Position numbers and translations under genes: made by a program. Positions 1 through 64,000 of a stretch of 64,000 bases of DNA are shown here, in pieces. Origin of the DNA: Enoplolaimus lenunculus (lineage: Eukaryota); contig JASANG010001013.1 of NCBI GenBank assembly GCA_030248215.1, positions 310,001-374,000 on the forward strand, given 5' to 3'. The notes under the pieces were generated by a model. It ran no database searches, was not told the DNA's origin, and worked only from the letters and a program-made list of their open reading frames with translations. Position 1 is the stretch's first letter. Each line of letters begins with the position of its first letter.

Positions 1-259
1 TGTTTAACATAAAAGTTGAAGATATATTAAACAAGACACTTGGGTAAAATTCAATGGGAGATAAAATTGAAATGTTAACACAATAAAAGGTGTATTTGAG
101 AAAATCATAATTATTCAGCATTGATACACTAAGTTTGTGCTTAAAATTTATTATATGTCTACAGCGGTCGACCAATAACTTGCGTATCCGAGGTAAATTT
201 TTTTACACGCGTGACACACTTTATATTTTTGTATCCATATTTCTCGAGTTCGTTGACTC

Positions 260-1135
260 GGCCAATGTAAAGAACAGGGACGGAACAGTATTATAAGCAT
301 ATTCCTAAGCCTAACGCGGGGTTCACGTTATAACTGGGGCAGCCTGGAACACGTTTTGTACCTGTGACTATAGCTGGTAACATTTCGTCTGACCGTTTAT
401 CCGCTATGAGATTCAAAAAATTTGAATTGTCTGCTATCCTGATGTGACATCTACTGTTTGTACTGCAATATCATATGATATTCCAAATATTGTCTGCGAG
501 TATCATATGATATGTTTGAAAATGTCTGCAAAGTTGTGGTACACTAGCTTGATTGTAGTGTAGAATGTCATATGATACTAAAATTTCAAATTTGAATTAT
601 TTGTACTTAGGAATATATTTTGGGAAAAACTTAGCGAGAAACAGAATCGTAGAAGCTAATTCGACTTGCGAAATCATTTAATGCTGCATTATCTGACTTT
701 TCACTGTTTTATTTAGCGTGCACAAATTCCATTGTCCTGTATAAATATCATATGATATTTAGTAGAATTTTGTAATATCATATGATATTCGCATAAATGT
801 CCCGCAGTATCATATGACAAATGGTTATTTGTAAACGATGATCGCTTGACATTAGTGATTTGTAAGCCAATGTCATATGGCATCCACATTTTGTCTACAT
901 ATCCGCTCTTCGGATCACAAAATTTTATGTTGACGTCGAATCAACTTGGACAAAACGTGTTCCAAGCTGCCCCAGTTATAACGTGAACGCCGCATAAGCC
1001 TAAGAAGCATCAGCCTAAGCGTACCAGTGAATTTATTCCTAAGCCTAAGCCAAGCAAAAAAATTAGTCTAATGCTTAAGCTTACTCGATTGTAGTCCCAC
1101 AGGAAAACGTTCCGCCCCTGATCTTTACATGGACC
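260..1135. mobile_element. TTAGGC-carrying GGCC-ended MITE (Merlin-like) interrupted by a nested element
   Basis: Imperfect TIRs GGCCAATGTAAAGAACAGGGACGGAAC / GTTCCGCCCCTGATCTTTACATGGACC; internal GCCTAA repeats; same family as about 20 other copies in the window. Confidence 0.8.
315..994. mobile_element. Non-autonomous PIF/Harbinger-like element nested in the MITE
   Basis: About 45-bp TIRs (GCGGGGTTCACGTTATAACTGGGGCAGC...) flanked by TAA on both sides; internal repeated palindromic TATCATATGATA-like motifs. Confidence 0.75.
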
Positions 1136-2514
1136 GTTTAGTGTAAAGCTTTATTATATATTCTCAAATATGTATAGCACATATCATCAATTAGTGATGG
1201 GTCTTGTGACTTTGAAACCAGTAAAGTGAACTGGTTCAAAATTAAGCACTTTTGTTGCACTCAATTTTATTTACTTCTGTGCAAATTTTTAAATTTCCAA
1301 CTGCAGTATTTTTTAATTTGAAAACTTATTATTAACTGATGATAGGTGCTACGCATAGTTGAGAATACGGCTCATATCTTCAATAATTCGTATAGTTTTA
1401 CGAGTAGCGTTTCATTACAAAATTTTTTTATAACTTTACTTATTTGTAGAACAAATCTGCGCAACCGGGCACATGCTGTGTTAAAAACAATATTCTCATT
1501 CTGAGTTGAATTAATTGCGGGTGAGTTATAGTTAATTTAAATTCAGAATGAGTTCAATCAAGAGTAGATGATGTATACTTCAACAAGAGTATGCAACTGA
1601 GTACATTCTGTGTACAAAAGAACGCTCCCTGTGCACCTTGCGTTTTTAGCCTATACCCCTCATATTTAGAGATGGTAAAACCTGTACAAACCGTGACAAT
1701 TTAATTATCTGGCGTCAAAAAATGCTAAGCTTATGGTATAGTTTCTGCTTATTACATGTGACAGCGATCTGTCCTCTAAATAAGGGGGGTCGACCAAAAA
1801 CACAACGCTTGATGGTACATTTTGCACCATGCAGAAACCAAAGAGTTGCATACTCTTGTATCATGCACTCGTGATAATTCGAAACATCAACTCGCTCCGA
1901 GCTCATATATATAATTCCGGGTTTACTTGATTAATTTACTCAGAATGCGTAGTCCTGATTCAGCGCTCATGCTTCTGAGTAAATTCAAGTCATACTGAGT
2001 TAAAATCAACTCACTGGAATTTACAGTGTAAAAGCCGTGGTCCCGTATCCACGCAAGAATACTAATATCACCGTTTGCAACCTAGCGATAGAGGATTTCA
2101 AGCAAACGAACTACAATACATACAAATCAAACCTTGACTCAAGTACAGCCCAGCTTTAAGCATTAGCCAATAAACGCGTCCGAAATTTCATGCATTCTGA
2201 TTTGTTCGTTCAAAAGTTACCAGACCAATTGGAACACGAACACATCCTATATCCAATAGCGCTGTTGCATTTATAGAACTCCAGCCAACCATACCAGTGG
2301 CCTTTTAAGCTTACCTTTATTCACTCGAGCGCAAGTTTTTAGCAATGAGAACTTGCAGCTGCAGCTTGCAAAGTCAAATTTTAATCGAAAACTGTATTAC
2401 AGAACTTACCGCTACAAATTGCAGCTGCAAGATCTCACTGTAAAAACTTGTACTTGAGAATATTTAAGCCAAGAAAACTCTAGATTTTCGTTTTGGTGTA
2501 GGCATCCAAATTTT

Positions 2515-2660
2515 GGCCCATGTATAGAACAGGGACGGAACAGTAGTATAAACGTATTCCTAAGCGTAAGCGTAAGTATGAGCCTATTCGTAAACCTAAG
2601 CCCACTGACTCTATAACAGCCCCTCCGGAAAACGATCCGGCCCTGTTCCATACATGGGCC
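2515..2660. mobile_element. TTAGGC-carrying MITE (Merlin-like)
   Basis: GGCCCATGTATAGAACAGGG...CCCTGTTCCATACATGGGCC TIRs. Confidence 0.8.
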
Positions 2661-2759
2661 CGAATTTATTAGACATCTGGTTTATTTGGCCACGGCTTCA
2701 TAGCTAATAAACACGATGCCTAAATTTCAAAAGTGCGCCTAATTTAAAAATGTTTTCTT

Positions 2760-3061
2760 TCAAACACCTTTGTCGTCCTGTTGAACGCGAACAGGTGTCG
2801 GCGGCAGAGACGTTGCGCCATACGCCAGTATGTCTGAACAGCGACTCGCATGGCGTGAGAATTTTTCGTCGCGTGATAATTTTTGATGAGAAATTCCCAC
2901 GCTTATTGGCGATACACGGCCATCGTTTGCGTCAATATCGTGTGATATAGTTGGCAACACTCTTAGGTTGGATTCGCTAATTTTCTCACGGTCACCTGCT
3001 GAACGACGGTGAAGCAATTCTCGAGGTCGGGAGCGTAAATGACCCGTCTCTCTGGTTTCAT
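2760..3061 (-). CDS. Candidate coding exon of an unidentified protein (ETRETGHLRSRPRELLHRRSAGDREK...SLPPTPVRVQQDDK)
   Basis: About 100 open codons in a GC-richer, non-repetitive block; preceded on the minus strand by a TTTTTAAG acceptor (phase 1); no recognisable domain. Confidence 0.35.
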
Positions 3062-3267
3062 CTTAAAAATAACCTTAAAGGGTCTAGGTTTACTTGATTG
3101 GGTCTAACACAGGATTCCTGAGAGGGAGAACCCTGAATATATGACACCAACATAGATAAAAACACGATATTTGCCAGGAAACAAAAGGTTTCCGGTCAAT
3201 CGGAAGCGGATGTAAAATTTTTCTGTGAGAAATGATTGTTTCAACTTGAATTTCAAAAACATATATA

Positions 3268-3472
3268 CCCTGCAAAAATGGTTAGCCAAATTGACTGTCT
3301 CCGAAACAGGCTGTATAGGACTACACAAATTAAGTCGACTTCAACTCCGTCAGAGTCAAATTCCAGTCACTACGCACGTTTGACTCTGGCGGAGTCGAAT
3401 TTGACTCAGTTTGTGTAGTGCCGTAGAGCCTATTTCGAAGAGGGTCAATTTGATTCACCATTTTTTGCAGTG
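3268..3472. mobile_element. Palindromic CACTG-type MITE
   Basis: Fold-back of about 200 bp: C(A/C)CTGCAAAAATGGT...ACCATTTTTTGCAGTG, internal GAGTCAAATTTGACTC palindromes. Confidence 0.75.
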
Positions 3473-3785
3473 TGAATGGTTTACTCGTAAACCTTTTATT
3501 TAATTTACTGAGAAGTATATAAACTGCAATTTGTAATTATTGCAAACTCGATGTAGGCAAATGGTGAAATCTGTTTTAGAAATATTTGCAAGTAAAAACC
3601 TACACTCATGCATTTTAAAATACAAATTGGCTTAAATCAGTTAGCTAATGTTACTTCTAGAACCGTAACAGTAGATTAAGCGTATTTCTAAGCCTAAGCA
3701 TAAGTCCAAGCGTTGCAAAAGCGTATTCTTAAGCCTAAACCTAAGTCTAAACCAGATTAAAAATGTAGTCCAGAACGTAAGCCTA

Positions 3786-3976
3786 CACCGCAAAAAATGG
3801 TGAGTCAAATTGACTCTCTCTGAAATAGGCTTTTCGGAACTACACAATTTGAGTCAAATTCGCCTCACTCTCAGTCGCGCTTTTGACTCTGACTGAGTCG
3901 AATTTTGACTCAATTTCTGAAGTTCCGAAAAGCCTATTTCAGAGAAAGTCAGTTTGACTCACCATTTTTTGCAGTG
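3786..3976. mobile_element. Palindromic CACTG-type MITE, TA flanks
   Basis: CACCGCAAAAAATGGTGAGTCAAA...GACTCACCATTTTTTGCAGTG flanked by TA; related copies at 5046-~5220, 15690-15888, 21199-21390, ~45144-45341, ~49540-49665. Confidence 0.8.
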
Positions 3977-6641
3977 TACACTTTTACACACCCGCCCGAT
4001 TCGTGGGACGGTCCTAAAGGTAACATCGGCCAATCAGGTTATGGAAAAAAATTTCAATTGATGTCTTTAAGCTTAATTTTAATATAATTTTGAAAAATAC
4101 TAGTCTGCAACATTTTTACCAATGCGATGCGTATAGTCAACAAAAACATCCCTTGGTGAATGTGTCTCACGTATCTGTGCCCGTTCGTCCAGAAGGATCG
4201 GACTTGCAGTTAAATCCGAGTGAACACCGTTAAACGCAAGTGTCATAATAATTTAAAATAAACTTTTGCTAAAATACGCTGTGCATATAATGTCGGGTGT
4301 AGGTATATTCGAAGTTGAAAATTCTACAAAACGTGACAGTGCACACGGGTTCGAGCGTCAAGTTCCTATCGCTGAGTGGTGATGATAAAACGCTGTCAAA
4401 CGGTAAAGTCCAGGGTATGAAATCTTGCTTGAAATGAGTTCTTCCGCAAAATTGAAAATATTCATGTGTGAAAGAGTTAGAAATGTTAACTAGAAATCAA
4501 ATGTCTCAAATTTAGAAAAATATTTGTTTTAAAACATTTCGCCTTGCAAGTTTATTACTACGATTTTGGCACAACAAACTTGTTTATATTAAATTCCGGT
4601 GGCGGAATGTCATCTTGCGGAGTCATGACTTTAGCTTTCAAACGGAAAAAATATTTTTGAAAATGCGAAAACACGAAAAAACCTTTTGAAAATTTATATT
4701 TTAAAACCAAAATATCAAAAAAAGGACAAAAACGAACAACTGCAAACTTAAAGAATTATTTTTACAATAGCGAAACGTTCATAAAAGCGAGTTTAGGTGG
4801 TAAAGTCTGAATGGGAACACCACCAGATTGAACGAATAACAGTCTAATACTGTTTGAGCTCTACACATCTCAGCAGGAGGTGTAAAGTTTGGTTTTGAAA
4901 CGAAAAAGTTAATACTTCAAAACAAAAGGTTGCCGGTAAATTTTACGAGGTTTAAGCTTATACTAAAAATTGCAATAAAAATAAATATGAAATTACAAAT
5001 AATATAACAAAATTATCCTCGAACGAAACGATTGTTTAAGACATACACTGCAAAAAAATGGTGAGTCAAATTGACTCTCTCCGAGATAAACTCTATGGGA
5101 CTACACAAACTGATTCAAATTCGACACCGCCAAGCGTCAAACGTGCAACTAAGTGTGTTGATTTTAACTCTGGCGGAGTCAAATTTGACTCAATTTGTGT
5201 AGTCCCGTGGACTATTTCGATTAGTGTAGTTTTATTAGTTTTGGCTGGAACTATATGTTCACATGTGTGAATTACCGTGTGCATACACTGACAGCTCTAA
5301 AGCCTAAATCTAAGCAAAAATTTACTCAGAAACACCACCGTAAACCAGGCCCGTAGCTAGCTCACCTTGTTAGAATTGGCTAAAAATTCTTTAAAAGGGG
5401 CATTCAAGGGTTTTCAATGACTTGCAAACATTGTTGAAAATTATGTAGGAGAGCCAAAATTTTTCCAGGGGGGCTGAGCGCTCCCCTGCCCCCCCCCCTT
5501 TGGCTACGATCCGGGCGTAAACACGGACTAGACATAGATTGCGCTGTGTTTTCAGAATACCTTTATGTCAAATAAACAATATTTTAATCTTTACAATTGT
5601 ATTTACGATCCGCTAAAAACGGAAAATATATTCTTGGCAGCAACTTTTACGCTCACTCGATAGAATATGTTCACTTGAAATTGTATATCCTACCGGAACG
5701 AAATTACTATCTACGCCCCGTACGCTGTGGAATGGTGTTCTTGAACACATCCACCGGTGGATCCCCAAATTTGTGACGGCGGATGGGCTGGCAAAAGTAT
5801 AAAATGCCAGTTTTTACTGTATGCTATATATGTGTGCCAAATTTGTGAGTGGAAAATTCTGGACTTTTACCATTTTATGATGAATAATTTTTTGACGGTG
5901 GGCATATCACCGCCCCAATTTGGATCCACTAGTGAACGCAAGGATAATTTATCGTTTATCTTAATTAAAATCACTATTTTTTCGTTGAATATTTCAAATT
6001 TAAAATCTGAAAAAAGAAACAAAATTCGACTCAAAGACACCGAAATGCGTTTCAAATCTTGCGTCACAATAACAACTATTTCTTCAAGTTTTAAAACAAT
6101 TCTGTCTTGGTGTTTTAAATCTACAAATCTACAGATTGAAACACATTTATCACTCGACACACCCTTGAGAGAATCAACCGTATCGGTGCTAAACGATATC
6201 ATGACCCCGAAAGTACGGTTTCGATTTAAAGACAGGGCGAATAATTTTTCAAAATATACAGCAAACAAAGGTTTTTTCTGTTTGAAAATTCACTTGTCAA
6301 CTTGACAGCTATTTTTGCAACCAAAAAGCCAACATCTTTCTTGCAAAAGTGTCACAACGCAACAAAAAATTTTGTTTATAGTACAATGCATAAACTAAAT
6401 CTACATAATCTCCCATTTAACGATTTAGTATATATTGATTCGAATACGTATATGAAATCAGTTGGAACAGTGCCAAAATACGTATGCGGGGCGTTCTAGC
6501 TTTAATTATAAAGATAACTGCTTTTATAATTCCGGTTTCTGTATAATGCAGAATCCACAATAAACATGTGTACATCAGCAAACTATTTTTTAAGTCGTTC
6601 AAGAAATCAATATAAGTAAAGCTCGATGCCCACTTACATAT

Positions 6642-6861
6642 GGCCCATGTTTATAACAGGGCCTGAACAGTAGTATGAGCATAATCCTAAGCCTAAACCT
6701 AAGCGTAAGCCTAATCCTAAGCGTATAGATGAGGCTATTCCTAAGCCTAAGCGTAAGCCTAAGCCTAAACCTAAGCCTAAGCAAAAAATTAGTCTAAAGC
6801 TTAAACTGACTCTATTATAGTCCGTACAGAAAGCGATCGGGCCCTGTTCTATACATGGGCC
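6642..6861. mobile_element. TTAGGC-carrying MITE (Merlin-like)
   Basis: GGCC-ended TIRs; 8-bp TSD TTACATAT/GTACATAT. Confidence 0.85.
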
Positions 6862-7370
6862 GTACATATTATGGACAATTTTCAGCAAATAGCATTTTGT
6901 TTACAATATTTTCTTAAAATACAAACATGATTGTTTTGTGAAACAAATTTGCATGCAGATTGATGTACATTCGCAAACATTTGCACATTGCGCAAAACCG
7001 GCTGACGAGTAAGGATTATTAGCCATTCGTTGGTTAAACGATAGACGCTAGGTAGTAGTATTTACTTACCGCTAATTAGCAATTATGTCCGAGTATAACG
7101 AAAAAGTACAGTACTGACCTCTTTTAAGTTATTAAATACAACACAGCAAATTATTTTAAATAATCGATTTCTTCGTGTGGAAACATTATCCTATGGCAGG
7201 TAAATGGAATTGGTTCATATATAATTCGTATTCTACAAAAAATTTATAAAAAATTACGAATATTAAAATAGAATTTAAATTAGGGCTGCTGACTCCTATC
7301 GATTGCGACCCAAAATAGGGACCCCCTCTTATTTGTGTCGATACAGTACGTTTGACAGAAAAAAACTTAC

Positions 7371-7443
7371 TTTCAACGAGCCACGGCGGACGCGTAACAT
7401 CTTTGCGTTTAGCAATCAGTTCTTCTTCAGCAGTTTCCTCCAT
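7371..7443 (-). CDS. Candidate first coding exon (MEETAEEELIAKRKDVTRPPWLVE)
   Basis: AAAAAATG start context, perfect GTAAGT donor, phase 1 compatible with the exon at 3061. Confidence 0.35.
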
Positions 7444-7617
7444 TTTTTAATAATATTTTTTTATTAAATGTTTCACTTAAAATTAATTTTAGTAGCAAAC
7501 ATTAAAGATTTACTGCCCGTGCGCATATAAACTCACTATAAAAGTGGTATTTGAAAAATACAACTGAGCATAATAGCCAGTTTAGCTAACAATTCAATGA
7601 ATTGCAATTCGTTTAAT

Positions 7618-7925
7618 CAGGGTGCAACCGGACGTGATAAATACCGGAACCGCAGCCGGATGTCAACCAAACTGACCGGAGGCGGAGGTGAAATGAAATT
7701 TGAGGGTGTTATACAATGAAGTTTAATTTGTTAATTTGAGCGAATATCTGTAATGTGGCGTTAAATCATTTGATTTTACACTTGTTTTTTTTCTGAAACC
7801 CCGGTTATTTTTTCCTCAAAATTGTGTAACAAGTAAAAAAATCGTATCAAATACCGAAATTGTCGTAACCTTTTTGACAAATTCTACCGGAGCCGGGGCC
7901 GAAGGTCGATTTTAGTTGCACCCTG
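7618..7925. mobile_element. hAT-like MITE
   Basis: CAGGGTGCAAC...GTTGCACCCTG TIRs; CCGG-rich subterminal motifs; TSD degenerate. Confidence 0.65.
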
Positions 7926-9377
7926 TTTTTATATATACACTTAACATTTAACAAAAAAATGATTTTTCATAATTTCATTTTAAGCAAAAATGAAAAATTG
8001 ACATTTTAGAAAGAAAATTCGGAAAAATGTCAGAGATTTTTGTCTGCTTGGTATAAAGCTTGCGCCATTCTGACCCTAAACCAAATCACTAACCTAAGTC
8101 TTTTCATCTAAGCCTAAAGCCTCAACCTTGCCTGAGCCTAAAAACCTTTTACAAAGTGCCGAAGCAGAAAACATTGAGGGTTTTCCTGGCAAATAAATGA
8201 CTTTTCTGAGGAAGGTTGGATGGTGGCCGGCACCTGATTCTGCGAGTTCATCCATGCGGACACACCACCAAAAATCGCATTACCCGCAAAAGTTGCAAAA
8301 TGTTCGGGTATAGAAAAGATAAATTGTCTAAAATAATTGGAAAAAGTTTATTTTGATACTTTATTCCTAAACTTTTTTAAAAACTTTTCTGTTGTAACAG
8401 AAATACTTTTCAACTGCACCTTGCTAATAGTATTTCTCTTTAGATTTACTTAATAAATCATGAAATGGCAGCAGTAGTCTTACTTATTTATTTGTTTAAG
8501 CAAAGATTTACTCAATATTTAGTACACTTATACTTATGAAAGTTAGTAAAATATAACTAAAGTATTTTAAGTATAGTATTTTTACAGAGTGTACGACTGC
8601 TCCGGTCGGCCAACCAACTGGGAAGCTATGGATGCGTCCGGTCAGCTTTATACTCCAGTTTTCACTTCGACTAAACCTATCAGGTGTGAACCTAAAAGCC
8701 ATGTGAACCTAAGGAAACGAACACAATAAAGACTAGAATTTGAAGCCAATTTACCTCTTTGTATTGTTTGAATATTTCAAAGCCTCGAATTTTAAACTTT
8801 ACACTTCCGGGTTCTCAAGGCATTTAGTCAATTTTACGTCAATCTCACCGACAAATACTATCGGTAGTTGGGCCAGTGTTACTTTCAGGGGTGTAACAGT
8901 AGATTAAGCGTATTCTTAAGCCTAAGCCTAAGCCTAAGCGTTGCAAAAATGGGTTCCTAAGCCTAAGCGTAAAAGTAATTAAGAATGTAAACCTACTCTT
9001 TTATGGACCCTCCACAACCCTGGATGCCCCTTAAAGTAATATTTGTATGCTGCGATAGCAATTTCAGTTAACCTTTCTTAGCTTTAAGTGTACTAGGAGC
9101 CCTTATTCAGTATGATTGTTTCAGCAACACGTTATGTCTTATATTTTTAAATATGTATAGCACTTATCATCAGCTAGCAATAGATTTTCAAGCACAAGTG
9201 ATAACAGATATACTTGTAAAAATGAAGCCTTTTCTTACAAATTTAAATTAAACCAGTGCCACAAGACCTATTATCAGTTATGAAAACAAGTACTACTGAA
9301 AACTCAGATCTCATTTATAGCGTTGTTAAAAATATTTGACAAAATAACTTGGCTCACGCGATTATCATTGCAAAGTT

Positions 9378-9739
9378 GGCCCATGTAAAGATCAGGAGCG
9401 GAACGTTTTTCTGTAGAGTAAGCTTAAGCTTTATACCAATTTTTTGTTTGGATTAGGCTTATACTTAGACGTAGGAATATATATGCTCATTTTTACGCTT
9501 AGGCTTAGGCTTAGGAATGTGCTCATTCTTACACTTAGGCTTAGGCTTAGGAATGTGCTCATTCTTACACTTAGGCTTAGGCTTAGGAATATGCTCATTT
9601 TTACGCTTAGGCTTAGGCTTAGGAATGTGCTCATTCTTACACTTAGGCTTAGACTTAGGAATATGCTCATTCTTACGCTTAGGCTTAGGCTTAGGAATGT
9701 GCTTACAATACTGTTCCGCCCCTGTTCTTTACATCGGCC
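9378..9739. mobile_element. TTAGGC-carrying MITE with an internally expanded 36-bp unit
   Basis: GGCC-ended TIRs; about 6 tandem copies of TTAGGCTTAGGCTTAGGAATRTGCTCATTYTTACRC. Confidence 0.85.
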
Positions 9740-10422
9740 ACAAAATTTATTAAAACTTACGTTGAACAAGCCATTGCGGTCTGCCAAGCGGATTTGAAAT
9801 TCGAAACGATTTGTCGCTAAGCATTCGATTTCTATTCCTTATATTTCGAAAAATACAATTGACTAAAAATATTTATACTATTTTTCATTTAATAATTGTA
9901 CCAACAGTTAATTACTTTAAATTAATTCCTGTAATAAAATATATATTTTTGCAATTATAATATTTTACCGTACAAATTCAAATTAGAAGCATCACACAAC
10001 AGGATAATCGCTTTTGATTTATTTTCTGCGGTAAAAAATCTCTGTTCGTTTCCGTTATAAAAACGTCAACAAGTTTGCTGCAATTCTTCCAATTATCAAA
10101 GGGACGGATAAAACTGTCTCTATTCTTAAATGTTTTGGCCCATGTAAAGATCAGGGGTGGAACGTATTTCTGTGGAACTACAATAGAGTAAGCTTAAACT
10201 TTAGGCCATTTTTTGCTTGGATTAGGCTTAGGCTTAGGCTTAGCTTAAGGCTTAGGAATAATCTTATACAACTGTTTTGCCCATGTTGTTTGCATTGACC
10301 GAAGTTTCGAATGCATCTGCAATCTGTTTCATAGAATTTTTGACGTTTGAGTGAACATTTGGCATACCTCGATTGTATTGGCAGAAAAACAAGTCATCTT
10401 TTAAACTTGTATATGTAAATAT

Positions 10423-10798
10423 CAGGGTGTAAACGGATAGTAAACATAACGGAAACGGAAAACAGATATTGAAGTGTAACAGTTTCAAATATGTTTTATT
10501 TTTCTGCCATGACAATTGTGGCGTGCAAATATGCACCGGTATTTCAAAACTTTGTAAACGAAAAATGGCGCATATACTGAACTTTTCTAAGATTTTAGAT
10601 AAATTACTTCATTCTTATTTCATTTCGAACAATTGCAGCATACCTGTAACCAAAAATTACGAGATATATACGTGGTTTATAGCTAATTTTGAACGTAAAA
10701 AATATTACAGAATTTCCGTTATTTCAATAACGGAAACAGAAACGGAAGTGGATACAGATTTTTACAGTAAACGGAAACTGATATCCATTTACACCCTG
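10423..10798. mobile_element. hAT-like MITE
   Basis: CAGGGTGTAAACGGATA...TATCCATTTACACCCTG TIRs; related copy in the opposite orientation at 57186-57637. Confidence 0.7.
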
Positions 10799-11026
10799 AT
10801 ATCTATTTTTCTATCTATCTATCTATCAATCTATTTATTTATATATAGATATATATTAGTGATGGGCATCGAATATTTTTTCATATCCGGATATCCGGTA
10901 TTCTTCATTTTCCGCGCATTCTTGCCGGATATTTATCGGGATATCGGCCTCCCATACATATCCGGATATTTTTTATATCCGGATACGCGGAGGGATCGCT
11001 CCTCTTGTTTTTCATATCCGGTGCCC

Positions 11027-11074
<48 letters not shown>

Positions 11075-11335
11075 AGCTTTCATAGGATTTTTTTTTTTTT
11101 GAGCATGTTCTCTAGGAGTTGACTTTTACTACCTTGCGACTGCAGGGATGCGTGTTCCGACAGTATTTATGCAAACTACAGCGCGCGCGATACTCCTGCG
11201 ATCCGGTGTGTTCGCCCAGTCGAAGCCCAGTTCGCCACCCGTCCATTACAACGCACAAACAAAATTTTCTACGTCGTCGTTCTCTGCGCCGAACACGCAA
11301 CGATTCGACTCTTCTTATATCAACCCGCCGCAGAC

Positions 11336-11820
11336 AACCCCCCACACACCCCCCCAACACACAACACCACCCACACACACCACCCAACCCCCACCACCCC
11401 CAACCCCCCCACCCCACCCACCCCCCCCACCAACCCCAACCACCCCACAAACCCCCAAACACCACACACACACAACCACCACCACAACCCACAAAAACCC
11501 CCCAAACAACAAAACACACCAAAAAAACAAAAAACCAAAAAAAAACACAAAACAAAAAAAACAAAAAAAAAAAAAAACAAAAAAAAACCCAAAAAAAAAA
11601 AAAAAAAAAAAAAAACAAAAAAACAAATCACAAAAAAAAAACAAAACAAAAAAAACACAAAACCACAACACAAACCCCACCACCACCAAAAAAACACCCA
11701 ACCCCCACCACCCCCAACCACAACACAAAAAAAAAAAAAAAAAAACCAAAAAAAAAACAAAAAAAAAAAAACCGCAAACACAAAACCAACCCCAACCACC
11801 ACCCCACCAAAAACCACACA
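11336..11820. repeat. Almost pure A/C low-complexity tract, possibly a sequencing or assembly artefact
   Basis: About 480 nt nearly devoid of G and T, aperiodic, flanked by (TA)n. Confidence 0.7.
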
Positions 11821-12873
11821 TATATATATACTTGTTTTTCGTTTTCTTTTCCGTTTCTATTATGTTTGCTTGAATGGCTGCAAGATTATAAGGAAAGTAT
11901 TCAAATTTTTGTAAGGCCACATTTCCTTTTGTTTTTTACCCTACAGGGATGTCCATCAACAATTGGACATAGGCAGACGTATTTTCCAGTTAAATTTAGT
12001 GTTTAGGCAACTGGTAAATCGCAAACTGTTTCCAAATCCGCTTTTGTTCAACTATTTTATGTTTAAATTTTATTCCCACAGTTGACCAATGGCTGTATAT
12101 TGTTTTCGAAAGGCCATTCTTTATAAAATATATTTGCCTAACAGATTTCAGGGGCGTATACGTCGGCGACAATATAGCGAACGCAATGAAATTGGTGCTA
12201 AAATAATACAGAATAGTTACTTTACAGTACTTTTGAATTAACGTACGACCTCTGTGGGTTCAAAAAAATTTTCTTAGTCGCCACGATCGCTCGCGAAAAT
12301 ATTTACTCGGAGTTAAAAGCTGACAATTTGGCAACGCCTTTAGATTTGAATTGACGGCAACTGGTTAAGTGTACAATACGAAAATCTATGGGTATGTTGA
12401 GTTTTTCCAGAAACGTTCAAAGTTTAACGGTCTTTCATAGTTCATTACAGGAGTACGTCGTATTCTGTAGTTGTTCTTGTCGCCGCTCCTGCTTATAAGA
12501 AATGTTCTTAAAGGAGTGAATTAGTTTTGTACTGTAGTGATCCGAGCTAAAACGGAGCAGTGGTATATTTAGCCTTTCAGAAGCGAACCTTTTCTGTTGT
12601 TCGGTTACGGACTGTTGTTTATTTTTTCACCTCTTGTAAGGCGGAACCAATACCCTTGTTTTATAAGCATATTCATTCTTCTGGGCTTGCTCCAGAAGAA
12701 TTACAGACTCCTATTGATTGGGACTCAAAATAGGGACCGCCTCGTATTCGAGTAACTACATGCGGTAGCTGTTACTTGTCAATCAGGAATTTCTCGGTAA
12801 AAAGGATCCTGAGAGTAAAAACTCTACGCTTCCTGGAAGTTGCGTTGAGTATCAATGCCCATATTCTCAAATA

Positions 12874-13087
12874 GGCCCATGTATAAAACATGGCCGGAAC
12901 GTTTTCCTGCCGGAATGTGATAGAGTACGCTTAGGCTTCAGACTAATTTTTTGCATAGACGTAGGCTAAGGATAAGGCTTAGGCTTAGGTATAGGCTAGT
13001 TCTTACGCTTAGGTTTACGCTTAGGCTTTGGCTTATGCTTAGGACTATGCTTATACTACTGTTCCGGCCCTGTTCTATACATCGGCC
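12874..13087. mobile_element. TTAGGC-carrying MITE (Merlin-like)
   Basis: GGCC TIRs; TSD CTCAAATA/CTCAAATG. Confidence 0.85.
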
Positions 13088-14721
13088 CTCAAATGTATGC
13101 CACGCCTCTGTCACCGTAAACCAAAGTAACATAATACAAACAAGACAGCATCATATATTGTCCGTACCTTAAAATTTTTTATGATAAGCTCATATCAGAT
13201 TAAACCTGGGTCGTAGAGTAAAATTTATTGGATTTCAAAGCGCGACGGCTTCAACTTTCCGAAACGGTAAACGTGTGACAGCGAATATTAAATGACAAAT
13301 CGGTTAACAATGGCCAAGAGCGTCGCCATGGGGGACGGCATTGGGCGGACGTGCCCCCTCTCCCTCAACTTCGGCTTGTGCCACCCCAAATAGGCTCGGT
13401 TTAAAAGTAAACAATCTTGAATTGCAATTGTAGAGGTCTCTGAAGCTTAGCCGGTGCCCCCAAATGTAAATTTATGAGGACGCCCGTGACAATAGTGTCT
13501 TTACTTGACAGCGACGTTTTGCAATACAGCATAATCTTGTACCACCGGCGAATCAAAGGGTATCCTAAGCATATGCCCGCGGCCAATATAAATAATCGGG
13601 CCGTAACAGTAGCATAAGCATAATCCATACCACGAGCCTATTAAGCCTAAGCCTTCGCGCAGGGAAACGCCTATACGTAAGCCTGAGTTTGAAATCAAAC
13701 ATAATGTTTGAACAAAAAATTAGTCTAAAGCCTAAGCATACGTTATTGCAGCCCCGTGAAATAACGGTCCGCTCCTGATTTAAGCATCCTACCCCCGCGA
13801 AACGCGGATGAAAATACAAAATTTGTAGCAACATTTAACCCTAAAATTAAGTTTGGATTCTCGCTCGCTTTGCTCCAGAGTTATTTTAATACTGTTTGAA
13901 TCCGCCAATAAATATGACGCACGGGGTGAATGTTAATCTCGTAGGCTTAGGCTTCGGCTTACTTTTACACCATGCCGAGAGTGTTTTAGGTTACCGTTTC
14001 GGAATACGATTAAAACTTGTCTTACACTTGCAAAAGTAGGAGTTCATGTAAAGATCAGGGATGGAACGTTTTTCTGCAGGACTGCAATAGAGTGAGCTTA
14101 AGCTTTAGACTATTTTTTGCACATTTCTTAATAATATGTTTATACTAGTGTTACGGCCCTGATCTCTATATTGGTCAAAGTAACATTGGTCGAATAAAGG
14201 ACTGTATGAGTACAATTTCGTTAATACCGCTAAATTGCTAATTTCACGGCACACAGCCCAACACAGCAAAACATTTGTAACGCTTTTGTGAGATTGCAAA
14301 ATTGTATTGCAGCGGTGTATATGGAACTGCAAACACTGCATTCTGAGATTTTATTTCATATTTTAAGCAAATTTAGCAATTACTGCAAAACTGCAATTTC
14401 ATGTTGAAAAATGAATCCCGAGCAAACTCAATATAGCCAGGTTTATTGTAGTAGAAACTTGACAGTTTTAGGGTTGCGGTATACTTATCGTACGGCGCCG
14501 TCCGTCACTGTCCGTCAACATACGTTATCGTATGTGAGTTATTTGTGTACGATATCGCATGGTGACGGACGGCGCCGGACGTCAACAAAAGTATAGCGCA
14601 ACCCTAATTGTGTTAGATATTTTTCCACATTCAGTCGTGCTTTCTTATACAGTACCTTTGGATAACAATTAATATCGAAGTTTCGCTTGTTCGATACGGA
14701 AAATCACACTATTGGTTGTGC

Positions 14722-14927
14722 GGCTCATGTAAAGATCAGGGGCGGAACGTTTTTTGGTGGGACTGCAATAGAGTAAGATTAAGCTTTAGACTGATTTTTT
14801 TGCTTGGCTTACGCTTAGGCTTAGGAATATGCTCGTTCTTACGCTTAGGCTTAGGCTTAGGCTTTATTAGGACTAGGCTTAGGAATATGCTTATAATACT
14901 GTTCCGCCCCTGTTGTTTACGTTGGCC
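14722..14927. mobile_element. TTAGGC-carrying MITE (Merlin-like); a second copy follows at about 14955-15158
   Basis: GGC TIRs; TSD GGTTGTGC/GGTTGCGC. Confidence 0.85.
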
Positions 14928-15689
14928 GGTTGCGCTATACTCGATGCGCGTCGGGGCCCATGTATATAACAGGGCCGGATCGTTGTCCGGCGGGGTTGTC
15001 ATAGAGCCAGTTTAAGCTTTAGACTAACTGTTTTGCTTACGCTTTATGCTTAGGTTTAGGCATAGAAATCGGCTCGTTCTTTCGCTTAGTCTTAGGCTTA
15101 GGCTTAGGCTTAGGAGTATGCTTATACTACTGTTCCGGCCCTGCTGTATACATGGCACCGTTTGGCCATACACCACAGCGCGTCGTTCTTTTTTTAAATT
15201 TTATTTTATTTTTGACGTGCGGCGGTGAGCGGCACCATAAAATATAGCGCAATACATAAAGTATATCTTAACAACGCCATATTCTTACGCACTGGTGGAC
15301 AATTGGTTTAATTTGGCTTAGGCTTAGGAACACATTTTTGCAACGCTTAGGCTTTGGCTTATGCTCAGCAATTCGCTTACTCTACTGTTACGCCCCTTAA
15401 AGTAACATTGGCTAATTTCTCAATAACTTGAAGTCCAACAGTTTTTTGTTAAAATAACATTTGTTGGGTTGTGATATAATCATTTTCTTCTATGTTTATT
15501 CAAACCTCCTTTTTCAGATTTCCAAATTATTTGAACAAGAAATTTCAACCGTAAAATTAGTACAACATTCGGCCCGTGTTACTTATAAAACACTGCCCCC
15601 TTGGAAACATAACTGCAAGATTTCTAGACTTCGAAGCTTACAATTAGGCTTATGTTTTAGGTTCACTCTTATGTTTCGGTTCAAGCTTA

Positions 15690-15888
15690 CACTGCAAAAA
15701 ATGGAGAGTAAAATTGACTCTCTCCGAAATAGGCTTTTCCTGGTTTCACAAACTGAGTCAAAATTCGACTCCGCCGGAGTCAAATTGAGTCAAACTTGAC
15801 TCAGGCGGAGTCGAATTTTCACTCAGTATGTGTAGTCAGGAAAGCCTATTTCGAAGAGAGTCAATTTGACTCACCATTTTTTGCAGTG
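15690..15888. mobile_element. Palindromic CACTG-type MITE inserted in a TTAGGC-like array
   Basis: TA|CACTGCAAAAAATGG...CCATTTTTTGCAGTG|TA. Confidence 0.85.
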
Positions 15889-16061
15889 TAAATTTAAGCT
15901 TAGGTTTAGGCTTTGGCTTAGGTTTAGTCTTAATAGGCGTAACACGAGACAGTCGTCCCTAATTAACATGGGAATTAAATTAGACACAAAGTGAATAATT
16001 CTATGTTCGGTCTGCGTTCAAATATTTTTACCGTCACATTTTTATCTCAGTCCTCGGCGAT

Positions 16062-16355
16062 TTAAATCAGTCGCAATGCATCCATATTTGCTCCGGTGAT
16101 GCCAACTGCATGAAATATACGATTACTGCTGTGTTTTTGACGCTGTTCAGCATTTTTGTACGCTAAATTGCGGTTATTTTTTACTTTGTCAGCAAATAAA
16201 CTTGACCCAAAACCGTTGTTGCGTTGATTAAATATTTTTCGCCGCGGACCAAGCCGAGCGAAGGCCGACGCTGATGACGTGTCAATAAATAGTGCAATCA
16301 AAACTGCAATCAATGCAGTCGCAATGAAAGTATTGCACAAGTGCAGTCGTGACAT
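16062..16355 (-). CDS. Putative small secreted basic protein (97 aa)
   Basis: ATG ORF in unique sequence; N-terminal hydrophobic signal-peptide-like stretch (FIATALIAVLIALFIDTSSA); K/R/N-rich mature part. Confidence 0.5.
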   Translation of the reverse strand: MSRLHLCNTFIATALIAVLIALFIDTSSASAFARLGPRRKIFNQRNNGFGSSLFADKVKNNRNLAYKNAEQRQKHSSNRIFHAVGITGANMDALRLI

Positions 16356-16585
16356 TGTGTCGCAAATTGTTGTCGAAACGCGCGGCTGGTTTTATTCAGC
16401 AATTCGTTAGGTTTACAAAATTAATATTAATAATTAATATTTTTAGCACTAAATTCAAACGTCTATGTTTGGGACATTTCGGCGAATAAAGTATGATCAC
16501 TTAAGTGGTATCTTGCTTTCAAGTTTAAATTGAAATCTAAAGCGTTAGTCAAAGCCTAATACAGATCACAAGCATTAGTTTAATC

Positions 16586-16732
16586 GGTCCCTGTAAAGAT
16601 CAACGGCGGACAGTTTTTCTGTGGGACTGCAATAGAGTACGCTTAAGCTTCAGATTAATTTTTTGCTTGGCTTAGGCTTAGGCTTAGGAACACGCTTATA
16701 ATACAGTTCCACCCCTGTTCTTTACATTGGCC
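16586..16732. mobile_element. TTAGGC-carrying MITE (Merlin-like), short form
   Basis: Perfect 8-bp TSD GTTTAATC; GG-ended TIRs. Confidence 0.9.
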
Positions 16733-16854
16733 GTTTAATCTATGCTTTAAGCAAAAAAGCCTAAACCTAGATAGGCAAATATAATCCCAAAACAAAAGAA
16801 AACACTAAACATAAAGTCTATCCCAAAACCTGAACGTAAGACGTGAGTTAAGTC

Positions 16855-17056
16855 GGCCAACGCAAAGAACAGGTGCAGAACAGTATCATTAGCATTTTTT
16901 AAGCCTAAGCCTAAGCCTCAGCCTAAGCGTAAGAATGAGCATATTCCTAAGCCTAAACCTAAGCCTAAGCCAAGCAAAAAAATTTAGTCTAAAGGTTAAG
17001 CTTACTCTATTGCAGTCTCACAGAAAAACGTTCCGCCCCTGATCTTTATATGGGCC
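16855..17056. mobile_element. TTAGGC-carrying MITE (Merlin-like)
   Basis: Perfect 8-bp TSD GTTAAGTC; GGCC-ended TIRs. Confidence 0.9.
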
Positions 17057-18148
17057 GTTAAGTCATACTTTGCTGAACAATTTAGTATCGTTAAAATCAT
17101 TGAAACACGCTAGTGTTTACAATATATGTTCAAGCATCGAGAATGCACGCTTTTGGAAAGTTTCGCAGAATGTTCTCTACAGGAAAGCAGAGCTGGAATG
17201 AGGTAACTTACGTATAGAATATCCTAATTGGCCGTTTAGACACCATACACAAATTGGACAGTTAAAAGTCTCATTTAAGTTGTTATTAAGTTTGATTTTT
17301 GTAAATTTTCTAAAAAATTGTATTAGAAATATGTAATTACCATAGCTAGTCGATATTATTGTGTGATGCTAATGACACCGTGCAATAGATTGCGTGCCCC
17401 TGCGATGTTTCTTCTACTGAAATTGTAACTAAAACAATAATATTTTGTAATAACCTCCCATGCATTATATCTACCAACAAACGCTCAAATTAAGCTGATA
17501 GGTGATGTCCGCTGGCCCCATATGTTTCTTGTTTCACTGACCGCAAGCGTGTTAACACTGAAAGACAGCCGTCAAAGATATAGATGACAACTATTTTCAT
17601 AGAAGTTATAGAGCTAATATTATAAGCATTACCTACTGATCTATGGTCTAACTAACCCTTGTTTAAACTCTTTTACATGCTTCAAGCGAAACATATCACA
17701 ATCTGTCCCTTCTAGGGGCACTTTTACCTAGTGTAAAACTATAAATTAGTTTAAAAAACACTAGCAATATGGTTTTTCGACTCCTGCACTTGTTCTAATA
17801 GAATTTTGGGTACAGATTTCTGCAATTTTGATAAAAAAATTGCACTTAATAAAGTTTGTTAATTGAGTTTTGACAAAAACGAAAAATATTTTAGCAAACT
17901 GTGCTTAACTTAAATTAAATTTGAAATAAATCTGAAATAAAGACTCAAATACGGGCCATGTAAAGATCTGGGGCTGAACGTTATTCCATGAAACTGGAAC
18001 AGAGTAAGTTTAAGATTTAGACTAATTTTTGTGCGTAGACTTAGGCTCAAGTAAGCTCATTATTCCGCTTAAAATGGGCTTAGGCTTAGAAATATGCTTA
18101 GGCTTAGGCTTACGCTTAGGCTAGACTTTACGCTTAGGCTTAGGCTTA

Positions 18149-18400
18149 CACTGTAAATTTTAGTGAGCTGATTTTAATTCAAAATAAGTTGAATCACGCA
18201 GTCTGAGTTAGGACTATCAGAACTCAGAATTTTTAGTTGATTCAATTCATTCTGAGTTCGTTAATCGACTCATCCAGAGTCAACTTAACTCAGAGTGAGA
18301 ATCAACTCAACTCAGAGTGAGTTAATGTATATTGATATTAATTCATAAAGAACCAACTCGCTAGCTGAATTGATTAATCAACTCATTAGAATTTACAGTG
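18149..18400. mobile_element. CACTGTAAATT-ended MITE with CTGAGTT/AACTCAG motifs, nested in a TTAGGC MITE (~17953-18458)
   Basis: CACTGTAAATTTTAGTGAG...CTCATTAGAATTTACAGTG TIRs; relatives at ~1500-2028, ~22136-22735, ~22858-23107. Confidence 0.75.
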
Positions 18401-18782
18401 CAGGCTTAGGAATATGCTTATATATACTACTGTTCCGCCATTGTTCTGTACGTTACCCCAATCGACTAATCTAATAAAATTGTAATTTCTGCTTTTTCGT
18501 ATTAAAAACATATTAACAAGTACCACCCCTTAGGCTTAACCTGCCCCGGTTTGAGGATTTGTTCCCAGGTGCAACTTTGTTCGCATTACAAAACGGTAAA
18601 TTATAATCTTCACAAATAATTGAAAAGTTAAAAATAACTTAAATTTAGCGCAAGTAATGCCGTCAGTGACGTGATTAATTAGTGGCCCCTTAGACGATAT
18701 TCTAATGGTTCTTTATGAAACATTAGTTAGCAAAAATGTTTCTAAAATTATTTCTCGTTAAGCGCCTAAGCTTATTATTTTT

Positions 18783-18986
18783 GGCCCTTGTAAAGATCAG
18801 AGGCGGAGAGTTTTTCTGTGAGACTAGAATAGAGTAAGTTTAAGATTTAGACTAAGTTTTTTTTGCTTGGTTGAGACTTAGGCTTAGGCTTAGAAATATG
18901 CTCATTCTTACACTTAGGCTCAGGCTTAGGCTTAGGCTTAGGAATATGCTTATAATACTGTTCCACCCCCGTTCTTTACATTGGCT
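18783..18986. mobile_element. TTAGGC-carrying MITE
   Basis: Family TIRs and body. Confidence 0.8.
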
Positions 18987-20246
18987 CTATGTCTAAAGTT
19001 ACGAATTTAGATACTATTCTACAGGGTTTTGTGATCGAAACAAAATTGTGCACACTCAGTACTCGGTGACGCATAAGTGGCTTTAGGCCTCAAGGTGTCC
19101 TAGCTTAATTTCATCGCTAATAAATGTAATTATGTAACGTTCAAGCTTCAGAACCCGTATTCTCAAATGAGAATCGCACAAATCATCAGCTGATGGTAGA
19201 TCTTGGTAGCAATAAATGGTTAAGTCTTACAATTAAGCACATTTTTTTGCATTTGGATTGTCCTACTTCCGCAATTGGCGGAATTTGTTTGTTTGAAAAC
19301 CGCTCGCTAACTGGTGATAGGTGCTATACACATTTGAGAATATGGACGCACATGATAAATGAGATATGCAAAGCTCTTTTAGATGGTTAGGTCACTGCCG
19401 AACAATTGCCTGAACAAAAGAAGGGCGGATCATAACGAAGGCCGGCGTCTAGCGTTTGATCTGTAGAGTGGAACGAAGACACTTTGACAATTGATAGATT
19501 GACCTCAATATATAATACATATACCAATCATTTCTAATTGCAGTGCATAAATGACTTCAGGAACAAATAAAATTGAGTTCAAAACTTTAAAGCATGCTTA
19601 AGTTTTGAAGGTACATTCCTTAATTTAACCTTGCATTATCGCTGAAGCTTTTGATAAAAGACAAATCAACGTATAATTGAACGGATAAGTGCAATACCGG
19701 ATATATCAGTAACGAAATGTGACGAAGGACGGGTTGAAAATAAATAACAGTGCCAAATACCAAGGGAGTACCTCTAAAGAAGCCAAATATATAAGTCTCC
19801 CCCCTCTTATTCGGCAGTATAGTGCAAAAAATAATGGTAAACCTACACATAAATGTTTCGCTCTAAACAAATCATGATCAGATTAAAGCTTGAAAACCAA
19901 TCAAAAGTTTAAGTCCTGCACGAAATTTAGGAATTTGATCGTTTTTAAATCTGATTCGCCAATATTTGATCTGTGATAAACACTTTAATATAAAAACTTT
20001 CGCAAAAGGTTAAAATGGTAACTTATATAAGTTCACACTTTAAAGGTGTAATTTTTTCAAAAATATAGCCGTTTGGACCCATGTATTGAACACGGCCGAA
20101 TTGTTTTCCTGCGGGACTGTCATAGAGTCAGTTTAAACTATAGACTAAATTTTTTGCTTAGGCTTAGACTTAGGCTTAAGCATACGCTTAGGAATAGGCT
20201 CATCTGTACGCTCAGGCTGATGCTTAGGCTTAGGAATCCGTACTCC

Positions 20247-20323
20247 TTAGGTTTAGGCTTAGGCTTAGGCTTAGGCTTAGGCTTAGGCTTAGGCAGAGGC
20301 TTAGGCTAAGGCTTAGGCTTAGG
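20247..20323 (+). repeat. Interstitial (TTAGGC)n telomere-type array inside a MITE copy (~20075-20365)
   Basis: About 12 near-perfect TTAGGC units. Confidence 0.9.
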
Positions 20324-23300
20324 AACATGCTATACCACTGTTCCGATCCTATTCCATAATGGGCTGCCGTTAGTATATACACCAGGGATGTCATGGAGTG
20401 GGGATTTTCAACCCCATCTCATCCCGCCCCGCGACTAATTTTCGTCGGGATCCCATGGGGATCCTCCCGCCACCCCGGCAAATTCCGGACGAGGTGTACG
20501 TTTAGCTAAGTTGTGATACGAATGTCCTGAGGACCTGTAATCATTAAACAAACATGCCCTAAGGTTTTTAATCACAAATGATTAATAATGCATCATTGTG
20601 CATTGATTTCTTGAAGCGAGTGTAAAACCCCATGCAAAGGTGCAAGTTTCTGCTGCGAGAACTCACAGTTGTAATTTCTGTGCAATATTTTGACAGAAAG
20701 AAACTTACAGCTGTAACTTGCAACAGCCAGTTTTGTTTGAAAACACTGGAAGGGCAGGATGGCATGTTAGGATGTTGAGGATTGATAACTTTAGCACAGA
20801 ACTATGTATCATGTGTAATCCATCCCACCTTGAGAGGCATCGGTTGAGTTTTGATGGGTGGGGCATGCGTAACCACGTGCTAGAAAGTAGAGACCCGGCA
20901 GGTTGAAAACTAAGAGCCTGAGTACTGAACAAAATATAAGCCCATTTATTTAGTTGAAATACTCTGCGTTCGCGCAAACCGCTAAAGTTTTTGAAAATTT
21001 TGATTTTAATGTTTGAACGATCAGCTTTGTTAGCGCAGTTGTAGAAATGGTCAAAACCGTGATGAATTTTTTTCAAATTTTGAAAGAAAATTTACGTAGT
21101 GACTCTTAGAAAATATCGCTTAGAAATAACTATTGTGACGTCCGTGCGAAGGGACAGCTTCATAAAAGCAGTTGTCTCCCGGATGTTCTTCTTTCTCTCA
21201 CTGTAAAAAATGGTGAGTCAAATTGACTCTCTCCGAAACAGGTTTTTCCTGACTACACAAACTGAGTCAAAATTCGACAGTCAAATTCGACTCAATTTGG
21301 CTCTGACAGAGTCGAATTTTGACTCCGTTTGTATAGTCAAGAAAAGCCTATTTCGGAGAGAGTCAATTTGGCTAACCATTTTTTGCAGTGTTTATTATCT
21401 CTTCAAAACTATGCAATTCTTTTGGGCTCAATAATCAGGCTCTGTTTGACGGCCAAACCGTTATTGTTCGCCTTTGAGCCGAAAGTCTCAAGTAAAATTT
21501 TACACGTTGAAATCAGAGAAATAGAAAATATTGATGTGAGAATAAGTTATATAAATACTGCGTCAATGTCAGTATTATTTTGTGACTAAAACGATTGAAC
21601 ATCGTATTCAAGTTTTTACGTTCGAAAAAAACTTTGCACGTGTGAATAAGGCTTTAAGATGTCAAGAAATCCTTAAACATGTTATTATATATGTAAATCA
21701 GGTTTAAAATTGCTAAAAACGAAAGAATGCATCAGTAAACGATTTTTTGAATTAATAATATATTATCATTCGACCTTAATCGGCGAAGCTTTTAAAGCCT
21801 GCGGGCACACAATATGTTTTTGATTGGGCCAATTTGTCTTTAGCGTATAGTTTTTCCATATTAATTCCATATGGCTAACGTTTGTCAAACTGATGCATCA
21901 ATATTTTAAGGCGTAAAAAGCATTCAAGGTTCCGTGTTATCGAGATGAAAAATAAGCTATTTTAATAGGTCTTGAATTGACTTTCTTGCTCATTTCAACG
22001 GGAAAACTTTGGCTTTGGGTGAGGTTATAAACGGCACTTCACTCTCAGGTGTAGGTTTATACAATTGATTCAGGTGGGGCTGATAAGATATACGAACTAG
22101 AATACTTTTAATGTTTGTGAAGTGTTCTACATACACACTGTAAATTTCAATGAGTTGATTTTAACTCAGAATGAGTTGAACTTTTGCTTTAGTCTGAGTT
22201 AGGACTATCTGTGGTGCACATATTTTGTACATTTGGCTATTAGGCCAATTTGAATATTGAGCGTAATTTCGTATATTTAAATTAGTTTGTGTAGCCAGAA
22301 TATATATTTGGTTGTCAGTCACTTTGGTAGGGTGATGAAAACTTATTACTTTGTATGGCTGTGTTCGGTTTGTCTGGTTCTTTTTGGATTGTTATCTTCA
22401 TATGTTATTCTATGTAATTCTTAGGTGTATTTGCATTATCCTAATGAAATAAATCACAGTAGCAGAATGTTTACGGTGATATGTCAATGCAACTTAAAAT
22501 CAGCCTTCTTCCTAATACTTTGGCTGACCATTACATTATTACCGACTACTATAATCAGAACTCAATTCTGAGTTGATGCAAATCATTTTGATTTAATTTA
22601 GTCAACTCCCCCCGAATGAACTCAATTCAAAGGAGGAATCAACGAAACTCAGATTTCAATGTTTGCTGTGATCAGCACAGAAATAATTGACTTTCCGTTT
22701 GAGTTGAATAATCAACTCAATGAAATGTTCAGCGTTGCATTTTGTCCAGTGTCTTTCATTTACGCCAGCAACAAAATATTTGAAGCTCAATACAATCCCA
22801 ACATCAGTTAACAATTAAATTAATCTTGAGCAAAATACATAAAATAAAATCTGCGCACACTGCAAATTCCAGTGAGTTAAGTTAATTCAGAATGGAGTTG
22901 GATCCACTCAGAGGTCTGAGCTCTAAATAGGTCTTTCAGAACTCACAATTCTGAATTTATTGAATTAAATTCATTCTGAATTAATTAATGAACTAACCCA
23001 GAACTCATTCAACTCACACATGTTTACTGTATATTAACGCAGTAGTAACCAGAAATAACTAATTTTCAATCTGAGTTGATTAACCAACTCATCGGAAGTT
23101 TCAGTGCAATACGATTCAAACAAACAGATTAAACTGCGTGCAAAGTATTTTAAAGAGCAATAGATGACAGACACGAAATTTTTTGCCGATATTTTGAATT
23201 TGTATTCAAATATCAATTGCTTCTATAATACAAAATGAAATCTACAAGCCACCGGAATAGTATATGCAGGCAAAGTATCAGGTATATTTAAAAATTTCAG

Positions 23301-24451
23301 TTGTTGTAATCTATATGAAGTCGATGCCTAAAATATTAGCGTTAGTTGCTCAAACAATAAGAAAGCTAAATTGATAAAATGTCACCGAAATCAGCCCGTA
23401 TTCTACTGTCTAAATGCTTAAACTAACTTGATTTTTAAGGTTAAGTTAATCCAGCAGTATTAAACTAAGTTTCTAGAATAACTGAACTAATGGGTAGGTT
23501 TACGCTTAAACTAAATTTATAATCTTATGTATTTTTACTTTAAGTTAAACTTAGTGAACTCTTTGATACGCATATTTTCTCGGCTGCACAAGTTACTTAA
23601 TCTAAAAATAAGTTTACTTAAACTCGTGTTAAATTTAAAACACGTTAGTTTATAGTAAAACTTAAAATTCTAGTTTAGTCAGTCCGTCCAGCCGTTTAAG
23701 TTTTACTTTAAACTGATATTCAAGTTTACTTAAACTATAATTTAAGTTTAAGTTTTTAGAGAGTATCAACGGTATACTTTTAAATTAATCGAAACACCAG
23801 TGGCGAGTCCAGGATTTTCCTTTAGGAATGGACACCTTTCGTGTTTACAAATTTACATTTTCTCCTATATTGCTAGAAAACACGCGTCGAACTTCAAACC
23901 GTTTGAACCTCAAATTTTTCAGCGCGTGAAGGCCGGTGAGGATACGCATCCACCAAGCCCCTCCCAGGGTGTTATGAAAACTCCACCATCAAACTAGAAG
24001 GTTTCGAAGAATACTGCAGCTAGACAGGTGTCATTTAAACGTCTATGTTCACTACCGCATTGAAATTTTTGACATGAACACTTTTTCTTAGTTCAGAACA
24101 TTTCCAAATAGATATGAAACCAAGATAAAACGGAAATTTGATATCTTGAACAATTATTTTGGACCTATCTGAAAAATACTCACCGATATTTGCTAAAATA
24201 GCAAAAAAACATTGATTATAACTGTACCTAAAATTAGGCTTCACCCCCTAATTCACGTTCAGCTACGCAAACTTCGTTAACCTTCAGCTCCGAATCCGAT
24301 TCTGGCTCGGGCTCCGATATTTTTCACGTCCTGTTGCATAATTGTTCCTTTAAAACTTTTGCATGCAAACAGCAGGAAGTAAAATAGTTACGTTAACTAT
24401 GGTTTTGAACTCTTTTTGATAGTATCTAGGCATGCATGCCCAGGTTACCTT

Positions 24452-24911
24452 TACTTTTTAAGGTTAAAGGATGTAGGCGTCATATCTTTAACGATTATGG
24501 TTTGTTTAAATGTAAACTTTGAGTCGTCGGTTATAAGGGTTGTATAGAGTTTCTGAAGATAACTTTAGCACAAGCAGTATAATTGCAAATTTTAATCTAC
24601 CAGTTGATGCTACGTTAACAACTTAGTTAGTTGTATAATTCAACAAATAAGAAACCAATACACTGTATACTTTTTAAGGTTAAAGGATGTAGGCGTCATA
24701 TCTTTAACGATTATGGTTTGTTTAAATCTAAACTTTGAGTCGGCGGTTAAGACTGAACATTAAGTTTAAGGGTTGTATAGAGTTTCCGAAGATAGCTTTA
24801 GCACAAGCAGTATAATTGCAAAATTAAAGCAAATTTTAATCTACCACTTGATGCCAATTAACAACTTAGCTAGTTGCATAATTCAACAAATAAAAAACCA
24901 GTACACTGTAT
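24452..24911 (+). repeat. Direct tandem duplication, unit about 216-245 bp
   Basis: TACTTTTTTAAGGTTAAAGGATGTAGGCGTCATATC... occurs at ~24452 and ~24668, and both copies run to ...TACACTGTAT. Confidence 0.85.
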
Positions 24912-25228
24912 GTAAATCAGATGTTTTCAGTTTATGTTCGAAGTGTTTTTAGCATTGTGTTTTAACGTACGCACTAAGTTATTTCAGTGTGTTGCTAAGT
25001 TTTAGGTTTTGGTTTTTTAATGTTTTTACTTGTGCTACGTATGAAGCAACCAACCGCCACATATGCATCATGATATTACATACCGGTTGTCAGAACTGCA
25101 CGGTGGGGACCACCCCTCTGTCCGAAGTACTGCGTGTGAGTATACGCGGCTTGTGTATGTGCAGAGTGTGTAATGTTAAGACATATACATACTCGTGCAC
25201 ATATACCACCAGAAGAAATTAGGATATC

Positions 25229-25301
25229 GGCCGCGTGGTGTAATGGGTAGCGCGCTTGACTCGCGAGCGAGAGGTCCGAGGTTCGAGTCCCGGCGTGGCC
25301 A
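25229..25301 (+). ncRNA. tRNA-like Pol III cassette (pseudo-tRNA, nominal anticodon CGC) in the 5' LTR
   Basis: 73 nt; A box TGGTGTAATGG, B box GGTTCGAGTCC; acceptor stem GGCCGCG/CGTGGCC fully pairs; mismatches in the T and anticodon stems. Confidence 0.75.
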
Positions 25302-25387
25302 TATCTTTCGGAGAAATTTAGGAGAAAAATCAAATATATTCGCAGTACTTCGGAGGAAGGGGTCGTCCCGACCGTGCAGTTCTGACA

Positions 25388-25404
25388 TGGAGGTCCCACC
25401 GAGA
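25388..25404 (+). promoter_or_regulatory. Primer-binding site complementary to the 3' end of tRNA-Gln
   Basis: TGGAGGTCCCACCGAGA is the reverse complement of TCTCGGTGGGACCT-CCA, the 3' end of a metazoan tRNA-Gln; it directly abuts the 5' LTR. Confidence 0.85.
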
Positions 25405-25470
25405 CGGGCGCTGTAAATTGCAGGCCCATGGATTCGGATAGTTTGGATTCGCGGTCCGGGGCGACCGCCT

Positions 25471-25483
25471 GAAGAAGGGGGAA
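25471..25483 (+). promoter_or_regulatory. Polypurine tract
   Basis: GAAGAAGGGGGAA immediately before the 3' LTR start TGT. Confidence 0.85.
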
Positions 25484-25577
25484 TGTGAGTATACGCGGCT
25501 TATGTATGTGCAGAGTGTGTAATGTTAAGACATATACATACTCGTGCACATATACCACCAGAAGAAATTAGGATATC

Positions 25578-25650
25578 GGCCGCGTGGTGTAATGGGTAGC
25601 GCGCTTGACTCGCGAGCGAGAGGTCCGAGGTTCGATTCCCGGCGTGGCCA
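25578..25650 (+). ncRNA. tRNA-like Pol III cassette in the 3' LTR
   Basis: Same cassette; B box GGTTCGATTCC. Confidence 0.75.
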
Positions 25651-25780
25651 TATCTTTCGGAGAAGTTTAGGAGAAAAATCAAATATATTCGCAGTACTTC
25701 GGAGGAAGGGGTCGTCCCGACCGTGCAGTTCTGACACTGCGAATATACATGGTTTTTCCCCTAAGTTTCTCCGAAACTTA

Positions 25781-26175
25781 TGGCCATGCTGGGAATCGAA
25801 CCTTGGACGTCTCGTTCGCGAGTCTAGCGCGCTACCCATTACACCACGCGGCCGATAGTTAGAACTGCACGGTCGGGACGACCCTTTTCCTTGAAGTACT
25901 GTGAATATACATGCTTTTCCTCAAAATTTCTCCGAAACTTATGGCCACGACGGGAATCGAACCTCGGACGTATCGCTCGCGAGTCTAGCGCGCTACCCAT
26001 TACACCACGCGGCCGATAGTCAGAACTGCACGGTCGGGACGACCCCTTTCCTTGAAGTACTGCGAATATACATGATTTTCCTCTTAATTTCTCCGAAAGA
26101 TATGGCCACGCCGGGAACCGAACCTCGGAACTCTCGCTCGCGAGTTAAGCGCGCTATCCATTACACCGCACGGCC
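25781..26175 (-). ncRNA. Three tandem tRNA-like cassettes (25781-25853, 25942-26014, 26103-26175)
   Basis: Reverse-complement copies of the LTR cassette at a 161-bp period. Confidence 0.7.
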
Positions 26176-26421
26176 GATATCATAATTTCCTCTGGTGCTA
26201 TATGTGCACGAGTATGTATGTGTCTTAACATTACGCACTCTGCACATATACAAGCTTCACCGCGTACACTCACACCGATGCTTAGCATCAGCAGAGGTTC
26301 GGTTTGCTTTCATATAACCGTATGTCATAAGGCACTCGAACCAAGCATATATACTGGATTTATATTATTTTTTCGTGTTTTCAGCTAATCTATTTTAGAG
26401 CAGTTATAGAATATTTCAAAA

Positions 26422-29400
26422 ATGCCAACAGCCGTTGTCGACAATAATGCACCGCGACCGCGTATGTGTCATATTCGTAAAGCGTTTGAAGGCGAAGATT
26501 ACGGTTTCAATTTACACGCTGATCGAGAACTCGGTATACAATTTATCGGAAAAGTCGACCCAGATAGTCCAGCAGAGCGTTGCGGGCTTCGTACTGGTGA
26601 CCGTATCATTGCAGTAAATGACCAGTTGATCGAAGGCGAAGAGCATCCAACGGTAGTCTCGCGGATTCGTGAAAATCCACTCGAAACAAATCTGTTTGTT
26701 ATCGATGAAATCAGTTTCAAATGGTACACAGATCGGTTTATTCCATTAACCATTGATATGCCAAACATTGAGTATTGTGGCGGTGATCGCGCGGCCTCGG
26801 TAGCGTATGCAACAGTTACAAAAACGAATGGGTCTCACGTATACGCAGGATTACAGGATGAGCATCGGCGTAATTATAGCCAGGACGAATCGTCCACACA
26901 TAGCTATCGAAGCGATAAATTTCAGGGTCACGATCATTTCGAGTCAAGAATTGAACAAGAGCACAACAGCCATTTAGATCCGAGTGTGGTGCACTCGCAC
27001 GAACGGTATAGATATGGCGATAGCGAACCTGATATAGAGAAGCGGCCTATGATTCCGCCGCCTGATTATAATGACGACCCTACACAGGTTGGAGGACAAG
27101 CTTTGTTTATACTTGTTGGATAGATGTTTGTAACTTGTGAATACATATTTTTGATAGATTATTCAATTATGTTTTGAGTAAGCTAAGTGTTTATGCTAAG
27201 TGCATTTTTTCTCCATGTTAATGTTAATATTGTTTACACTTCTAAATCTCTCCCCGGAATAGCTTGCGTGAATATCCGCACGATAGAAACATAGAATATA
27301 TGTCTGGCTTCTCCACAGCTTGAAAATTTCCGCCGGGGGGGGGCGTTTCCTGGGGGCCCCCAGGAGTTTCCTGGGGGGCAGCTAATTTTGCTGAGGGGCA
27401 GTTTCCTGGCCCCCCCAGATGATCTGGGGGGTCCTGGGGGGCAGGCTTAAAATTTTGCAAGCCGACTTTTTGGACCATTTTTTATTCTAGATCTTGTTTC
27501 CAACTCAACTGATGATTACTCATCGCTCAACTTGACAAAAATTCCCTGCAAACGCTAATAACATTAATTTTAACTAATATTCCTCACAACTTTACCACAA
27601 GTTGAAAGAAGCACAATTATATAAAATATAGATAATCTATAATTGAAACTGTGATTAACATATATTCCATATATTAGTCACAGCTTCAGTTTATCATATG
27701 GCTCAGGCGGGTTGAACTTGTTGCTGCAAGGTGCTTTCGAATGCTGTATGCCCTGAAACGGTCTTTATATAATTGTGCTTTTTTCAGTTCATTATTGAAT
27801 TGTACTAGTTACTACCGGTATTTGTAACGCTATTAAAAATTATAAGTACTCAGCGTAATATAAAATCACATTTTGCCGAATGTCCGCCTCAAAAAAAGTC
27901 CAGGTCTTTATGTTTTAACATTGAAAATTTTTGGCTTAGAAAAGTTCTCCCCCCCCCAGCAAAAAAATTTGCTGGGGGGCGGGCGAAAATTCGTCGGGGG
28001 CCTTTCCGGGGGGCGGCAAAATTTTCGCCGGGGGAAAATGAAAATTTCGAAAAGTGCTGGCCCACCCCCGCTGTGGAGAAGCCAGTATGTATAGAATGGC
28101 GAAGTGGCGATGACTGTTTCAGTATTATGTTTATATACTTGTTTGAACGATTGAGACAAAATTTTTAACCCGATATGTACATTATATATTAACTAATTGA
28201 AATTAACCAATGTAATCTGTATATATTTAACATTAGTTGATTTTAGGACATTCATGACAATAATTCTGGTCAGGCACACCTACATTTCCATCATCATCAC
28301 CATGACAGCAATGTTGGATCAGAGCCAACACCAAAACCACGCTTGTGTAAATTGCGTAAACATAACGAAACCGATGAATATGGTTTCAATCTGCATGTGG
28401 AACCTGGACGAGTAAGTGACGTCATTGCTGTCCATTGGTACTCTGGAAGATTGCTGCTAGGGGTAGGGCACCCCCTAGATAACAGATAAATTTATATGTC
28501 AGGGGTTATTGGATATCCGTTTCCGGTGTTTTTTGGTATCCGATCGCACTCTGTATATATGCTATATATAAACCTGCCGGATACCGGATATTTACAATCG
28601 CGGTCCGATTATCATAAAGCTGGTTTTTACCTGCTTGCATATTTAACATCTTGTTAAGATTGCATTTCCAGACAAGTCAGGTAGCGCAAATTTTTCACAC
28701 TGATGTAAAAATATTCAGTCCATTGTATTTGGGCGATTTAAATACTTCACAAAGTGCAAAATGTCTAGGACTGCTTATAGATTGATAGAGTCACAGAGTT
28801 GATTCACTACTTGTTACCAAAAAATACATTTTTAACGCTATTTTATAGCTTTTAACGGTGTAAACAGACCCTTTAGGACGCCAAAATCCTGAACCAAATG
28901 CAGTAGGTTGAAACGTATATGGTAAATTATGAAGTGTGGCACAGATTGAATTGGCGATACACGATCAGAAAGTTTTATAAAAATAAGGGAAAATTCCGGT
29001 GAAAAAATACAGGATTTATTACAAAGTGAAAATACCAGATTTTTCTACCAAACCCCAGAATTGCGGTTGCACCGTGAATAGGAGTCATTATATGTATGTA
29101 AGTATTGTATTGTCTACATGACGTGCTACCCAGCAAAATTCTTTTAGTACTGTCGACAATTTTTCAAATAGGGGTTGTGAAGATGTTCATTCTGCGGCGT
29201 CGCCACGCGTCGACTTCGCCCTGTTTTCGTGATAAAATGGTAAGCTCCCTACCTTTCAATTTTTACCTCTCAGTAATTTTTTTGTAAAGAAATACAATTT
29301 TCACTCAGATTTTTTTGTGATAAATTGGTAAGCTCCCTCTTACTGTACAATTTTTGCGTTTCGTAACACTTGCCAAGCCGCCACCTTCCGTCAGAATTTT

Positions 29401-32400
29401 TTTGATCCGCCTCTGTGTCTTGTAAATATTTCGATGATTTTATCCTTGTGTGTAACGATATGACTGTGCTGTTCTATGTGTATATATATTTAGGCTTAAT
29501 ATCGTAATCTGATTGAACTTTTTGTGAGTAATAAAACGCTTTCAAAGTATCTGTTGTATTACTAAGCTAAACAAATTAAACATTGATATTGTTTGGAAAT
29601 TCAATTTTATAGCTTAAATTTGAATCATAAGATGTAGTTGTGTTAAAAATAACATATAACTGTAATTATATGTTGAAGCGTTGCCCGGTGGAGGGTGTTG
29701 GGGCGCATAAACCCCGCCAAATATATGGACTAAAATTTTATTCTGACCCGTTTTACTACTGAATAGTATTACGGAACCAGAAAGGATCAATTAATATTAG
29801 TAGTCCATACCCGCATATAAAGGGCAATTGAAAATCCTGGCTATGCGCCTGTCTATGCTTTAGCGTACCGATAATATACCGGTGGCTGTTTTTCAGGAGG
29901 GGCTGGGCAATCATTTGGTTCACAAATAACTTTAATGTTCCTAATTTATAAGAATATTGGGTTGGTTTCAAAAACTGCTTCTGTCATATGTTGGATGTAT
30001 GCCCAAGGTTTTCGCCTAACTGCGGATAGGAACAGCTGATTCTGAGTTATCACCCCCACAAGGTTGATATGCGACTGAATGCCTGTGTTTATGCTTAGTT
30101 GTTTAGTCATAGGACGTCAAAGGATCGCTTTGTAGCTAAAAATGCTTGTTTTGTGCATATAACTTCAGCGTGATTGGTTATCTTTAGTGCTTCGGTCGAA
30201 ACTTTATGGTTTCTGTTAGTGTGATTAAGGTTGTGCCAGAACGGTTTGCTGTTTGTGATTTAAATATTGTGGTCCAGGTTTTCGGGTTTCTACGTAATAA
30301 AGTATATTTTCAATGGGTTCTAGGGCCCATATTGTCAAATGTGTATAGCAACTATCATCAGTTAGTAGTAGCTTTCCAAACTGACGAAACTGTTGCAGTT
30401 TGTTGTTGAAATCAAAATTTGTACAGAAGTACAGCAGATCATTATGTAAAAAATGTGCTGAATTTTGAAGCTAATCACTCATTGGTTCGAAAATTATAAG
30501 GAACACTCACTGGTTCGAAAATTACAAGGCCTATCACCAATTGGTGATCGGTGCTGCACACATTTGAGAATACTGGCTTAGATCTTAGTTTATATACACA
30601 TATATAATGGAAATATTTTATTTCGTTAACTTGTGAATTGTAAAATTTTGTCGCGGAAATTTTTCGAGTTGAAATTCGGGTTGAGCTTGAAAATGTAATA
30701 TTCGTTTAAATTCGGTTCAACGGTTGTGGCATTTTTAATTTTGCTACGTATATAGCAAGGTGCAACCGGAATTCCGGTTCCGGCATTTTTTCACTTTCCG
30801 GCACCGTTTCCGGTATATTTTTACCGGAATTAAAAATCCCGGCATTAAATTTTGGTGAGTGGAAATTTAGATATTTTACTAAAAGAAAAATTACATATCA
30901 TTAGTATAGCATATAAACCTTGACAATCGACGAAAATAAACCATCGAAGGTAGATTTCGCTTCCGTGGATTATGAAAATCTAAAATACAACAGATAAAGT
31001 GTAGTGCATACCTGCCTCCAGCTAAGGGTGATTTCACCAATAATATTGCAAAAAAGAAAATTTAAATGAGTTTTTCGGTGGTATGTATTTTTCATTTTTG
31101 GGTTCCGCTAAATTGTAATTCCGGTTGCACCGTGGTATATAGCGTGGTTTGCAAAACTCAGTATGCTCAGCGACTTATTATATTATCGAGTGCCCGCTGC
31201 GATCAATAGTAAATATGTAGAACGGTTTCCGATTATTTTTCTTTGTGTCATTTGCGTTTCACTTAGCATTTCGATGCGAAAAACGTTTTTCAACTTGGTA
31301 TAATCATCTGCGCCTTAATTTGCTTAAAAGCCCATTGTTCCATTCGAAATAGTTAATATTTTAATTCTACTGCACTAATTTTGAATTTGGGTAGAATATT
31401 ATACTTAAGTATATATCGATAAACACCTGGCTTGTTGTTGCCTAGTTTGTATGCGTATAGCTAAACGGTTAAACGCGTAGGTTTTGGCTTATAAACAAAT
31501 GTCCCGAGTTTATAAGAACACCGGTCATTTGATTTTATATGGGGAGACGTTTTTGTGTTTTTTTTCTAAGACGGGAATGTTTAGTTTTCTCGCGCGCCAG
31601 GGATGGCCGGTCTCGGTAAGTCTCGGGATTTGACCGGTCTCGGTAAATCTCGGGATTTGGCCGGTCTCGGTAAATCTCGGGATTTGGCCGGTCTCGGTAA
31701 ATCTCGGGATTTGGCCGGTCTCGGTAAGTCTCGGGATTTGGCCGGTCTCGGTAAGTCTCGGGATTTGACTGGTCTCGGTAAGTCTCGGGATTTGACTGGT
31801 CTCGGTAAGTCTCGGGATTTGACTGGTCTCGGTAAGTCTCGGGATTTGACTGGTCTCGGTAAGTCTCGGGATTTGACTGGTCTCGGTAAGTCTCGGGATT
31901 TGACTGGTCTCGGTAAGTCTCGGGATTTGACTGGTCTCGGTAAGTCTCGGGATTTGACTGGTCTCGGTAAGTCTCGGGATTTGACTGGTCTCGGTAAGTC
32001 TCGGGATTTGACTGGTCTCGGTAAGTCTCGGGATTTGACTGGTCTCGATAAGTCTCGGGATTTTACTGGTCTCGGTATCGCTTTCGCTTTTTTTGACCGA
32101 AACCGCCCATCCCTGCTGCACGCTAGTGTAAATTTGATTAAAACCAAAAGGTTTTGCCACATTGCTATTTATTATTTTTCTACACTTAGCGTCTTAGGCG
32201 AGACGTAAGCTTAAACCTCAGTCTACTAATAATCTAGTTATGATGTGTGGGAAACGTTTCGTGAGAATGTGAACAGGTACCACATCAGACACGTGTGTAG
32301 CGTAGATCACGAGAATTACAACTTAGAGACGGAATACGGAAAGTTTGTAATTGTTTTTCTGCGTGAGTTTGTAACGAAAAAATTATTGGATTGTTGATCA

Positions 32401-35400
32401 GATCGGCGACGAGGACAGTCACAAATGCGTACCATTCGTAAAAAATGTTGCACCGTTTGTCACGTTTAACGATTGTTAGCAAACAAAATATTGTTTGTTT
32501 TGGATTGTTTTGAAAATGTAAAACTTTGAATCACACAAAGTAGTATCTTCTATCCCCGATAACTCCTGCGTCGGTAAAAGTTTACAGTGAAAATAATATG
32601 AAAATGTTATAAATCATTGTTGTTTTGTTGTTATTTTAGGGTCAATTTATTGGTAAAGTAGACGCAGATTCAATTGCGCAGCGTGCTGGACTTGAAAAAC
32701 AACAGCGTGTAGTTGGCATTAATGGAACATTGATTTATCCGGAAACCGAACGAAAGGTAAGCCATTAGATAGAAAAGCGATTTATCCAGGTTCTGCAGGT
32801 TTAATTGTAATTTTAACTCGTTCCATGCGCTACGTAATAGCGTATGTGTATCCTACCGGTGCTGGAGGCTGAATAAATTGTTCAATAAAGTTTCTATTTT
32901 TGATTACGGGCACCGCAAGGATATTTCTAAATGCTAAAGGCGTTTGTTGAAAAGATTGTTTGAGTTGCGAAGGGGCCATTGTACCATATGGCGTGCCGTG
33001 CGGATGGTCGGCTCCGTTGCTCGTAACCGCTGAGCTACTCAGCTGTGTTGTAGTCCATTGTTATCGTCGTCATGAGAAAAGGGTCAATGAAAAAAGTGAG
33101 TTCGGAAACTAAAATCGAGACAATGCGCACGCGAAGTTTAAAACTATTTGTGACCCCGCTTGTAGGTTGCCGGAAAACTTAAAATATCAGCGTATGGTTT
33201 CAGGACCATTTCCAAACATTTCGGAAAGACTGGTGATATTTTGTCGTATAAAATATAGTAGGAGAATATCTTGTGTTACAATATTACTGACAATGCTCGT
33301 AAACGAACATCACATAGGAGGTTGGTTGATGCCAGAGTGAGACCGGATATCCGGATTCGGTTTAATATTCGGCAAAAAACTGATATCCGTATTTGGTTTC
33401 GGTATCCGGTATAACACGATCAGATGCCGGATATTTACGGGTGTGGTTGTTAATATAAAAAAACTGCCTTTTACAAGTGAACATGTTTAGCATTTTGCTG
33501 CGAATACAAAGGTGTGACCGGATATCCGGCTCCGGCTCGTGCAAAAAATCGACATCCAGCTCCGGCTCTGGTATTTTAACTTGCCGGATGTTATTTTTAA
33601 AAAATTCGAAACATTTATACCATCATTCGTATTTATGACAAGTACAATCGAAATCGAACTGATTGACTTACTTTTACATATTTTTTCTAACGCATGTAAC
33701 GTATGTTTGCATGTGACCGTGTACATTCTCAGTGTGTATTGGGTTGCAATAACGCTGGAAACCCTGAACTTTTAATTATGAATTTTATAACAGACAAAAA
33801 CCTTGAGCATATAAAAAATACAGCGAAAAATAAATTAATTTGACATATGATCCGGTGTCCAGTTCCTGTTCCGGTAAAAAATTCATTATCTGTATTCGAT
33901 TTCGGTATCCGGTAAATTAATATCCGGTCGCACCCTGGTTGATGCTGCTTGGATTTGTATAGATATTTTCAGAAAGAAATGTTGTTTGTTGTTGTGGATT
34001 AATATGTATTTTAGGAAGTAATTGCTTTGATCAAAATCGATCCAATGAGTACCGATTTGCTGACTGTAACACCCGAAGTTGAATCGTGGTACAAAGAGAA
34101 CAACCGCGAGTTTAGCTTTGACGACGCGGAAACGTATAATCTGGCAACAGGGCAGGTAATGTGTTTTGTTTTTTATACGCTCCCGCTAAGTAGTATTAGC
34201 TATGTAGTTTTAAGTCATGAAAATTTATTAAACAGAGTTATTTGTATCAGTACATGTATTGAAGTGATGTAACATAAAAGAGATGTCATGGGAAATGCGT
34301 AGTTGGTGCTAAACAAACAATATTTGAATGAGTTTTAATACAGTATAGTTTCGACTCGCAGGATGTGTAAGTCTTGGCTGTATTGATTCATCTATGTATC
34401 ATCTGAACACAGAAATACATATATAGCTTTGTGACCTGAAGATCTAAGAAAAAAATTGCAACTCCTGTATTATGAATTGCCGGAAATTTATCGCTGAAAA
34501 TTATTGTCATAACGTAATTCCATATGAAACTACTCATTTATGTGTAAAGTCGCAACAGTTCGAAGTGAACTGTAAGCGAATTGCGTTATATACAAATTGA
34601 ACGTAATTTTTGTTGCGTACTTTTCGGTAGATTGTTGTTTAAATTCGTAACGTTGGCGTTGCACCTTATTATTATGTAATATATAATATATATAATATAT
34701 ATGTATATGTATATATATGTGTAGTTACTTGTTAGCTATCCATCATGGCTTGCCTGGTTCTCTGTTAATAGAAGTATTTGTAATTATCCTATTATTATAT
34801 TTAATCAATCATTCCTATTTTGTGTAATAACTTTAATGATTTTGCTCGCAGCGTAGTTTCTCATTTCTTGGTATAAAAATTCTGCTAAAATTTTATAATA
34901 TTTTCTGTGCAATTTATGGCAGTGGTGTGTAAGCCGCGTTGTAGTGCTTGTTTGATATCTGTCTCGAAAGTTATAAAAATTCGGCCATTTCTGTATTAAG
35001 AGCAGTTGTGCAAATAAAAGCTTATCGAGGCGGAAAATGTTTTGTTGAATCAAAGAATTAAAATTTAAATTTTAGTGTGAATTTTAAATTTTGGTGAATG
35101 TTGTGGAAATTGAAAAATTGGATTGAAACAATATGAGTGGAATCGCATATTACTAGTATAAGGGAACGGTTTTGAACGGATGTTTATTTGTATATGCAAG
35201 TGTCACAAACACCTATTTCTACATGTGTGTCACAGGGTGGTCTCAAACACAAGGATGTTGCCAGGGGGAAAGGGCGCCGCTCCCCCTGAGACTGCGTTCG
35301 TTCCTGAGCTGAGTGAACATTTGAGTACCAGCTTCAACGTCTGTCATTGGAGATTACAGATAAAACATGGGTTTGTGTTGCAATTTTACTGTGATGTTCT

Positions 35401-38400
35401 GGCGTAAACGTGTAAAAATTAGAAATAATTTCAGAAAGCACGTTTTTAACCTGTTGCTTGCAGTCTGTAGCACAATGAATTATTACGGTTTTGTTTGTAG
35501 ATAGCACATAACGGCAGCGAATCTGTTGTTATTGCGTCGAACGGTAATTCAGACGACCAATCCTCCTGTGGCGAACAAGGAACTTCTGACGAACGAATAA
35601 TGAATATTTATAAACAACAACAGCAGCAGCAACAACAACACCACCACCACCAACAACAACAACAACCAACTGTAGTTTCAACGTTTACGTACGTTGCACC
35701 TGAAAAAAGCCCAAGTGTACACAATGAAGAAACCTCTGAGATACTAATTAATCGACAATCGAGTTCTCAAAGGTCAACTGAAGGACACTATTACAGCGAT
35801 GAGGCGCGTTGCGGGACGATGTTGTACCATGTTGACCCTACAAGAGCGCAGTCGAGTTGCGATAGTCGCCAAACGAACTCGTGGTTTGATGGGCGAACGG
35901 CGCAGACGGCTGGAGACCGTGATCGAGAAGGGCTGAAACGATGGGAGGGATCGCAGGTACGGACCCAGAAGGAAGAGGGTGGGGCAGAATGGGATGGGAT
36001 GAGGAGCAGAAGCGGATGTGGGCCAAGCAATGTTTATGTCGGTTGTGGATCTGGGTTGAAGGATGTCAAAACCTAGGCACAAAACATAGTAATCATTAGG
36101 TGGGGGTAGACATATATTTGAACTTTAAGGAGCGTACAAAGAATGCGTGTATCTCGCCAAATTGCAGAAGGAAAGAGGAATTAGGCAAGTTTACTGACTT
36201 CCGTAGAATAGAATATGATTTTTTTTGTATTTTATAAATTCGAAAACTACTCCCAATCTGTGCTGGCTTCGGCAACATCTCTTATTTTTGCTTCAAATTG
36301 CAGATTCTAAAACACCGTTTCTATCCAGTTTTGGTTTTGCGTGTAAATTTGTTGAGTTGTTAGGATAGTTGGAAAACTGACGAAAAACCAAAAGTTTTTT
36401 AAGCGTTATCTGCGATTTGACTAAGGATGATGTTCTACGAGGCAGGACACGTTTTATGGTTCGTATGCCGTGTCAGGTAACGCCCACTGAACTAAATTCA
36501 TTAAGGGGGTTGGTTTAATAACCTTGCTTGCGTCCCCTCAGTTTGAACTGGTATTCGTTTACGAGCTTGCTTTTTGGCTTTAAGGATGGGATGTGAGTCT
36601 GAGGGTGGCGTAATGGTACATTTAAGTTTTAAGACATTAGGTCAATGGAAAACCGTGTAAAAAAGGTTTATTTTTGCAATATGTTTAGAAAGTTTCGGGG
36701 GGACTGTGTATATGTTTTGTAAGTAATAGATTACGTGCTATTGTGTATATAATTAGTCAAAAAGTATATGCGTGGAAAAATGCTATTAACTGAATTGTAG
36801 CTTGCTTATCTAAAACGTAGAAATTTGTATAATGGACTGGGGGTGATTATAATTTTTGTTAGTGCAGAGTATAAAATATTATATAATACTAGAATGAAAA
36901 GTGCCCCGATGTGGCCATAGAAAACGATATGTTTCGGTAGTAAGATTTTTAGTTCAATACCGCTAGTATTACAATTTCCATGCATGCGTATAAAGTTTAA
37001 AAACTAGATTAATTTGATGCCAATCAGCGTCCTCCCGAAACACGACACAACAATACTATAGAATTAATAAAAGTTAAATCATTGAGTTTGATTGACTGCG
37101 TAACGGAAACATATCCGCAACTTTCTCTGACAGCGGCCAAATAGACATGTGATCCACTGTTTCGAAATATTAAAACAAGAAATAAATACTAGAATATAAA
37201 TGACGAATTATGGTTGATGTAAAAAATTTGAGTACACACTCGTGACATTAGTTTCTTGCACTTAGTACACTGAAGTTTCGAATATATACAGAAAAATTTT
37301 GGGTTTTAAAAAGAGTATATAAGTAGAAATTAAGCGTAAAAGGCTGGTGACCCAATATTAAAAACGTGTTTGTTCGTCAATTGGCTCAATGTAAAGAACA
37401 GGAGCGGATCAGTATTATAAGCATATTCCTAATCCTAAGCCTAAGCATAAGCGTTAGCATGAGCATATTCCTAAGCCTTAAGCATATTCCATTCTAGTCC
37501 CGCAGAAAAACGTTCCGCCCCTGATCTTTACATTGGCCGTCATTGGAGTACAACGCAGATCTCGTCAGCAAAGTTGCAAATATTGTTTCGCTACGTACTC
37601 ACTCAAATATTTTAATGTTTTAAAAGTCTAAAATCTGGGTACCGTTTAGCCAAGTATGGAGAGGGCACTGTACGGTACAAAATTTATACAGCTCCAAAAC
37701 TTGATGCGTTATCGTTTTCTATAGCCTCGTCGGGACACTTTACTATCTATTGTGACTTTTCTCCGAAAAAGTTGCAGATATGTTTCCGTTACGCAGTCAA
37801 TCAAACTCAATGATTTAACTTTTATTAATTCTATAGTATTGTTGTGTCGTGTTTCGGGAGGACGCTGATTGGCATCAAATTAATCTAGTTTTTAAACTTT
37901 ATACGCATGCATGGAAATTGTAATACTAGCGGTATTGAACTAAAAATCTTACTACCGAAACATATCGTTTTCTATGGCCACATCGGGGCACTTTTCATTC
38001 TAGTTTCTAAGCTTTAGGAAGAAATTTAATGTAAATTTACCTTAAGTGCGAAAAAGTCAAATTTAAAGTCATATATACTCACGTTATAATTGTTTTAGAA
38101 CTGTTAAGCTATATTTCCATAGAAAATTAGAAACTACATTTTCACAATCACAAGAGTCGCGCTTTCCTAATTTTATTTTTATTTATTAGGTAACTCGCTC
38201 AATTTATAATGCTAATATATTTTAATTCATATAAATTGTTTGAATTCAAATAGAAAATCAATACAATTGATAAGTACTTGCTCTAGTGAAAACTGATTTT
38301 ATGCTGCATAGTAGTGTAGAACCAATACATCGGTATCGGTATTGTAATCGGTATTTTGGAAGAATACTGATTCCGATACTTTCAATTTTGTATTGCACAC

Positions 38401-41400
38401 ATGAATTGCGTTAAATTTATAATTGGAATGCGCAGCATTTAAAATTATGGCTGCAACGAATATTTTGTGAAAGGTGCTGAATACGCATTGGCATCAACAT
38501 GCGGACGTGGAAAATTGCTTTAAACACACTTTTGTTCGTTTCCTCTTAATTGTGCAAAAAATTCTAATAATGCAATTCCATCCCCAGTCAAAATTGCGAA
38601 TCCGCAACTATAAGGTTTGCTTTGTAACTTATTCTTGTTTTCTTTTCGAAAACGAAAAACTAAGGCGGCCGGGCGTGGGCCTGAAAAATCTGGGCCGGTT
38701 CATACTATAATGAGAGCCCGCTGTGTTCGAGCGTCACGTTTTTGAAAGAGACTGCTTGCTTTGGGAACCTTATTAAATTAATGGTGTTAATTTTGCACGT
38801 CAAAATTTCTTCAAATATTCTAAACCGAGTTTTGGACATTTCAGTGCTCAACTTGGTGCTACCAATAATACATCGAGCACTAAATCAAAAGTGATATCTG
38901 TACTTTACGCGTAAACTTTGAGCTTAAATGTAAATCTAGGTTTAGAAAAAAACCCACGCGAATGTAAAATCTAGGCACCTACTACGAATTAAATAAAAAG
39001 TGTCTCTCATACCACTGGCGGATGCAGTGGGTGCCACTCCGGCCTGAACCACCACAACTTGAATCAAGAGAAAGGTTTTGCATTATAAAGATTCAGCATT
39101 AAATTAGCGTTCGACTTCGCTCTCAAACAGTTTTCGACAGCTTGATGTTACGTCTACGTTTTCAAAAACGCGCCTTGGTAAAAATACACATAAAATTTCA
39201 ATTTTGAGTTCCCCCAGTACGACTTGAACCCGCGACCCAAAAGCTGAAAAAACGCCGTGGTATGTGAACATCATACCACTCAGCCACAGGTGCACTTGAC
39301 CGATGTTTTTGTTTACATTGTATATACTACATATAAGATGGGCTGAAACTTTGAAAGCGCATATTTTTTTAACCAACGGGCCTACAAGAATATAAATAAC
39401 AGATTTGAAATCAGCTGCCTCAAATACGTCGGAAAATCACATAATCTTACAGTTTCTAGGGGGGTCGATCTACCGTACCTTCACCAAAACTAGCTATGTT
39501 ATTACTAATTTGTAATCATATAAGCCAATGTTTTTCGTAATTGTCCACTCAACATGTTTCGCATATATACGTACTAAACAATAGTATTTTCGTTAAATAG
39601 CTTAACGTATATGGTTGAGGTAACTTATGTAGCACATAAGAAATTGGATTGTTACAATATACGACTCTGTAGAACACCTTGCGACAAGATTTTAATCCAA
39701 ATACCAATGCGAAATTTTGCGGTTCCGATCTTATGAAAACGTTTACGTTTAATACTTCGACAAAGTTTCTTTAAATATAGCGAATGAACACCGGTTACCA
39801 TGATCTTGAATGACATACGTTTGTATATATAATAGTAGAAATAATAGACTTTTGATAGAAACATAAGAGAGACGTGAACACTTTTGGAAGAAACATATAA
39901 TAGTGACACTACCGTGTCCCTATGATTTATAATATACGTACATAAAGGTTTACGTGTCAAATAGAGAAAAGATTATGTATGAAGTAGAGATGTCTCGAGG
40001 CCGGGTGCCGGGGCAGGGGCCATACGGTATCATGGACGAAACCAGAAAAAATGGATAAAACAGAACCAGATTATATCGGAAGCGGAATAGGAACAGCATG
40101 ATTATAAATGTTGTAATGGAAATTGAAAAATTCGCGTGTTACAATATTTTAAAATTCTAATCAGAATCAAAACTAATTGTGAATTTAATTTTAACCGAAA
40201 TTGCAAAACTCTATTTCTACCCTGCTTCGATACCTGTATTTACTGCAAACACCTCCGCTTCGGGCATTGTGTGACTAAGCTCAATCAAATGCAAATAAAA
40301 TCAAGAAAAACCAAAACATTGCTGGTGTGTGTAAACTTCTTTTGTGAACACTACAACAGAACTGCAGTAACTTTCTACACATGTCTAGGCAAAACATCCC
40401 GTGGCACAATTTAGCCAGAATCCGAACGCAGCATAGTAAGTTTATTACATTGCCATACGCAAAATAACATGGGAGTATCAAGCAAATGTCGCCGGACGCG
40501 ATATGATTGAAATGGTACCGTGCTCCCAGGTACATCCTGACGCAAAGCAAAGGTGTATAAAATTTGAAGTTTACTGTATCTTGCTGGCCCCGGGTAAACT
40601 CTTGGCTCCGGGACGTCTATAGTGGGCAGTATAAGCGATTATTGTTCAGCGTGGGTTGGTCGAGTTGTACTGTGCTGATTCGGACGGGGGCTGTGTATAA
40701 AAACTGATTGAGGGTCAGTGAAACATTGTGTAGTTAGAAAGCATTCTGCACTGGGTATAAAATTTCGTATGTTGTGTTTAGTTAATCCCACCATTACTGC
40801 TAGTTTAGAGCAATGAAAAAACAAAGTACCCTCATATCCGTAGGCTAAGAATCAATTGGTAATTGGGCGTTTACTTTTTGGCACTGGGCTTAACGAAAAA
40901 TTCAATTTAGCTTTAAGATCTGAATAATGCGCGTGCTATCCGATGACAAACAAGCGACGTCATTTTGTTTGTTTTATTTTATTTTGTATTTTCTTTTCGT
41001 TTGTTTCAGGACGAACACGATAGTCATCATCACCATTCACACACACATGACAATGAAGTAACTCATGAGGTTAGTGAATTTCTTAGTTAAAATTTGTTTC
41101 TGTGTCAGGGCCCGAGAAGCCGCCCCCTCATACCTCTATTTCGGGGGCCCACTCCTAAAGGGGCCCCCACCCTAACCGGTTGAAACAAAACCGCCAAAGT
41201 TTGAAAATGCGTATGGCTTCTCGCTCGCGAATTTGGGGGGGGGGTGCCACCACCCTTGTTTGCTGCGGCATTGTTCTTTGTAGAAGCATTGTTTGTAAGT
41301 TCTGAAAAGCCTTTGCGATTTTCTTAAGTTTATAGATTTCGTTTAACTTTCGTAGACTAAATATTTGACGACATTTTGCTAACTTTATTTTACCACAGTT

Positions 41401-42655
41401 ACCTAGACTGCAATTACTGTTTGATTTTTAGTGCAGTACAGTGCAGATCGTGTTTCCGGTCGCATTTCGTGAAAAAATTCATTTTCATTTTTTTCCTGTT
41501 CGGGCAAAATTAAATTCCTCTTTATATTCTGGTATAATGATTGCCAAGTAATTCTGTTACTGTTAGTAATTACATATTTTAATGGTTATGATATATTCTT
41601 CGCTGATTAAATAATTTTAGCTTTAGTGGCAGACGGAAATAGCTAGGCTTAGTAATAGTATTTTTAAGCATAAAAATGTAGTTTTTTTAGTTTTGTTTTT
41701 AAGCTGTTGACTTCATGCCTATATAGTTAAGTTGCCCGTTAAAACTTAATTCAAATAGAAATTATATGTGTATTTTTGTTTATTTCGTTGTTGCTTGTTT
41801 GTTTTAGCCTATACACAACGTCACCGATTCGTTTCCGAGTGCTCCTGACCGCGATCACAATAATGAACATGTTATCGAAGAACATCGATATCGGGAAGAA
41901 ATGAGTCACAGGCCTGATGAAGAACCCCGCCAGTCTTTACGTGGCTCTAATCGTGGGGAGCGATCAACGAATGGTAAAAAATCTCATGTGGGGGGATGGG
42001 TGTACCTAGTATTTCAAAAAAGACATTCACGGTTTGTATAAATTTTATAATCGGGTTTATTATAATATTTTTAAAAGAGGCTTCTTGTGTTAAGTCCTAT
42101 TCGTACGTGCAAGGTTTGCAGCAAAACCTTGCCCATGCAACTGCATTGTGCAAGCTTGGTTACGAAATAGTTTTGAAAATCTAGCATTTACAAATTATTC
42201 ACTGAAATTCGTGCTACTAAATTTAATTCGCACATGTGAACGCAGTTGCAAGTCGCTTAATTTTCTTTTCTTGCACCTGCATTTTGATTGGCCAAGCGGA
42301 AAAGATGTTGTTGAGTGCTTCTTAATTAATTCAGACTTTTTGAATTTTATTTAAAAACTTATACCCACTCAAAGTATGTGGGGTCTTTAGAGTAGATACT
42401 TAATACGTTTTTGAGACATTTTAGTTCTTCTAATTTGAAAAGAATTTATGTTTAAATAAACATAAAATTTTGATTGTTTTAAATAATACAATTTTTTGTT
42501 TGTTTACAGTAATATTTGTATTTGCAGATATCGACGAATTGTTTCGAATGTCAGCCGCAGAAGCGCGTGAACGCGTGTCGACCAGGCGTAAACACGATCC
42601 ACGCCGATTGGTTCAATCTTTGCAAGAAAAATACGAAATCGCACAAAATTTGTGA
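26422..42655 (+). CDS. NHERF/EBP50-family two-PDZ scaffold protein (nrfl-1-like), about 632 aa; exons 26422-27087, 28247-28411, 32640-32756, 34015-34155, 35501-35956, 41010-41069, 41808-41973, 42528-42655
   Basis: PDZ1 (PRMCHIRK..YGFNLH..QFIGKVDPDSPAERCGLRTGDRIIAVN) and PDZ2 (PRLCKLRK..YGFNLH/GQFIGKVDADSIAQRAGL) split over GT-AG exons with consistent phases; C-terminal ERM-binding-type tail (MSAAEARER...SLQEKYEIAQNL). The 3' boundary of exon 5 is the least certain. Confidence 0.88.
27304..28085. mobile_element. Non-autonomous DNA transposon in intron 1 with G/C-run-rich subterminal regions
   Basis: 16-bp TIR CTGGCTTCTCCACAGC / GCTGTGGAGAAGCCAG; TATGT on both flanks. Confidence 0.65.
30324..30578. 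mobile_element. MITE with GGCCCATATT(C/G)TCAAAT TIRs (Harbinger-like)
   Basis: Imperfect ~35-bp TIRs, TAG flanks; relatives at ~1158-1372, ~19155-19348, ~43245-43300. Confidence 0.55.
30756..31134. mobile_element. hAT-like MITE
   Basis: CAAGGTGCAACCGGAATT / AATTCCGGTTGCACCGTG; perfect 8-bp TSD GTATATAG. Confidence 0.85.
31598..32115. repeat. 27-bp minisatellite (about 17 copies) enclosed by CAGGGATGG/CCATCCCTG TIRs
   Basis: Unit GGTCTCGGTAAGTCTCGGGATTTGACT; hAT-like termini. Confidence 0.85.
33333..33937. mobile_element. hAT-like non-autonomous element
   Basis: CAGAGTGAGACCGGATAT / ATATCCGGTCGCACCCTG; perfect 8-bp TSD GTTGATGC. Confidence 0.85.
36889..39925 (-). mobile_element. Non-autonomous Helitron-like element, copy 1 (in NHERF intron 5)
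   Basis: Limits of identity with copy 2 read A|TC...short GC hairpin...CTAG|T on the minus strand; no TSD; contains a nested TTAGGC MITE (37383-37538). Confidence 0.75.
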
Positions 42656-45600
42656 AAAAAGTTAGCTGAAAATATTAAAGGTTTTTTCTGATTGTTTTTA
42701 TGTTATTTAATCGGATAACTAGTTAGCAAATACTTTCGAATTACGAATTTAGCTACAATTTTGGAGCAATTTCATTGGTCCTTATTGATTTATAGGGCCT
42801 GTCCAATGAGAGACTTTGACACCGGGTGGACCTAGAGACTGTAAAGCTTAGGATTACGTTTATATTTGGGTTTACGCTTTGGCTTATACTTAGTTAAGGG
42901 TTAGGCTAAGTGGGCAGACCCTTATAATATTGACACGAGCCATTTGAGGAGATTTTTATTGCATTTGATAATTTTTGGTAAACTTAAATAAAAACTCTGA
43001 AAACAGTTCGGCCATTGACAACTTGATTCATTGTCAATTTCGCTAAATTTGCTTTTTAGCGCATAAATTCGTAAGTTACTCCCTTTTTGTAAAAAGTTCC
43101 GCTTAGAAATATTTTAACCAGTAATATTCTTGCAGTTTTGTTTAATAATTTATATAATTTATTCTTCAGGTATGGTGTAATGCTTGCTTTTGGGGTTCAA
43201 AAAATACGATGCCAACGACTTTGGTTTGAATGTATCTTTAGCCGTTGTTCATATTCACAAATGTGTATAGTACATGCATCACTAGTTGGTGATAGGTACC
43301 TACTGTAAGTTTCGTGTGAGTAAATGTGTTGAACTTCGAAATTTAAGACATTTTTCGTATTTTAGGGTTTGTTCTACATGAGAACATGATTTATTTGAAA
43401 TATTCATCTGCTGCAGTTTGTTTCAAAATCTATTACTAACTGGCGATAGTTGTTACACTAATTTTGTATGTTCTGTGTTACTTGTTGGTTGTGAGCATTT
43501 TTGATTTCGTAATCAAGTTGACTTAACGAATTTATGTTTTTTTGCTTTATTTACAACACTTATTGATTTATTATTGCCTGAAATATTTTTTATATTGTTT
43601 TTATATATGTTGATATCGCATAGTTATAAGATTTAGTAGGTGGAACCGGAATTCCGGTTTCGGTGCGGGAATACAAATATTTTTCAGTATTTAGTCCAGG
43701 TGAAAAATACGGTACTTTATTGTGTTCAGTTTGTAGTTCCGTTTTCGCTTTGATAAGTAAGGTTGTATCTTGATATTTAGTTGTGGATAAATGTTAAATT
43801 GTGTACGATTGCAGGCAGTTTTAGTAGCTAAAAGCTTACAAAACTTGAAATTTATACATTCACTGGTTTGCAAATTACCTTTTTAGTTCTGTGATATAAA
43901 GCAAATGTCGATTTATGATAATGTTGAGTGTAAATAATATATTTTAGAGTTTTTCGTAGAACAGCTTTTGGTACGTGCTGTGGTATCTCGAAAATTCGTC
44001 GCCTGCGTCGACCGATAAATTGAAATCTGAAATTTCATCGATTCGACAATTCGCTGCCTATCATTAGGCTTAGGCATAGGATTACGGTAAAGATTATACT
44101 TTACTTAGATTTGTAATTGGCTTTAGGGCACTGTTGGGCGACGAGTTGGCGTAGATTCAGGTACTATGGAATACCGAAACCGGATGTCTTTTTTGTCCAT
44201 GAGACACAGCCGTATAAATGTAGTCGCATGATTATGCGCCGGTGTTTTGCCTATTTAAATATGTTTGTTTTTGCGTTTGTTTTTTTCATTTTGTTTGTTG
44301 TTATTAATAGTAGCTTCTATCGGGCTTATATCATTACATCTATATAGTTTTTTCGATTTTGTGTTTTTCCTAATTTCCTTGCTTTAATGTATGCTTATGT
44401 TGCAAGTGTTGATGGTTTGGCTGTAGTGGATACAAGATTTTGCAAGACGATTCATTGTATTGACAGAAGGACGAAAACATTTTGTGGTAAAACGAAACTA
44501 GAAGCCAATTGTAATTTTAATATTAACAGCCGGTCACTAGCGGATCCAAAATGGTAAGGTAGGGACCGTATCATTTTATCACCAAAAAATTTTCTGAGGG
44601 CGAAAAATTGTACGGTAGGGAACTTAGCGTTTTATTAAAAAAAATTGTGCGGGAAAAATTGGTAAAAAATGGTAAGGTGTGGATCTTGCTATTTTAGCAC
44701 AAAACATTCCATATAATCGAAAGTTATATAATATCACAAGCAAAACTTCATAAAATTTCAAAAAATTTAAGTTTAGTATAGGTTCTGCGAAGAATTTTAT
44801 GTTTATATTTTGGCTTCGATGTATAACGTGTTTCAAAATGTCGTTTGGACGTTTCTGTGATAAGAACGCTAGGGAGTTCGATGTGTGGGTATTGCGTTAG
44901 ATCACCACCGGTTTAAAATTTGTTTTGAAATCTTGCAACACAAATTTTAACACTTGTTGGTTTCGTAATACCCCGAGCGCAAGCCGTTGAATTATACCTT
45001 TTATTCGGTTGCTTTTGATTGCTGCAAGTTGCTTCTCCGGAATGTTGTGTAAAATTTTAAATTAAATTGAGTTTAAATTTTAAATTTGTCGCGGATTTAG
45101 GGTTCAGTTACGATCTAAAGTCTAAAAATGTAATTTTTGGATACACTGCAAAAAGTGGTGAGTCAAATTGACTCTATTTGAAATAAGCTTTTCGGGACTA
45201 CACAAACTGAGCAAAATTCGACTTTGCCGGAGTCAAATTCGGATTTAACTTTGGCGGAGTCGAATTTAGCTCCATTTGCGTGTTCCGAAAAAGCCTATTT
45301 CGGAGAGAAAGAGTCAATTTAACTCATTATTTTATGCAATCGTATTGTGCTTTGGTACTAAAGTCTCGATGTTAAAATTGATTGAATGTTTTCGATCAAA
45401 TGGTGCTTTATTATCTATTTTAGACGCCGTTCAGTAAATTTTAAATGTTCGCATTAAATTTTTTCTTTTTTTTTTAAATGATGATTACCGATTTAAGTAA
45501 TTCGTATGTCGAGATGACGGATGGTTTGGATAGAAATCTTTCAAATTTGAATATTAAGAATTTTTTTCACAAAGTATAATGTTTCGTTGAAATAACTTGA

Positions 45601-46569
45601 AACAAAAATGAAAAAATTTCTTCCGTTTCGGTTTAGGATTCTGCGCACTGACTGCTTGCTATTGATTCAATATTGGTCCGTTGATTATTGGTGCCTTAAA
45701 TACTGTGCCTAAATATCTTATTGTTATTGTGCTTGTTTTTATATTTACTGTTTTTTTTTTATTTTTTTCTTAGTTGCAAATGTAATTTTTAGGCGTAAAT
45801 GTTATCTGCGGGTAAGTTTGGGATACAGTATGGTATATATTTCTGAGTAAAAGATGAAATTTGCATCATGAAGCACTTTAAAAGTATTAGCTAGGTAACT
45901 AAGTGCTCAGGATTAGTCTGAGTTAAAATGTTTAATCAGACAGGATCAGAGTTTGAATACTGAAAGCGTTGATTAGCACGAAGACCAAAATTGCGATTAT
46001 GAATGAGATTTTTTATTTTGGTTCTGTTGTCGCCAACTTACGTTTCCAGTATTTTTGCTGTCCGCTTTCTATCTGCGTTACTGTCAAAATAGCGAATTAG
46101 TTTTTTGCTCGAGTACACGTTTTGCTGGATGTGTTACACGGTTAAGTGTACTGTAGATTGACAGGAGTCAGTACTATTTTGGATTTAAAAGTTAAAGTCT
46201 GACGGTAAAGGTATGATTAGAAAAAATTTTGTTTACAAATTGATATGCAGTGCCATGCGGCAATATATCACAGTGTCTTCGCAATTTGTTGTTTATATTG
46301 ATGGTTTTTTTTGGTATTGAATTATTTCTAATTGCTTTATACTTTATCTTGATTTCCGAACATGTGATTGCTTAAAGTAAAATTGTTTATCTGTTCGTAT
46401 TATTTTATGAGCTGTTTAGGGTTTATATGCTAAACGTGGCTGTGCAAAAACGTGCTGTAGTACACGCAAAGTTTGGGAGGTTAGTATGATTTTGGTAAAG
46501 TAAGATAAAAAATTGTCTCATATGTGATCGAAACATACGGTTCTTCATACGAGTATTTTGTATTTTAAG

Positions 46570-46761
46570 ATCAGAAGTGCGAGTACGTTCGAATAACGGA
46601 GACTGGAACGGGATGTTTTTTGTCGTCAACGCTCAGCAATCGGAGGTCTTTGAATCGAGGGACTCGCGTCTTGTGGAGATTTCATACTACGCATATATAC
46701 CAGTAGTTGTCGTTGAACACTGCGCTATATATTGTTTAACGCCTACGTATTGCGCTACCGG
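46570..46761 (+). CDS. Candidate exon with PAN/apple-like Cys spacing (VEHCAIYCLTPTYCATG)
   Basis: Open frame in unique, GC-richer sequence; TTTTAAG acceptor; possible GTATTA donor; domain call by eye only. Confidence 0.25.
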
Positions 46762-48395
46762 GTATTAATATTTGAATTTTACTTCCTAGCAAAATCCCGA
46801 ACGCAAAATGCAGCGATAATTTTTAGGGTAATATTGTAATTTCCCAAAATTCCGAGCGAATAAAAGTAGAGCTAAAATTGTAAGCTATGGCCAATTTCCT
46901 CTGCAATATTTTAATTTCTGCAATATTTTAATTTTCTAATATCCAAATATTCCATAGCTCAATTTTCGAAGATTCTATTTTTCAAGGATTTTGGGACTTA
47001 TCCGCGGATTTTGGGCGTCACATGTTCCATATATAAAAGGACATAGTATAATTATAGATAGTCAACGGATATAAAAATATCCGGATATGCATCTGAAGAC
47101 ACGCCTATCCGGGTAGCCGGATATATGCTGGATATCCGAAATGCTATTGTGTGCAACATTTTTTGGAATAATTTGAATTGTTTCACCAAAACAGTAGCTG
47201 GAGCTGACGAAAAGAAATTCTGTATTGAAACCTGAGTCAAAATGTTGAACCCCATTCCGGCATAACTGGGCGATATTTTAAATTCTGATCGCTCTTGATT
47301 TAATACGACACCAAGCCTAACTGAGTATGATGCTAATTAGTAAAAGGCTAGCGTACAAATCTGGCAATCTGCGAAGAGCACATTTGAATTTTCCATGACA
47401 CAGAACCCATGAGCTCATAAGTTTTAATTCAGCCCCCCATGCTAAACCGATTTCTTATCATACACTAGAACAGTACAAAACTACATTATCAGCAATTCTA
47501 GCTGTCTGAATAATGAAGAGCTTAATGTGGGGTTGGGGGCGACAACTCCATCCTGCTTAGTATTCTTTCAAAATGCGGAAGGTTCAAGGAAGCCGCAGCC
47601 TCCCCCTAAGACAGAAACAGCGCAAAAATGATTCAAAAAGTTTACTTGTGTCACAGAAAAAGTGTCCTTCTACATTTGCGCTGTGGAACTAATAGTAAAT
47701 TGGGTGCGCTAAATCAGTCATCAAACGCAAAAAATACGCAATAGCGCGTCGCTTTTACACAATACATGAAAAAATATAGATTTCTTAACTATCGAAAACA
47801 GCTACATTTTCGGTTCGGTTCACAAATAGTTCATAAAGATCAGAAAAAGTGAAAGTTATATTCAAGTGTTATAAAATTAAAATTTAAGTGAAATTATCAG
47901 GGGGAGGTTATGAGGAGCCAAATCGGCATTATGTTCCAACATTTTAAGACTAGAGCGTGTAATAACAATTTGGACTAATCTTACTTGAGCAATGTAACAA
48001 CCAAAACATATTCCTAAGTTTAAGCCTCTTCAGTGTGATATACACAAGTCTGAAACAAAGTTTTGCCAAAGCCCAAGCAAAGAAGTAGTGGAAAAGTTAA
48101 GCCTATAGTCTATTTGGGTCTTTGAGAAAACGGGCACTACCGGTTCCAGAGTTGGGCGACGCACCCGTCAGCAATTACTGATAAACTAAAAATAATGATA
48201 GCCAATGTTACTTTAAGGGCGTATAACAGTCGTATATAGCATATTCCTGAGACTGAACCTTACCATAACTTTAAGTTTCGTCACAAAGATGTTTTCAGCT
48301 GAGTATAAGTCTAAACCTATTAGCCTATGCAAAAAATTAGTCTTATGCTTCAGCTTTAGTCTATTATAGTCCCGCGAAAAATGCATACGCCGTAA

Positions 48396-48400
48396 TGATG

Positions 48401-48499
<99 letters not shown>

Positions 48500-48578
48500 T
48501 AATAACGATTACAACAACAACAATAATAATTATTATTATTATTACTATTATAGTAATAATAATAACAGCAATAATAAT
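48396..48578. repeat. (TAA)n microsatellite with degenerate tail
   Basis: More than 30 perfect TAA units, then mixed TAA/TTA/CAA. Confidence 0.95.
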
Positions 48579-50169
48579 CGTCCAATGTTTTTACCAGAAA
48601 ACCTATTAAAACGTGTTTATTTTAAACAGTTTTGTTGAAGTTTGAAAAAAGTTTAAATTTTGAGCTTTGAAAAACGTGGGCAGGTTTCCGATGAACATTT
48701 CTGTCAGATATGGCGTTTACGCTTTGGATTGATATTAACTGCGCATATCGAAGCAAGACAAAACTAATAAATGCGATTGAAATTTTGAGTTGTCGTCATT
48801 GTAATTCTTTAATAAGAAATGACATATTTTGAACTAAAAATATAACGTTTTTTATGAATTATTAAATTATATCTCAAGGTGTAGGAGTTCAGGTTGGGAA
48901 AAATTCACATCGCTAATCAACCAGTCTCAACTCCGAATGCGGAAGTGCTGGGAACGACTCAGTGGCTTGGCTGGTCCATTTATTGCGGATCGCCGAACAG
49001 TAGTATAAGCATTTCCGTAAGCCACAGAGTACGAATATGTCTGTAACTAAGCCTAGTATAGGTTTATAAGCCTAAGCTAATGCAAAAAATAGTCTAAAGC
49101 TTAAGTTTATAAGTGCAGTCATGCGAAAAAAATGGTATGTCCTTCAGCTATATGTGGGAACCTTAGTTAATTTTATACCTAAGGTATTTGCTAAGAAAAT
49201 TACTTCACTGCTGCGTTTAACCTGACACTGGTTGTCCGTTCTGGTATATATTCTCGGTACAACCTTGGCCAAATTTTATTAAGTTACCTCCTTGAGCAAA
49301 TGCAAAATTATGGCCCCACTTCATGGCACTCGTTCAATATAAACGTTCATTTGATTGGCTGTTATATTAATCTATCGGAAACGAGAAATCTCATTGGTTG
49401 ACGGCCGTTTAGTTGAATAGCCAATACGCGTAATTCGACCAGTGTTTTGAGTTTCACTGACTCGAGTTTTGTTTCGTCAAATCACTACACGGCTAACCAT
49501 CATAATGACAATTAATAGATCAATTGGAACCGTGAAAAATTTCACTCCACCAGAGACAAATTGAGTCGAATTTGACTCAAGCAGAGTCGCATTTTGACTC
49601 AGTTTGTGCAGTCAGGAAAAGCCTATTTCGGAGAGTGTCAATTTGACTCACCATTTTTTGCAGTGTACGACAACATATTTTTGTGTGCATTCATGTCATC
49701 AGATAAAAGTTACTGATTGGTTGGTTTTACTTTTCCTAAGCCTAAAAAGCCTAAGCCTAAATCGAACACTAGTGCTACTTGACTGATCTTCATCATATTA
49801 AGCTTGGTTATCAACCTATAAGGTTAAGGCGATACGACTGAACTGGTACCGTGGCTACAACATATGATTTTTGACTATTTTTTTGAATGGATTTCCATCG
49901 TCATTTTGGACTCGATGATTGCATCATTTCACATTTCGACCAATGTATACATCAGGACCGTAACAGTAGTATAAAGCACATTTCTAAACCAAAACTCAAG
50001 CGTAAGGATGAGCTTACACATAAGGAATGTCACAGCATAAGCAAAAAATAGTGTAAAGCTTAAGTTTACTTCATAGCAATCTGTCAGAAATACGGTCTGT
50101 CCCTGATCGATGCATGGGCCTTTATTTCCAACTTAATCCAAATTTTAAAGACTTGCAAACGCCAAGGTC

Positions 50170-50347
50170 GGTCCATGTAAAGATCAGGGGTGGAACGTTT
50201 TTCTGTGAAAGTAGAATAGAGTAAGCATAAGGTTTACAGTAATTTTTTTGCCTGGTTTTGGCTTAGACTTAGGCTTAGGCCTAGGCTTAGGCTTAGGCTT
50301 AGGCATATGGTTACAATACTGTTCCATCTCTGTTATTTACATTGGCC
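50170..50347. mobile_element. TTAGGC-carrying MITE (Merlin-like)
   Basis: Perfect 8-bp TSD CCAAGGTC. Confidence 0.9.
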
Positions 50348-52809
50348 CCAAGGTCAAAAGACAAGATGAGTGATTTCGTAGCGTGGCCACGACATATATT
50401 TCTTTTACTTTGTTTTTGTACTGTATTTACGTCATCATATTAATTTCACTGATTGCATGATTTCATTTTTCTATAACTCCACAAAACTTTTAAAATTAAT
50501 GGCAACTGTTTCAGTGTTAAAGTTTCTGTCTGTTAGTTCTCAATGTCAAAATTTTTCAGTGTCGAAAGATTATTTTCTGTTTTATGTAAGTATTTTTTGT
50601 TTTAATTTAATATATTAACGGTCGTTTGATTGTCAAAATAACATATTTTTTGTCTTTGAGAGAAAGTTATATTAATTGTTTTAAAAATGTTTTCAAAAAC
50701 AAAAATTTGTTTAATATTTTAGGGTTCAGAGATGAAAATATTGGAAGTTAAATTTTTACGCTTAACTTGGACGAGTTCATCTCGAAAGATTAATTTCTCT
50801 GTTAATTTTAGTTCTTGTAAACATTTAATTCAAAATATTACAAAAACTACAAATGTTAAAGATTTAAGAGTTATTTCGTTATTTTTATGCTTAGTTGTTA
50901 AGTAAAAAGATTGACCAATTAAAATGCAGGTGCAACAAGTTTAAGCGACTTGCAATTGCATTCAACCGTGCGAATTCAAATTTAGTAGCGCGAATTCCAG
51001 TGAATAATTTGCAGCTGCAACAACTTAAATATACTATTTTGTGACCAAACTTGCACATGAAAGTTGCATGTGCCAGTTTTTGCTGCAAAAACTTTTACGT
51101 GTGAATAGGACTTAAATTATGACTTTTTAATAATGACATACTGAAACTGCTCGATTTCAACCACAATCAACTTTCATTCGCTATTATTTTTGTATTAAAG
51201 CAAGCGAACAGCTTCCAAGCATTTTTTGTTCACATATCCGTTTTCTTATATTTTGTTCAGTATCCGTTTCCGTTATTTTTACTGTCAGTTTCTATATGGA
51301 CTTGCTAGGTATACCACGCAAATTTCAAATACAACACAAATACAGAGTCTTATATATAAATAACACGTTGACTGGGTTTCTGAAACCATACTTAAGTACA
51401 AATTATACTCCAGTATGTGCTGATCACACATTAATCAATTTATCGTTTCTAAAAGCGTGGTTAAGTTAAGTAAATACTTAAACTCTGGTCAACTTTGTCG
51501 AGTTACAGAGTAACAGTTCAGGCCTATTAATTTTGATATAATAATTGAGACTGTAGGCCCATAAAGCCTCCTTAATAAAAAACAAATATGGCATTCTTGT
51601 TATGCCGCAGTTCAAAGTTGATATTTACATGATTTATCCAAAGAGCAAGGGGGGAATGACAGGGGGTGACCAGTCGCCCCCCTTAAAAGCGGAATGTTAT
51701 ACTACGTAGTTCAAAATATTTTCAAACTATATTTCGGTCGGACTCATTGTAAACGAATCCAGAAGAGCTTATACATAAGCTTAAGCTTAAAGCTAAGCAA
51801 AGTCTAAAGCTTAAACTTGCACTATTGCAGTGCCACAGAAAACCAACCGCACCTGATCTTTGCATGGAGCTACTTTACTAACTACACCATATCTGGTTCA
51901 GAAACAGTATTTTTAAACTTTAATGTAGGATCGAGATGCTTTTGTTTTCTATCAAATTAACACTAATTTTGGAAAGTAAAAACAAATGCCAAAATTGGCT
52001 AAAGCTTGGAGAATTTGTAAAAGTACACCAGAAATATTTGCAATTTATAATTGTGATATGTTTAGCAATTTGAGAATACAAACGAGCTGAGACTGCATCC
52101 GTTTACAATTTTAAGCAGGATGCTGTCGGATATAAAAAATACCGGAACCGGAAACTAAAAAAAAACATAATTTTCTACCGGAAACAAAACTGAATTGTTT
52201 TTTTTCTATATAAAAACGACAAAACGTTTAATAAATGTTCGTCCACAATATTTTGTGTACACAAAGTAACTTTGGTGGGAGGTGATGATAAACGCGGAAG
52301 ATAAAAACAGCGTCAACGCATTGGCTGGGTTTCTGAAACCTTATTTTCGATGTTTAGTTAAGTTCGTCTGAAGCATTTAAGTCTTTTACTTAAGAAAATA
52401 CGCAAATTTTTGGACAGGATTTTGGTTGCATTTAGTTTGATGAGTGATTTATGTGTTTATTTAAACTAAATATGCTTTGAACACCGACAAATTGCTTAAT
52501 TAATTGCACATTTCGGTATCTATCGGTTACCTCCTTCACAAAGTTAATACGAAACAACAGTTTGTTGTATTAATATCCCATCTACGTCGTACAGCGCACG
52601 CCAAAGTCAAAAAATGTCTGACCATTTTAATAGCACGCTAATTTAAGAACACTCTCTAAAAGAAATGGGCGAACTTTATTAAGCTAAATATTAAATTGAC
52701 CTACAAAATGAAGCGAAACGGCAAAAATAGTAGTGTAATAACATCATCTGTTTAATAGGTGCAAATTGTACGGTCATAGTGTAGAAGCTGTACAATTTAA
52801 GTTTATTTA

Positions 52810-53120
52810 ATTTTTCAAATTTTGGCGCGGAAACTTACATTTTGTCAAAAATATTCAAATGTTGGTGAGAAAATTTAAATTTTGGCGGGAAAATCAAATT
52901 TGGAAGAAAAATTTTAATTTTGGCGGAAAAATCAAATTTGGAGGAAAAATTTAAATTTTGGCTTGAAATTCAAATTTTGGCGCCAAAAATTACATTTTGG
53001 CGCCAAATTTAAACAATGACAATAAATTCAAATTTGGCGCAAAATTCATTTTTTCGCAGGAAAATTCGACCGGGAAATTATTTTTTTTCGGTAACTTCTA
53101 ATTTTGGTGCAAGAAAAAAC
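52810..53120. repeat. Degenerate AT-rich short tandem repeat (AAATTTTGGCG motif)
   Basis: Recurrent AAATTTTGGCG/AAATTTGG units at a period of about 18-20 bp. Confidence 0.6.
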
Positions 53121-53863
53121 ACCCTACCAAAATATTCTGCCATTTTTCACACTTGTCTTAAGAATAAAAACAATATACTAGCTAAACAGTGTGGAAATCA
53201 TTATTTAGTGTAGGAAATAGCTGTAATTTTATTGCTGCTTTCCAATAATAAGATGGACATTTTTTGTAAGTGGCATACGCAGTATAACATGGATGGTGCA
53301 TAACTTTTCTGTGGCTATTTTACACTGCATAGCTGACAGAACACCTAACGTACACATCGTTATAAGTATTTTAGTTAAAAAACATTTTAACTTTATTAAT
53401 GTTTTTAGTTTAGTATTTTTAGTTTAAACTTTGCTAACATTTTAAACATTCAGTTTAGCGTTTATAGACATTTTGCCCATCTTAGTTGCGGCTTTGAATA
53501 TTAAAATATCAATGTATAAAAGCGTCTGGGACGTACGTTTTTAGAAATTAACAAAAAATTCAGTTCAAGCCAAAATTTCATGTAAATAATAAACCAGCTC
53601 ACTGTTTTTGAAGTATTTTTTCGCATGGAAAACTATTAATATTTGACTTTTAACTGTTTTGCAAACTATACGTCTAAAAGGTGGAAGTTAAATTTAAAAC
53701 TAACGGTGAAAAAATGTTTTTTACGTTTACACGCACTTATAAATGCACAGACTGGGTAGATAATTAAGATATTCTTAAACATTAATCTACTGTAGTGACC
53801 AGAATAAGAGGGGTAATAAGAGGGGGTTCGCCATTTTCAGGTCGAATCAATACGAGTCCGTAG

Positions 53864-54658
53864 TGTAGTGACCCGAATAAGGGGGGGACTGATATTTATT
53901 TGGCCTCTCCAGAGGGTACCCCACTTGTGATTCGGTTACAGACTGTTATCTATTTATAACCCACGCTCCGTCGCCCTTGGTTACTGATATATATCCGGTA
54001 CTGCAATAATCCGTTGAATTAAACGTTTATTTGTATTGTGTCAATAGCTTGAGCGATAATACAAGGTTATACCTTGGATTCTTATTTTCAAAACTTAGTA
54101 CTTAAACTTTAAGTTTCGAACTCAATTATATTTGGTCCTTTAGTCATTTATGTGCTACAATTAGAGATAATTGTCATTTATGGACTCTAATTAGGGTTTA
54201 AGGACTCTATCCGCTTACGGACTCTTATTAGAGATACGGACTCCTATTGATCGGGACTCAAAATGGGACCCCCTCTTTCAATACAGTATTGGTGATAAAA
54301 GTTCGCAAGCAGATAGAGTTCTTAAACCCTAATTAGAGTCCATAAATGTCAATTATCTCTCTAATTGTAGCACATAAATGACTCCAGGACCGAATAAAGT
54401 TGAGTTTGAAACTTTAAAGCGTACTTAAATTTTGAAAGTACATTTCTAAGTATAACCTTGCATGATCGCTCAAGCTATTGACACAAGATAAATAAAAGTT
54501 TATTTCAACGGAGAGGTGCAGTACCGGATATATATCAGTAACGAAGAGTGGAGGAGCGTGGCCTAAAATAAATAACAGTCCGTAACCGAATAACAGGATG
54601 GGTACCTTCTGGAGAGGCCAAATAAATATCAGTCCCCACTCTTATTCGGGTTACTACA
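53864..54658. mobile_element. Fold-back element with long inverted arms (about 340 bp)
   Basis: TGTAGTGACCCGAATAAG...ACTGATATTTATTTGGCCTCTCCAGA matches CTGGAGAGGCCAAATAAATATCAGT...CTTATTCGGGTTACTACA as an inverted repeat; fragments at ~7290-7348, ~12706-12760, ~19540-19820. Confidence 0.75.
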
Positions 54659-55142
54659 ATATTTCAATTGTGGTAAAAAAACTTCGGATCCGAATATTTT
54701 AGTCAAAAACGCGGAAAATCTGATTAGTTTTATATTTTAATGCATAAATTTGACTCGGAACGTATTCCATGAAACCATGAAAACTCGATCAACTATTTTG
54801 TGCAGAAAAACGCTGGAAAGTATTAAGTTCAACACAGCCTATGTACAGATGAGGGCAGTACCAGTAGTATAGGCATATTCACAAGCCTTAATTTAAGGGC
54901 TCGGCTTAAGGATAAGCCAAAAACCAAGCCTAAGCCTTAGCAAAACATAGCCTAAAGTGTGAGCGCAACCTGTAGGAGTCTCGCTGAATATCGGCCCGTT
55001 CGTCAGCTATATTTGTATTAATTTTGAATTGAACTTAATTTTTAACATTTTCGATATTATCTGTCTTCTGGACCTAAATCTAAAACTCGAACGTCCAACA
55101 TACGTATAATGGCATCGATTCAGCATGGAGCAAATAAGCTTA

Positions 55143-55415
55143 AGCCCTTTCACACGTGCAAGTTTTTGCTACGAGATCTTGCAGTTGCAAATAGCACACA
55201 GAACTTGCGTTTTTCCATCAGACAATGAGGAAGCGGCTGCAATAAATTCAGTCAACTTGCATGGTTATTTACACATGTAACTAAATTCCTAGCTTTGATT
55301 TTTAAAGAATCATCTGCAGCTGCAAGTTTTTCGAACAGGACTTTGGACAAAACTCACAAGTGCAATTTGCAGATGCAAGTTTTCGCGTCAAAAGCTGGCA
55401 CATGTGAATAGGGCC
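55143..55415. mobile_element. Harbinger-like MITE
   Basis: AGCCCTTTCACACGTG / CACATGTGAATAGGGCC TIRs with TTA flanks; relatives at ~2310-2460, ~42093-42290, ~50910-51112. Confidence 0.65.
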
Positions 55416-57185
55416 TTATTATTGCAACCATCTGTATGTTTTGAAAGTTAACATTACGCTTGCCAGTAATAGCGAAAACTAAATAGTTACCTCAAAAGTC
55501 GAACTTCTAACACATTTTTAGCTTTATATTTCTGTAAATTTGTTAAACCATTACAATCTAGTCATTAATTTACATACAACACCCCGTAGTTTCAATTTAC
55601 AAATCCTGTGGATTCGCAGCTTTTTTTAACAGTTTTTGTGAGCAGTGAAATTTCCAGTTAATTGTTTATGGTCGCAGTTAAACATGGTTTATTTTGATTA
55701 AAATTGGAATGATTTTGAAGAATTTTAGCTTAAATACGTTTTTATTATCCCGTCTGCACTGCCGGTTTTAGATGCTGCTTGTTTCAATACTTCAAACCCT
55801 TATAGTTATGGTAAAAGTTCTGGGCTGAAAATAAACGATACACGAAACCCTGTGATAAATAGATTTAAATATTTTGTCCCATGTAAAGATCAGGGGCGGA
55901 AAGTATTTCTGCGGGATTGCAATAAACTAAGCATATGCTTTAGATTAATTTTGGCACAGACTTAGGCTCTGGCTTAGGTATGAACTCATTTTTATGCCTA
56001 GGCATTAGCTTAAGCTTAGGCTTAAGAATATGTTTATGCTACTATTACGGCCCTGTTCTATACATTAGCAAATATTTTAAGGGTTATTCAGGGACCGTTC
56101 AAGAAATTCTTTACCCATTGTTTGGTTCAGCTAATTCTCATATAAACGCTATTAGCACTGTTATAGCTGATTGTAGGCAAACTTTAAACGTAATATATAA
56201 TTTAGAATAGCATTAACTATATATATATAATGAATCCGTTGTTTTATTTATTTTTTGTTGCGTTGTTTAATTCAGCTCAAAAGTGTAAGTGTATATGAAA
56301 TCATGCTAATATATTTGGCTTATGGCTCATCTACGTAATAATAATTTTGCAACTGTGATGATAATCCCAAAACCACGGCATTGCAATTCCTTAATGTGTT
56401 CCTAGGACAGGTGAACACTGAAACACATACAACGCTGCCTGTGTCTGCTGGTTTCAGCACAGGAACCGGCTTTGGTTTTTTATTAGCCGAGTTTAGCAAT
56501 CACCAAATGTGGACCTTCAACTCGGGATCATAGGCTCCAGTAATCTGGTTGTTTACCAATACGAGTACAACAAACTATATCGACCCCGTAGCCAAGATGA
56601 CCAGCGTGGAGTTCAGTCCCCCCTGGAAAATTTTCGGCCCCCATTAGAAAATTTTCAACCTTGCTTGTAAGTCAACGAAAACCTTCGTATGCCCTGTTGA
56701 AATATTTAGCACCAAACTGCAAGGTGAGCTGGCTACGGGCCTGAACACTATGCGGAATAAATGATAAATAGGATTGCTATTCCAAGCGGGAGATTCCAGA
56801 AAATCCATATAAGCTAGAAACGGCCAGAGCGATCTACAGTAAACTAGAGCAGTTTAGCACGGACGTTTAACCCAATTAAAAATTATTATGAGACTTAAGA
56901 GTGCCAGTTTAGATTAGTAATCAGTAATGTTTAGCTAATTTAACCTGAATTGAAGCCGTCTAGCCTGTCGTACGGGTTTAGGCTTCGCAACAGGTTTAGA
57001 ATGCACCGATAACAACGGCAATCGTAAAACCTAAAATATAAAATTACAACACAAACCAGATCGTATTTAGTATTATTCCAGTAGTTGCTTTAGTCTGCCA
57101 TGTACAGCAATTAGCAATTTGTAATTCGCTCGCTGCTACTTGCATTATACTTATTAAAAGTGCAATATATGGGTGTAGTGTATGT

Positions 57186-57637
57186 CAGGATGTAACCGGA
57201 TATCCGTTTCCGATTCCGGTAAACATCGATATCCGTTTCCGTTTCTGTCCCCGTTTCGGGTACACATCGGTATCCGGTCCCGTTATACAAATACTGGAAT
57301 TTCGTCTATTTGTTACGTTCAAAATTAGTAATAAATTACGTATTAAATTTCACGCAATTTTTTATTACACTTGTGCTGCAATTGTCCGAACTGAAACACA
57401 AATTACGATATTCATCCATAATCTTGAAAAAATTTCGATGCATCCATCAATTTTTTCGTCAATATTTTAGAAAACTCGGTGAAAATTAGCGCGTCTCAAT
57501 TGTGTTCGCAGAAAAATAAAACATACTTGAAATTTATATACTTCAATGTCCGTTTTCCGTTTCCGTTTCAGTTATTTCGATCACTATTCGTTTCCGTTTC
57601 GGTTTCCGTTATTTTTACTATTCGTTTTTACACCTTG
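57186..57637. mobile_element. hAT-like MITE
   Basis: CAGGATGTAA / TTACACCTTG ends; TSD GTGTATGT/GTGTATAT; CCGTTT subterminal repeats. Confidence 0.75.
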
Positions 57638-57669
57638 GTGTATATTAATTTCGTTGTAACGTTTTTAAG

Positions 57670-60600
57670 CATATGCCTGTGGCGTTGGTGGTTCCGGTGG
57701 TCGCATTAGAGGTGGCAAGGTGGGAAAGGTAAAATCTGATCGATTTCCATTGCTCAGAAGTAAGTTTTACGAAATATTATCCCCTTTTGTCGATTTATAG
57801 TCCCTTTGTGGCATATTGATGGCTTCGACACGCAAAAGGATCAACAAAATTTTGAATCTGAATTTCAGCCTTACAAAACTGACTATGCTTCGTGGTGTAC
57901 GACCAATAGGGTTAACCCTTGAAAAACAAAACAGATTAGGTTGTAAATACATTAAGCAAACCCTTATTCATTTGTGACCAGATAAACAATTTTCAGTAAG
58001 TATGCAGAACTATTGCATCTGTCAAGTGTGATATAATTTACATGCAAGGATTCGAACCCGGGACTCACGGATTGACGTCGATTACCGTATTCATTCAGCT
58101 ATAGAAGCATGCCGCTCTCGTTACTGATATATCGGAGTACACGACCAATTTTCGTAATGCATCGTTTACTTTAACTCGTGTACACATTGTGGAAAATTAC
58201 ACTGCCAATAGACGTTTCTGGTCTCCGACTGGCTGCGTTCCCAATTTATTATTTTTTCAACGAATTTGATTCGTTGATTTTATTTTTTTAGAATGTTTCG
58301 GAAAGAAAACCGCGGTCGGAACAGAAGCGACTCTGGCCACTCAAGAAGCCCAGTCGTTTGCTGGACTAAATTGCAATTTTGAAGGCCGTTGCGAATGCTG
58401 GGGTTCAAGTGTACGTTATCATGCGTGGAATTATGGCTCAAACGCGCAAAACGCTAATTCTGCAAAACGATGTTTTGGACGTGGACTCGAACAAGTATTG
58501 CCAAGTGAGTTTATTCCAAATGTGTACGGTAAGTGTATTTAACTGCTAAGATGCTGTTTCATGTCGCTTTGTTCCGGTATTATTTTTTCAGGTTACTCTC
58601 TGAAACATATATATACTTAAAATTAAGTAAAACTGTTGCCAAATTGAGTGTCGGTTTTAGTTTCTATGGTGCTTGGCAATATTTTACATAATTTTAAACA
58701 AACAGAAAATTTTTAGCGTTATATTTACTTAATTAATGAGGAAATGACAGCAGTAGTTTTACTTATTTACTTAAGCAAAGATTTACTCAATATTTAGTAC
58801 ACTTATACTTAAAAAAGGTAGTAAAATATAACTATAGTATTTTAAGTAGAGTGTTTTTACAGAGTATAATATTAAATACAGTAAGTACTCACGGATTTGT
58901 TTAGGTTTCAAAGTTGTTTTCAACGAAACAGCAAACAAACTTTTCATACTAGAATGAAAAGTGCCCCGATGTGGCCATAGAAAACGATATGTTTCGGGTA
59001 TTAAGATTTTAGTTCAATACCGCTAGTATTACAATTTCCATGCATGCGTATAAAGTTTTAAAACTAGATTAATTTGATACCAATCAGCGTCCTCCCAAAA
59101 CACGACACAACAATACTATAGAATTAATAAAAGTTAAATCATTGAGTTTGATTGACTGCGTAACGGAAACATATCCGCAACTTTCTCTGACAGTGGCCAA
59201 ATAGACATGTGATCCACTGTTTCGAAATATTAAAACAAGAAATAAATACTAGAATATAAATGACGAATTATGGTTGATGTAAAAAATTAGAGTACACACT
59301 CGTGACATTTGTTTCTTGCACTTAGTAAACTGAAGTTTCGAATATATGCAGAAAAATTTTGGGTTTTAAAAAGAGTATATAAGTAGAAATTAAGCGTAAA
59401 ATGCTGGTGACCCAATATTAAAAACGTGTTTGTTCGTCAATTGGCTCAATGTAAAGAACAGGAGCGGATCAGTATTATAAGCATATTCCTAATCCTAAGC
59501 CTAAGCATAAGCGTTAGCATGAGCATATTCCTAAGCCTAAACCTAAGCGTAAGAATGAGGATAATCCTAAGCCTAAGCCAAGCAAAAAATTAATCTATAC
59601 CTTAAGCTTATTCTATTCTAGTCCCGCAGAAAATCGTTCCGCCCCTGATCTTTACATTGGCCGTCATTGGAATACAACGCAGATTTCGTCAGCAAAGTTG
59701 CAAACATTGTTTCGCTACGTACTCACTCAAATATTTTAATGTTTTAAAAGTTTAAAATCTGGGTACCGTTCAGCCAAGTATGGAGAGGGCACTGTACGGT
59801 ACAAAATTTATACAGCTCCAAAACTTGATGCGTTATCGTTTTCTATAGCAACGTCGGGACACTTTACTCTCCATCGTGACTTTTCTCCGAAAAAGTTGCG
59901 GATATGTTTCCGTTACGCAGTCAATCAAACTCAATGATTTAACTTTTATTAATTCTATAGTATTGTTGTGTCGTGTTTCGGGAGGATGCTGATTGGCATC
60001 AAATTAATCTAGTTTTAAAACTTTATACGCATGCATGGAAATTGTAATACTAGCGGTATTGAACTAAAATCTTAATACCCGAAACATATCGTTTTCTATG
60101 GCCACATCGGGGCACTTTTCATTCTAGTTACTAAGCTTTAGGAAGAAATTTGATGTAAATTTACCTTAAGTGCGAAAATATTCAAATTTAAAGTCATATA
60201 TACTCACGTTATAATTGTTTTAGAACTGTTAAGCTATATTTCCATAGAAAATTAGAAACTACATTTTCACAATCACAAGAGTCGCGCTTTCCTAATTTTA
60301 TTTTTATTTATTAGGTAACTCGCTCAATTTATAATGCTAATATATTTTAATTCATATAAATTGTTTGAATTCAAATAGAAAATCAATACAATTGATAAGT
60401 ACTTGCTCTAGTGAAAACTGATTTTATGCTGCATAGTAGTGTAGAACCTATACATCGGTATCGGTATTGTAATCGGTATTTTGGAAGAATACTGATTCCG
60501 ATACTTTCAATTTTGTATTGCACACATGAATTGCGTTAAACATATAATTGGAATGCGCAGCATTTAAAAATATGGCTGCAACAAATATTTTGTGAAACAT

Positions 60601-63207
60601 GCTGAATACGCATTTGCATCAACATGCGGACGTGGAAAATTGCTTGAAACACACTTTTGTTCGTTTCCTCTTAATTGAACAAGAAATTCTAATAATGAAA
60701 TTCCATCCCCAGTCAAAACTGCGAATCCGCAACTATAAGGTTTGCTTTGTAACTTATTTTTGTTTTCTTTTCGAAAACGAAAAACTAAGGCGGCCGGGCG
60801 TGGGCCTGAAAAATCCGGGCCGGTTCATACCATAATGAGAGCCCGCTGTGTTCGAGCGTCTCGTTTTTGAAAGAGACTGCTTGCTCTGGAAACCTTATTA
60901 AATTAATGGTGTTAATTTTGCACGTCAAAATTTCTTCAAACATTCTAAACCGAGTTTTGGACATTTCAGTGCTCAACTTGGTGCTACCAATAATACATAC
61001 TTTATGGGTTTACCACTTTGAATGATTTGGACAACTTGAGGTTACGTCTACGTTTTCAAAAATGCGCCTTGGCAAAAAATACACATAAAAAACTAGCTAT
61101 GTTACTAATTTGTAATCATATATAAGCTAATGTTTTTCGTAATTGTCCGCTTAACATGTTTCGCATATATACGTACTAAACAATAGTATTTTCGTTAAAT
61201 AAATAGCTTAACGTATATGGTTGAGAAAACTTATGTAGCACATAAAAAATTAGATTGTTACAATCTACGATTCTGTAGAACACCTTGCGACAAGATTTGA
61301 ATCCAAATACGAAGGCGAAACTGCGCTTCCGATTCTTATGAAAACGTTTACGTTTAATACTTCGACAATTTTTATTTAAATATAGCGCATGAACACCGGT
61401 TGCCATGATCTTGAATGACATACGTTTGTATATAAATACCACCAAAACAGAATAGTAGAAATAATAGACTTTTGAAAGAAACATAAGAGAGACGTGAACA
61501 CTTTTGGAAAAAACATATAATAGTGACACTACCGTGTCCCTATGATTATACAGTATCATGTGCTTCGGCTTAGGTTTAAGTTTAGGTTCAGGTTCGTTAA
61601 CTGGGTGGGTGGGGCTTCATGCGGTGGGGAAAGTAAACAAATATCAAAAGTTTCACGAAATGCAATGTTTTGAAGTGTCTTTGCAGCGAATGGATTCATT
61701 TTCACTGAAACCGATTCGGCTACAAGCAGCAAGGAAGCTCAGTTGATATCGTGTTACCTGTATAACGTTCAACAACTGGATATGGCGTTTGAGTAAGCAG
61801 AGGCGTTGCTTTGCATATTATATTTCGGTAGAAGATATTATGGCCCATGTATTGAACAGGGCCGGAACAGTAGTATAGGCATATTCCTAAGCCTAAGCCT
61901 AAGTGGAAGAATGAGCCTATTCCTAAGCCTAAGCATAAGCATAAGCGTAAGAATGAGTCTCTTCCTAAGCTTAGGCATAAGCATAAGCGTAAGAATGAGC
62001 ACATTCCTAAGCCTAAGCGTAAGACTAAGCCTAAGCCTAAGCAAAAAAATACTCTAAAGCTTAAACTGACTCTATTACAGCCCCTCCGGAAAACGATCCG
62101 GTCGCGTTCTATACATTGGCCAACATTATGATGTGAATCATTTTTCGGTGCCAGGATCTGTGAAAGATGATTGTAAACGCTGTTAAAAAAAGTACTTTAT
62201 TTTTTTGTTTAAAATTTTGAAATTTTTGCTTCTAAAATTTACAAAAAAATTATTCTAAATTATGTTAAAAGTGTTGTTTTATTTACTGTTTAGAAATTTT
62301 AGGATGGGCTAAACTCCGCCTTTCACTTTCCTTGTATCCGCACCTGTGAGTTTGCTCAGTTATGAGCATTTGGTTTCAATTTTTGTTTTGAGTTAATTTG
62401 AACGTTCGTTTATGCAAACCTTTGGGTGGCGTTATACTCTTTGACGATATTACTCCTTTTTGGAACCGTCCGGCATTTATGTGCCGCTGTCCGGAACCGG
62501 ATGGGGTCCGTGAAAATTATATGAATCGTTCAGTAAGCATAAACAAAACCTTAAGTTAAAACCTAAGTCTACGTTTAGGGTGGCGGAATAAATATTGTTC
62601 GGCGCCGTCCGTTACCGTCCTTCACCGCGTCGTATCGTATACTAGACGGTGATAGACGGCGAAGGACAGGTGACCTACAACGCCGAACGGCGCTGGAGAA
62701 CATTAATAAGTTTTAAAAGTGTAGCGCCACTGTAAACCTAAACCAAAACCTAATCCAAAGCCTAAGCCTAAGCTTCACATTCTCTAAATCCAACTATCTC
62801 CCAGTAGGCATAGCCCAATATTTGACATGGGCCCTTCCTGTACTCCGGATAAACAAAAATGCTTCTGTAACGAACCTTATGCGTTCAGTATATCAAGTGT
62901 CAGTCCATCATTTTATGCTCTAGGATCCGCTAGGAGACAGTGGGACTGATACACTTAGAGACTGAGAAGTTTGATTAGGTTTAGGTTTAGGCTTAGCAAG
63001 CAGGTTCCCACGCTTGAAACATGGGCCAAAATGTTTGATGTAAGCGAATCTTATTGTTTTTTTCTGTGTTTAAGCTGGTGGGCGCATAAGACTAAACTGA
63101 GTGTGTGCACGTTGATCAGCGGCGTTGAAAATTGTCAGCTAATGACAGAAGGCGACAAACGCAAAACGTTGATCGAAAATACTGGCGAAGTATACGATGT
63201 TGTACAG
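57670..63207 (+). CDS. MAM-domain protein, partial; exons 57670-57759, 58292-58504, 61687-61792, 63075-63207 (5' exon not found; gene continues past the window)
   Basis: Phase-consistent GT-AG splicing (1-1, 1-1, 1-2, 2-0) gives ...LNCNFEGRCECWGS..HAWNYG...PTNGFIFTETDS..KEAQLISC...LDMAFDWWAHKTKLSVC..NCQ, a nematode-type MAM pattern. The ORF track mostly misses it. Confidence 0.75.
58949..61545 (-). mobile_element. Non-autonomous Helitron-like element, copy 2 (in a MAM gene intron)
   Basis: Near-identical to 36889-39925 apart from indels; same A|TC...CTAG|T ends; nested MITE at 59443-59662. Confidence 0.75.
61842..62121. mobile_element. TTAGGC-carrying MITE
   Basis: GGCC TIRs; TSD GATATTAT/AACATTAT. 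Confidence 0.85.
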
Positions 63208-63311
63208 GTATATTAATATATTAATATTTCATTAGAAATTCATTTAAACTTCAGAATTTAATTATCAACAGTGGAAAGCTTATCCCTGCGATAAGGGTTA
63301 GGCATAGGCTT

Positions 63312-64000
63312 AGGAATATGTTTATACTACTGTTACAACAGGAATATGCTTATACTACTGTTACAACAGGAATATGCTTATACTACTGTTACAACAGGAA
63401 TATGCTTATACTACTGTTACAACAGGAATATGCTTATACTACTGTTACAACAGGAATAAGCTTATACTACTGTTACAACAGGAATATGCTTATACTACTG
63501 TTACAACAGGAATATGCTTATACTACTGTTACAACAGGAATATGCTTATACTACTGTTACAACAGGAATATGCTTATACTACTGTTACAACAGGAATATG
63601 CTTATACTACTGTTACAACAGGAATATGCTCATACTACTGTTACAACAGGAATATGCTTATACTACTGTTACAACAGGAATATGCTTATACTACTGTTAC
63701 AACAGGAATATGCTTATACTACTGTTACAACAGGAATATGCTTATACTACTGTTACAACAGGAATATGCTCATACTACTGCTACAACAGGAATATGCTTA
63801 TACTACTGTTACAACAGGAATATGCTTATACTACTGTTAAAACAGGAATATGCTTATACTACTGTTACAACAGGAATATGCTTATACTACTGTTACAACA
63901 GGAATATGCTTATACTACTGTTACAACAGGAATATGCTTATACTACTGTTACAACAGGAATATGCTTATACTACTGTTACAACAGGAATATGCTTATACT
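63312..64000 (+). repeat. 28-bp satellite array (at least 24 copies, runs off the window)
   Basis: Highly homogeneous unit AGGAATATGCTTATACTACTGTTACAAC. Confidence 0.95.

Follow-up and report, generated by a model that had tools for sequence, protein, structure and literature searches.

Helenus (TRIMp3) elements, described by Kojima (2024, Biology 13:119; PMC10886601) as the 'twin brother of Cassandra', are TRIMs of less than 1 kb that carry tRNA-derived sequence in their LTRs. They have been reported from fungi, a lycophyte and six animal phyla. A model of Pol III transcription and mobilisation in trans was proposed for them in the same paper, which itself says that the model is not experimentally validated. 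The published families are tied to Gypsy or Copia elements.

The Cassandra elements of plants resemble the element described below in having LTRs with a Pol III promoter, mobilisation in trans and a long-range fold predicted over their full length (PMC7215508, PMC10853983), but their promoter is derived from 5S rRNA and has its own terminator, and their host is a plant (PMC7215508). Ajax, from nemerteans, is likewise an animal TRIMp3 with a 5-bp TSD, whereas its promoter is 5S-derived and its PBS fits tRNA-Leu (PMC10886601). SINE2 elements have the internal tRNA-type A/B promoter and the short length in common with it, but lack the pair of LTRs, the PBS and the PPT and are mobilised through the target-primed reverse transcription of LINEs (PMC10886601).

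Here we describe a 602-bp element in a 64-kb stretch of DNA (the window, to which all coordinates refer). An earlier note on this DNA had presented it as a SINE-LTR hybrid strategy in an animal; as that design is already published as Helenus (PMC10886601), its novelty cannot be maintained. The element represents a new family within the published Helenus class and not a new class. Our main reading, to which we assign a probability of roughly 0.8, is that of a young dispersed TRIM of a new Helenus/TRIMp3 family that is likely transcribed by Pol III and likely mobilised in trans by a tRNA-Gln-primed element with a 5-bp TSD.

Structure of the element

The element occupies positions 25135-25736, contains no genes and consists of an LTR of 253 bp, an internal region of 96 bp and a second LTR of 253 bp. 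Its parts are as follows.

25130-25134, + strand: left TSD of the young element, CTGCG (5/5 match, at a length of 5 bp only)
25135-25387, + strand: 5' LTR, 253 bp, TGT...ACA
25153-25206, + strand: long hairpin of 24 pairs in the U3-like part of the 5' LTR (z -4.51; 0/200 shuffles fold equally well), absent from the earlier note
25388-25404, + strand: PBS, 0-nt spacer after the LTR; 17/17 letters equal the published tRNA-Gln3 PBS, the 18th differs
25471-25483, + strand: polypurine tract (PPT), 13 nt, adjoining the 3' LTR
25484-25736, + strand: 3' LTR, likewise 253 bp; identity with the 5' LTR 98.8%
25737-25741, + strand: right TSD, CTGCG

The earlier note had described a 602-bp TRIM with two 253-bp TGT...ACA LTRs about three differences apart, a 96-bp internal region bounded by the PBS and the PPT, and a perfect CTGCG TSD, and all of these were recovered exactly. 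The three differences between the LTRs lie at LTR positions 19, 153 and 182, and to judge from the identity of the pair the family of this copy has recently been active. When TSD lengths of 4, 6 and 7 bp were tried, only 0, 0 and 1 letters matched. As the LTR pair, the PBS and the PPT are all present, the element is a non-coding TRIM and not a SINE2, which would consist of a tRNA head and a tail.

Comparison with published Helenus families

Like Helenus, the element is shorter than 1000 bp and has two LTRs, a PBS and a PPT, a non-coding interior and a tRNA-like sequence with A and B boxes in each LTR. A TSD of 4-6 bp with interspersed copies is a criterion for Helenus, and here the TSD is 5 bp long and the copies have unlike flanks. 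Published families comprise solo LTRs and many copies and range in size from 311 to 1263 bp, within which our element (253, 96 and 602 bp for LTR, interior and whole) falls.

Several traits set it apart. In Table S1, every row of an animal Helenus family with a value gives a 4-bp TSD (two rows are n.d.), whereas the two insertions studied here gave 0/4 and 2/4 matches at 4 bp against 5/5 and 4/5 at 5 bp. The word 'Gln' has 0 occurrences in the text and supplement of the Helenus paper (PMC10886601), while the 602-bp element has a Gln PBS. Similarly, 'nematod' has 0 occurrences and the six animal phyla do not include Nematoda (PMC10886601), while the host here is probably a nematode; our copy is likely the first Helenus from this phylum. 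Of the animal Helenus LTRs compared over their full length, 10/10 have a T4-T6 run after the cassette, in contrast to only T3 here, and the A box reads TGGTG rather than the TRGCY of most Helenus (PMC10886601). In the Copia-dependent Helenus of fungi, the spacer, the TSD and the PPT end are similar to those here.

A term search of Data S1 for a named family, made with five motifs of the element and in which parts 2-9 were searched in this way and not by alignment, gave 0, 1, 0, 0 and 0 matches; the single match was rejected as unrelated, lying inside a wasp LTR. The literature search for other descriptions of tRNA-bearing TRIMs found only Kojima (2024); Repbase, Dfam and bioRxiv supplements were outside its scope and could hold the family.

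The tRNA-like cassette

Each young LTR contains one tRNA-like cassette.

25229-25301, + strand: 5'-LTR cassette, with its A box at 25236-25247, its B box at 25280-25290 and CGC at the anticodon position
25578-25650, + strand: cassette of the 3' LTR

ARAGORN found just two tRNA-like genes in the window, one per LTR, and read them as Ala(CGC). With the Rfam model RF00005 (gathering score 29) the two cassettes scored 47.2 and 47.7 bits, and three weaker inverted ones were located at 25781-25853, 25942-26014 and 26103-26175, so that five similar cassettes are crowded at this site. The A and B boxes match the motif in 4/5 of them. In both young LTRs the boxes and the acceptor stem are intact, the latter being complete with 7 pairs. 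ARAGORN, Rfam and the box motifs agree with the claim of a cassette with intact A and B boxes in each LTR. No match to 5S rRNA-derived sequence, the mark of Cassandra and Ajax LTRs, was obtained in 24500-26800 at E values up to 1.

Alanine tRNA identity depends on the pair G3:U70. The corresponding pair of the cassette is C3:G70, and the cassette is hence probably not of alanine identity. It does not fit a functional tRNA gene in this respect despite the CGC anticodon, nor in its downstream sequence, where only T3 follows, without a close terminator of T4 or longer. Disagreement of isotype also makes a working tRNA unlikely for the cassettes of published Helenus (PMC10886601). The cassette is likely a promoter only, neither a working tRNA nor a primer.

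T-runs and RNA folding

The following features bear on the predicted transcript.

25361-25376, + strand: U5 segment complementary to the pre-PPT segment
25450-25466, + strand: pre-PPT segment, a near-inverted copy of the U5 segment (16 pairs, 2 of them G-U, and 1 bulge)
25753-25757, + strand: first downstream T-run of at least 4 (T5), the predicted Pol III stop for the young copy; part of an older inverted copy

The earlier note had pointed to the lack of TTTT in the element as a sign of Pol III use. There is indeed no T4 anywhere in the element, whose GC content is 53%, and only 17 of 1268 segments of 602 bp lack TTTT, 3 of these overlapping the element. About half of the shuffled sequences were equally free of T4, however (984/2000 mononucleotide and 1074/2000 dinucleotide shuffles). 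Because the absence is expected from base composition, it was discarded as a sign of selection and lends no support to the Pol III reading. The T5 said to lie just past the 3' LTR is present at 25753, but the flank in which it stands is not ordinary host DNA: it is an older LTR copy, whose A5 on the other strand forms this T-run.

A GCGGTC/GACCGC hairpin had been proposed just before the PPT. It can be drawn on paper, but has a probability of 0.0 in the folded ensemble of 25225-25736 and was dropped, being outcompeted by pairing with U5. In this predicted ensemble the pre-PPT segment pairs with U5 of either the 5' LTR (0.58) or the 3' LTR (0.42). The observed pairing score was reached by 99/1000, 81/2000 and 48/2000 shuffles, which gives modest support. 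Variants in other copies, seen among the loose ends, convert both G-U pairs to Watson-Crick pairs.

An older inverted copy around the young element

The young element sits in opposite orientation inside an older copy of its own LTR, which runs from 26274 down to 25088 on the - strand and had escaped notice in the earlier note.

26019-26274, - strand: older unit A, spanning the whole LTR (positions 1-252); identity with the young LTR 91%, with mutations in both the A and the B box
25858-26018, - strand: older unit B, LTR positions 91-252; 5' part C-like, 3' part A-like
25737-25857, - strand: first part of older unit C (LTR positions 91-211), separated from the second by the young element
25088-25134, - strand: second part of older unit C (LTR positions 207-253), reaching the LTR terminus
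25083-25087, + strand: probable left TSD of the older element, CCGGT (4/5 at 5 bp)
26275-26279, + strand: probable right TSD of the older element, CCGAT

Units A, B and C are each 88-91% identical to the young LTR, and A and C are 84% identical to each other. When joined across the young element, its flanks form a single continuous LTR unit in register. The near-duplication CCGGT/CCGAT, for which other lengths gave 2/4, 1/6 and 1/7 matches, is a second vote for a 5-bp TSD; the TSD length thus rests on two insertions, one exact and one at 4/5.

Neither PBS nor internal part is present in the older copy. At its junctions an LTR end is joined, without microhomology, to a site that precedes the cassette by 4 nt, and the extent of the tandem units, from this site to the LTR end, matches the predicted R region. 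The tandem arrays of Cassandra alternate LTR and internal domain, in contrast to the LTR plus (91-252) repeats found here (PMC7215508). Of the 122 contig joints from three public runs, 15 were listed, and none of these was the 252-to-91 junction.

Unit B was examined as a hybrid at the 24 sites at which A and C differ and B follows one of the two. The best split explained 20/24 of them, a result found in 0.34% of 20000 permutations; such a pattern is expected from unequal crossing-over within a dimer of A and C. Three origins of such a dimer were weighed. A template switch onto strong-stop cDNA, extending from the start site to the LTR end, has close to an even chance in our judgement. An old full element that lost its internal part and second U3, which would fit the 84% identity of A and C well, is plausible at somewhat longer odds than even, and local slippage is unlikely. 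The older copy is possibly the fossil of a strong-stop cDNA unit.

As a separate observation, one metagenome assembly contains unrelated LTR-like repeats of another organism (L002, L005, L033, L056, L061, L064, L080, L088, L112), laid out in a comparable manner, as an LTR end, a Gln PBS without spacer and a second copy of the last 50-120 bp of the LTR. Several of them have a TATA-like motif upstream, and they show no similarity to the 602-bp element.

Dispersal of the family in public runs

Three public runs (X1, X2 and X3) were analysed as contigs only; they represent at most two samples of one study and may include the source of the window itself. To the 379-bp unit of LTR plus internal region, 2398 (X1), 4529 (X2) and 2880 (X3) contigs could be aligned, ranging from more than 99% to less than 90% alike. 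At the 3' end of the LTR (25387), 97 (X1), 132 (X2) and 150 (X3) contigs leave into mutually unlike sequence (agreement 0.36), and dozens do likewise near the 5' end. Each run has contigs that individually extend from the LTR through the PBS and the internal part into the PPT. Since so many unlike flanks occur in three runs, with 97-150 such contigs per run, the family is dispersed. The family is old enough to have subfamilies and is spread over many sites.

In X1, loose ends were found at 25243 and 25592 (30 contigs in one alignment; 6 and 18 in another). They read like the template-switching oligo of a library. The join falls on genomic letters that match the oligo end. Strand invasion by a template-switching oligo is described in PMC4534009, and because of the matching letters it is the likely source of these ends, which were therefore rejected as transcript 5' ends.

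Summed contig depth differs between runs, the median X1/X2 ratio being 0.71 over U3 and 5.65 over the cassette-U5 part, with corresponding values of 0.48 and 2.67 for X1/X3 and of 1.48 and 2.15 for X3/X2. These ratios were not accepted as evidence of transcription, because contigs carry no start, strand or level and X1 is listed as DNA and comes from a different sample. They were further discounted since X1 is also dominated by variants that are rare in X2 and X3. Such variants lie at 25361, 25392, 25402 and 25408, two of them in the PBS, where the share of depth is 68% (X1) against 0.4% (X2) at 25392 and 85% against 0.3% at 25402. X1 may be a cDNA library, and its dominant variants stem either from a subfamily that is expressed or from one that underwent a burst in a different sample. 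No RNA run was listed among those containing the element, which speaks neither for nor against transcription.

Primer and candidate helper

The PBS had been said to match tRNA-Gln. PMC1592299 gives an 18-letter tRNA-Gln3 PBS, the first 17 letters of which are identical to the PBS of the element (17/17); a mouse retrovirus paper, at odds with this, prints the identical sequence as a threonine PBS (PMC3564811).

The cassette itself might be thought to supply the primer, its RNA being cut and CCA-tailed like a tRNA so that the element would prime its own reverse transcription. The complete 7-pair acceptor stem would suit such a role, and the cassette 3' end with CCA added matches the PBS at 12/17 letters. 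One mismatch, however, falls on position four counted from the end of the primer, the encoded end matches at only 6/17, and the tRNA-Gln PBS of PMC1592299 matches at 17/17; Kojima also found no complementarity between cassette and PBS in Helenus (PMC10886601). We consider self-priming very improbable and retain tRNA-Gln as the probable primer.

The PBS 17-mer gave 0 matches in viral contigs. In metagenomes it occurred at 122 loci, none of which resembles the LTR or the internal part. After 20 rodent-ERV-like loci had been excluded from further analysis of PBS loci, 19 ORFs from 15 loci were classified: 3 loci were Gypsy-type, 4 were BEL-type, 1 had a gag match and 5 belonged to no family, while 2/15 encoded cellular enzymes and were set aside as chance matches. 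The Gypsy-type elements with a Gln PBS behind an LTR-like end, all from other organisms (L010, L028, L007), encode RT and RNase H, followed by integrase in L010; the BEL-type ones, also from other organisms (L008, L030, L037, L045), contain DUF1759. In six measured elements of these two types the spacer is 2-3 nt long, compared with 0 nt in the 602-bp element.

Published animal Helenus lineages share their PBS with a Gypsy element of the host (PMC10886601). Because Gln priming occurs in both Gypsy- and BEL-type elements, the primer does not allow the helper to be named. No remnant of RT or gag was found within the window, and the literature search on Gln-primed BEL or nematode elements yielded nothing usable. 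The helper is likely a BEL/Pao element or a Gypsy element with a 5-bp TSD. Copia stays a candidate as well, given that the zero spacer, the 5-bp TSD and the PPT end resemble those of the Copia-dependent fungal Helenus.

Proposed mechanism and alternatives

The RNA of the element is likely copied from the tRNA-type promoter. TFIIIC would bind the A and B boxes, and Pol III would start near 25225, a few bases upstream of the cassette. Reverse transcription would then be primed by host tRNA-Gln at the PBS, and the presumed helper, likely BEL/Pao or 5-bp-TSD Gypsy, would complete the cycle with its RT, RNase H and integrase. This is close to the interpretation of the earlier note, which keeps its footing in the structure, the dispersed copies and the PBS identity and loses any claim to novelty and its arguments from T4 absence and the hairpin.

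The same features could be read further, as an independent nematode TRIMp3 lineage that parasitises BEL/Pao, is highly transcribed and has lost its in-LTR terminator, with the result that its entire R-U5 is terminally redundant. The older neighbour would then be an integrated strong-stop template-switch product, the junction of which would mark the Pol III start at 25225. We regard this fuller account as rather unlikely.

Alternatively, the element could be an ordinary Pol II TRIM in whose LTR the head of a tRNA-derived SINE was once incorporated; the cassette would then be a passenger and the start would lie in U3. The LTR does retain a U3 of about 90 bp with its strong hairpin, which could hold a promoter; energy-only folding of the cassettes into a cloverleaf is poor (z -0.99 and -0.33), and Pol III use is, according to Kojima, unvalidated for all Helenus (PMC10886601). 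A mere passenger, on the other hand, does not agree well with boxes and acceptor stem intact in both young LTRs, with tandem units of the older copy that break exactly at the cassette start, or with the recurrence of the same layout in many independent Helenus lineages (PMC10886601). Transcription from U3 by Pol II is accordingly judged improbable, and Pol III transcription from the cassette remains the preferred reading.

The crowding of five similar cassettes and the lack of a single contig spanning the whole stretch might suggest a locally duplicated tRNA-derived SINE or an artefact of assembly instead of an LTR element. This reading is already largely refuted and hardly credible in view of the TG...CA ends, the PBS, the PPT, the exact 5-bp TSD, the bridging contigs in three runs and the young element's flanks that rejoin in register.

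Host gene and surroundings

The window contains exons of an NHERF-like (nrfl-1-like) gene with two PDZ domains at 26422-27090, 28328-28411, 32640-32759, 34021-34137 and 42539-42652. Its first PDZ exon begins about 150 bp beyond the nested elements, which probably occupy a 5' intron, and shares 50-55% identity with its best-matching relatives. In a PDZ tree (76 rows, 116 columns), this exon belongs to a clade of 24 rows (support 100/99); the 10 rows of the clade that bear a name come without exception from nematodes, including Caenorhabditis, Trichuris, Romanomermis and Soboliphyme, while the two organism-named rows outside the clade are arthropods, a tick and a springtail; the tree covers one domain, its bootstrap had not settled and the organism was checked for 20/75 rows. 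The host is likely a nematode, perhaps of an early branch, or a near relative of nematodes.

Self-repeats make up about 28% of the window. At least two short interspersed repeat families other than the 602-bp element are present. One is represented, for example, at 6636-6866, 9367-9750, 14717-15185, 16854-17063 and 61835-62127. A second, MITE-like family that matches itself in both orientations is found at 3263-3477, 15679-15893, 21196-21395 and 45141-45338. Tandem or minisatellite arrays occupy 31604-32077, 36886-38873, 58946-60998 and 63312-64000. The region around 11300-11900 is of very low complexity and rich in A- and C-runs, and its sequence quality is possibly poor.

Implications

As ARAGORN labels the cassettes as tRNA-Ala genes, the family would inflate the tRNA gene counts of this genome. 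The copy adds a probable new host phylum to Helenus, and its 5-bp/Gln signature points to a helper lineage different from that of the published animal families. Being very abundant and young, the family is suited to a cheap 5'-mapping test of a Helenus promoter at a predicted base, none having been validated in the 2024 paper. If the account of a BEL/Pao parasite with an integrated strong-stop product were true, the locus would provide the first physical map of a Helenus transcription unit.
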